From: Haliotis cracherodii
Lineage: Eukaryota
Direction of reading: 5' to 3'
Length of the DNA stretch: 64,000 bases
NCBI RefSeq assembly: GCF_022045235.1
Contig: NW_027266319.1
Span: 66,154,001-66,218,000 of the forward strand
The translations under genes were made by a program, and so were the position numbers. Shown in pieces: positions 1 through 64,000 of the stretch; the stretch's first letter is position 1; the number at the start of each line of letters is the position of its first letter. A model generated the notes under the pieces. It did no database searches. It saw only the letters and a list, made by a program, of their open reading frames with translations, and had not been told where the DNA came from.

Positions 1-140
1 TCACAGCAGCTAGATACCACATCTCAAGATGACCAAACATATCCTGTTGACAAGATTCTCGAATGCAAAGTTGTCAGTGGCACCAAACACTATCACATCA
101 AATGGTTAGGTTACTCCAAAACCACTTAGGAGCCATCAGT
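1..140 (+). pseudogene. Chromodomain at the C-terminus of a Gypsy integrase (remnant, runs off the window start)
   Basis: Frame 1 reads YPVDKILECKVVSGTKHYHIKWLGYSKTT*EP, the chromodomain pattern Y.V..I....Y.+KW.GY....WEP, with the conserved W mutated TGG>TAG at 127-129. Confidence 0.8.
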
Positions 141-421
141 CAGGACCTAATCCAACACTTCCATAGATCTAGAACCATGTCCGGTAAAAGGCGCAATAAT
201 GGGCGAAAATACTTCAAATAATGCACCAAGGTTTCATCAGCTCCCACCCATCATTGAGAAGTGTCTAACTGTTGCCTCAGATGTTGAATGACCACCCCTT
301 CTTACAGTTACGTCGTTTCTGTGTCTCACAGCTCTAGGTTGTCCAGATGTTGCTGGCCAGAACATCATGCTCAACCAGGTCATCTCATCTAATGGTCCCA
401 TGTTCTCTTTCGTTTCTCTAA

Positions 422-1260
422 GGTTCATCATGGAGTCTGATTATCCTGTGGCTACTCTCGTTTAGCGCCCCCTCTGTCTTCGCTTCAGGTCCTGTTCAAC
501 GTCTTAACTATGGGGTTGTGTTTCGACCATCATCTCAAATCAATTTTGCCACAGATTACTGGATACACACATACTAGGTGAAGCTTCAACATGTACCAGG
601 CATCCCAACCATGAGTGGATGTCTTCACAGTAACAGAACCTGCGCCCTACTTCACCAAATTCAAATGCATCTAAATGTAATTAAAATTAGATAAGTTGCC
701 CAGTTAAATGAAACTAGACAACAAATTATTAAGCTAATTCCAGAATAAAAAATACCTTCATCATCTAGATCTAAACGTGCTTTTCTTAGTATTGTGGGGT
801 CTCTCTAAAACATTGTTTGGTACTGCTACTACCAGTGTTGTAAACCTTCTTGCCAAACATATTAATGCTCTCACAAGACATGATATAAACCTTTCAAACA
901 CCATCCAACAACACTCTGTCCATCTCTCCTCATTCATGAAGCTTGTCGACTCTAGATTTAAGAATGCACTTAAAGGTGTCAAAGCTAATCATGAAGCAAT
1001 TACATTTACAGCTATTGCTATGGAAAAAACAATTTCAAAACAATCCAGTCTACATTTACTGCTCTTACAGGCCTTTTGATTGATCAAATCCAACATGCTT
1101 ACATTATAGAACACCAGTTGGAAGAATTAAAGTTAGGAATCTTAGACTTAGGAATTTTAGAACAAACAATTCATCAACTGTCGCTGTTTTATCTGATAAA
1201 TATCCAAATTTTCAACTATTGCGCAACACCTCTTTATTTTATTTTTCCCATGTTAAATTT
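422..1260 (+). pseudogene. env: env-like class I fusion glycoprotein remnant of an LTR retroelement
   Basis: Hydrophobic leader SWSLIILWLLSFSAPSVFA, then RLNYGVVF..YWIHTY, furin site RSKR at 767-778, fusion-peptide-like AFLSIVGSL/SKTLFGTAT across a frameshift, then a heptad-rich segment. Several stops and frameshifts; no TM domain seen. Confidence 0.7.
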
Positions 1261-1627
1261 ATCTTTGCCCATATATAATCTTTCATATGAATGCTTTTTG
1301 TAAACATTGTTCAGATGTTATTTATGAGTACCCTAAATATATAGACAAAACATTATGAGTAATTATCAATGAGTAATTTAATGTGAATTGATTATAATAT
1401 TTGCATTATATCAAATTTTTACTGCTATGATATAAATAAATATCCAATGAGTTGAGCTTACACTTTACACCTTGTTATTATTTTACATATGGTATTTTTA
1501 ATTATAAATGTGTTATGTAATCTTATGCAATGTTATATTAGGCTGTAACTTGAAAAGGTACTGAGACGTCTCTGAGGTTAATGCATTGTTCTCAAAGTGA
1601 AATCGCATAAAAAGCAATTGTTTATGA

Positions 1628-1793
1628 GTGAGTGAGTGAGTTTCGTTTTACGCCGCTTTTAGCAATATTCCAGCAATATCACGGCGGGGGACACCAGAAA
1701 TGGGCTTCACACATTGTACCCATGTCGGGATTCGAACCCGGGTCTTCGGCGTGACGAGCGAACGCTTTAACCACTAGGCTACCCGACCGCCCC
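1628..1793 (-). mobile_element. tRNA-derived SINE, full length
   Basis: Minus strand has A box TAGCCTAGTGG, B box GGTTCGAATCCC, a conserved core GCCCATTTCTGGTGTCCCCCGCCGTGATATTGCTGG and an (ACTC)n tail. 13-bp TSD CAATTGTTTATGA at 1615-1627 and 1794-1806. Confidence 0.95.
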
Positions 1794-2208
1794 CAATTGT
1801 TTATGAACTCATGCCTATTATATAACAACGAATATCTTAACAGTATTTGTATCACTGCTTAATTATTTGTCTGATTATGTCTTTGTGTTTGATGATGAAG
1901 GAGTTTGTCCGATCATGTCTATATGATGATGAGGATGAAAACATTTAATAAAAGAATTCCTGCTTTGCCTGAGAACCTCTCTCTGTTTGTCTTTGAAGGT
2001 GTGTTGATCCCGTGGCTCATTCTAGCCAAAGTCATTCTAGGTTTTGATCAGTTTTAGTGTAAAAGTTAACTCTGTTTCAATACGTTTGCGAACATTAACT
2101 CCATGTACTGAAAATAGTGTGTTACATATCCCAGCTATATGCGATGTTAGTTATATGCCAAGACTTGCTTATTCTAAGTAGATGTAGTTATGAAAATGTC
2201 ATACATAC

Positions 2209-2233
2209 CTGTCCATCTTTTTTGACATCTCCT
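2209..2233 (-). CDS. Possible micro-exon of the host gene
   Basis: On the minus strand, ttattcag|AGGAG...GGACAG|gtatgt; it continues the frame of the 2623-2955 exon as EEMSKKMD. Confidence 0.3.
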
Positions 2234-2393
2234 CTGAATAATACAAAATATATTGAGGTAACCATGGTTTATGTTTGGTAACAATCAGTATGAATTGTCA
2301 TCTAACTGTCTATATTGTATGCGTCCGTAACAGCTCATAAATGAAACAAATGTTTAGATTATAAAAGATTATTAAATAAGGAAATGACAAAAG

Positions 2394-2560
2394 TGAGTGA
2401 GAGTGAGTATGGTATTACGTTGCTTTTAGCAATATTCCAACAATATCATGGCGGGGGACACCAGAAATGGGCTTCATACAATGTACCCATGTCGGGAATC
2501 GAACCCGGGTCTTCGGCGTGACGAACGAACACTTTAACCTCTAGGCTACCTGACAGCCCC
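2394..2560 (-). mobile_element. tRNA-derived SINE, full length (intronic)
   Basis: Same family as 1628-1793. 12-bp TSD AAATGACAAAAG at 2382-2393 and 2561-2572. Confidence 0.95.
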
Positions 2561-2622
2561 AAATGACAAAAGATGTAGATACAAAAAAATGAATGGTTCT
2601 ACATAAAGCTGCAAAAACTTAC

Positions 2623-2955
2623 CATATTGGCCTTCCGGAATCCTTACTTCCACAGTTATCTCCAGCTTTTGACCTTTAATCGTTTCAAAGACGGACTCTT
2701 CCTGGAGGAGCTGCAGGATGAGCTCACTGAGTCGTCCTTCCTTGGCTGCCTTCTCAACACAATGAAGGAAGTTGGCGTCTGTCACCTTGAGTTCTATCAC
2801 CACGCTACCCCGATATACCCGTTCGAGACTGGCATACAGAGTGTTGAAGAACTCTTGCAGACTCCGCCACACCCCTCGGTTGTGTGCTGCTCTGTTAACG
2901 CTCTCTTCGGCAGCAGGATCATTGATGGTTATGCATGTCTCAACTTTAGAACCAT
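2623..2955 (-). CDS. Internal host exon encoding a TRADD-N-like domain (invertebrate immune/apoptosis-type protein)
   Basis: cttcag| acceptor and |gtaagt donor enclose a stop-free 333-bp phase 1-1 exon. The peptide LERVYRGSVVIELKV...LHCVEKAAKEGRLSELILQLL fits the 'GS+++ ... G.L...L' TRADD-N-like pattern. Domain call made by eye. Confidence 0.6.
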
Positions 2956-3762
2956 CTGAAGTATATCAAACATTCACACTTATATTTGTTACAATAAGAC
3001 GACACGATCAAGCACAAGTCTCAAAAATATATTGAATGATATGGTAGCAGACAGCATACTAGATTCTTATGAAATTAAACCCATTGTGGAGATGCCTTTG
3101 AAAACAACAAATAGACAGCCTAGTGTACTTTATATATTAAAACTGGTCCATTAGAAGCTAAATTAAAACTCTACTTCCACTATGATCGGAAACACATAAA
3201 CAGCTCCACATATAATATCAAAGACACGTTGAGAATCAATAGTGAACATGTGTGTGTTATTAGGTTCATGAACCAACATGGTATCCAACAGCTTTCACAC
3301 CAGCCCTACGATTCATTCTTCGAGGGGATTCTGATCTGACCTGACGTGTTGGCAGAGTTAACCCAAAACAGACAGGGCTAAATTGGTGACTAAAATGCAT
3401 CCATCGCGAAGATTCTTACCTGTTTTACGGTGCACAATTCTAATGTCTACTTTTGTGTCTTCAGGCAATTCATGTGACCTGTCCATATTCAGATCCATGT
3501 AGTTTTGTCGTTCCTTTTGTTCACAGTTAATTGTTCCATTTCTTGAGTTTATTATCATTTCGTTGCCCGAACCCACTTGTGCATATGATATAGCCATGTG
3601 TTTTTAAATAAAATACTGAAATAAAGGAAACAAACATTCATAAAGACGGTGAAAAGAAATCAAAAGAGAAAGCATGTCATAGAACTGAGAGGTCGTGCGA
3701 CCGACAATGTGCCGTCGATAACCTGGTATAAACAATAGCAAACAAGTTGCCTTTAAATAGCA

Positions 3763-4364
3763 AGTATCAAGGGTAAAGAGATGCCAGATGGCATCTCACT
3801 AATTAACTAAACTGCTGCCCCTACTAATGCAGTGGTCAGTGTAGAACCGTAGTCCCCTTTGTCCCCTAGTCACAGCCACAGATGGGCCGACAGCGTTGTC
3901 ACGTGGCGGACAGTCACCACGCCAAGACAATGATTAAAATAACCCGTTATGATGAGGGTTGACCGGTGGTCATGAGTCGGAGGGACATTACCAGGCTATT
4001 AAGAGCCACCTCCAAAAAGGGACTGACCGGGGCCCCCTGAGTTAAGATCGATATGAGACGGGGAATACGGGGTAAAATCAATATGAAGCGGGAAATACTC
4101 AAGTTGGAGATTAATAATAATTATCATATTAATGACAAAGCCACTGACCAGATGCAGGGAGTTTTGAAAGAAAGGATTTTAGCTGACGACCCTGGGTATA
4201 TAAGTGACCAGATAAGAGGTCTTGAAGAAAGAAAGAGTTTAGACCTGACCTACGATTGTAACACTACAGTCGTTGTCTAAATAAACAGTTGTGGACCCTC
4301 AGACGGACTTGTGTTGTTCATGCCCAAGTCATCGCCTAGATCATCCAACTCTAAGTGTGATACT
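3763..4364 (+). mobile_element. Solo LTR-like repeat, copy 1
   Basis: Termini AGTATCA...TGATACT, TATA near 4197, AATAAA at 4280. Nearly collinear with 9188-11226 apart from an extra segment at 3896-4173. Confidence 0.75.
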
Positions 4365-4910
4365 CCTGAGAGAATCCGAACTCCGGTACCTCAAGCTCAA
4401 GCTTTTGAGATCAAGCCAAAGGTTAGTACTGAACTTTGTCTTTGTCTGGGGTCCACAACACAAGTGTTCTTTATCTACGTTGGGGCGACATCAAGACGTC
4501 AGTCATCAATTGTGAATTTCTATCATTGCGGTTGCCCCCAATTCACACCAACGGTGTCGTCGCCTCCACGTGCCAGCGTTCCAACCCCTGTTAACTGTAG
4601 CTCTCGGACCCAGCCTCAATTCTCCTGCTGGACCCACCTCGACGAGACTCCACCAGGATCCTGATTCAATCCCCCTGCTGGACCCACCTCCGCCACACCC
4701 AACTAGGAAACTGATTCAATCAACGGCAGGACCCACCTCAGTGACACGAATGGAACAAGAGCAAGAACAAGAAAATTTTGACATTGATTCAGAACTGTGT
4801 TTTTGTGTGACCCAAACCCTATTTTATTCAAAGGCTGTTTGTACATTTTAGGTAAGCATCATTTCCTTTCTGTGTTAACATATGCATAACAGCATGGCTG
4901 ACCATTCTGA

Positions 4911-4986
4911 TTTTAGGTGTCCCCCGCCGTGATATTGCTGGAATATTGCTAAAAGCGGCGTAAAACCATACTCACTCACTCACTCA
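4911..4986 (+). mobile_element. 5'-truncated SINE
   Basis: Core plus (ACTC)n tail. 13-bp TSD CTGACCATTCTGA at 4898-4910 and 4987-4999. Confidence 0.9.
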
Positions 4987-5179
4987 CTGACCATTCTGAC
5001 AGATTGGGCATACCATACAGTTTGACGCAGCCACAGCAGTATCGCAAACCGAATCCCAAACCATACATTATCAAGCATGGTTGCCATAAGATACAAGATC
5101 TGTTTGCTCAAACGTTCCATATAGAATAGTAACAATATTCTATAAACTATTTTAAAAGATGCATAATAAGTCAGGATAA

Positions 5180-5890
5180 CAACACAAAGTATTGGCCTTG
5201 TTCTTCTACCCAGTTAAATTTTTCACCTGGGATCACTCAACCTTAGCTTGGGGAAGTGGGTACACAGGGTTTTTTTTAATCTTCAAGTGTTCTAGATAGG
5301 GTTCAAGATTAATTTTCTATATGTTCCAAGTTAATTTCGTGAATTTATTTTATTTGGTTTACCTTGAAACGATAAGTGGAACATGTCTGTAAACTTTGAT
5401 TGTAGGTCCTTCATAATGATGGAAGAAATTAGATCACTTTCTTAAAGTGAAATATTTCTAGGAGGCAAATGAATTTATATAAGTACTATCCAATTTTATA
5501 TTTGGCAAATAGTTATTGATTCATTAAAAGCATGTTTTAAAACAATATTGGGATACTTTAAAATATGTTTGTAGAATTGTTTAATCGATTTAATTACATT
5601 AAACAGAAAGGAGGTAAACCAAGCTTTGTCCTGCATGCCCCCGGTGTATTTGTTGAGAAATTCCTAGAACACTTTTGCAAAATTTGTTCGTAATATTTTA
5701 GGAGTAAAAGTATCCATATACTTGAGTGGAACCGAGTCAATTCCCCATACCTCACAGTTATATAGGACAACAGGTTCAACGACTACCTTAAAAATTCTAC
5801 CACAGACATTGTGATCTAAATCATCTCTAAACAGGCTAGAAGAGAGCACATAGTAGGCCCTAGTTTTGTCTTTTATTTTCAAGAGATTCT
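5180..5890 (-). pseudogene. Degraded LINE ORF2 3' part (L2/CR1 group)
   Basis: KVVVEPVVLYNCEVWG matches the post-RT motif P.LLYGCEVWG; many stops. Confidence 0.6.
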
Positions 5891-5981
5891 ACACACTATA
5901 AAAAGCGAAAGCTTCACGCAAGTAAAGAGAGTCATGTGTATATAATGATACCCCACGTCGTACATATCAGGAAAACTTCAG

Positions 5982-5983
<2 letters not shown>

Positions 5984-6064
<81 letters not shown>

Positions 6065-6069
6065 ATATA
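5984..6069. repeat. (TA)n microsatellite
   Basis: Direct reading. Confidence 0.98.
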
Positions 6070-6188
6070 GACACCCATTAACTGACCACCTGTACAGACG
6101 TGCATATAGCAGCACAAATAAGTCTCCAACATACGACACGATACACGATATACAAATGGGAGCAACCCCAATATACAACATAGGTAAA

Positions 6189-7037
6189 TGAGGTTAACCG
6201 TCCATTCGAAAAATCCAGCACAGAAAGGTACGCGTGCATGGTTTATTTGACTTACACACCATCCCCATCAAACCAGACCAAATCCACTAAGTCAACGGGA
6301 AAATACCTGAAACAGTAGGTGACACGGTATAGGTCCCAAAGTGTGAAAGTTAGGACCGAGAGCGTGAAAACCAAATGGAATAGTATGGAGTTAAAAACTC
6401 ATACTATGAAATTCGAGTGCGTGTCGAACTTATGAACTATAAGGGTTATGCTTGAGAATGGGTTATGAGTGAAGTGAGGTGTCAGCTGTCGGAACCAGAT
6501 ACAGGCAACCAACAGACAAACGAGCCATCACGCCATTGTCTTGGGGCCCTGGAGAGACACCAGTAGTTGTAATGAGAAGTATTTAGTGATGGTAGTTTAG
6601 TGTGAGAGAGAGGGGGTGGTGTCAGCTGTGAAAAAACAGGTACAGGACACCCGCAGACAAAAGAGCCATCACGCCATTGTCTGTGGCCCTGGAGAGACAC
6701 CAGGTGTCATGTCGCTCTGCGGCAGGGTTAGTTGTTGCATTCCACCGTCTACCTGTCTCTTGATCACGGACAGGCCCACACGCGTGCTCGATGCGCATTG
6801 GTGAGTGTTTAGAGCGATCATTCACTCTCCTATAACTCCAAGTAGTATAGGGCCAGCTAACCTAAGGAAAATTTGTGTTGTTGAAGACGTCGGATACAGG
6901 TAATGTGCATAGGAGAGTAGTTAACACAAGGGATGTGTTTATTAGTGTAGTGACTTGAGGATGAATGAGTGCATGGAGAGCACTATAAAGAGCGCCTGTG
7001 ACCAACGACCTATAATGGACCTATACCCTGTGTTACA
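6189..7037 (-). mobile_element. Possible solo-LTR-like element with an internal duplication
   Basis: Minus strand begins TGTAACACAGGGTATAGGTCC, with an inverted match at 6319-6336 and AATAAA near 6242-6247. About 90-bp direct repeats at ~6480 and ~6620. No TSD found; left boundary uncertain. Confidence 0.35.
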
Positions 7038-7057
7038 CATTTGATATAGCCAGTTGT

Positions 7058-7181
7058 TTATTTTGGCTTGTCCATTACTTTGAAATATCTACTTTTTGAT
7101 ATAAAATGCAATTCGTCAGCAAGGTGCGGACTATTACATAAAATGCATTTCCTACCCATTATTAAGACTGTATTGTTCCAC
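7058..7181 (-). pseudogene. LINE ORF2 C-terminal Zn-finger remnant next to the gap
   Basis: RKCILCNSPHLADELHFI resembles the R.C..C....DE.HF...C motif. Confidence 0.5.
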
Positions 7182-7325
7182 NNNNNNNNNNNNNNNNNNN
7201 NNNNNNNNNNNNNNNNNNNNNNNNNNNNNNNNNNNNNNNNNNNNNNNNNNNNNNNNNNNNNNNNNNNNNNNNNNNNNNNNNNNNNNNNNNNNNNNNNNNN
7301 NNNNNNNNNNNNNNNNNNNNNNNNN
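7182..7325. other. Assembly gap (144 N)
   Basis: Run of N. Confidence 1.
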
Positions 7326-9187
7326 CAATGGCTGATCCGATCCCGCAAACACAAATGCACACCAGTGATGGCCTGTCGCATATACATCATTGGACGCCAC
7401 ACACATTTCAAACGATTCATATAACACTATGTCTTGGTAAGAATGCATGTATATCTTTTGTATACATGTTTTTAGATTACCATTGATAAATACGGGTCCA
7501 CATCATGTTGCACATGATACCGTTTATATAGGCTTATGTCTATCATATGAAAAAAATCAACAACAAAACGGTCAATTATCACCTTTCCATGTCCATTCCA
7601 TTGTACTATGTATACTTATACATCAGACATCAACTGTATCAGGTACATTCAGCCAGTACCATAGGGTTCCATGTATTATTATTATTTTTGCAAACTCAGG
7701 GTCGTCACGCTCAATTGAGTACGACCCCTCATGCACACGTCCTTATTACCAACGTGGTGAAGATAAAAGTGGTAAGATACTAAATCCGTACGTCACACGT
7801 GTGTCGTACAAGGTCGACCTTGTTTTATTCGTTTTGATTGGATAACCGTGACCTCTGTCATACCGGGACTACTTTTTTCATTCATAAAAAATCGCGAGAC
7901 GTCATTCATTTTGCGATTACAAGGCAGAACTGAAGAAATTCATGAGAACGAGAGATATTTACAAACACTTTATTAAACCAAACAAGATAGTCACACGCAC
8001 CAAATTCGCTGTGCATTCTATGTAAGTTATGCATAGAGCTTCTACAGACATATATAATCGAGCTAGATCTATAAAGCGATTTACAATGTACGACTGCCGA
8101 TCGAGCGCGTCCCTTGAGCGTGACGCACCCGACCACTTTCGCAACTTTCAATTTGATTTAACATAAAAGGATAAGCGTGGTGAAATGAAGTCTGTTTAAA
8201 CTATCTGGACAGATATCGAGACTTACTTGGGATAATCCGGTTATGCCATCCGTGTCCCCTTTGAAGCGTATTTTGTGGCGGTGTTGTTCATGAATGAACG
8301 TGCACGACAGCACGACCAGATCACTAAAAGTGCACAGTTCTGATACAAATCCTTCGAAAACTCCGTGGAAGTGTGCCTGACTTATGATTTTGTGGCCCCA
8401 AACATTCCAAATGTGAACAATAACATTCCCTATCTCTAGCGTAAAACGCTGTGATTGGATCGCGGTTTTCTTTTCTTATTCCGGTGGCGACCTTGCCCTT
8501 CGATCGTTCGAAGCTGTCACTAACATGCAAGCAGATTTGAGTTTGTTGATTTTCACGTCTTAAGTATATAGGGTGGTACAGTCAACATGAATGTCTTTGG
8601 CGAGCAGTCTGATGTCCCTCTTCCAAAATGGTACGGACATGATATAAATTCAGCTGATAGATCAAGGAAACCGAACCATTTTGATTGCACAGACGGGACA
8701 CCGGCAGAGTGACCGACTGTTGGTCCGATATTCAAAGCGCGGCGCTAATGTGACATTTAAAATGTTCTTATCGGTGTCCTGCGTACTAACAACATGGCGC
8801 TTGAATTACCATAAGTTGAAGACTTTCTTCCAAAAGGATCTTGACCGTTGGTGCTGGCCATGGTTTGTTTGCAAACAAAACAGCAGGCGCATGTTGTTAA
8901 TGCGTATGCATAAACATGTCAACAATGCCCATATTTGGTCATATATCAATATTCATGCGCAACCAGATTTTGCAACCGGTTTCAGTTTGATGTGTCAACG
9001 AACGAAAGTTGTTATGTATTTCCACTTAAATATATATTTAACGTGGGTAATAAATATAATACCACACTCATTCTCGTTAGATACCATTTTTACGAAACTC
9101 GTGATCTTTCTATGGTATCTGACCGAGCGAAAGCGGTATCTAACGAGAATAAGTGTAGTATTCTCTCTTTTCGTCACAGCGGGGAGA

Positions 9188-11226
9188 TGTATCAAGGGTA
9201 AAGAGATGCCAGATGACATCTCACTAATTAACTAAATTGCTGCCCCTACTAATGCATTGGTCAGTGGAGAACCGTAGTTCGAAAAATCTGCAATATTTCT
9301 TGGAGTTATCCTTGATCAACACCTCACTTGGCGCAAGCATATAGAATATGTGGAAAACAGATGTCAAAAAGACCTGAACGTATTACGGGCAATTTCAGGC
9401 ACATCTTGGGGCACATCGAGGGACACTCAGCTGGACCTCTACAAAGCTCTTATCAGATCAAAAATTGACTATGGTTGTGAGGCTTTTCACTCAGCATCAA
9501 ATACTGTCATGAGGCGCCTAGACAGAATACAATACAAAGCCCTAATGCTGGCCACAGGCGCAGCGACAGGCACCTCACTAGAAGCACTACAAGTAGAAAC
9601 GGGAGAACTCCCATTGAAACTAAGAAGAGAGCAGGCAATATTATCGTTCTGGGGACGAACATCAAACCCTTTGGTTAAAAAGATATGGCAAGACAAAAAC
9701 GCTCGAGATGAAGCCCTAGCTCGAAAAAATCCCTCACTAAAGCCATCTGGGATATTAGTGCGTGAACTCATTCGAAGTCACAATTGCGATGACATTCAGC
9801 CTCCAGAAAGTCACTACAAAGGTTTACACCCTCCCTGGACTTTACAAACTCCCAAAGTTGACACTGCTTTAACATCAGAAGTCACTAAAAGAGAAAACCC
9901 AACCCTACTACGATCAGTAGCTATCACTAAAATTCAAACTACCTGGGACAGCTGGGCCCATATATACACTGATGGATCCAAGAATCCTATCAACAACAGT
10001 GCTGGTTACGGGATCCATATCCACAGCTCCAAACCCCAAGCACATTCAGTTCGCTTGCCTGATGGTCAGTCAGTATTCACGGCTGAATTGGAGGCAATTC
10101 ATCATGCACTCAAACTCATACCGGAACTCCCGGAAGCAAAGGCAGTCGTCCTATCAGACTCGCTAAGTGCACTTCAGGCCATCAGTGGGAGAAACTCAAA
10201 CTCCAGGCCAAACACGGTCAACAATATTCTATACGAATATACAAAACTATCGGACCAAGGGCAACAAGTGGAGCTGTGTTGGATCCCCTCTCACATAGAT
10301 ATTCATGGAAATGAAAAAGCAGACTCACTGGCGAAGCTAGCTCTAGACAAAGCGGATATACAGCCTACTCCCTTTAGTAAACTAGAGATAAAAAGCAAAA
10401 TCAAAGCCTCCATAGCAAAAAGATGGCAAGCCCAATGGGACGCAAGTAAGATCGGCAGATGGCTATACAAAATTCAACCCAATGTCCAACAAAAGCCAAA
10501 CTCATACTCAAATGAAAGGAAAATTGAAACTGCTATCTCACGCCTAAGCCTTGGTCACAAAAAGCACTATGACAAGGTTTGTTCATCTTGCAATCAGGCT
10601 GAAACCATTGACCACCTGTTACTAGAATGTCAAGACCATGCCCCAGCCCGGGCTAGGTTAAAACAAGAAATGCAGTTAGATCCGCTATCTGTCATAGATC
10701 TCCTAAAGCCAAGAGATGCAATAGCGAAGGCCAAACTAACTCTATTTCTGAGAGATGGACAGCTGCTCGAACGTATATAAACAGAGCAGCCAAGGATAAA
10801 AATGAAATCATATCAATATAAGAAAATAGAAATCATATCAATGCAAAAACAGAAATTATGTGAACACCGAAACCACAATAGATATGTGAACCCTTCTCAC
10901 ACACAGGAGTCCCAAAGAGGGACAGGTCAGCCGAAATTGACTAGGCAGAAGGCGACCTCTTAAACACCTAATGCAACAACAACAGAACCGTAGTCCCCTT
11001 TGTCCCCTAGTCACATACACAGATGGGCCGACAGCGCTGGATTTTAGCTGACGACCCTGGGTATATTAGTGACCAGATAAGAGGTCTGAGGAGAGAGAGT
11101 TTAGACCTGGCCTACGATTGTAACACTACAGTAGTTGTCTAAATAAACAGTTGTGGACCCTCAGACGGACTTGAGTTGTTCATGCCCAAGCCATCGCTTT
11201 GATCATCCAACTCTAAGTGTGATACA
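9188..11226 (+). mobile_element. LTR copy 2 (9188-9278 plus 10984-11226), interrupted by a LINE
   Basis: TGTATCA...TGATACA ends, preceded by the purine tract GCGGGGAGA (PPT-like); collinear with 3763-4364. Confidence 0.8.
9279..10983 (+). mobile_element. 5'-truncated I-group LINE with RNase H, young copy
   Basis: ORF 9350-10780 has RNase H motifs (YTDGS, FTAEL, SDSLS, WIPSH..GNE.AD) and a CCHC finger. (CAA)n tail; 11-bp TSD AGAACCGTAGT at 9268-9278 and 10984-10994. Confidence 0.95.
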
Positions 11227-11384
11227 AGGTATACTGTCCTAAGTAGTGTTTGCAACAGAAGCAACCTTCGTTGCCTTTTCCTCAAGACCAGGGAAAGATT
11301 TGTTCATACTAAGATATTCCATTTCCATTCTACAGCTTCTAACCAGTACCTTGATTGAAGCTAGCATCACTAGGAATGTAAATG

Positions 11385-11514
11385 CACTTCCGGTCTAATT
11401 TCATTATTTATGAGCTGGGAGAGCACGTGACCTAAACCCGAAAGTCTAATTTCTCTCGCTATTACAATGTGACGGTTTAATACAATTCCGTTTCGTTATG
11501 GTATCACTTCCGGT
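11385..11514. promoter_or_regulatory. Promoter-like motif cluster (two ETS sites and an E-box)
   Basis: CACTTCCGGT at 11385 and 11505; CACGTGAC at 11424. Confidence 0.35.
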
Positions 11515-12267
11515 ATGTGAAAATACAGCCCTAATGCTGTAGGCCTTTAAACTCCAGCTATCTTAATTTGATAGTTACATGCACTTCAAGTTCAATTACT
11601 TCACTTCCAACTTGGGACATCATTAGCAATATTACGAAAGTACATCCCCCATGCGTCTATCTAACTTCAGAAGAAATCAATATGTACGTCATGTTAACTG
11701 ATATCGCATGTCGTACCCCATTGGACTACAAGACAGAATGATCAGTACACCTAGATGTGAAACTTGGTCATACTGGGGTGGAACTCGTGTGCCATCAAAC
11801 GTTTGACCTGTGCAAATATAACTTAATCATAATTATGACCATAACAGTTACAAACACATTAACACACAAGCAAGTTACCACACTTAACAAATGCATACAT
11901 ACTATAGATATTATAAAACAAGTAAAATATACACACGAGGCCTATGTGACAGTTGTGGGTTGGAGTGAGTTTTGCCAGCGATATCGATATCGCTATTTGT
12001 GTTATACTGAATCATTTTATTTGCTTGGTATAAGATAAGAGACCAGTGTACATGCGAAAACACTGCTAATTCAGTCTTATGCATAGCATCATGGCGTCAT
12101 GTGGTCACTGTCGACGTCTAACTGGGACTTGCTGAATTTCATGAATAGGTTTTCACAATGTATTTTTTAGATCAGACGATTGACGACATACGTAGACATA
12201 TCTAAAAAATCATAAGCACACCCGATAGTTTCATGTGTAAAGAAAGTGTAATTTATATTTTATAACA

Positions 12268-12636
12268 CACTCTTCAAAAAAAGAAGCGCACAGGTAGTAT
12301 GTAGTTCATTGAATCTGACTACACAAAAAATCCGGTAAATAAATTGGATATATGTTGTTGAAAAATGTTGGTGGCCTGATATTCGAAAAACGGTGCTTCA
12401 AAACTCAGCCATTGTTGATTTGCAATGTCTTAAACGGCATCGTTTTTGCAGTAAAGCAAAATGCACGTGCAAGTTATGGTATTCGTAACTCTTGGAAGTG
12501 GCAATAAAAAAGGCAAGAATAAGCCAATAATTTGTATATCAATTGTCAAAGTTTTTCAAGTTCGAAAATGCCGAGACTCAGCACTACCGATCGGAGCATC
12601 GTCATAGGACGTGTCCAAAGAGGGGAAACGCAGTAC
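12268..12636 (+). mobile_element. Tc1/mariner 5' end, truncated by the minisatellite
   Basis: TIR-like CACTCTTCAAAAAAAG; ATG at 12568 gives MPRLSTTDRSIVIGRVQRGETQ, a typical Tc1 paired-type HTH start. Confidence 0.75.
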
Positions 12637-15600
12637 GCACGCCATACACACACACGTACACACACCCATACAGACTTACATACACGCACATACACATATC
12701 CATACACACTTACATACACGCACGTACACACACCCATACACACATACATACACGCACGTACACATATCCATACTCACGTACACACCCGCACGTACACATA
12801 CCCACACACACGTACACATACCCATACACACTTACATACTAGCCAAACACATACCCATATACACATCCATACATGCACGTACACATAACCATGCACACTT
12901 ACATACACGCACGTACAAATATCCGTACATACCCGCACGTACACATACCCATAAACGCACGTACACATATCCACACACACGTACATACCCGCACATACAC
13001 ATAACCATAAACACATATCCATACACACTTACATACGCGCACGTAAACACACCCATACAGACTAACATACACTCATGTACACACACCCATACAGACTAAC
13101 ATACACGCATGTACACACACCCATACAGACTAACATACACGCACGTAAACACACCCATACAGACTAACATACACGCATGTACACACACCCCTACAGACTT
13201 ACATACATGCACGTACACACACCCATACAGACTAACATACACTCATGTACACACACCCCTACAGACTTACATACATGCACGTACACACACCCATACAGAC
13301 TAACATACACGCACGTAAACACACCCATACAGACTTACATACATGCACGTACACACACCCATACAGACTAACATACACGCATGTACACACACCCATACAG
13401 ACTTACATACATGCACGTACACACACCCATACAGACTAACATACACGCATGTACACACACCCCTACAGACTTACATACATGCACGTACACACACCGATAC
13501 AGACTAACATACACTCATGTACACACACCCCTACAGACTTACATACATGCACGTACACACACCGATACAGACTAACATACATGCACGTACACACACCCAT
13601 ACAGACTAACATACACGCATGTACACACACCCCTACAGACTTACATACATGCACGTACACACACCCATACAGACTAACATACACTCATGTACACACACCC
13701 CTACAGACTTACATACATGCACGTACACACACCGATACAGACTAACATACATGCACGTACACACACCCATACAGACTTACATACATGCACGTACACACAC
13801 CCATACAGACTAACATACACGCATGTACACACACCCATACAGACTAACATACATGCACGTACACACACCCATACAGACTAACATACATGCACGTACACAC
13901 ACCCATACAGACTTACATACATGCATGTACACATACCCATACAGACTTACATACACGCATGTACACACACCCATACAGACTTACATACATGCACGTACAC
14001 ACACCCATACAGACTTACATACACGCATGTGCACACACCCCTACAGACTAACATACATGCACATACACACACCCATACAGACTTACATACATGCATGTAC
14101 ACATACCCATACAGACTAACATACACGCATGTACACACACCCATACAGACTTACATACATGCATGTACACATACCCATACAGACTTACATACACGCATGT
14201 ACACACACCCATACAGACTTACATACATGCACGTACATACACCCATACAGACTAACATACATGCACGTACACACACCCATACAGACTTACATACATGCAT
14301 GTACACATACCCATACAGACTAACATACACGCATGTACACACACCCATACAGACTTACATACATGCATGTACACATACCCATACAGACTTACATACACGC
14401 ATGTACACACACCGATACAGACTTACATACATGCACGTAAACACACCCATACAGACTAACATACACGCATGTACACACACCCCTACAGACTAACATACAC
14501 GCATGTACACACACCGATACAGACTAACATACATGCACGTACACACACCCATACAGACTAACATACACGCATGTACACACACCCATACAGACTTACATAC
14601 ATGCATGTACACACACCCATACAGACTAACATACACGCATGTACACACACCCCTACAGACTTACATACATGCATGTACACACACCCATACAGACTTACAT
14701 ACATGCATGTACACACACCCATACAGACTTACATACATGCATGTACACACACCCATACAGACTTACATACATGCATGTACACACACCCATACAGACTTAC
14801 ATACATGCATGTACACACACCCATACAGACTTACATACATGCACGTACACACACCCATACAGACTAACATACACGCATGTACACACACCCCTACAGACTA
14901 ACATACACGCATGTGCACACACCCATAGAGACTTACATACACACATGTAAACACATCCATACAGACTAACATACACGCATGTACACATACCCATTCAAAC
15001 GTACATACACGCTAATACACACATCCATACAAAATTACATACACGCATGTACACACACCCAAACAGACTATACACATATATATATACACATCCATACATG
15101 CACATACACGCACGTAGACACACCCATATACACAAATAAAACCCATACACACTTACATACACACACACACCTATATGTACACATACCCATACACACTTAC
15201 ATACACGCATGTACTTATACCAATGCACACTTACATACACGCATGTACACATACCAATGCACACTTACATACACGTATGTACATATACTAATGCACACTT
15301 ACATACACGCACGTACACATACCAATGCACACTTACATACACGCATGTACACATGCCAATGCACACTTACATACACGCACGTACACATACCAATGCACAC
15401 TTACATACACGTATGTACATATACCAATGCACACTTACATACACGCACGTACACATACCAATGAACACTTACATACACGCATGTACTTATACCAATGCAC
15501 ACTTACATACACGTATGTACATATACCAATGCACACTTACATACACGCACGTACACATACCAATGCACACGTACATACACGCATGTACATATACCAATGC

Positions 15601-18066
15601 ACACTTACATACACGCATGTACACATACCAATGCACACTTACATACACACATGTACATATACCCATACACACGTACATAAACCCATGCACACATACCCAT
15701 TTACACGCACATTCACGCATACACGCATGTACACATACCCATACAGACTTACATAAACGCATGGACACACATCCATACAGACTTACATAAACGCACGTAC
15801 ACATACTGATATAGACTTACATACTCGCATGTACACATGCCGATACACACATACCTATATACACTTACATACACGCACGTACACATTCCCTTACACACGT
15901 ACATACACGCATGTACACATGCCCATACAGACTAACATACACGCATGTACACACACCGATACACACGTACATACACGCACGTACACACACCCATACAGAC
16001 TAACATATCCATACACACTTACATACACACACGTACATCAACGCACGTACATATACCCATGCATACGTACGTACACGCATGTAGTGATAACCATACACAC
16101 GTACATACACGCATGTACACATACCAATGCACACTTACATACACGCACGTACACATACCAATGCACACTTACATACACGCATGTACATATACCAATGCAC
16201 ACTTACATACACGCACGTACATATACCAATGCACACTTACATACACGCACGTACATATACCAATGCACACTTACATACACGCACGTACATATACCAATGC
16301 ACACTTACATACACGCATGTACATATACCAATGCACACTTACATACACGCATGTACACATACCAATGCACACTTACATACACGCACGTACACATACCAAT
16401 GCACACTTACATACACGTATGTACATATACCAATGCACACTTACATACACGCACGTACACATACCAATGCACACTTATATACACGCATGTACACATACCA
16501 ATGCACACTTACATACACGTATGTACATATACCAATGCACACGTACATACACGCATATACACATACCCATACACACGTACATACACATACCAATCCACAA
16601 ATACCCATACACACTTAAATACACGCATGTACACACACTCTTACAGACTTATGTACACATACCCACACCCACTTACATACATGCATGTACACATACCCAT
16701 ACACACGTACATACACATACCCATGCACAAAAACCCATACACGCACGTACACATTCCCTTACACACGTTCATACACGCATGTACACATACCCATTCAGAC
16801 TTACATACACGCATGTACACACACCCATACAGACTTACATACATGCACGTACACACACCCATACAGACTAACATACATGCACGTACACACACCCATACAG
16901 ACTTACATACACGCACGTACACACACCCATACAGACTAACATACATGCACGTACACACACCCATACAGACTTACATACATGCACGTACACACACCCATAC
17001 AGACTAACATACATGCACGTACACACACCCATACAGACTAACATACATGCACGTACACACACCCATACAGACTAACATACACGCACGTACACACACCCAT
17101 ACAGACTTACATACATGCACGTACACACACCCATACAGACTAACATACATGCACGTACACACACCCATACAGACTAACATACATGCACGTACACACACCC
17201 ATACAGACTAACATACATGCACGTACACACACCCATACAGACTTACATACATGCATGTACACACACCCATACAGACTAACATACATGCACGTACACACAC
17301 CCCTACAGACTAACATACATGCACGTACACACACCCATACAGACTAACATACACGCATGTACACACACCCCTACAGACTAACATACACGCATGTACACAC
17401 ACCCATACAGACTAACATACATGCACGTACACACACCCATACAGACTAACATACATGCATGTACACATACCCATACAGACTAACATACATGCATGTACAC
17501 ACACCCATACAGACTAACATACATGCACGTACACACACCCATACAGACTAACATACACGCATGTACACATACCCATACAGACTTACATACATGCATGTAC
17601 ACACACCCATACAGACTAACATACACGCATGTACACACACCCATACAGACTAACATACAAGCACGTACACACACCCATACAGACTTACATACACGCACCT
17701 ACACGTACACATACAGACTAACATACATGCACGTACACACTGCCATACAGACTAACATACACGCACGTACACACACCGATACAGACATACATAAACACAT
17801 GTACACACACCCATACAGACTAACATACACATATGTACACACACCCATACAGACTAACATACACGCACGTACACACACCCATACACACTTACAGACACGC
17901 ACCTACACGTACACATACACACGTACATACATATCCATACACATTTACATACACACTTACATACAAGCATGTACACATACGCATAGACACTTACATACAC
18001 GCATGTACACATACCCATTCACACGTACAAACACGCATGAACACATACCGATACACCAGTACATAC
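12636..18066. repeat. 34-bp CA-rich minisatellite (ACACACCCATACAGACTWACATACAYGCAYGTAC)
   Basis: 34-bp periodicity; variant sub-blocks with CCAATGCACACTTAC at ~15200-15650 and ~16110-16540. Confidence 0.97.
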
Positions 18067-18180
18067 ATATAGAGAATCTCACCCGAGTGTCTTTTGAAAT
18101 CAAATATATCAACACGAGTTGATAAAAGTGGAAAAATTCCGAGGCTTGCCGATTTTTGCCACTTTTATCAACAAGTGTTG
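18067..18180. mobile_element. Left half of a palindromic non-autonomous DNA element, truncated by a LINE
   Basis: Matches 22078-22134 and has an extra internal inverted repeat (GATAAAAGTGG...CCACTTTTATC). Confidence 0.55.
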
Positions 18181-21100
18181 ATAGATAGATAGATTGTCTT
18201 TATTTCCTCTAGTACTGAAGATACATTATATAAGATACATTATAGATACATGAATTAGATTAAAACTAAACAAAGTAGTTACATGTCATGGTGAAGGGGG
18301 TATGAACAAGTGTTGCCACTTGTTAACGTAATGAGAGACTAGTAACATAGTTTCGCCCCATATTTCAAGCTCAAGGTTTTTCATGCAATCAGGCAGTCCA
18401 CCTAAGAGGAAGGACATGATAACATCATCATCATTTGACCAAAGGTCAACAAAGGAATTCGCATCTGTGATATCAAAGATATTTTCGAACATTTCATTTC
18501 TTTCTTGCACATTCATAGTACATGACATAAAAATGTGTTTGACTATGTCATGGGCTACAGTTCCGCAATGTCATTCTCGTGATTCAATCTTAGAGCATCC
18601 TATTTTGACCATATTAGACAGAACTGGAACTTTGAAGGAAATCGTAAAGAAAGTTGCCAAATCCTGTGTTGACCTTCTGACCTGATACCAGTATATCCTA
18701 ACAGGTCCTGTCGGTCGCACATTTGTTTCAATTGCCTAACAGAGTCTACATTTCTTATCTTTTCATTCACAAGACTAGTCCATTTACATTTACTGGAGAC
18801 ATTACAATTAGCTATGTAATCATTCAAGACATGGAAAAGATCGTATTTATGTAAAAGGCGCAGCATGTTAAAACAGGGAAATGTATAACATCTTTTGTCA
18901 AGATCTGGTTGACATTTGTATTGCCCAAGTCTGCCAATAAATAGTTGTTTGAAATAGAAGTCGCAGCTAGATTGACACAGTTTACCAAATAGGAGCAGAG
19001 CTTGTTTATCAATGTACGCCTGAATGGTAATAAGATCTAGACTTTCCAATACAACTTCGCTTGGTGTAAGTCTTGGTAGACCCTGTACTTTCTTACTGAA
19101 GTAGCGCTGTGGTATTTCCAGCAATTCATACTCTCTACCAGTAAGTTGCCCCCATACATTGCATCCATATAAGGCACATGGCAAGATAACTCTCTGTAGT
19201 ATTCGCACAGCTGCAATTAGGTTCAACCCACCGAAATACAAGCCATTGTTATGGTTTACATTAATAAGTCTTTTCAGTTTTTCACATGCAATACGCGAGC
19301 GTTCGTGTGTTGAGATACTATTACTAAGGCATACACCAGCATACGTTACAAAATGTTTGTGTGGCAATTCTATCTTTCCACAGGAAACATGAGGGTCGGG
19401 TACATTATATCTACAGTACGAAAATACTACGACTGCACTTTTATTCACATTATAAACCAGACGCCATCTACACGCATAGTTGTGAGCAATATCTAGCAGG
19501 TTTTGCAGTGCTGATGGAGAACTACTGACAATGGTTGTATCGTCTGCTAGCAGTTGACCCGGATAGTGACCCCAAGGTGAGCGGAGGCCGTAGCCAGAGC
19601 AATCAAGCTTGCAAATGAGATCATTGATATACACTGTGAAGAGCCAGGCGGATAGTACACGTCCTTGACCAACACCTTGATAGATAGAAAATACATCTGA
19701 GCTGTAGCCTGCGTATGTAACATATGATCGCATGGACGAGTAGGCATTACGCAAAAGACGCCAAGTTTTACCAGTTATACCTATGTCATATAGCTTAAGG
19801 AATAAGCCATCAAACCATACTCTATCAAATGCCTTTGCGTTATCAAGAAATGCACAATAAACAACTGATTTTATTTCCGTATAATATGCAATGTTTTCGA
19901 GGAGGCTGAAGCAGGCTGTTTCAGCCCCTGCATTTTTGCGAAATCCGAATTGTAACGGATGCGGGAAAACACACTTTCTGTTTACCCACTTTTCAATTCT
20001 GATAAGCAGGAGGCGTTCAAAAAGGACAGATGTTAAGGTAATCCTTCTGTAATTGTTTGGGTCAGACTTGCTCTTACCATGACCTTTGTGAATTGGTAAG
20101 ATCTTGCCTATGTGATAAGAAGATGGAATATATTCATATTTAATTATAGCATTGAACATTGTAGTTAGATGACCAAATAATGATCTACCTGCACGTTTAA
20201 GGTGTTCATTAGTTAGGCAGTCTGGACCAGGGGATTTTCCCATTTTCAAGGACTTGACAGAACACCAGACCTCTTGGGAGGTAAAAGGATCGGATAGCGG
20301 TGAATCAAGCTTTTCCACATCAGGATTTTCATAGATCTTTTCGATTAATTCTACTCTTTCCGTTACATCAAAGGCAAAAGATTCATCAAAACAATCAGAC
20401 ATTACAGGTGTAGCTAAATCAGCAAAATACATGCCAAACGCTGAGCATATGTCATCTGGCGTCGTTGAAGAAATCCCATTAACAGTTAATTTTGACATTT
20501 GTCCATTCTTTCTCGATAAGCGTTTAGTCACTTTCACATATTCGTTAATGTCCACTTCAGCAGCTTTCGATATTTCGCAGAGTTTATCGTCAAGACTGCG
20601 TTGTTTTGATCTGCGATGGCGTTTTCGAAATTCACGTTTAGCGTCTTTGTACTTTCTATAGTGTTCATCGTCTATGTTGTGAGATTTTCCCGAGTCACGC
20701 CAGAGTCCGCGACATCGTCTCATTTCATTATGGAGAGGTTTCAAGCCATCTCTTTTCCAATATGGTTTCAGGTACGAGCGATATCTGGAGCATGGTATAC
20801 TGTTGTTGGATGAATCTCCGAGTGCCTGTACGATAAAGTCGTTGTAGGAGTTGATATATTCTGCAGGAGTTGAGTAGCATGACACATCAACGCACGTCTC
20901 TCGGAGATGGTTCTCAGTCTCATACCGGTAGAGCATCAAGTCAACTTCACTTGCTTTTTTCCAGTAACTCTTGTCACCACCATAGTGTTTACTGGAACCG
21001 GCGACATTAAGATACACAATTATAGGCAAGTGATCAGACACACTGTAGGGCACACTAGTGTCAATCATATGTCCAGTTACACAATGGAGGAATTCTTTAT

Positions 21101-21704
21101 GTACAAACACAGTAGTCAATGAGAGTTCTCGAAGAATTATTCTTTGTTGAAAATGTATATTGAGACTGATTATCCAGAGGAACAATAGAAATAAGATTTC
21201 TTTCGGTGAGTGCTCTCTGGAAATGTGAGGCATGTTTTCTGGGTTGAAGATGTTTGCGCAGATCTACATTAAAATCCCCCAGGAGAATAGTGTCACCTTC
21301 GTGTGAATATTGATCATACATCGCCTTGGTAAAGTCAAGAGCGTCTATATATACACTATCCAAAAGATGGCAGATGTGTTCCAATGACAGATCAGTTCTT
21401 CATTCGTTTTAAGTTTTAGACCTAATAAACGGTCCCGGCTATTGGTATCCAGAAGTGTGACCTTGCACTGTTTTGATTTTCTGACGAATATCGCCACTCC
21501 CCAAAAGCCTCTGTGGCCCTGGGGATAACCCACAGAACATTTAGAAAATACTGCAAATTGGTCGTAGTGTGATACAGGGTATCTTCATTCTGTCTATCAA
21601 GCCATGTTTCACACACAAACATTAGATCACAGTGGTCTAATCTGGAGGACAGTTCATGCTCGCTTTTAATAATGCCTCGTATATTCTATGTTGCAAGTCT
21701 GCTA
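18179..21704 (-). mobile_element. LINE-A: APE-RT non-LTR retrotransposon (CR1/L2 group), frameshifted, 5'-truncated
   Basis: Endonuclease motifs (CETW, GDFN, IDY, SDH), RT motifs (DNAKAFD, QGVGQG, LADD) and a CCHC tail. 3' end GAGGAAATAAAGA plus (ATCT)n. Confidence 0.93.
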
Positions 21705-23380
21705 CATACCCATACACACTTACATACACACACGTACATCAACGCATGTACACATACTCAGGCATACGTACATACACGCATGTAGACATACCCATACACA
21801 CGTACATACACGCATATACACATACCCATACACACGTACATACACATACCCATCCACAAATACCCATAATACACGCACGTACACACACCCATACAGACTA
21901 ACATACACGCATGTACACATACCCATACACACTTACATACACGCACCTACACGTACACATACACACGTACATACATATCCATACACATTTACATACAAAC
22001 TTACATACAAGCATGTACACATACCCATTCACACGTACAAACACGCATGAACACATACCGATACACCAGTACACATACATATAGTGAATCTCACCCGAGT
22101 GTCTTTTGATATCAAATATATCAACAAGTGTTGATATATTTGATATCAAACGACACGAGGGTGAGATTTTATTTATCATCCAACATCATTCTTCAAAAAT
22201 TTTCAATTTGTATACAGTAATTAGCAGTGTCTAACAGCTTCAGTAGCAGAGCCATTAGTGATGTCATTTGATTGTGACGTCATGGTAACCAGTGATGTCA
22301 CAATGGTCTGCAAAGATCAAGCGATATCTCCTGTGGGAGCCAGTTTTGGATGATAAATACCCATACACACACTTACATACACGAACGTACACACACCCAC
22401 ACAGACTTACATACACGCATGTACACATACCCATACAACGTTACAAACATATACCCTGTTAGTGCAGAATGTATAATTTATGTTGCAAATCTTCAAAAAT
22501 GTTATGAATTTCACGTACGTATATCAGCGTTTACAATGGTCTGTTGGTTATGTCACTGGACTAGCAGGATAGAGGTCCAGGGTTCCGGACCAGGTTCAGG
22601 CAAAAGTTTTTGTGACTTATAATCAGTTGTGTTGCATCATGGGATTAGTTTCTGGTCATGTGACCTCATCCACTGTCTCCTACAGTTTAAAATATTTCCA
22701 TGTTGGAGAAACGTGTCATGAACTATTGCAGAACACAGATGTAAGTTTATAACCTGCTTATTCATATTTTTACAATGTGTGTACATCTAAAGTAATGTTG
22801 AAGCTATCATTTATTTTCAAATGATATAATATTTGTAGAATTTTGTATTTGTAACCACTTAGCCGATTCACAGTTTACACTGTAACTTAGCACATTTTAT
22901 TGTTATTTTCTAGTTTCTTGAACCTCAACACTGTTCATTCAACGCTAACGTTCAAAGGAAAAGCATGTTAACAGATCCAAACGAATGAGCTTTTCACTTA
23001 TTATTGACAAGGAATAACGGACAATAAACATCAACACGCATGTTCACATACCTATACAGGCTTACATACACGCATGTACACCCACACATACACACTTACA
23101 TACACTCACCTACACGTACACATACAAATTTACACACACCCATACATTTTAACAAACACGCATGAACACACACCCATACACACTTACTAGCACGCATGTA
23201 CACACTCCCATACACACTTACTAACACGCATGAACACACACCCATACACACTTACTAACACGCATGTACACACACCCATACACACTTACTAACACGCATG
23301 AACACACACCCATACACACTTACTAACATGCATGTACACATACCCATACACGTACATACACGCATGTACACACACACATA
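21705..23380. repeat. 34-bp minisatellite segments (21705-22077, 22358-22437, 23030-23380) with interspersed unique DNA
   Basis: Same monomer as 12636-18066. Confidence 0.85.
22078..22357. mobile_element. Short non-autonomous DNA element with nested inverted repeats (MITE/Crypton-like)
   Basis: Palindrome with 40-bp arms at 22087-22168; TTTATCATCC (22172) pairs with GGATGATAAA (22348); a partial second copy lies at 18067. Confidence 0.55.
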
Positions 23381-24601
23381 TGTGGCAGATATGAATTTCC
23401 ATGTATATAGGTTGTCATTTCAGGTTGTTAGAATTGTGATTGTTTATAGTTTTATCGCTAATAGTATCATCTTCAAGCGTTAGCCTATAGTTATTTTTAG
23501 ATCTTTGTCACGTCTATTACGGGTATAAAGGGTGACAGGTTGTGTTGTGTCATTGCCTGTCTTATGTTCTTTGTCTTGCGCGGCCCCTTGTGTGGATTGG
23601 CTTGTTTTTAAAATACTAAAAGCTACTTGCACGTCAGCCATTGCACTTCACAACAATCAGAGCACGTCAGCGATCGCATCTCCGAGCACTTAGGACTAAA
23701 CAACAAATCTAAAGGTTAGTATAATGTTTTAAGGATTGTATATATGTTATGTACTTAGTAGTAATGGTATTGGTATAAATTGATTATCCTAGTGCATCAT
23801 AATGTTTGCTAAAATGTATAATCGTGTAGTTGTGTATATTTTGTACAATGGCGTTTACACCTAAGTTTAATACTGTTCAGCATTATTAACATAACGCCTA
23901 TGCTTTAAAATGTTAGTTAAGGTGTATAAATAGTTGAATGAAAGAATGAGTTAATGAACGAATGATATGACCTGATATATCATATACTTTTTCGTCATTA
24001 AGTTTATTAGTTATTTATTCGATACCACATTCAATTGTATTTCTATATATGTGCGCATTTAGAATATTCTGAATGTGGTTTGTTTATTTTTATAGCAGCG
24101 CTATATTCCTCCAGAGGACGTGGAATATCTACACCCTAGTGTCACCCACAGGGTACAAAACTTATTATTGTGTGCCTATATTGCAATTGTATAAGAAACG
24201 TAGTTTCTCTATATTTAGCATTCAATTTGTTTAACGTTCATCGCAACCTGTACGTTAGTATGACGTATTTGTCTTGTGTTCGTCGTATCAAAGAGTTATC
24301 GTTCTTGCATGGTTGCCTCGACGAAATGTGTTAATGATAATGTCATTACTTCTGTATAGTATTATTTATTGCGGATGTGTTCTGAGGAACGATATTATAA
24401 TTATTCCTATTGTAATATAAATGATTTGTGATATTAATTTGTTGTATTTAATTACATATGTGTACATGTTTATCCTGAATTGGTGTGTATTCCCTATACA
24501 TGTGTTTCAGGGTGTCTGTCTGTCAACATACAAAGAAAATAAAGTCTCACACCCGTAGCCTGTGTCTGGTCTTCCTATATACCTACACGATCCCGGTTAC
24601 A
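23381..24601 (+). repeat. 5' LTR
   Basis: TGTGGCA...GGTTACA; TATAAA at 23524, AATAAA at 24538; about 8 substitutions versus the 3' LTR counted by eye. Confidence 0.97.
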
Positions 24602-24604
24602 TAA

Positions 24605-24622
24605 TGGAGCCCCCAGTGAGGA
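24605..24622 (+). promoter_or_regulatory. Primer-binding site, probably tRNA-Thr
   Basis: TGGAGCCCCCAGTGAGGA starts 3 nt after the LTR; its complement ...TCACTGGGGGCTCCA resembles a tRNA-Thr 3' end (from recall, not searched). Confidence 0.7.
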
Positions 24623-26024
24623 CTTTGCAGATTATTGTTGACAGAGCCACCACAAGCTGACAAGGAAGAGCCTGCTGAAGTTGTGTCCGGATCCGGCAGC
24701 TAGTTGAACTGGTCAGTGTTCAGTTTTCTTGCATAGGACTGTTTGGAACACCAGCGACTTGTGCTGAGCTTAGTCAGACATCAGTGACTTGTGCTGAGAT
24801 TAGTCAGACACCAGAGACTTGTGCTGACATTTATATGTGTGCTATGAACTTCTGCTCATGATTTGGGACTTTATTGAACTCTGGATTAAATGCGTCAGAT
24901 GACTTCCACCTGAACTTATACACATCTGATACAATATAAACTGTTCTGTGATTTACTTAACCCTGTTTCCATGTACTTGTAACAATACAGATCTTTGTAT
25001 TGTCATTCATCATGTACCATAGATCAATTTTGTTTGAACAATGCATTAGTGAGTTTTGATTTCATTACTTAAGTTAATAGCCGGCCATATTTTGTATATG
25101 TTCTCTTGATTACATTGGTATCAACATGTTTAGTTAGTTTGTGGATCCACACTTTGTATTACAAGTTAGATAATTTCAATTCTCATTAGTACTTTGGTAT
25201 TTCATTTATAGAATTTCTGACTTTGGTTCATAAGTGACTACTTAGTATTGGACAAATATCTATTTCTTATGTTCAGGTCAGTGTGTAAGTGTGTGAGTGT
25301 GACATTTCCTTTTCAGGTCTCGTCTATTACCTTTAGTGGTAGTTAAACTTAAATGACACTTTAACTAGGGCCTTAAGTTCAGTAATAAAGTATAGTTGAG
25401 TCATAGTCACATCAGAGTCACACACTTCACTGCACTGCACTGCACTGCACTGTTGCTACGCTGTTTACTAACTCTAATTGTCTCCCCTACCTGTCCACTT
25501 CTTGTGGAGATACAGCTGTCTAGGTCAGTGAAAGAGTTCACATTCTCATGTTTCATACGGTTGTGTCAAACTCTTAGTTGTTTAACCTGTAGGACATTCA
25601 TACATATAGTTGTATATTGATATGCTGGTTCTGGTTACAGTTACTGTTGGGTTCTTGGGCTTGGCCTTGTTTTGAATTTTTATTGTGGTATCTAGACTGG
25701 TATTATTCTGCAAGATTAACACGGTTATCAACTAGATCAGAAGGTGTTTTTTTTTAAAGTTTTTTTGCTTGAACTTATGTTCTTTTCTTCTTTATTGTTT
25801 AACCTACGATCTGCTCACCCACACGCCTCATAGACAAGTTTGATTGAGCTTGTTCAAGATTTTTTTATTTATTTAGAGAGCTTATCTACTGAAGGATCAA
25901 TCCAATGTGTTTGTCACTTGAAACACATTAGTGCATTGGCAACGTCACACTTATCCATTTACATTTGGACTTTGTTTCTACTTAAGTGACTTCTGTTTAC
26001 TTTTCTCTGCATTTCTCGACAACA

Positions 26025-27197
26025 ATGGAACTTGATCCTGATGGATGGGAAAGCCTACTTACAGTGTTTGAGAGGTTAGGAATGTCTCCCAAAGTCGACA
26101 CAGGCAAAGACTTCAATGAATGGATTCAAGGGGTGGCACAAAAGGAAGGGCCCTTGATTAAGATGGAGGAAGACACAGCCCATGAGATGTCCACTGAGAG
26201 CAAGCCCCCCACAGATCCTGGGATAACCTCTACTACGAGTTACCACCACTTTCCTAGGCTGCCCATATTCAGTGGAGAGACAGACAAGGATACCACTTAT
26301 GATTTGTGGAGATATGAAGTTGACTGCCTTCTCCAGTCCAAGACTCATACACATGACGTTGCCCTACAAGCTATAAGGAAGTCGCTGAAGGGAGAAGCAG
26401 CTCTAATATCCATGAAGCTTGGACATAAAGCCAGAATTGAGGATCTTTTATCTAAAATCAGGAGTGCTTTTGGTACACTAAGGAGGAAGGGGTCTCTTAT
26501 GTCTCAGTTTTATGGTGCATCTCAGAAGGAAGAGGAGGATGTTTCAACATGGGGATGTCGTCTTGAGAATCTTATGTATCAGATATCGGAGCAGCGCAAC
26601 CTAACCTTAGAAGAGCAGGATGAGATGCTAAGGAGCAAAATGTGGGATGGGCTCAAACCTGGACTGAAGAGCTTGGCTGCACACAAGTATGAAGTTATTT
26701 CCAATTTTGATGAATTGCGACTTTGTCTAAGAGAAGTGGAATTTGACATTAACAGGGGCAAGCCCATGATAGAGAAGAAGAAGTCGGCTACAGCTAAAAT
26801 GGCGACTGTTTCAGATAGCTCTGCTGCAGCTTCCAAGGAAGAAGTTCTTGACCTGAAGGAAATGATGAAGGAGATGAGAGCTGAGATTGCTGAGCTCAGG
26901 AATCAACATCCTGTTCAGCCTGTTCCATCTGCCCATCCAGCTTATGGTGCCAATACCGAACAGCCATATGGTATTCATCCACAAGCAACAGGTATTCATC
27001 CTTACCTAACTCAGGGAGCTACTGGATTTGTTTCTCCAATAGAGAGAAGAGCACAATGGAACAACAATAATGAAGAGGAGCCGAGATGTTTTAGGTGTGG
27101 CTACACGGGTCATATTGCACGGGGATGCAGAGTCAGACTGGATCACCTACGGCATCCTTTAAACTGTCCCAGGCCTATGGGAAGGGGCCACCCCTAG
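26025..27197 (+). CDS. gag: Gag with PNMA-like capsid and CCHC zinc knuckle
   Basis: LPIFSGE..YDLWRYEV..IRKSLKGEA capsid motif; CFRCGYTGHIARGC. Confidence 0.93.
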   Translation: MELDPDGWESLLTVFERLGMSPKVDTGKDFNEWIQGVAQKEGPLIKMEEDTAHEMSTESKPPTDPGITSTTSYHHFPRLPIFSGETDKDTTYDLWRYEVDCLLQSKTHTHDVALQAIRKSLKGEAALISMKLGHKARIEDLLSKIRSAFGTLRRKGSLMSQFYGASQKEEEDVSTWGCRLENLMYQISEQRNLTLEEQDEMLRSKMWDGLKPGLKSLAAHKYEVISNFDELRLCLREVEFDINRGKPMIEKKKSATAKMATVSDSSAAASKEEVLDLKEMMKEMRAEIAELRNQHPVQPVPSAHPAYGANTEQPYGIHPQATGIHPYLTQGATGFVSPIERRAQWNNNNEEEPRCFRCGYTGHIARGCRVRLDHLRHPLNCPRPMGRGHP

Positions 27198-27200
27198 GCT
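27158..27200 (+). promoter_or_regulatory. -1 ribosomal frameshift signal
   Basis: T_TTA_AAC slippery heptamer in the gag frame, followed by a GCCTATGGG...CCCTAGGC stem; pol is in the -1 frame. Confidence 0.8.
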
Positions 27201-30200
27201 GGTCATCACGCCCTAAAGTACCAGATGGATTAGTTGGCAGTGCTAACGAAGTTGAGATTGTAATTGACGGAGTACCTGCACAAGCATTATTGGATACAGG
27301 AGCTACAGTGTCAATTGTCTCTGAGACATTCTATAAATCCCATTTGCAGCACATTGTGCTTGAGCCTCTTGGTGATATTTTGGATATTGAATGTGCTGGA
27401 GGGGAGTCACTCCCTTATCAAGGATTTATACAGGTCAATGTCACCCTTACAGGTGGGGGTGTCAGCCCTCAAGATCCTGTTTCCTGTTTGCTCCTAGTTG
27501 TTCCTGAAACAAGGTATAATGTTCGAGTCCCTGCTTTGCTGGGTACGAATGTTTTGGAATGTCTTCTTGATGATTGTAGGCAGCTACATGGACCAAGATT
27601 TCTACAGAAGGCAGCTTTACATACCCCTTGGTACTTAGCCTACAGAAGCATTGTACTCCGGGAGAAGGAGTTAGCACGCAATGGATGGTGTCTTGGTCTC
27701 GTCAGAAGTACAGAGACCAAGAATATTACCATTCTTCCCAACAGTAATGTCATAATAAAGGGTCGGATCACAAAGGGATTGACATCACCAGGAATTTGTG
27801 CACTTCTTCAGCCTACTCTCAGGTCATCACTTCCGTCTGACATTGATGTTGCTCCAACACTCATCACTTACAATAGTTCAAGGCCAGAGATTGTTGATGT
27901 ACACATCTCGAATGTAACCACACAGACCTTACGTATACCTCCAAAGGCCGTTCTCTGTGAGGTCCAGCCAGTTACCATACAGGATTCACCCTTATGCCTC
28001 CCTGTTGAAGCAGATGTGTTGACAGATCAGATAGAGATTGATAAGGGAGAATTAACAGAGAAGGAGATCAAACATGGATTGGATGTAATCATGAGATTTC
28101 AGGATATATTTTCAAAGAATGAGGAGGATATTGGGCAGTCTTCTATGGTACATCATCAAATAGAACTCATGGATAACTGACCATTTAAACAGAGGCACCG
28201 CCGCATACCACCTGCCATGTATGAGGAAGTCCGTAGTCACCTGCAACAGCTCTTATCTGCTGGTGTTATTAGAAAGTCACACAGCCCTTGGGCATCGAAC
28301 GTTGTATTGGTTCACAAAAAGGATGGACGACTCAGGATGTGTGTTGATTATCGCCAGCTGAATAATCGTACCATCAAAGACTCGTATGCTTTGCCAAGGA
28401 TTGAAGAGCTCCTAGATTGTCTTGGTGGCATGAAATACTTTTCGGTGTTGGACATGAAAAGCGGATACCACCAGGTTGAAATTGAGGAAGGACACAAGTC
28501 ACGCACAGCATTCACTGTTGGACCGCTAGGATTCTTCGAATACAACAGAATGCCATTTGGGCTATCCAATGCACCAGCTACATATCAGCGACTCATGGAA
28601 GAATGCCTAGAGGGTCTTCATCTCAACATATGCCTGATTTACCTCGATGACCTCATCATATTTTCCAGAACTTATGAGGAACATCTTGAGAGACTACAGC
28701 TCGTTTTTCGTCGTCTCCAAGAATGTGGCTTAAAGCTCGCACCGAAGAAATGTAAATTTTTCAAGCGAAAAGTCAGATATGTAGGGTACATTGTATCTGA
28801 AGCTGGGATTGAAGCTGATCCCGAGAAAGTGAACAAGATCAGAGCTTGGCCTACACCATCTAACCCAAAGGAAATCAGAAGATTCCTTGGATTTGCAGGC
28901 TATTACCGCAAATTCATCAAGGATTTCTCAAAAATCTCAAGGCCTTTATCTGAGCTGATGCCTAAGTCTTCCTCCAAGAAATCTCGAGGACCCTCTAAAG
29001 ATGTAGGCTGGATCTGGGGTCCAAAACAGGATGAGGCTTTCAATGAGTTGAAGCTTCAACTGTGTTCTCCACCTGTACTGGGCTATGCAGACTATGCAAA
29101 GCCCTTCGAACTCCATACTGATGCCAGTACACAGGGATTGGGTGCAGTCTTATACCAACATCAAGATGGCCAGCTTCGAGTCATTGCCTATGCAAGTAGA
29201 GCATTGGGGCGATCTGAGAAGAACTATTCAGCACATAAACTTGAGTTTTTGTGCTTGAAGTGGTCCATCTCAGAAAAGTTCCATGACTATTTGTATGGGC
29301 ATGATTTTGTTGTGGTTACCGATAACAACCCGTTAACCTATGTACTCACCAGTGCTCGTCTTGATGCAACTGGGCATAGGTGGTTGGCTGCACTAGCGAG
29401 CTACAACTTTAGTATCAAGTATCGACCAGGAAAGGCCAACATTGATGCTGATACGTTGTCTCGCTTATCAGATCATCACAATCAAGTTGAAGATGAACAA
29501 ATATCAAAGGATTCCGTGAGAGCCATTTGCAATACTATCCATGTCTCAAGTTTGGTTGAAAGCCTGTGTCTCTCTACGGATGTAGTTGAATCAGATGATG
29601 AGCTGGGAGATGTCCAGTGCGAGCTCAATGCAAGGGAATGGAGGAGAGCTCAAGCCAAAGATTCATCCCTCCGAATAATTATGGAACACTTGAGGAATGG
29701 GACAACTCCGAACCGGATGCACTTCATCGATGACCCTGACATGAAATTGCTATTGAAATGTTTTCACCAATTCCGGATGAAGAGAGGAGTCCTCTACAGA
29801 ATAACAAGCATAGACGGAATGGACCGGGAGCAGTTGGTTCTACCAATGAGATGCCGTGTAGCAGCATTGCGTAGCTTACATGACAACGTTGGACATCCAG
29901 GCAGAGATAGAACTTTATCCCTTTTAAGGGATAGATTCTACTGGCCTGCGATGGCTAGAGATGTAGATGCACACTTGCAAGGATGTGAGCGTTGTCTGCG
30001 TAGGAAGACACCAACCAGCCGAGCACCAATGATAAGTATCCAGACATCAGCACCTTTGGAACTTGTATGTATGGATTTCCTCACATTGGAACCATCAAAA
30101 GGTGGATTGGAGCATGTCCTAGTGGTAACTGACCATTTTACCAGATACGCCCAGGCATATCCGACCAAGAACATGTCAGCCAAAACTACTGCTGAAGTTT

Positions 30201-31525
30201 TCTTTAACAATTTTGTTGTTAACTATGGACTACCAAGACGAATCCATTCAGATCAGGGAGCTAACTTTACAGGTAAATTGATGCAGGAATTGTGCCAGCT
30301 CCTGAAGATTGAGAAGTCACGAACAACACCGTATCATCCCATGGGTAATGGGATGTGCGAGCGTTTCAACCGAACACTCTGTGACATGCTAGGCACTCTG
30401 GATCCTGACCAGAAGAAGAATTGGAAGTCCTATATAGGTCCTTTGGTACATGCCTATAATTGTGTGCGACATGAAACAACGTCAACATCTCCGTTCTTTC
30501 TGATGTTTGGAAGACTTCCAAGATTACCTGTTGATTTGGCCTTTGGATTAGACTTAGAGCCAGAAAAGTCCAGGTCTGTTTCTGAGTACACCAGGTCTCT
30601 CAGAGAACGTTTGAAGCAGGCCTATGAGTTGGCATCAGCAGCAGCAAAGAAGGCCCAGTCCAAACAGAAGGCAGGCTACGACCAGAGAGCTCGGGCTGCA
30701 ACCTTGGAGCTCGGGGACAGGGTCCTTGTTAAGATTGTAGCATTTGACGGGAGACACAAGCTGGCTAACAAATGGGAGGATGATATGTACATTGTTCTCA
30801 GTCAGCCGAATCCATCCATTCCCGTCTTTGTCGTTGGCAAAGAGAATGGTGAGGGAAGGAAGAGGACACTCCACAGAAACCTTCTTTTGCCAGTAGGCTA
30901 CATTCCTACCTTGGAACAACCTGTTCCAACACCCAGAACTGTGGTCCCAACGCCGAGAACTGTGGTCCCAACCCCCAGAAGAGTGGTCCCAACACCACAA
31001 AAACGACTGACATCACCATCCCTGACAGGTACATCAGAGAAATCGCACCAAGATGATGAGAGTTCTTCAGATGATGATCATCCACATGTCTACTCCCATT
31101 CATATCATGCTCCAGTGTTCACTGATTCATCAGTGGACGGGCCAGCTGAAGCACAGACAGCGAGTGTGAGAAATGAAGAGGCTAGTACTGTCCATGATGA
31201 GAGGGAGGAAGGGACGTCTGAAGACTTCAGGCAGCCACATCAGACATCAGCTGCAGGTGGCGATTTCAACAGTGAAGCATCCAATGAAGAGGATCGGCCA
31301 AGACAGAGAGAAACACCAATTCCAGTTCCACAGCGATCGGGCCGAACCCGAACGCAACCGAGGTGGATGCAAAGTGGCGAATATGTTCTCTCTGCAGTAG
31401 CTACTCCAGACTGGTTGGTGAGAGCGGATTATCTGAATTCTCTTGCCACTGAGGCAATGTTTTCTCACCAACCACAAAGGCTAACTGAGGCCATTCTAGA
31501 TGTTGTCACGGGTAAAATGAAATGA
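27158..31525 (+). CDS. pol: Pol polyprotein (PR, RT, RNase H, integrase) with one in-frame TGA at 28178-28180
   Basis: LLDTGA protease, YLDD RT, TDAS RNase H, HHCC and D,D(35)E integrase. ORFs 27095-28180 and 28217-31525 share a frame. PTPRTVV 21-bp repeats near 30925-30998. Confidence 0.95.
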
Positions 31526-31542
31526 TGAGGACATCATTTGTC

Positions 31543-31554
31543 AGGGTGGGGAAG
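31543..31554 (+). promoter_or_regulatory. Polypurine tract
   Basis: AGGGTGGGGAAG just before the 3' LTR. Confidence 0.85.
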
Positions 31555-31556
31555 TG

Positions 31557-32777
31557 TGTGGCAGATATGAATTTCCATGTATATAGGTTGTCATTTCAGG
31601 TTGTTAGAATTGTGATTGTTTATAGTTTTATCGCTAATAGTATCATCTTCAAGCGTTAGCCTATAGTTATTTTTAGATCTTTGTCACGTCTATTACGGGT
31701 ATAAAGGGTGACAGGTTGTGTTGTGTCATTGCCTGTCTTATGTTCTTTGTCTTGCGCGGCCCCTTGTGTGGATTGGCTTGTTTTTAAAATACTAAAAGCT
31801 ACTTGCACGTCAGCCATTGCACTTCACAACAATCAGAGCACGTCTGCGATCGCATCTCCGAGCACTTAGGACTAAACAACAAATCTAAAGGTTAGTATAA
31901 TGTTTTAAGGATTGTATATATGTTATGTACTTAGTAGTAATGGTATTGGTATAAATTGATTATCCTAGTGCATCATAATGTTTGCTAAAATGTATAATCG
32001 TGTAGTTGTGTATATTTTGTACAATGGCGTTTACACCTAAGTTTAATACTGTTCAGCATTATTAACATAACGCCTATGCTTTAAAATGTTAGTTAAGGTG
32101 TATAAATAGTTGAATGAAAGAATGAGTTAATGAACGTATGATATGACCTGATATATCATATACTTTATCGTCATTAAGTTTATTAGTAATTTATACGACA
32201 CCACATTCAATTGTATTTCTATATATGTGCGCATTTAGAATATTCTGAATGTGGTTTGTTTATTTTTATAGCAGCGCTATATTCCTCCAGAGGACGTGAA
32301 ATATCTACACCCCAGTGTCACCCACAGGGTACAAAACTTATTATTGTGTGCCTATATTGCAATTGTATAAGAAACGTAGTTTCTCTATATTTAGCATTCA
32401 ATTTGTTTAACGTTCATCGCAACCTGTACGTTAGTATGACGTATTTGTCTTGTGTTCGTCGTATCAAAGAGTTATCGTTCTTGCATGGTTGCCTCGACGA
32501 AATGTGTTAATGATAATGTCATTACTTCTGTATAGTATTATTTATTGCGGATGTGTTCTGAGGAACGATATTATAATTATTCCTATTGTAATATAAATGA
32601 TTTGTGATATTAATTTGTTGTATTTAATTACATATGTGTACATGTTTATCCTGAATTGGTGTGTATTCCCTATACATGTGTTTCAGGGTGTCTGTCTGTC
32701 AACATACAAAGAAAATAAAGTCTCACACCCGTAGCCTGTGTCTGGTCTTCCTATATACCTACACGATCCCGGTTACA
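31557..32777 (+). repeat. 3' LTR
   Basis: Near-identical to 23381-24601. Confidence 0.97.
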
Positions 32778-33072
32778 CATACACACACGCATGTACACAC
32801 AACCATACAGACTTACATACACGAATGAACACATACCCATACACACATACCCATACACTTACATACACGCACCTACACGTACACATACACACATACATAC
32901 ACGCATGTACACATACCCATACACACGCACCTACACGTTAACATACACACATACATACACGCACGTACACATACCTATACAAACTTACATACACACATGT
33001 ACACACACCCATACACAAAGACACGCATGTACACATAACCATACACACGTACATACACGCATGCACACACAC
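32778..33072. repeat. 34-bp minisatellite segment
   Basis: Continues the array across the Gypsy insertion. Confidence 0.9.
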
Positions 33073-36000
33073 AAAGAAACATACAATTTGACGGTGAATG
33101 GGAGAGGGCTTTCAAGGGGGCTTCACCTCGATTTAAAAGAAAAAGACTTGTACTGTCAAACATCAAAGCTGATATGCCTTTTGACGTAGTTCGTGATGCT
33201 ATTGTAGCATACGCCAAGAAACAAGATGTCTATGTGAGCATGGTCAGACTTTTGAAACACTGGACCGGTATGTACCCAACATATACACTGCGGATCAACA
33301 TTGACACTGGATCAGCACATAAAGTTCTTGAAAATTGAACATTTCTGGCCAGAGAATGTCAAATGCCGCGACTGGGTGTCCTGGCCGCGGCGAGATGCTG
33401 GAAAAAAGTAACCATAAACATGTTTAGGTTGCTCCTAATACTGTTCATGCTGAACATCGGCACTTGGAATACCAGAGGTGCACTGTACAGTACCTTGAAA
33501 ACATAGCTAACAAACAGTGTTAACTGTTTCTGAACACTGGTTGACCAAAAGAACTGAGACATTTTTCGACTCGATTGTTCGTCATATGACGCCGTGGTAA
33601 AAATCAAAGAAAACCAGAGAGGATACAGAGGCGAAGGTGGAGTTGCTATTTTAGTTAAAAAGGACTCGTTCAGTGATATGCAGACTTACGTCCCTGAGTA
33701 TGACGGAGTAGTTGCTGTAAGGCTATCTAGACCCAACTATGTTGACCAATCTGTGGTCTATACACTCCTTCCCTCTACCAATAAGGATGTGTGTGCCTAT
33801 CAAGAACCATTGAAGAAAACATTCGAGGTTGTTGATGAACTCTCACAAACCAGTCATACTATCCTGTGCGGCGACTCCAACACAGACATAACCAATAATC
33901 AAAACTCGCATCGATCACGCCTACTCAAAGAGTATCTGTCTGTGCAGAATATGGTATCTTCCTATGACAGCGGTAAAGTAGTAGGCCAACTAATGACATG
34001 GAGGAACAAGAATTTCACACAATCGTCCGTAATTGACTATGTATTTGTACCTCAACATCTACAACTATCTGTCAACAAGACACGTATATATGATTCAACT
34101 CCTTTCGATGTGTCTGATCACTTCCCTGTTATAGTGTCCATACATGATGACAAGCTAAACAGCACTACATGTAAAGCGGACATGCCGTCGACTCCATACA
34201 AATGGACAAAAGCTAGTCACTTAGAACTAAGTATGTATGAAGCCAAAGTTCACAGATTGCTTGGTGATGTAATGCTTGACACTGGGAATATAGGAGCTGA
34301 TGTAATAGAGAGTTATTTTGACTCGATTGTCAGCGCACTAAAGACGTCTGCTGCTAAGTTCATACCACGTGGACACTATAGAGCTCACCTGAAACCGTAC
34401 TGGAAGAGTTCAAATCTTGACCTCTATCATTACAAGATGCGCCAGGCGAAAAGATTGTGGTCAGCAGAAGACAGGCCTCGGGGTGCCGGCAACGACTCGT
34501 ATACCCTAAACAAACAGGCTAAATGTGACTTCCGACGTTGCAAAAGACAGGCTGAGAGACAATGGAATAAAGAAAAATATACTGAAATAAACTCAGCATG
34601 TGAAGTAGATATTGCTGAATTCTACAGGATTGTAAAGAAACAAAGACAATCTAAGACTGTAAATACACACCTTAGGTACAAAGAACGCTGTTGCAATACA
34701 CCATCAGAGGTGTGAAACTTGTGGACAGACTACTATGCATGTGAAGTAGATATTGCTGAATTCTACAGGATTGTAAAGAAACAAAGACAATCTAAAACTG
34801 TAAATACACACCTTAGGTACAAAGAACGCTGTTGCAATACACCATCAGAGGTGTGAAACTTGTGGACAGACTACTATGCAGATTTATTATCACCTCTTGA
34901 CCGGCCAGAGTTTGACAACGACTTTCGTATTGAGACGGACTCTAGAATAAACAACATCTCAAAGATACCACTTCTGGACGATGATCCTATACTGAAGAGA
35001 GACATAGAAATACACGAACTAAAACGACTGAAACAAAGCTTAAAAATGAGAAAATCACCAGGACCGGACCAAATCACAAATGCACATATCTATTTCGCTG
35101 GAGATATGCTTCTAAAACACTTAACCCAGCTGTTTAACATGATGATACGAACATGCTACAGCCCTGCACTGTTGAGATCTGGAACAATTATTCCAATATA
35201 TAAAGGAAACAATAAGGACAGATTGGATCCTGCAAATAACAGAGGTATCACTCTGACGTCCGTGGTGGGAAAACTGTTCGAAAAGATCCTATTAGAGAGA
35301 ATTGAGAAATATATCAAATATGTGGAGCCCGACTTCCCACATAGATTACAATGTGGCTTCAGTCGAGAACATGGTGCAAACATAGCTACCTACATACTCA
35401 AAGAAGTCATATCTTTCTACACGGAAAGGTCTTCCAATGTATTCACTGTGTTTCTTGATAATGAGAAAGCGTTTGATCGCATTTGGCACAATGGACTACT
35501 CCTAAAATTATTCATCCTTGGTGTGCAAGGGAAAGCCTGGCATATCATACGTCAGTCGTATCACGAATCTACTGCATATGTCAAATATGCCGGTGAGACA
35601 AGTCGAACGTTCCCAATCGGACAAGGTGTAGGACAAGGACATGTTTTATCCGCCTGGATGTTCCTTGTGTATATCAATGAGCTTATAATCCGCCTTGACC
35701 ATTTGAAACAAGGTCTTATGCTTGGACGTGATCACTTCCCAGTTGTCCTACTCGCGGATGACACAACTCTCATAAGCTCAACAAGTAGTGGCCTATGCAT
35801 GTCCTTACAGACTGTACATCAATATGCTTGCCAATGGAGATTGACATATAATGCAAGCAAAAGCTGTGTTCTGGTGTTTACAGGTGGAAACAAAATCAAC
35901 CAACCATATTCTTTTAGACTAGGTAACCATATACTGAAAATGAAATCGAACACAATATATGCAGGTTCTATTATCAGTACTTATTTAAAATCCGCAAGGA

Positions 36001-36771
36001 CCAGGAGACTTGCGCCAAGGCGAGGAAGATTTTGAATTCCCTGAGAGACATTGGACTAAGAGCAGGTGGTCTGAACCCAGTCTGCTTTATGAACATATGG
36101 CGCAGAGTAAAAAATTCCAGGTGCCTTCTTCGCGTGTGAACTGTGGTCAAATATGTCCAAGACAGAACACAATGAAATTGAAAAACTCCAGCGCTACTTT
36201 GCACGTAATGTACAAAATTTGTAAGATCTCCGACCGTTGCAACTATTCAGACGCTGGGATTGTGGACAATGACATCTGTGATTGACAAAATGAAGCTGAT
36301 GTTCCTTGGGAGGATGTGTAGAAGCAACCACAGATATGCCCCGAAAAAGGTGTTCTATTTCAAGTGTGCTCAATATATAACAGGCAGTGACAAAAGTAAG
36401 TCTGTAACACATGATCTACTCAATGTGGCAAAGAAATATGAATTATGGACCATCTGCGAGATCACCCTGAATTAAACAGATTTATTAAAATTCACAGTAA
36501 GCTTGTACCTCATAGACTGTGTAATATGTGTATTCTGTACAATATACCAACTAGACCAATGTATGCACTTGTGAAGCTAGGAACACTACCAATAACAACC
36601 GGTCAGTGTTTAATGTGTGATGAGGAGTGCGATGACATAATAAAGCACCAACTGCTATGTTGTACAGCTTTAGCTGATGCAAGAACACCCCCTATGAACA
36701 TCTATTTGGCTCTTTAAACCTCGAACAATACATGCGTATTGAGGACTGTGCAGATGACGAAGTCAAACTTG
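33073..36771 (+). mobile_element. LINE-B 5' part: end of ORF1 plus APE-RT ORF2 (same clade as LINE-A), disrupted
   Basis: ORF1 end FWPENVKCRDW; ORF2 has GTWNTRG, GDSN, IDY, SDH, DNEKAFD, QGVGQG and LADD; stops and frameshifts. It breaks after ...DDEVKL. Confidence 0.92.
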
Positions 36772-37429
36772 CACAAGAAAAAATACCCATATATACAAAA
36801 TATACAATTTTGTATATTTGATATTTCCAAAATATACAATTTTGTATAGTTGGTATTTCCAAAACTATACAATTTTGTATATATGGTTAGATTTTACCAC
36901 TGCTTCATTCAATTTCATCACCCCCTTATAGAAGGTTTCACATAATATGTGGTTGCAAAGTTTACTAATGATACCGAACAGTATTATTATTGCATGTGAC
37001 AATAATGCTTTAATACTATTTTCATTATGACAACTATATGATGTTATGACATAATTTGTATTTCGTTATGTTTTACATAAGAAATAGAACATTTGTACAG
37101 ATCTTAATAACAGTTTGATCAATATAAAATGCGTACGCCAGCAACAAGTAGTTGAAAGTAGTTTTAAACATTAAACAGATGCTCGTCAACCCGTAGTCCC
37201 AGATAACGATATGATTCTACATAGACCAGTGTTTGCCCAGCGTAGAGGAATCTGGTTAATCTGTATCACTTAACGAGTTTGAATAGCTTACTCTGCCCAC
37301 AGTCGAGAGCAGCACAGTAATTAGTAGTTTAGACCAGGCGAATACACTGGTCACACTTGACTGGTCTGTCTGTTGATTCGGTCACCTGCCAAATGGGGTG
37401 TCTGACAATTGGGTGTGAACCTTACAGAG

Positions 37430-39170
37430 GAAGTTATTTTATGAATGCGTCACGTGTTTCAAAAGAGATGACCATTATCTAAGTAAAATACTTCTAAGAT
37501 CATAAAGGACATAACATTTAATAAAGTGAAATTCATTTTCGACAAACTTTTATGAACAAATTTAAAACAGTGCGGGCAGATTCTATTTTCTAAAAGGTTT
37601 GGGGGGTTGTAAATCGTCCTGTTTCGATCCAGATCTAAAACTAGCTAAAATGCGACGGTGGTCCCTGTATTTAAAACATAAGGAGCAACAACGTTACGAT
37701 CATGAAAGTTCTTAATGTATTGCCCTTAACGTTATGTTTATCGTTCCAAAGCTGTTCTCCAGCTCAGTTCATCTTTGTTTACGAGAACATTTTTAATATG
37801 GGCAATTTTCTTCTTTCGGGACATTGGAGCAGTCATAATATTCATAACATCATAAATATTAAGATTACAGGCAATTTTAACAACAACTTTAGTACTCCAT
37901 AAACTTTTACATAGTAACCATTTTCTTCATCAAAGCGTTACAAGTACTGTTATTAAATCTTGGGGTAGTCTAAAAACATTAGCATGTAATGTAACAAACG
38001 GGGAGGAGAGACCCATGTCTCCATTATTGGCTATACTGGAGGTACCGTTACTAACACCAAGAAATAATTTACAGGCTCTATTTTGGATTAGATTAACGTT
38101 TTATCCTCATATACCAGAGCCATAGAACATTACCGGCTGAACAAGACTTTCATACAGTTTCATAAAAACATCATAAGACATACACCCAACAGAATAAAAC
38201 AAAGACAAAGCATGGCTGACAGAATTGTACAACTCTTTCACAGTTTCACATATCTCGATGCTCGTCAACCCGTAGTCCCAGAAAACGATATGATTCTACA
38301 TAGACCAGTGTTTGCCCAGCGTAGAGGAATGAAACCGATGATCTCGGTTGTGATTTCTAAAATGAATTACGTTTGTCTTATTCATATTCACTGACAGTTG
38401 CCAACGTGTTGATCATTCATGCAGTACATTAAGCATGGATTGTAATCAACATTCATTGGGGGCAGTTAATGCAATATCGTCAGCATACATTAAAATGGAG
38501 AGCATAGTCTCATCAACAAGTACGCCACAATTGAGATTGTTAATAGCCAGGTCGTTAACATACACAGAAAATATAGCTGGGGATAATTTACAGCCTTGCC
38601 CTACACAATGTTAAACAGTAAAACGTACTGTAAGAAAGAAATTCTCCTACACGTGCAGTAGAATTGACATCGACATACAATCGACTTGATAGCATTCAAT
38701 ATCTTTCCTCGAACTCCAATATTCCTCAGCTTCGCTATAAACGGTGTCGAAGGTTTTTTTTACATCAACAAATGTAACAAAGGTTGATTGTTTTGTTTTT
38801 TTCTATGCTGAACTAAAGACGTTTAAACCTATAAATGATCAATACAGTCTCATTTGGATCTAAAATCATTTTGCTTATCAGCTATGATATTGTCCTTTTC
38901 AAGCCACTTAGTCTTTAATTGAGTACATAAGCATATACTTGTTAGGAATAGATGTTACAATGATACCAAAGGGTTTCTAAAATCCTTCATACCGCTCTTA
39001 GGAATAGGATGGATATATCGCTGTTCCACATAGCTGGTACAGTTCCATTTACAAAGCAATAGTTAATAATTCTGTGCGACAAATCAACTGAACTTACATT
39101 TTTTTAACACTTCTGCAGGAATATCATCCACACCTGTAGCCTTTCCATTCTTAAGTCTAAAGACTAAAGA
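37430..39170 (-). pseudogene. Old degraded LINE ORF2 (L2/CR1 group) inside the CMC-like element
   Basis: GKATGVDDIPAEVLK, LMYADDIAL (38476-38487), YRYLG-type motif, KLYESLVQPVMFYGSG, VENEFHF. Confidence 0.8.
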
Positions 39171-40804
39171 CTAATGTGATGTCTGGGAGTGAACCTTACA
39201 TGTTTATCATTTATCACACCCATTTCTTGAACTAGCTACTCCGAATTGAGCCATAATTCATTCACCACAGTCCTAAGGGGAAATTCAAACATATCCACCT
39301 ATAATTCACGACTACTGCAATCTTGTCAAATAACATGTGCTTGACATCAGGTCGATTTTATTAATATCTTGTAATGACTGTTGGAATATTATCTATGCAT
39401 TATCCTGTCTAAAAATCTAGATATATTTACAATATCATGTATGCATTTTTGAATCATTGTATTCCGGAGTGGTCTTCATATAAACTTCTTGACCAATCCG
39501 CTTCATGTACATTTTCAGAAAAACAGAACATAACATGGGAATACCGTTCGAATTGAGCCTCGCTCAATTTCCCTGTGCGCTGTGATTTTTTATTTATTTT
39601 TTTTAAATGAAAATTTTACAGGGACTAGCTGTGCTACCACAATACTTGTGTTAATTAATATTGATAACATTGAATGTTAAACCATTTTTACAGTTTTGTC
39701 TAATTTTAGCGATAATGAAAACTGAGTAGAGATAAGATATATTGATGAACAACGTCTTTATTACAGTTAGGAGCGACGCTTAGGTGTATGTTGTAACACC
39801 ATTATCAAGCAAGTGATGTTGTTCATCCACAGATCTTATCCTCTCTCAATACTCCAACTTCTAAATTCCTCGCAAAGAAGATAATGATACTTGTTTTGAA
39901 TCTTGCCATCGTACAAAATGTTCTTCGCACAGTATTCAAGAAACAATGTAATATTAATATCATATTACGCTATCAATATATGTTGTGCAATATTTGAGAG
40001 GTTGGCGCCTGTCGGGACGGTGTGAGATGCTAAAACTGTTCTTGTATAGTCTAGTATCCTTTGGCTAGAGACAGCTACCACTGTTTATTCCCATTCAAGT
40101 TGCTAACGGTGTTTCATCTAAACAATATTATGGGAACGGAAATTAAAACATTACTTCATTCGTTATGCTACCATTTTTGAATATATGTTCATGAGATTAA
40201 TCTGTTCATTTTTCCGTATTTTTATTACGGAACTTATAGCTTTGTGTGGCATAAACGATCAAATAGTAAGATGACTACAATTAAAGGGCATTAATAACGA
40301 GAGGCTGTTCACATATATGTACATCATCACGCGAATCATTTCTGATTTTACTCGACGTAATAGCTAGAAACGTTACCTACTTCCGGCACAGCAGTTCTAG
40401 ATGTTAGCGCTATCTAGATTGGGTCCCTGACACATGCAGCTCTATTTGATGGGTGTATTGTACTTATTAAGCTGAACTTTTATAAATCTATTTTTTGCAA
40501 ATATATACTAGTCACTCCAACTAATCATTGTTACTAAAATATATAGGATTGTTGTCGATAACGTGTCCATTCGTATGTCTGTTTTACGTCTGTTCTACTA
40601 ATTATTGACACTAAGAAACTCGTACAATTTTTTAAATCATTACTAAACGTGTTGTACTTGTATACATCTTAATTGAAAAGTGGGAGAAAAGTTGCTTACT
40701 GTATTTTGCCGCCTTTGATGGTTCTGATGATCAAGATAACAACGTCAAAATCTAAGTATTCAGGAGTCGATGAGGATTCAGGAGTTTTTGAATTGATGCA
40801 GAAT

Positions 40805-43292
40805 GTTGTTGTTGTTGCATTAGGTGTTTAAGAGGTCGCCTTCTGCCTAGGCAATTTCGGCTGACCTGTCCCTCTTTGGGACTCCTGTGTGTGTGAAGGG
40901 TTCACATATCTATTGTGATTTCGGTGTTCACATAATTTCTGTTTTTGCATTGATATGATTTCTATTTTCTTATATTGATATGATTTCATTTTTATCCTTG
41001 GCTGCTCTGTTTATATACGTTCGAGCAGCTGTCCATCTCTCAGAAATAGAGTTAGTTTGGCCTTCGCTATTGCATCTCTTGGCTTTAGGAGATCTATGAC
41101 AGATAGCGGATCTAACTGCAATTCTTGTTTTAACCTAGCCCGGGCTGGGGCATGGTCTTGACATTCTAGTAACAGGTGGTCAATGGTTTCAGCCTGATTG
41201 CAAGATGAGCAAACCTTGTCATCGTGCTTTTTGTGACCAAGTCTGAGGCGTGAGATAGCAGTTTCAATTTTCCTTTCATTTGAGTATGAGTTTGGCTTTT
41301 GTTGGACCTTTGGTTGAATTTTGTATAGCCATCTGCCATTCTTACTTGCGTCCCATTGGGCTTGCCATCTTTTTGCTATGGAGGCTTTGATTTTGCTTTT
41401 TATCTCTAGTTTACTAAAGGGAATAGGCTGTATATCCGCTTTGTCTAGAGCTAGCTTCGCCAGTGAGTCTGCTTTTTCATTTCCATGAATATCTATGTGA
41501 GAGGGTATCCAACACAGCTCCACCTGTTGCCCTTGGTCCGATAGTTTTGTATATTCGTATAGAATATTGTTGACTGTGTTTGGCCTGGGGTTTGAGTTTC
41601 TCCCACTGATGGCCTGAAGTGCACTTAGCGAGTCTGATAGGACGACTGCCTTTGCTTCCGGGAGTTCCGGTATGAGTTTGAGTGCATGATGAATTGCCTC
41701 CAATTCAGCCATGAATACTGACTGACCATCAGGCAAGCGAACTGAATGTGCTTGGGGTTTGGAGCTGTGGATATGGATCCCGTAACCAGCACTGTTGTTG
41801 ATAGGATTCTTGGATCCATCAGTGTATATATGGGCCCAGCTGTCCCAGGTAGTTTGAATTTTAGTGATAGCTACTGATCGTAGTAGGGTTGGGTTTTCTC
41901 TTTTAATGACTTCTGATGTTAAAGCAGTGTCAACTTTGGGAGTTTGTAAAGTCCAGGGAGGGTGTAAACCTTTATAGTGACTTTCTGGAGGCTGAATGTC
42001 ATCGCAATTGTGACTTCGAATGAGTTCACGCACTAATATCCCAGATGGCTTTAGTGAGGGATTTTTTCGAGCTAGGGCTTCATCTCGAGCGTTTTTGTCT
42101 TGCCATATCATTTTAACCAAAGGGTTTGATGTTCGTCCCCAGAACGATAATATTGCCTGCTCTCTTCTTAGTTTCAATGGGAGTTCTCCTGTTTCTACTT
42201 GTAGTGCTTCTAGTGAGGTGCCTGTCGCTGCGCCTGTGGCCAGCATTAGGGCTTTGTATTGTATTCTGTCTAGGCGCCTCAAGACAGTATTTGATGCTGA
42301 GTGAAAAGCCTCACAACCATAGTCAATTTTTGATCTGATAAGAGCTTTGTAGAGGTCCAGCTGAGTGTCCCTCGATGTGCCCCAAGATGTGCCTGAAATT
42401 GCCCGTAATACGTTCAGGTCTTTTTGACATCTGTTTTCCACATATTCTATATGCTTGCGCCAAGTGAGGTGTTGATCAAGGATAACTCCAAGAAATATTG
42501 CAGATTTTTCGAATTTGATAGGTTTGCCTTTTATGGAGACACGGGGTATCATAGCATCTTTCCCCCGGCGTTTGAATAGAACTCCAACCGTTTTTTCATT
42601 TGAAAGGGTGAATCCCCATTTATTGCACCATTGATCTACTCCGTCCAGGGCTGACTGGAGTTTTTTTCTGATTTGTGAGATATCTCTGTGCTTTACCCAT
42701 ATTGCTCCGTCATCAGCGAACTTAGAAGTTTGGGTAGGAGAGTTGACATGGTCAAAAAGATCATTGATCATGATATTAAACAGGGTTGGGCTTCTGATGC
42801 TGCCTTGTGGCGTGCCATTGTCCAGTGCCATAGGATCCGATCGATTGTTCCCTATTTTAACTGATAGCGACCTGTCTTGCAGGAAGCTGTCTATGAAGTT
42901 TGCCATGTTCCCTTCAACTCCATTTTGTGATAGTTTTGAGAGGAGTCCGTCATGCCATACCATATCGAAGGCTTTGCTGAAGTCCAGAAATACTGCGGCT
43001 AGGTATTGTCTGTTTAATTGGGCTTTTTTTATTTCATTTTCCAGTCTTAGAATATGATCTAGACACGAGTGTCCCTTCCTGAAGCCACTTTGGTCAGGTT
43101 TTATGTGATTGCCAGTTTCAAGATGATGCATGAGCCTTTTTGTAACCATGGCTTCCATGGCTTTGCACATGTTTGAGGTGAGTGAGATAGGTCGATAAGA
43201 GTTTGGTAGGGCTTCTTCTTTCCCTTGCTTTAGCAGCGGGATAACCGCAGCATGTTTCCATGCTTTTGGGACTTCTCCTTTGGACCATAGAA
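40805..43292 (-). mobile_element. 5'-truncated I-group LINE (RT, RNase H, CCHC), young copy
   Basis: Open ORF to 41011 with a FADD RT; (CAA)n tail; 11-bp TSD TGATGCAGAAT at 40794-40804 and 43293-43303. Nearly identical to 9279-10983. Confidence 0.96.
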
Positions 43293-44550
43293 TGATGCAG
43301 AATCAAGGTTGGGGGTTATTATAGGCCTAATAGTGCACCACGTGATTTATGTCCAGGCCCCCGTGACATGCAGTTGTCATGTGACATGTAATTAACTAAT
43401 TGAATTGCAAAAACAATTCCGACAGCAAATAACCGCATCCACAACAACAATGCGTGGATGCAAAGAAAGAAACCATTTTAAACCCCTTTCTGTATATTTG
43501 TATTTGTATTCCTTTCTGAAACTATCATTCTACAAACAGTTGTGTTCACCGCCCATTGTGATACTTCTACTTAAGAAAATAAAAAAGGATGTTTATTTAG
43601 TCATTTGACATGCGTTCATTGTTAACAAAGATTAGTGTGAAAGGATTACTAAGTTTGTCATCCAGTATAATGCACTTCCTCGATTAGCATAATTAGAACA
43701 GAGTTTGTAATTAGTTATATCCTGACTCGAGTTAACCAAGGCAGCTACATCAGTTGTGATTTATGAATTTGTGGAATCTTAATAAATAAACGACCGCCTG
43801 TCGCAAAAGTGCAAACGAACATTGAACACGCACAGTCGCAGATTTTCCTTTCGTATATTTGAGGGTGAACGTGAACGAAGCCGTGCAAGATGCTTTGCAG
43901 CGATTTGTCTTCAGAACACATATTGAGCTCAGGTAAGTTTATTAATGATGATATTTTCATTCATTCATAGATATGGCGATCATGGGCGCTGACACCATAT
44001 GTATTCGCAATAGAACATTTGGAAGACTAGACACAAATTGAGTCACAATATGACAACATCAAATCAAAGAATTTGTTTAATGCAACAGATTTAAGGCATT
44101 GAAATTGTACATTATTATAAAATACATGAGTGTCGCTACGTCTCATGTCAAATACATCAATGAATTATATATAAACAAAATTAATTTAATATTACTATGA
44201 ATTTATAACTAAAATTATGGAGTCTTGCATGTCGAGCCAACAAACTATAGTACATATTATTCACCTTGGAATTCTGTTTACTGTGCTTGCTGTGGGGTCC
44301 ACCCTATTCCCAAAATGGACAGTTCCAAATACTACTGCGTAAAATATTAATGCCAATTTGGAGAAAATTACCAAATGAATGAATGCAAGTAAAACTTAAT
44401 CCAGGGGAAAACTGTTCAATATCACGTCAAAGTGTGCCCAAGTGCAAAACCTAATCTTAAAATGAAAGGACTTTGGTATTAATATTTCAGTCAGATTCTG
44501 ATATTGGCGAGTTAACGAGGTAAGCCCTATGATTAATTGTCTTATATACC

Positions 44551-44590
44551 TTTCTGGTGTCCACCGCCGTGAACCATACTCACTCACTCA
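44551..44590 (+). mobile_element. Internally deleted SINE fragment
   Basis: TTTCTGGTGTCCACCGCCGTG joined directly to the (ACTC)n tail. Confidence 0.6.
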
Positions 44591-46662
44591 GATAAATAAC
44601 CCCTTTTACATAAGTCATGAACAAGCATATATATATTGCCAATATTTTGCTCCCATGTTTTCGATAATTGTACCAAAGAACAAGAATTAATCCTAGAATG
44701 TCTACACATAAATTCATTACGGACGCTGCAATAATGCCGATGAGACGTTAATTTTTACCTCGCCCACTCACTGATTACGGACTATTTGTCGGGCAATAAG
44801 AGGTACAAGCCACGAGAAAATGTAGAGTGAGACCAACGTAGCCATAACACCTTTTTACAAGATGGAAAACATCTTTGCTGTTAGTGATTACATATAATGA
44901 AATCTTACCAATTCACAGGCTATACGTTGTAGAACTGAATGCTATGCCAAGTCATTCCTACCTGATACCATTAATAATTGGCATAGTCACCGGAAAAAGA
45001 GGATTATTAAACTTAGACAATGTTATATTCAGTTGAGCCATGATACCAGATTTTGTCACTTTAAACTTCCATCGGCTTAAAAAACACATCTCAGATAACA
45101 CATCATGCATGCTCTTGTGGCTGTCACAATGGTACACTGCATTAATTTTTACACATGTCCCAACTACAATATATTTAGAAACGATTCTATTCTAAAGGTT
45201 CAGTGAGGTCCTAATCAGTGGTTTATTGGAAACAATTTGAACAGTGCCTAATTTAGCTATTTTGAAATCGGCCATGTACATCCGACGTTCGGGTGGATTT
45301 GCACATATATAATAACTAGTAGTAAGACTTAATACATACTTTGAGACACGTATTAAGTATTAAACAGTTAAATAGCTTTTCTTAGGAAACCCCTTTCCAT
45401 CAACCGCACTGTTGACCTATCTTTTTTGTTCTGTTTTGATGTATTGATGTATTATTTAATACAATATGTATATCTCCCCTCATCCCAATGTAAATAAAAG
45501 GAAGCTTGGTGGGGACTTTTGGGATATAAGAAATGAATACAGACTGCCATACTGTCTGAATGTCTTAACACTCACCGGGTGTGACCACGTAGACAGGATA
45601 ACATTCGGGTTTCTCATAATTACTCCATGAGCATGCTTGGTATTGTAGCTTGGGGATATTAAATGTAAGTTTGTTATCAGGGGAGATTGATAGTGAACTT
45701 TTAGTACCAGTTAGATATGATATCTATATGACTTCTTTCTGTTTGACAGAGGATTAAGGGTATATGTGTGGGTAATCCTTCCACGCTGATGAAAGAAAGT
45801 CACTCTACTAGTTCATGTAATCTACGTCAAATAAGATCAGAACATATGCATTATTACAACATACTCAGGATACCAATAACAACGAAATGTACAAATTAAC
45901 AAACATGATCAATATTATTATTACATGTTAATGCCTTGTATGTAAATATAGCTATATAAACATATGTTTAATTTTTCAGCTTGTGTGAAGTCGTCCATAA
46001 ATACAAGAAAACGTATATTTTCCCAAAATTATATTACCCTCAAAAGGGCAATTATATTCATGTTACATTTTTTCAGTCTCTTTTTTTAATTCGAATTACG
46101 TAACATTTATGTTACTTTGATTTTATTAGACCCATGTTGTTGTTACAGACCCAGGGATTGACTAGGTTCATTACATGTCATAAAAGTGCCGGGACATGTG
46201 GTGGCAATACATTCTCTAATTAACACCTGTCACAAAGGGACGGGCAATTTGGGTTTGTCCTCAGGGAATGTGTTATGCAATTTGTGTATTCACGAAATAA
46301 CATTCAACAAATTATGTACATGGTCCTGTGATGTAGGATTCATGCATTCGTACTTTTTTTAAATAAATGAATTGCATTTTTTTTCTTAACCGTGTGCGAA
46401 ATACGCATAATGTCGGAAAGCGTAAGTTAAATACTGACTTCATCCCAAAATAAATCACAAACCCTCTCTTATAATTTGTATATTATTCCATATTTTAATT
46501 ATGTAAATCACGTTCCTGTCACTTTTAATGTAGAATACGTTAGTCACTCAACCAATTCCATTATTATTTTCCCAAAGATCAAAGATTAAAGCAGTTATCA
46601 AGATTTATTTTCAATATCTTTAAAAATACTTAATCTTTACATTGAAACTGCCATCATGATGT

Positions 46663-46668
46663 ATTATT

Positions 46669-46699
<31 letters not shown>

Positions 46700-46704
46700 T
46701 TATT
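46663..46704. repeat. (ATT)n microsatellite
   Basis: Direct reading. Confidence 0.9.
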
Positions 46705-46980
46705 GATGTACATATGGTTTGCACCCAACCATGCGCGTGCCAAATTATACAGCGTCAAGCTTTTAGAGCGCCAACTAAGTTTTCCAAAGTAGAAATTAAG
46801 CCAAATGAATATATATCAAGTTTCCTTTTGCTAGAACATATGCAAGCTGTTGTGTTTTTTCAAGGTAATCTTCGTTCTCGCATTGATAACAATATTAAAA
46901 GAACAAGTATTATAAAATATAATACGGGAATATATTACACACGTTATTTACGCATCCGGTTGCTCATAATACAATTTTCC

Positions 46981-49020
46981 CCAAGGACTACCGTTTTACA
47001 AAACGCGATTTTCCGCGTTTCCGCCGAGATTTCACATTATATTAATGTATATCTACAATGAAACCGACAGCTCAGAACAAACCAAATTCAACACTTTTAA
47101 GTAGTGATAAAATAGTTTTCATCCTCTGTGCAATCCACTCTGTTGGCATATGTGCACGAGAGCATGTTACAAAACACATCGCGGCCTCCCCGTAAAACGA
47201 ATCTAAGCTCAAACACTTTCAATACAGAAGTTACCGCCAAAGCAATCACCCCCGACAGCTAATCCTCTCTGTGCATTTGACCATAAAGTCTACTCACATA
47301 CCAAGCACCGCGCCAGGAAAAGTACCAGACGCCTCAACCGCCCACCCGTCAATATCATTGCAAGGACAGTATGTACTCCCGCTAACAGTGTGGAGTACTA
47401 ATTAAACATTCCAGTAATGTTTCCCGCCACTATATCATTTTTTTGTAACTTCTGATACTATTTTGCACATACAAAACAATCATAGAGCAATACATAGCAA
47501 TTATCCTCCCTTACCAACATATACAAAGAAACACAGTGCTCAACACTTCAATTTGCACATATATAATAATTATACACAATAATTATCTCCCTTTACCAAT
47601 ATATACAAAGAAAACACAATATTTTCGTAGTATTTTTAAAAAATAATCCTTGATAATATTTTGTAGATGATTTTTCCCGAGGACTACCGTTTTACAAAAC
47701 GCGATTTTCCGCGTTTCCGCCGAGATTTCACAAAATAACAATGTATATCTACAATGAAACCGACAGCTCAGAACAAACCAAACGCAACACTTTTAAGTAG
47801 TGATAAAATAGTTTTCATCCTCTGTGCAATCCACTCTGTTGGCATATGTGCACGAGAGCATGTTACAAAACACATCGCGGCCTCCCCGTAAAACGAATCT
47901 AAGCTCAAACACTTTCAATACAGAAGTTACCGCCAATGCAATCACCCCCGACAGCTAATCCTCTCTGTGCATTTGACCATAAAGTCTACTCACATACCAA
48001 GCACCGCGCCAGGAAAAGTACCAGACGCCTCAACCGCCCACCCGTCAATATCATTGCAAGGACAGTATGTACTCCCGCTAACAGTGTGGAGTACTAATTA
48101 AACATTCCAGTAATGTTTCCCGCCACTATATCATTTTTTTGTAACTTCTGATACTATTTTGCACATACAAAACAATCATAGAGCAATACATAGCAATTAT
48201 CCTCCCTTACCAACATATACAAAGAAACACAGTGCTCAACACTTCAATTTGCACATATATAATAATTATACACAATAATTATCTCCCTTTACCAATATAT
48301 ACAAAGAAAACACAATATTTTCGTAGTATTTTTAAAAACTAATCTTTGATAATATTTTGTAGATGATGTTTCCAAGGACTACCGTTTTACAAAACGCGAT
48401 TTTCCGCGTTTCCGCCGAGATTTCACATTATAACAATGTATATCTACAATGAAACCGACAGCTCAGAACAAACCAAATTCAACACTTTTAAGTAGTGATA
48501 AAATAGTTTTCATCCTCTGTGCAATCCACTCTGTTGGCATATGTGCACGAGAGCATGTTACAAAACACATCGCGGCCTCCCCGTAAAACATATCCAAGCT
48601 CAAACACTTTCAATACAGAAGTTACCGCCAAAGCAATCGCCCCCGACAGCTAATCCTCTCTGTGCATTTGACCATAAAGTCTACTCACATACCAAGCACC
48701 GCGCCAGGAAAAGTACCAGACGCCTCAACCGCCCACCCGTCAATATCATTGCAAGGACAGTATGTACTCCCGCTAACAGTGTGGAGTACTAATTAAACCT
48801 TCCAGTAATGTTTCCCGCCACTATATCAGTTTTTTGTAACTTGCTGTTACTATTTTGCACATACAAAACATTTATAGAGCAATACATAGCAATTATCCTC
48901 CTTTACCAACATATACAAAGAAACACAGTGCTCAACTTAAAACACTTCAATTTGCACATATATAATAATTATACACAAATACATAATAATTATCTCCCTT
49001 TACCAATATATACAAACAAA
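46981..49020. repeat. Three tandem copies of a ~695-bp unit
   Basis: GGACTACCGTTTTACAAAACG recurs at 46985, 47681 and 48376; units are nearly identical. Confidence 0.95.
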
Positions 49021-49189
49021 ACAAATTTGGATACACCATATATACAAATTTGTATATTTTGTATATGTCATATATACAAACTTGTATATTTTTGTATATA
49101 TCATCTTTCCAATCTTGTATATCCTTTGGAAATATCATCTTTCCAAAGGATATACAAGCTTGTATATATGGATTTTTTTTGCAGTGTTG

Positions 49190-49473
49190 TGACATTGCTA
49201 GGTGGTATAACCCCTATTGTAGAGGATATGAGCCTTGACAGATGGGCTGAATTCATATCTTCTATATCACGAGACAAAAGCTCCTGGAACCTGCGATCAA
49301 TGCTCTATCTATAGACAATATATCTCATACCAGGACCCCGACATGTAATTATTCAATATTGCCATTTTCTCTGCATAATGTTCGTGTAAATATGCTGTGT
49401 TAACATGATTCCAAATGTATATCACTCTCCGAAATTAATGGAGGAAATAAAGATCATTCATTCATTCATTCAT
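49190..49473 (+). mobile_element. LINE-B 3' end
   Basis: VTLLGGITPIVEDMSLDRWAEF aligns with LINE-A SFLLGGLPDCMKNLELEIWGET. 3' end GGAGGAAATAAAGA plus (TCAT)n. Confidence 0.85.
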
Positions 49474-51365
49474 ACCCATACACACGTACATACACGCATG
49501 TACACACTCACATACACACTTACACGCATGCACACATGCCCATACACACGTACATACACGCACGTACACATACCCATACAGACTTACATTCACGCATGTA
49601 CACACACCCATACAAACTTACATACATGCACGTACACACACCCATACAAACTTAATAAACGCACGCACACACACCCATACAGACTTACATACACGCACGT
49701 ACACACACCCATACAGACTTACATACATGCATGTACACACACCCATACAGACTTACATACATGCACGTACACACACCCATACAGACTTACATACACGCAT
49801 GTACTCATACCTATACAGACTTACATACATGCACGTACACACACCCATACACACTTACATACACGCATGTACTCATACCTATACAGACTTACATACATGC
49901 ACGTACACACACCCATACACACTTACATACATGCACGTACACACACCCATACAGACTTACATACACGCATGTACACACACCAATACACACTTACTAACAC
50001 GCATGTACACACACCCATACAGACTTACTAACACGCATGTACACACACCCATACACACTTACTAACACGCATGTACACACACCCATACAGACTTACTAAC
50101 ACGCACGTACACATACCCATACACGTACATACACGCATGTACACACACCCATACACACTTACATACACGCATGTACACACACCAATACACACTTACTAAC
50201 ACGCATGTGCACACACCCATACAGACTTACATACACGCATGTACACACACCCATACACACTTACTAACACGCATGTACACACACCAATACACACTTACTA
50301 ACACGCATGTACACACACCCATACACACTTACTAACACGCATGTGCACACACCCATACACACTTACTAACACGCATGTACACACACCAATACACACTTAC
50401 TAACACGCATGTACACACACCCATACACACTTACTAACACGCATGTGCACACACCCATACACACTTACTAACACGCATGTACACACACCCATACACACTT
50501 ACTAACACGCATGAACACACACCCATACACACTTACATACATGCACGTACACACACCCATACAGACTTACTAACACGCATGTACACACACCCATACAGAC
50601 TAACATACACGCATGTGCACACACCAATACACACTTACTAACACGCATGTACACACACCCATACACACTTACATACATGCACGTACACACACCCATACAG
50701 ACTTACATACACGCATGTACACACACCCATACACACTTACTAACACGCATGTACACACACCCATACACACTTACATACACGCACGTACACACACCCATAC
50801 AGACTAACATACACGCATGTACACACACCTATACAGACTAACATACACGCATGTACACACACCTATACAGACTTACATACACGCATGTACACACACCAAT
50901 ACAAACCTAATAAACGCACGTACACACACCCATACAGACTAACATACATGCAAGTACACACACCCATACACACGTGCATACACGCACGTACACACACCAA
51001 TACACACGTACATACACGCTCGTACACATACCTATACAGACTTACATACACGCATGTACACATACTGATATAAACTTACAAACACGCACGTACACACACC
51101 CATACAGACTTACATACATGCATGTACACATACCCATACAGGCTTACATACACGCATGTACATATCCATACAGACTTACATACACGCATGTACACATACC
51201 AATACACGCGCACATACACGCACGTACACATATCCATACATGCGTACATACACGCATGTACACACATCCATACAGACTAACATACACGCATGTACACACA
51301 CCCATACACACGTACATACACGCAAGTACACATACCCATACACACTCACATACACGTGTACACGT
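49474..51365. repeat. 34-bp minisatellite segment
   Basis: Same monomer, including the ACTTACTAACACGC variant also seen at 23150-23330. Confidence 0.95.
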
Positions 51366-52330
51366 CTAGTAGTGATACGCGGTTGACCGGATCTGGGAAG
51401 GTCATGTTATGTCCAGTGTGCTTAGTGGAAAACCTGGCTATGGCAGAAAATGATTCTCCTGTTTGCAGTTTGCCGATGGTGGTGTTGTGTTGGGCTTCCC
51501 TTGGTTGTGGTATATTTTCACTGTACACTGGCTGTGAGACAAGGCATACTGAGTCTCTCAATGGTGGTTTGTCCCACTCCTCTTGCAGTGCCTGGCCAAG
51601 TTCAGCCAACATGGTCAGCGACCTATGACGTTGACGTCTCCTTATCATGTCACACACGCGTTCAATGGGGAAAATATCTGGGCTCATTGCTATTGTCGTG
51701 CTGCTGGGGGTGAGCATTGACGACTTGTGCATGATTGGTTGTTTGTTTGTTGTTTAACGTTGCACTCAGCAATATGCCAGCGAAATGACGGCGGTCTGTA
51801 AATAATTTGGAGTTTGGACCGGACAATCCAGTGATTGACATAAAGAGCATCGGTCCATGCAATTGGGATACGATGATATGCAACCACCAAGTCAGCGAGC
51901 CAGACCACCTGATCCTGTTATTGTGATGACACCCAACAACATAACTGATCCTATGCCAAATCTGTCATGAGGTCTCATGTTGACATTGGCTTGGTGTTCA
52001 TTTCGCCTTTGTCAGATATGACCACTCCTATGAAAGAAGTGAATCAGGACTAATCTGATTCCAAGACACATGACAAGCAACGACGACCCCAGTTCCAACG
52101 TTGTGTATTGACGTCTGTTGCCAGTATGATGATTTGTAAGGGGTGGCACAACACGTGACCGTCGAGCATGGAGATGAACTGCATGTGGCCATTTTCTAAT
52201 AGTGTGACCCTTAACTCGTACTCCAGTGGCCTGATGAAAGTTTGCAGCTAAAATATCATTTTGCAATCAGGTTTCGAAAAAGTCGATTCTGTCCTCATGT
52301 GGTTGACCTGGGAAGATCTGAAACTCTGTT
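51366..52330 (-). pseudogene. Tc1/mariner transposase remnants
   Basis: HTH start EAQHNTTIGKLQTGESFSAIARF; catalytic SPDIFPIERVCD..LGQALQEEW; GVRVKGHTIRK..LHARR. Confidence 0.8.
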
Positions 52331-54700
52331 ACAACGACATGGACTTGTCTCCTCCAAAATGACTCCGCCGATAGGTCGCATCAGTCTAAACAGTTAATGT
52401 TTGATGGGTGTGAACTAAGGGTGTGCAATATTACCGGTATATCGGTAAATTGGGGTTCATTCTTTCCATGATACGTGCCACAATGACATTATATCAGGAG
52501 CTTTCAAATTGAGATGATGATCATTTGTTTTTGTTTTACACTTGCCAAATACCAGCGTGCATCCAGGGTCCCAAGATCAGTGTTCGAAATAACCACGCTG
52601 GTAGATCTCGTGTCGGTGAAGAGTTTAGTCATGGCCTGCAGGTTCTTATTCTGTTGGTCCTGCGTATTTATTAAATGAGTTAACATTATGTTTACCAGCA
52701 TCTTGTTTTGTTCTATTTATGAACTTCAAATCATTCCTTGACGTTTCAGATTTCTTCTGAATTCAAAATTTAGAAATATACAATATATCGTGCTACGTAT
52801 TGTAAAATATTGTGATACGCTTTAATCCCTGTACTATACTTGAAACTTACTGCAACTGAATTTATGAGGATGCCACACAACTGTATGTCAGTGGCCTGTA
52901 AGGATGTGTTCTTGGCCAGGCAAGCCAATGGGTCAAAGACCAACACCATCAGGGTACAGAAGTTCTGAGAATGATCAAAGCCAAAAAAACACCAGGGAAC
53001 AGTGGGTCTGAGAATGATCAAAGCCCAACACCACCAGAGTCAGTGGTTCTGAAAATGATCGAAGCCCAAACACCACCAGGGTACAGTGGCTATGAGAATT
53101 ATCAAAGCCCAACACCATCAGGGCACAGTGTTTCTGAGAATGAACAAAGCCAACACCACCAGGGTACATACGCTCTGAGAATGATCAAAGCCAAAAACTA
53201 CCAGGGTACAGCGGTTCTAAAAATGATCAAAGCCAAAAACTACCAGGGTACAGCGGTTCTGAGAATTATAAAAGCCAAAACACCACCAGGGTACAGTGGT
53301 TCTGAGAATGATCAAAGCCCAACACCACCAGGGTACAGTGGCTCTGAGAATGCTCAAAGCCCAACATCATCAGGGCACAGTGGCTCTGAGAATGATCAAA
53401 GCCCAACACCATCAGGACACAGTGGTTCTAAGAATGATCAAAGCCCAACACACCTGGGAACAGTGGTTCTGAGAATGAACAAAGCCCAACACCCAACACC
53501 AACAGGGTACAGTCGGTCTCAGAATGAACAAAGCCCAACACAATCAGGGCAGAGTGGTTCTGAGATTGATCAAAGCCCAACACCACCAGGGTACAATGGT
53601 TTTGAGAATGATCAAAGCCCAACAAAACCCAGGGTACAGTGGTTCTGAAAATGACCAAAGCCTAACAAATCTGGGCACAATCGTTCTGAGAATGATCAAA
53701 ACCCAACATCATAAGGGCACAGTGGCTCTGAGAATGATCAAAGTCCAAACACCACCAGGGTACAATGGTTCTGACAATGATCAAAGCCCAAAATCCACCT
53801 GTGTACAGTGGTTCTCAGAATGATCAAAGCCCAAAACCACCAGGGCACATTGGCTCTGAGAATGATCAAAGCCCAACACCATCAGGGTACAGTAGTTCTG
53901 AGAATGACCAAAGCCAAACAAACCACCAGGGTACAGCGGTTCTGAGAATGAACAAAGCCCAACACCACCAGGGTACAGTGGTTCTGAGAATGACCAAAGC
54001 CCAAAACCACCAGGGTACAGTGGCTCTGAGAATGATCAAAGCCCAACACCATCAGGACACAGTGGTTCTAAGAATGATCAAAGCCCAACACAGCTGGCAA
54101 CAGTGGTTCTGAGAATGATCAAAACCCAACATCATCAAGGCGCAGTGGCTCTGAGAATGATAAAAGCCCAACACCAACAGGGTACAGTCGGTCTTAGAAT
54201 GAACAAAGCCCAACACAATCAGGGCAGAGTGGTTCTGAGATTGATCAAAGCCCAACACCACCAGGGTATAATGGTTTTGAGAATGATCAAAGCCCAACAA
54301 AACCCAGGGTAGAGTGGTTCTGAAAATGACCAAAGCCTAACAAATCTGGGCACAATCCTTCTGAGAATGATCAAAACCCAACATCATCAGGGCACAGTGG
54401 CTCTGAGAATGATCAAAGCCCAAACACCACTAGGGTACAATGGTTCTGAGAATGATCAAACAAAACATGAGCAGGGCACAGTTGTTCTGAGAATGATCAA
54501 AGCCCAACACCATCAGGGCACAGTGGTTATGAGAATGATCAAACAAAACATGAGCAGGGCACAGTTGTTCTGAGAATGATCAAAGCCCAAACACCAACAG
54601 GGTACACTGGTTCTGAGAATGATCAAACTGAACATCAGCAGGGTACAGTGGTTCTGAGAATGATCAAAGCCCAACAGATAGAGGGTACAGGGGTTCTGAG

Positions 54701-54865
54701 TGAGTGAGTGAGTATGGTTTTACACTGCTTTTAGCAATATTCCAGCAATATCACAACGGGGGACACAAGAAATGGCTTTCACACATTGTTTTTATGTCGG
54801 GAATCGAACCTGGGTCTTCGGCGTAACAAGCGAACGCTTTAACCACTAGGCTACCTGACTGCCGC
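54701..54865 (-). mobile_element. SINE within the 42-bp satellite (copy a)
   Basis: Same SINE family; degenerate ACAGTGGTTCTGAG TSD. Confidence 0.93.
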
Positions 54866-55467
54866 ACCGCGGTTCTGAGAATGATAAAAGCCAAAACACC
54901 ACCCGGGTACAGTGGTTATGAGAATGATCAAAGCCCAACACCACCAGGGTAGAGTCGCTCTGGGAATGATCACAGCCCAACACCATCAGGGCACAGTGGC
55001 TCTGAGAATGATCGAAGCCAAACACCATCAGGGCACAGTGGTTCTGAGAATAATCAAGCCAAACATCAGCAGAGTACAGTGGATCTGAGAATGATCAAAG
55101 CACAAACACTAGCTGGGTACACTGGTTCTGAGAATGATCAAAGCCCAACATCATCAGGGCACAGTGGTTCTGAGAATGATCAAAGCCCAAACACTAGCTG
55201 GGTACACTGGTTCTGAGAATGATCAAACCAAACGTGAGCAGGGCACAGTTGTTCTGAGAATGATCAAAGCCCAAACACCACCAGGGTACAGTGGTTCTGA
55301 GAATGATCAAACCGAACATCAGCAGGGTAAACTGATTCTGAGAATGACCAAAGCCCAACACAACCAGGGCACAGTTGTTCTGAGAATGACCAAACCGAAC
55401 ATCAGCAGGGAACAGTGGTTCTGAGAATCATCAAAGCCCAACACCTAGAGGGTACAGTGGCTCCGAG

Positions 55468-55632
55468 TGAGTGAGTGAGTATGGTTTTACACCGCTTTTA
55501 GCAATATTCCAGCAATATCACGGCGGGGGACACCAGAAATGGGCTTCACACATTGTACCCATGTCGGGAATCAAACCCGGGTCTTTGACGTAACAAGCGA
55601 ACACTTTAACCACTAGGCTACCCGACTGCCCC
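55468..55632 (-). mobile_element. SINE within the 42-bp satellite (copy b)
   Basis: Same family and same insertion point. Confidence 0.93.
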
Positions 55633-56026
55633 ACAGTGGTTATGAGAAGATCAAAGCCAAAACACCACCCGGGTACAGTGGTTATGAGAATGATCAAAGC
55701 CCAACACCACCAGGACACAGTGGTTTTGAGAATTATCAAAGCCCAAAACCACCAGGGTACAGTGGTTCTGAGAAAGATCAAATCCCAAACATCTTCAGGG
55801 TATAGTTGATTTGATAATGCTCAAAGCCCAACACATCTGGGCACAGTGGTTCTGAGAATGATCAAAACCCAACATCATCTGGGCACAGTGGCTCTGAGAA
55901 TGATCAAAGCCCAAACACCACCAGTGTACACAGGCTCTGAGAATGATCAGAGCCCAAACACCATCAGGGCACAGTTGCTCTGAGAATGATCAAAGCCCAA
56001 CACCTAGAGGGTACAGTGGTTCTGAG

Positions 56027-56191
56027 TGAGTGAGTGGGTATGGTTTTGCACCGCTTTTAGCAATATTCCAGCAATATCACGGCGGGGGACACCAGAAATG
56101 GGCTTCACACATTGTACCCATGTCGGGAATCGAACCCGGGTCTTTGGCGTAACAAGCGAACGCTTTAACCACTAGGCTACCCGACTGCCCC
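56027..56191 (-). mobile_element. SINE within the 42-bp satellite (copy c)
   Basis: TSD ACAGTGGTTCTGAG / ACAGTGCTTCTGAG. Confidence 0.93.
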
Positions 56192-56984
56192 ACAGTGCTT
56201 CTGAGAATAATAAAAGCCAAAACACAGCCCGGGTACAGTGGTTATGAGAATGATCAAAGCCAAAAAATACTCAGGGTAAAGTGGTTCTGAGAATGATCAA
56301 AGCCCAAATCCATCAGGGCATATTGGCTCTAACAATGATCAAAGCCCAAACACCACCAGTGTACACAGGCTCTGAGAATGATCAAAGCCCAAACACCATC
56401 AGGGAACAGTGATTCTGAGAGTGATCAAAACCCAATACATCAAGGCACAGTGGCTCTGAAAATGATAAAAGCCCAACACCATCAGCACACAGTTGTTCTG
56501 AGAATAATCAACCACCGGCACCATCAGGGCACAAAATACTCACGGCACAGTGGTTCTGAGATTGATCAAAGCCCAAACACCACCCGGGCACAGTGGTTTT
56601 GGGAATAATCATAGCCCAAACACCACCAGGGCACAGTGGTTATGAGAATGATCAAAGCCCAACACCACCAGGACACAGTGGTTTTGAGAATTATCAAAGC
56701 CCAAAACCACCAGGGTACAGTGGTTCTGAGAAAGATCAAATCCCAAACATCTTCAGGGTATAGTTGATTTGAGAATGCTCAAAGCCCAACACATCTGGGC
56801 ACAGTGGTTCTGAGAATGATCAAAACCCAACATCATCTGGGCACAGTGGCTCTGAGAATGATCAAAGCCCAAACACCACCAGTGTACACAGGCTCTGAGA
56901 ATGATCAGAGCCCAAACACCATCAGGGCACAGTTGCTCTGAGAATGATCAAAGCCCAACACCTAGAGGGTACAGTGGTTCTGAG

Positions 56985-57143
56985 TGAGTGAGTGAGTATG
57001 GTTTTACACCGCTTTTAGCAATATTCCAGCAATATCACGGCGGGGGACACCAGAAATGGGCTTCACACATTGTACCCATGTCGGGAATCGAACCCGGGTC
57101 GTAACAAGCGAACGCTTTAACCACTAGGCTACCCGACTGCCCC
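56985..57143 (-). mobile_element. SINE within the 42-bp satellite (copy d, small deletion)
   Basis: Flanks identical to copy c, 958 bp downstream. Confidence 0.93.
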
Positions 57144-60100
57144 ACAGTGCTTCTGAGAATAATAAAAGCCAAAACACAGCCCGGGTACAGTGGTTATGAG
57201 AATGATCAAAGCCAAAAAATACTCAGGGTAAAGTGGTTCTGAGAATGATCAAAGCCCAAATCCATCAGGGCATATTGGCTCTAACAATGATCAAAGCCCA
57301 AACACCACCAGTGTACACAGGCTCTGAGAATGATCAAAGCCCAAACACCATCAGGGAACAGTGATTCTGAGAATGATCAAAACCCAATACATCAAGGCAC
57401 AGTGGCTCTGAAAATGATAAAAGCCCAACACCATCAGCACACAGTTGTTCTGAGAATAATCAACCACCGGCACCATCAGGGCACAAAATACTCAGGGTAA
57501 AGTGGTTCTGAGAATGATCAAAGCCCAAATCCACCAGGGTATATTGGCTCTGAGAATGATCGAAGCTCAACACCATCAGGGTACAGTGGTTCTCAGAATG
57601 ATCAAAGCCCAACAACATCAGGACACAGTGGATCTGAGAATGATCAACGACCGACACCACCAGGACACAGTGGTTCTGAGAATGATCAAAGCCCAAACAC
57701 AAACTGGGTACACTTGTTCTGAAAATGATCAACGCCCAACATCATCAGGGCACAGTGGTTCTGAGAATGATCAAAGCCCAAACACTATCTGGGTACACTG
57801 GTTCTGAGATTGATCAAAGCCAAACAACATCATGGCACACTGGTTCTGAGAATGATCAAAGCCCAACACCACCAGGGTACAGTTGTTCTGTGAATGATTA
57901 AAGCCCAACATCTTCAGGGCACAGTGGTTCTGAGATTGATCAAAGCCCAAACACCACCCGGGCACAGTGGTTTTGGGAATAATCATAGCCCAAACACCAC
58001 CAGGGCACAGTGGTTATGAGAATGATAAAAGAACAACACCATCAGGGTACAGTGGTTCTGGGAATGATCAAAGCCAAACACCACCAGGGCAGAGTGGTTT
58101 TGGGAATAATCATAGCCCAAACACCACCAGAGTGCATTGCTTCTGAGAATGATCAAAGTCCTACAACACCAGGACACAGTGGCTCTGAGAATGATCAACA
58201 ACGGACACCATCAGGGTACAGAGGTTCTGACAATGATAAAAGAACAACACCACCAGGGTACAGTGGTTCTGAGAATGATAAAAGCCCAACACCACCAGGG
58301 CAAAGTGGTTTTGGGAATAATCATAGCCCAAACACCACCAGGATACAGAGGCTCTGAGAATGATCAAAGCCAAACACCACCAGGATACGGGGGCTCTGAG
58401 AATGATCAAAGCCAAACACCATCAGGACACAGTGGATCTGAGATTGATCAACGACCGACACCATCAGGGCAAAGTTGTTTTGAGAATTATCAAAGCCCAA
58501 CACCTTCAGAGCACAGTGCTAATGAGAACGATGAACGACCAACACCATCAGGGCACACTGGTTCTGGGAATGATCAAAGCCAAAACACCACAAGGGTACA
58601 GAGGCTCTGAGAATTATCAAAGCCCAACACCATCAGGACATAGTGACTCTGAGAATGATCAAAGCCCAAACACCACCAGGGTACAGTGGCTCTGAGAAAG
58701 ATCAAAGCACAACACCATCAGGACACAGTGGTTCTGAGAATGATCAACGACCGACACCATCAGGGCAGAGTGGTTCTGAGAATGATCTGAGCGCAACACC
58801 ATCAGGGCACAGTGGCTCTGAGAATGAACAAAGCCCAAAACCATCAGGGTACAGAGGCTCTGAGAAAGATCAAAGACCAACACCACCAGGACACAGTGGT
58901 TCTGAGAATGATCAAATACCGACACCATCAGGGCACAGTGGTTCTGAGAATGATGGAAGCCCAACACCACCAGGGTACAGTGGTTCTTAGAATGATCAAA
59001 GCCCAACATCATCAGGGTACAGCGGTTCTGAGAATGATCAAAGCCCAACACCACCAGGGTACAGTGGTTCTTAGAATAATCAAAGCCCAAACACCACCAG
59101 GGTGCAGTGGTTCTGAGAATGATCAAACCGAACATTAGCAGGGTACACTAATTCTGAGAATGACCAAAGCCCAACACAACCTGGGCACAGTGGGCATGGT
59201 TCTGAGAATGGTCAAACTGAACATTAGCAGGATACACTGATTCTGTGAATGACCAAAGCCCAACACCACCAGGGTGGAGTGGTTCTGAGAATCAGCAAAG
59301 CCCAAACACCACCAGGGTGCAGTGGTTCTGGGAATGAGCAAAGCCCAACACCACCAGGGTACAGAGGCTCTGAGAATGATGGAAGCCCAAACACCACCAG
59401 GATACAGTGGTTCTGAGTATGATCAAACTGAACATTAGCAGGATCCACTGATTCTGTGAATGACCAAAGCCCAACACCACCAGGGTACACTGATTCTTAG
59501 AATGATCTAAGCCCAACACCACCAGGGTGGAGTGGTTCTGAGAATCAGCAAAGCCCAAACACCACCAGGGTGCAGTGGTTCTGGGAATGAGCAAAGCCCA
59601 ACACCACCAGGGTACAGAGGCTCTGAGAATGATGGAAGCCCAAACACCACCAGGGTACAGTGGTTCTGAGTATTATCAAACTGAACATTAGCAGGATCCA
59701 CTGATTCTGTGAATGACCAAAGCCCAACACCACCAGGGTACACTGATTCTGTGAATGACCAAAGCCCAACACCACCAGGGTGGAGTGGTTCTGAGAATCA
59801 GCAAAGCCCAAACACCACCAGGGTGCAGTGGTTCTGGGAATGAGCAAAGCCCAACACCACCAGGGTACAGAGGCTCTGAGAATGATGGAAGCCCAAACAC
59901 CACCAGGGTACAGTGGTTCTGAGTATGATCAAACTGAACATTAGCAGGATCCACTGATTCTGTGAATGACCAAAGCCCAACACCACCAGGGTACACTGAT
60001 TCTGAGAATGGTCAAAGCCCAACACCACCAGGGCACAGTGTTTCTGAGAATGAACAAAGCCCAAACACCACCAGGGTGCAGTGGTTCTGAGAATGATCAA

Positions 60101-62299
60101 ACCGAACACTAGCAGGGTACAGTGGTTCTGAGAATGATCAAACCGAACACCACCAGGGTACAGTGGTTCTGAGAATGATCAAACCGAACACTAGCAGGGT
60201 ACAGTGTTTCTGAGAATGGTCAAAGCCCAACACCACCAGGGTACACTGATTCTGAGAATGGCCAAAGCCCAACACAACGAGGGCACAGTGATTCTGAGAA
60301 TGATCAAACCGAACATCAGCAGGGTACAGTGGTTCTGAGAATGATCAAACCGAACATCAGCAGGGTACAGTGGTTCTGAGAATGATCAAACCGAACATCA
60401 ATAGGGCACAGTGGGTCTGAGAATGAGCAAAGCCCAACACTACCAGGGTACACATTCTGAGAATGATCAAAGCCCAAAACCATCAGGGCAGAGTGGTTCT
60501 GAGATTGATCAAAGCCAAAACACAACCAGGGTACAGTGGTTCTCAGAATGATCAAAGCCCAACACATCTGGGCACAGTGGTTTTGGGAATAATCAAAGCC
60601 CAAACACCACAAGGGTACAGTGGTTCTGAGAAAGCCCAACACCATCAGGACACAGTGGTTCTGAGAATGATCAAAGCCCAAACACTACCAGGGTACAGTG
60701 GCTCTGAGAAAGATCAAAGCCCAACACCATCAGGACACAGTGATTCTGAGAATGATCAACGACCGACACCATCAGGGCACAGTGGTTCTGAGAATGATCA
60801 AAGCCCAACACCACCAGGGTACAGTGGTTCTGGGAATGATCAAAGCCCAACATCATCAGGGCAGTGTGGTTTCGAGAATGATCAAAGCCCAAACACCACC
60901 AGGGTACACTGATTCTGAGAATGGCCAAAGCCCAACACAACGAGGGCACAGTGATTCTGAGAATGATCAAACCGAACATCAGCAGGGTACAGTGGTTCTG
61001 AGAATGATCAAACCGAACATCAGCAGGGTACAGTGGTTCTGAGAATGATCAAACCGAACATCAGCAGGGTACAGTGGTTCTGAGAATGATCAAACCGAAC
61101 ATCAACAGGGCACAGTGGGTCTGAGAATGAGCAAAGCCCAACACTACCAGGGTACACATTCTGAGAATGATCAAAGCCCAAAACCATCAGGGCAGAGTGG
61201 TTCTGAGATTGATCAAAGCCAAAACACAACCAGGGTACAGTGGTTCTCAGAATGATCAAAGCCCAACACATCTGGGCACAGTGGTTTGGGGAATAATCAA
61301 AGCCCAAACACCACAAGGGTACAGTGGTTCTGAGAAAGCCCAACACCATCAGGACACAGTGGTTCTGAGAATGATCAAAGCCCAAACACTACCAGGGTAC
61401 AGTGGCTCTGAGAAAGATCAAAGCCCAACACCATCAGGACACAGTGATTCTGAGAATGATCAACGACCGACACCATCAGGGCACAGTGGTTCTGAGAATG
61501 ATCAAAGCCCAACACCACCAGGGTACAGTGGTTTTGGGAATGATCAAAGCCCAACATCATCAGGGCAGTGTGGTTTCGAGAATGATCAAAGCCCAAACAC
61601 CACCAGGGTACAGTGGTTCTGAGAATGATCAAACTGAGCATCAGCAGGGTACACTGATTCTGAGAATGACCAAAGCCCAACACCTTCCGGGCACAGTGGG
61701 TCTGAGAATGATCAAACCGAACATCAGCAGGGTACAGAGGCTCTGAGAATGATCAAAGCCCAAACACCACCAGGGTACACTGGTTCTGAGAATGATCAAA
61801 CCGAATGATCAGGGTAAACTGATTCTGAGAAGGACCAAAGCCCAACACAACCTGGGCACAGTGGGTCTGAGAATGATCAAACCGAACATCAGCAGGCTAC
61901 AGTGGTTCTGAGAATGATCAAACCGAACATCAGCAGGGTAAACTCATTCTGAGAATGACCAATGCCCAAACACTAACACTATGTTCGAATTGTTACCTTG
62001 TTTCGTTTTGTCGCTGTGTGTACATCGGACCTGACTGAACGTTATGACTGTACTGGCCGACTGTCAACAACGTCTGAAGTGGCCGTGACTTCTCATAGAC
62101 TAGGGGTAGAGTAGTTTCCCTTTGACTAAGGGCAGTTACTCTAGCGGACAGACCAATAGATTGTCCCCAAAGGCAAGTGAAAACAATGCCATTGCGTAAC
62201 TGTTGCTTCGCAACAGTATAAGAAACAGATTTCAGTTGGAACTATATTGCCTACTGTCACTGTCCGACTGACACATAACTTAACCTGTGACGTATAACA

Positions 62300-62430
62300 C
62301 ACTTGCGTGATAACCTCCATGCATGCACGTCAGCAACAAACACAAAACCTCCGACAGCTGGCACAACCACTGCAGGCAGAGTGCATGAACATTCCCCAGG
62401 CCACAATTCGGGATGTGACTGCTTCCATGG
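62300..62430 (+). pseudogene. Tc1 transposase C-terminal fragment
   Basis: QNLRQLAQPLQAECMNIPQATIRDVTASM matches the Tc1 tail L..EW..IP...I..L..SM. Confidence 0.55.
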
Positions 62431-62431
62431 T

Positions 62432-63114
62432 GTATTGAACGACAGTTATGGCGGGCTGACAACTGTTATTGCTTCGCTTATGACATATCTCAAAACGAGG
62501 CCGTTGATTGGGCCGCTTAGAACAATGACAAATATACCAAGACTAATGGCTCAATTGCCATATTTTACATACGCTTCACATTCATACATTACATCCTTCC
62601 CTTTCTGAAAATGTAAAGCTTTGAGGAATAGATGTACAATGTCACACTTAATAAAACATCTGCAAACATGGCAAAGTGTCTTTCTAACGTCACTCTTGTA
62701 TCTGTCCCTGGATATGAGTCGGTGCATCTCATAAAGAATAATCTCTTCAGTCTATGTGCCCTTAATTATATGAGAATAGTATATGTGCTTTCCCACAATT
62801 GTGTAAATTGTACCTGAACTTTTCCATGGTACAATTTTACCAAATAAATGTCACTGCAAAACGGTTAAAACTCTTAGCTTTTCGAGTCTTTGAATATCTG
62901 AACATTGACACAGAGAGATATTGATTGCTTTGGCGTGAAGTTGACGATGAAGTATTGAACGACAGTTATAGCGGCCTGACAACTTTTATTGCTTCGCTTA
63001 TGACATATCTCAAAACGAGGCCGTTGATTGGGCCGCTTAGCACAATGACAAATATACCAAGACTAGTGGCTCAATTGCCATATTTTACATACGTTTCGCA
63101 TACATACATTACAC
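62432..63114. repeat. ~163-bp direct duplication (62432-62594 and 62952-63114)
   Basis: Near-identical sequence; both copies translate as VLNDSY.GLTT.IASLMTYLKTRPLIGPL. Origin unknown. Confidence 0.85.
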
Positions 63115-64000
63115 ATTGGATGATGATGAAAGTCAGTTTTGGACTCTTATGGTGGCCATACAAGATTTTGACCAAGATGACCCCAACAATGAAAATCTAC
63201 TGTTCAGTGTGTGTCACATGGAACCTTTGGTAAATGACAATGCATCCTTCCGAGGCAAGATATTTTCCAAATCATTTAATGTTTTTAATCAAGGAGCTCA
63301 CATGATTTGATGCACTTCGCGATGTAAGACCAGATCAGATCGTCTTGACTGAGTGCATTCTATCATGACGTCATTTCTGGAGATTCGAACATGTTGTAAA
63401 TTGGATGACGTTATGTTTGAGAGGAACATGAATTGTTCCCAAAAATGTGTCTGGGCAACGCAGATAAATTCAATGGCCGAAAAGTGGGAGAGATATGACA
63501 ATCAGGTTTGGGAGAAAAGGGACAGATAATTGACTTGAGATTTGTCAGAATTGGTGGGAAAGACCAAATTTAAACCCATATGTTCATAAAATGACATTGC
63601 CGAGGTCAGATTTGATTCAGGGAATCATCATTTTTTTAATACGGGTAAATATTTTATTAACATCATGAAAGAGGCTGCATATGATATTGATATTCCATAA
63701 ATGACTCGTAGTCGATTTTTATCATACAATAAAACACTAGAGATCGTTTATTTCTAAAATAAAAAGGACAGGGAAACATAGGCCTCTGAGCAGATATATG
63801 TAAATCCCTGCTTAAGAGTCAAGAGTCCCATCACCCGTGATGTGCATGGTATCACAAACAGAGGGTTGCACTGGTCAGAAATTGAAGACCACTTTGTGGT
63901 TCACTAACCCTTGTAACATGAAGCACACGATCAGATCATGAAACATAAATGTTACCATGTCCACCTGGCTTGACAATCAGCAGATGCCTGGTCCCGGGAA

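Follow-up and report, generated by a model that had tools for sequence, protein, structure and literature searches.

In this study, we report that a 12,415-bp segment (36772-49186) of the window, the 64-kb stretch of DNA analysed here, is, with a probability of roughly 80%, a non-autonomous cut-and-paste transposon of the En/Spm (CACTA) type whose interior consists mostly of old element DNA and nested retrotransposons. The element begins with CACAAG, ends with GCAGTG and is flanked by TTG at 36769-36771 and 49187-49189. Its target is a decayed forward-strand LINE, LINE-B, recognised by its open reading frames, an RVT_1 domain and its paralogs; the left part (33558-36771) closes with the TTG of the left target site duplication (TSD), and the remainder, together with the right TSD, occupies 49187-49470, where the right limit is approximate and a satellite follows. 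In tblastx, the right flank matches LINE-A (LLGG..., E 0.002). All nine paralogous LINE-B loci present the empty site, AAAC-TTG-TGACATT free of insert (one with TTACCTT), and such uninterrupted copies, which a preliminary description of this DNA had proposed to look for, bear out its junctions, TTG duplication and CAC...GTG ends at exactly the positions claimed. That description also held that the LINE was split in frame. The interruption stands, but its in-frame position carries no functional weight because LINE-B is itself broken over several frames in the list of open reading frames and lacks ~105 bp common to most of its paralogs.

The termini agree with the imperfect inverted repeats of about 27 bp and the subterminal repeats described previously. 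The terminal inverted repeats (TIRs) of 27 bp match at 22 of 27 positions (left CACAAG, right CACTGC) and start with CAC as in the CACTA/CACTG type, and 32-bp subterminal repeats lie at 36789-36882 and 49026-49138. Of the 27 occurrences of the motif TATACAA in the element, seven fall within the first 130 bp and ten within the last 190 bp. En/Spm elements, like the one described here, carry subterminal repeats in both orientations, to which the En/Spm transposase binds, and many animal En/Spm families make a 2-bp TSD. By analogy, the transposase would bind the TATACAA repeats here. The left end (36772-37172) contains, besides TIR and subterminal repeats, DNA that in relatives is located 3' of an En/Spm transposase gene (86-87% identity to the loci C80:30.32M and C56:27.56M); the right end comprises subterminal repeats and TIR at 49024-49186.

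The element is a member of a multicopy family, and the genome contains dozens of its relatives. Exact matches to the ends number 83 (0 in the control), and an exact, varied 3-bp TSD is present at 27 of 31 other loci with paired ends (chance per locus 0.018) and absent at four, so that the pairing of ends with TSDs elsewhere, proposed earlier as a check, is confirmed. Left end, interior and right end are collinear at other loci with differing TSDs, and a 9.9-kb core is about 1% away from its closest copy; against C6:0.70M it is identical in 9,809 of 9,959 columns. This core has moved as a single unit, much as the ~10-kb unit first envisaged. The two junctions are those of the assembly, and one could imagine that it is in error there, or that a pair of short, unrelated elements gives the impression of a single large one; the collinear recurrence with different TSDs and the exact match of the LINE-B empty sites make this exceedingly improbable.

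Comparison of sequences places the element among non-autonomous En/Spm (CACTA) elements rather than Chapaev3, because decayed En/Spm transposase genes carry its left end. The left end was found, at 86-87% identity, at two of nine PF02992 (Transposase_21) loci examined; the PF02992 open reading frame scores 36.5 bits against a cut-off of 28.6. Moreover, sequence of the element body (67-88%) occurs at nine of 11 further loci that retain a 3' remnant of the transposase, and C45:8.44M likewise combines such a remnant with body sequence. The CMC-type assignment made earlier therefore holds and can be narrowed to En/Spm, while its Chapaev-like part fails. CAC...GTG ends and TSDs of 3-4 bp are hallmarks of Chapaev, and the Chapaev3 elements Merrow, Garfield and Conan share such ends and a 3-bp TSD with the element studied here, but in that report every Chapaev3 element examined keeps to TWA targets (PMC4079192). 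Here, 29 TSD-bearing pairings comprise 19 different trinucleotides, TTA only twice, and PF02992 transposase genes abut the element's ends. Chapaev3 was rejected on the TSD spectrum, and a Chapaev or Chapaev3 identity is largely refuted and very unlikely.

As noted previously, no transposase is visible: the best tblastn match in the 64-kb window has an E value of 4.1. The search for an autonomous partner with the same termini returned no intact copy among all 21 candidates scored, the best of which are frameshifted. For four of these, inspection 12-22 kb inward turned up no right end, and no locus examined combines the left end with a complete transposase, the body and the right end. The autonomous partner may be absent from the present assembly. 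We infer that the family owes its origin to a deletion within the transposase gene, and transposase supplied in trans likely moved the 9.9-kb core into a LINE that had already decayed.

The interior is made up of ~6.3 kb of element sequence common to older relatives, 2.5 kb of a young LINE, 1.8 kb of an old LINE and ~1.9 kb of a block, block A, matched to no origin in searches that scored 37-40 candidates each. Neither the older subfamily nor the transposase loci contain block A (37173-40804, 3.6 kb). It starts at 37173-37426, where 37177-37251 duplicates 38257-38330 and 37415-37426 is the TSD of the old LINE, whose second 12-bp copy lies at 39189-39200. This 5'-truncated, reverse-strand LINE (37427-39188) retains the end of a reverse transcriptase, detected by tblastn, and a 3' part, and it has ten dispersed counterparts at 78-87% identity that lack the ends of the transposon family. 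The remainder of block A (39189-40804) includes a dispersed short repeat (~39716-39885) and has long matches only in family copies (40 of 1,144 candidates scored). Next comes the young LINE (40805-43292, reverse strand), which is 5'-truncated, 2,488 bp long and equipped with reverse transcriptase, RNase H, a (CAA)n tail and an 11-bp TSD (40794-40804); its 763-aa frame is open, it is 98.7% identical to another copy in the window at 9278-10984, and it went unmentioned in the preliminary description. The ancient body (43293-46973) is ~81% identical to the older subfamily and 67-88% to copies with transposase remnants, and it is followed by three tandem copies of a ~700-bp unit (46974-49023) that is present as one to several units in other family members.

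All the features reported earlier are thus present, namely the old LINE, the scrap of SINE-like sequence, the exon-like piece and the triplication of a ~700-bp unit. Their interpretation as 8.5-10 kb of captured chromosomal DNA is unsupported, since the interior is mostly nested LINEs or element sequence shared with transposase-remnant relatives. A Pack-CACTA element in the sense first meant, with a mostly chromosomal interior taken up in one or a few captures and then amplified, would agree with the movement of the whole core as one, with the resemblance of block A to repeat-rich intergenic DNA and its absence from the older subfamily and the transposase loci, and with the former flank DNA described below for a sister clade. 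Against it, the body is linked to transposase remnants at nine of 11 older loci, and the proposed BLAST of the cargo yielded no solo donor among the scored candidates (40 of 266, 1,144 and 68; in the 266-candidate search only part of the matches were fetched for confirmation as family copies). Nor was a host coding exon found with 107 local proteins in tblastn, which matched reverse transcriptase alone. We consider such an origin unlikely. Rfam gave no match at E 0.1, and no open reading frame of at least 75 aa in four representative copies looked gene-like by eye. Against the preferred reading of old element DNA with nested retrotransposons, the body may itself be captured DNA of great age. 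Within that reading, capture of flanking DNA may have occurred in the window copy for at most block A; this block would have been a later arrival, brought in by insertions or caught as chromosomal DNA between two copies close to each other.

It seems that this second route was used by a sister clade. Its five loci share no less than 3 kb of what was once flanking DNA beyond an internal right end, and one locus has an outer right end with a TAT TSD; the extra DNA begins within an old repeat. The sister clade likely carried off neighbouring chromosomal DNA, and its five loci are consistent with capture by two elements. The family is therefore likely able to capture. No parental locus was found in 40 of 5,535 and 40 of 4,380 candidates, and none of three sister-clade left flanks restores the old repeat. 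The locus C67:51.42M, with CAA on both sides, was rejected as the original site; its left flank does not extend the old repeat.

The 3' limit of block A is also a site of recurrent LINE insertion. In four of the six youngest copies a LINE is inserted at the identical base, and three LINE lineages are involved. The young LINE itself is not in other family copies at its site and would have entered the window copy or its direct parent. Because three lineages meet at this site and the hotspot LINEs have varied targets genome-wide (30 of 1,696 ends examined), the common site is a hotspot and not the product of strict targeting, and the same variety rules out strict target specificity for the TAAG-tailed LINE. 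Tx1-type LINEs target DNA transposons, and as with them one site in a DNA transposon repeatedly receives LINEs here; they differ in being targeted, whereas the present LINEs have about 1,700 ends, varied targets and three lineages at one site.

The exon-like piece is a 69-nt AG..GT cassette exon candidate on the forward strand (43864-43932). It is joined to chitin-synthase exons in sequencing runs guessed to be RNA, none being recorded as such, in which contigs end at both splice sites; the chitin-synthase intron concerned matches G000:C67:9855439-9856012. In related animals, a chitin-synthase message likely takes up this small piece of the element through splicing. The 51-aa host exon alone has no useful Pfam or PDB match, the chitin-synthase identity being assigned via exons 3.7 kb downstream, and the partner sequence in a third run has no match in genome G000 at two mismatches. 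That the 69-nt piece is a captured, conserved coding exon was rejected: its differences from the C45 copy mostly change amino acids, older subfamily copies contain stops, and its conservation is no higher than that of its neighbours. That 12 of 30 copies have a stop in every frame also speaks against a Pack-CACTA origin. If confirmed, the cassette exon would lengthen a chitin synthase by 23 residues.

In the available part of its description, Pack-CACTA1 of Arabidopsis is non-autonomous, with a CACTA-type TIR core of ~26 bp and a 3-bp TSD, and is modelled as two neighbours in direct orientation that lose complementary ends so that the intervening DNA moves (PMC6379663). The first three traits recur here and the model fits the five-locus sister clade; however, the plant element carries fragments of genes that could be traced to their sources, in contrast to the repeat-rich cargo here, for which no donor was found, and to a window copy that is mostly element DNA with nested LINEs. 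Pack-CACTA and Pack-TIR elements are characterised by captured host coding fragments (PMC8903248). An animal survey, as far as its accessible sections go, counts 370 Pack-TIR cases, 323 of them hAT or TcMariner and four multicopy, with an example cargo of 291 bp; it demanded a unique parent at ≥90%, and En/Spm appears in its supplements as a column head only (PMC8277862). These cases resemble the present family in holding non-element DNA within TIR elements and, when multicopy, in their distinct TSDs, but no such unique parent of the window copy was found among the candidates scored. The window copy shares non-autonomy, movement as a unit and distinct TSDs with Pack-CACTA and Pack-TIR elements. 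Our literature search, conducted without Repbase and most subscription papers, found no paper on a cargo-carrying En/Spm element in an invertebrate.

Multicopy TIR elements that carry other sequence are rare in that one animal survey (4 of 370, short cargo, mostly hAT or TcMariner, in its accessible part). We tentatively entertain a broader reading, to which we give somewhat less than even odds, in which a CACTA family of an invertebrate forms a multi-kilobase Pack-CACTA system: two-element capture of chromosomal DNA would yield mobile units of 10-20 kb, which would also ferry LINEs, attracted to single bases by a promoter-like stretch, and a portable cassette exon that keeps the reading frame when it enters host mRNAs (in related animals, that of a chitin synthase). 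If true, a young invertebrate CACTA family moving units of this size would extend plant two-element capture to animals, and the sister clade would stand as a surviving intermediate consistent with the plant model. The family also provides a natural experiment for LINE target choice, as near-identical copies have been struck repeatedly at one base. The window copy indicates that, in large non-autonomous elements, an interior that looks genomic is often element DNA and nested repeats rather than host capture.

In this analysis, we show that the 12,415-bp element at 36772-49186 was inserted into LINE-B, a decayed LINE, with a TTG target-site duplication (TSD), since all nine LINE-B paralogs examined by a left-flank search have the empty site, in which one TTG runs uninterrupted into right-flank sequence. 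The window reads ...GTCAAAC TTG CACAAG at the left junction (36769-36777) and GCAGTG TTG TGACATTG at the right (49181-49197), and the decay of LINE-B predates the insertion. The CAC...GTG insertion and TSD recognized in the preliminary description are thereby confirmed, as are its imperfect TIRs (22 of 27 positions identical) and its subterminal repeats, TATACAA motifs being clustered at both ends. LINE-B also carries a 144-bp tandem duplication (34596-34880, 99.3%). As in the window, other mobile elements host several family copies (flanks of L037, L051, L020, L033, and L006), with frames that we take to be Polinton-like and Tc1-like; it is possible that the family prefers inserting into other transposons.

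The two-end pattern gave 83 matches and none in the control, and 40 of the >300 first-look candidates were scored for each end. Among the fetched stretches, left and right ends face each other at 31 loci besides the window, spanning 5.1 to 46 kb, and an exact 3-bp TSD is present at 27, so that the paired termini sought elsewhere do occur. These are 29 independent sites, because flanks are common to two pairs of loci. Flanks are identical within the copy pairs L034/L003 and L036/L002 (C6:0.70M, C6:3.0M), and those of L029 and L030 (C67:6.99M, 6.83M) are identical too; these copies were therefore duplicated with their surroundings, and one C6 copy differs from its partner in 16 kb of later insertions. 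Looser pairing found TSDs in 29 of 35 pairings, with 19 different trinucleotides, whereas Chapaev3 elements have TWA TSDs in the available part of PMC4079192. Thus, of the CMC (Pack-CACTA/Chapaev-like) label proposed earlier, Chapaev3 is ruled out and CACTA (En/Spm) stands, through a left end linked to the transposase profile PF02992.

This profile gave 14 matches at 13 loci. At two of the nine loci examined, the left end lies directly 3′ of the transposase (86-87%), and a 714-aa transposase frame scores above the Pfam cut-off. The search for an autonomous transposase with the same termini was less successful: every further copy is broken, and the DNA near these copies yielded no right end. 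At nine of 11 additional loci with a transposase 3′ remnant, the element body (43293-46973 in the window) follows from 43335 onward at 67-88%, and one of these loci also has the 700-bp unit (three tandem copies at 46974-49023) and the right subterminal region. An older subfamily matches the body at about 81%. From these joins and matches, we conclude that the family probably derives from an En/Spm element by internal deletion, which would have made it non-autonomous, and that old element sequence likely accounts for about 6.3 kb in the window copy (36772-37172 plus 43304-49186). The older subfamily and the transposase loci have a 57-bp tandem array in common. Where the older subfamily lacks short stretches of the body, these may be later insertions.

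The window copy belongs to a youngest clade of six loci (support 0.97) and, without one LINE, is identical to C6:0.70M at 9,809 of 9,959 columns. Its additional 2,488 bp are a young LINE with RT and RNase H and an 11-bp TSD; a second copy (98.7%, 11-bp TSD) lies at 9278-10984 inside a repeat whose empty counterpart is at 3764-3898, in a target unlike the hotspot target described below. The older subfamily lacks block A (37173-40804). An old LINE, marked by a 12-bp TSD, fills 37427-39188 of this block and has 10 dispersed relatives (78-87%), none with the ends of the element family. Old element sequence and nested LINEs thus make up most of the interior, and the proposed transfer of 8.5-10 kb of chromosomal DNA is not supported; the 3.6-kb block A is the ceiling for captured DNA. 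The search for a cargo donor led back to the family, as long matches to 39460-40780 occur at 19 loci, all inside family copies, the other matches being a short repeat (40 of 1,144 candidates scored). No source was found for about 1.9 kb of block A.

Capture has probably occurred in a sister clade of five loci (support 0.78). The locus at C2:32.84-32.86M combines a left end with an internal right end, a 6.5-kb stretch of other DNA, and a second right-hand part, and a TAT TSD encloses the full 19.6 kb. The DNA beyond the internal right end is shared by the four further loci at 90-99% (about 3.2 kb at three, partly deleted at the fourth). The left end is kept at three of the five, every flank being different; the extra DNA begins midway in an old dispersed repeat, and none of the three left flanks holds the upstream half of that repeat. 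This structure agrees with the Pack-CACTA two-element model, as outlined in the available text of PMC6379663, and fits chromosomal DNA having been picked up by that route. Against capture, the outer end and its TSD are complete at only one of the five loci, with a fragment at another, and no donor locus was found for the extra DNA. The cargo is repeat-rich and no gene was seen in it. A 46-kb left-to-right pairing in this clade (C2:57825820-57872215) is packed with nested LINEs and Polinton-like frames and has no outer end within 50 kb.

A LINE occupies 40804/43293 in four of the six youngest copies, and in four of nine copies having this junction or a close variant. The inserts differ in 5′ truncation, with TSDs of 8 to 11 bp, and represent three lineages, because they are 97%, 79%, and 66% alike. 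One insert distinguishes two loci with identical flanks and is therefore later than that duplication. Five LINE insertions in the opposite direction cluster at about 43780-43825 (C15:0.84M, C67:51.41M, C4:40.43M, C1:41.88M, C6:22.26M), just upstream of a 69-nt exon-like piece, and the two clusters possibly mark a two-way promoter. Across the genome there are 1,696 copies of the TAAG-tailed LINE end, with varied targets (30 sampled); eight lie in 322 kb of paired elements versus 0.46 expected, and none in 112 kb of flank, an enrichment that is overstated because these ends are unevenly spread along the single contig listed. We infer promoter targeting behind these hotspots. The copy at C15:0.84M also contains a nested relative of the window's LTR-retrotransposon-like element (25986-31525; gag and pol frames of 403, 361, and 1,114 aa, labeled by eye). 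Elsewhere in the window, long tandem arrays of about 34-bp and 42-bp units (12626-18070, 49471-51363, 52900-61980) yield many spurious open frames.

Of 33 copies examined, 30 keep intact sites around the 69-nt piece (43864-43932, plus strand, AG..GT flanked), and in 18 of these it is open in the required phase. Contigs have loose ends at 43932, the GT donor, in three runs from three studies, and at 43864, after AG, in one; that these runs are RNA is a guess, and the two ends are not displayed together on one contig. In two runs, the downstream piece matches G000, the genome searched, uniquely at the start of an exon, immediately behind its acceptor; the upstream piece corresponds to the end of the exon before that one, and Chitin_synth_2 scores above cut-off in exons 3.7 kb downstream. 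The third run's partner sequence was not found in G000. As the piece has no trace in G000 across 62 kb around the chitin-synthase gene, an insertion there would sit in other animals.

Animal Pack-TIRs have already been published, 4 of 370 being multicopy (PMC8277862), and En/Spm is only a column head in the supplements of that study, as far as these are available. Pack-TYPE elements are defined by captured coding DNA in the accessible portion of PMC8903248; in the window copy, tblastn with 107 local proteins gave matches to RT only. No invertebrate Pack-CACTA was found in the literature searched, with Repbase outside that scope. Our verdict is that the element is real, young, and an unusually large non-autonomous En/Spm.
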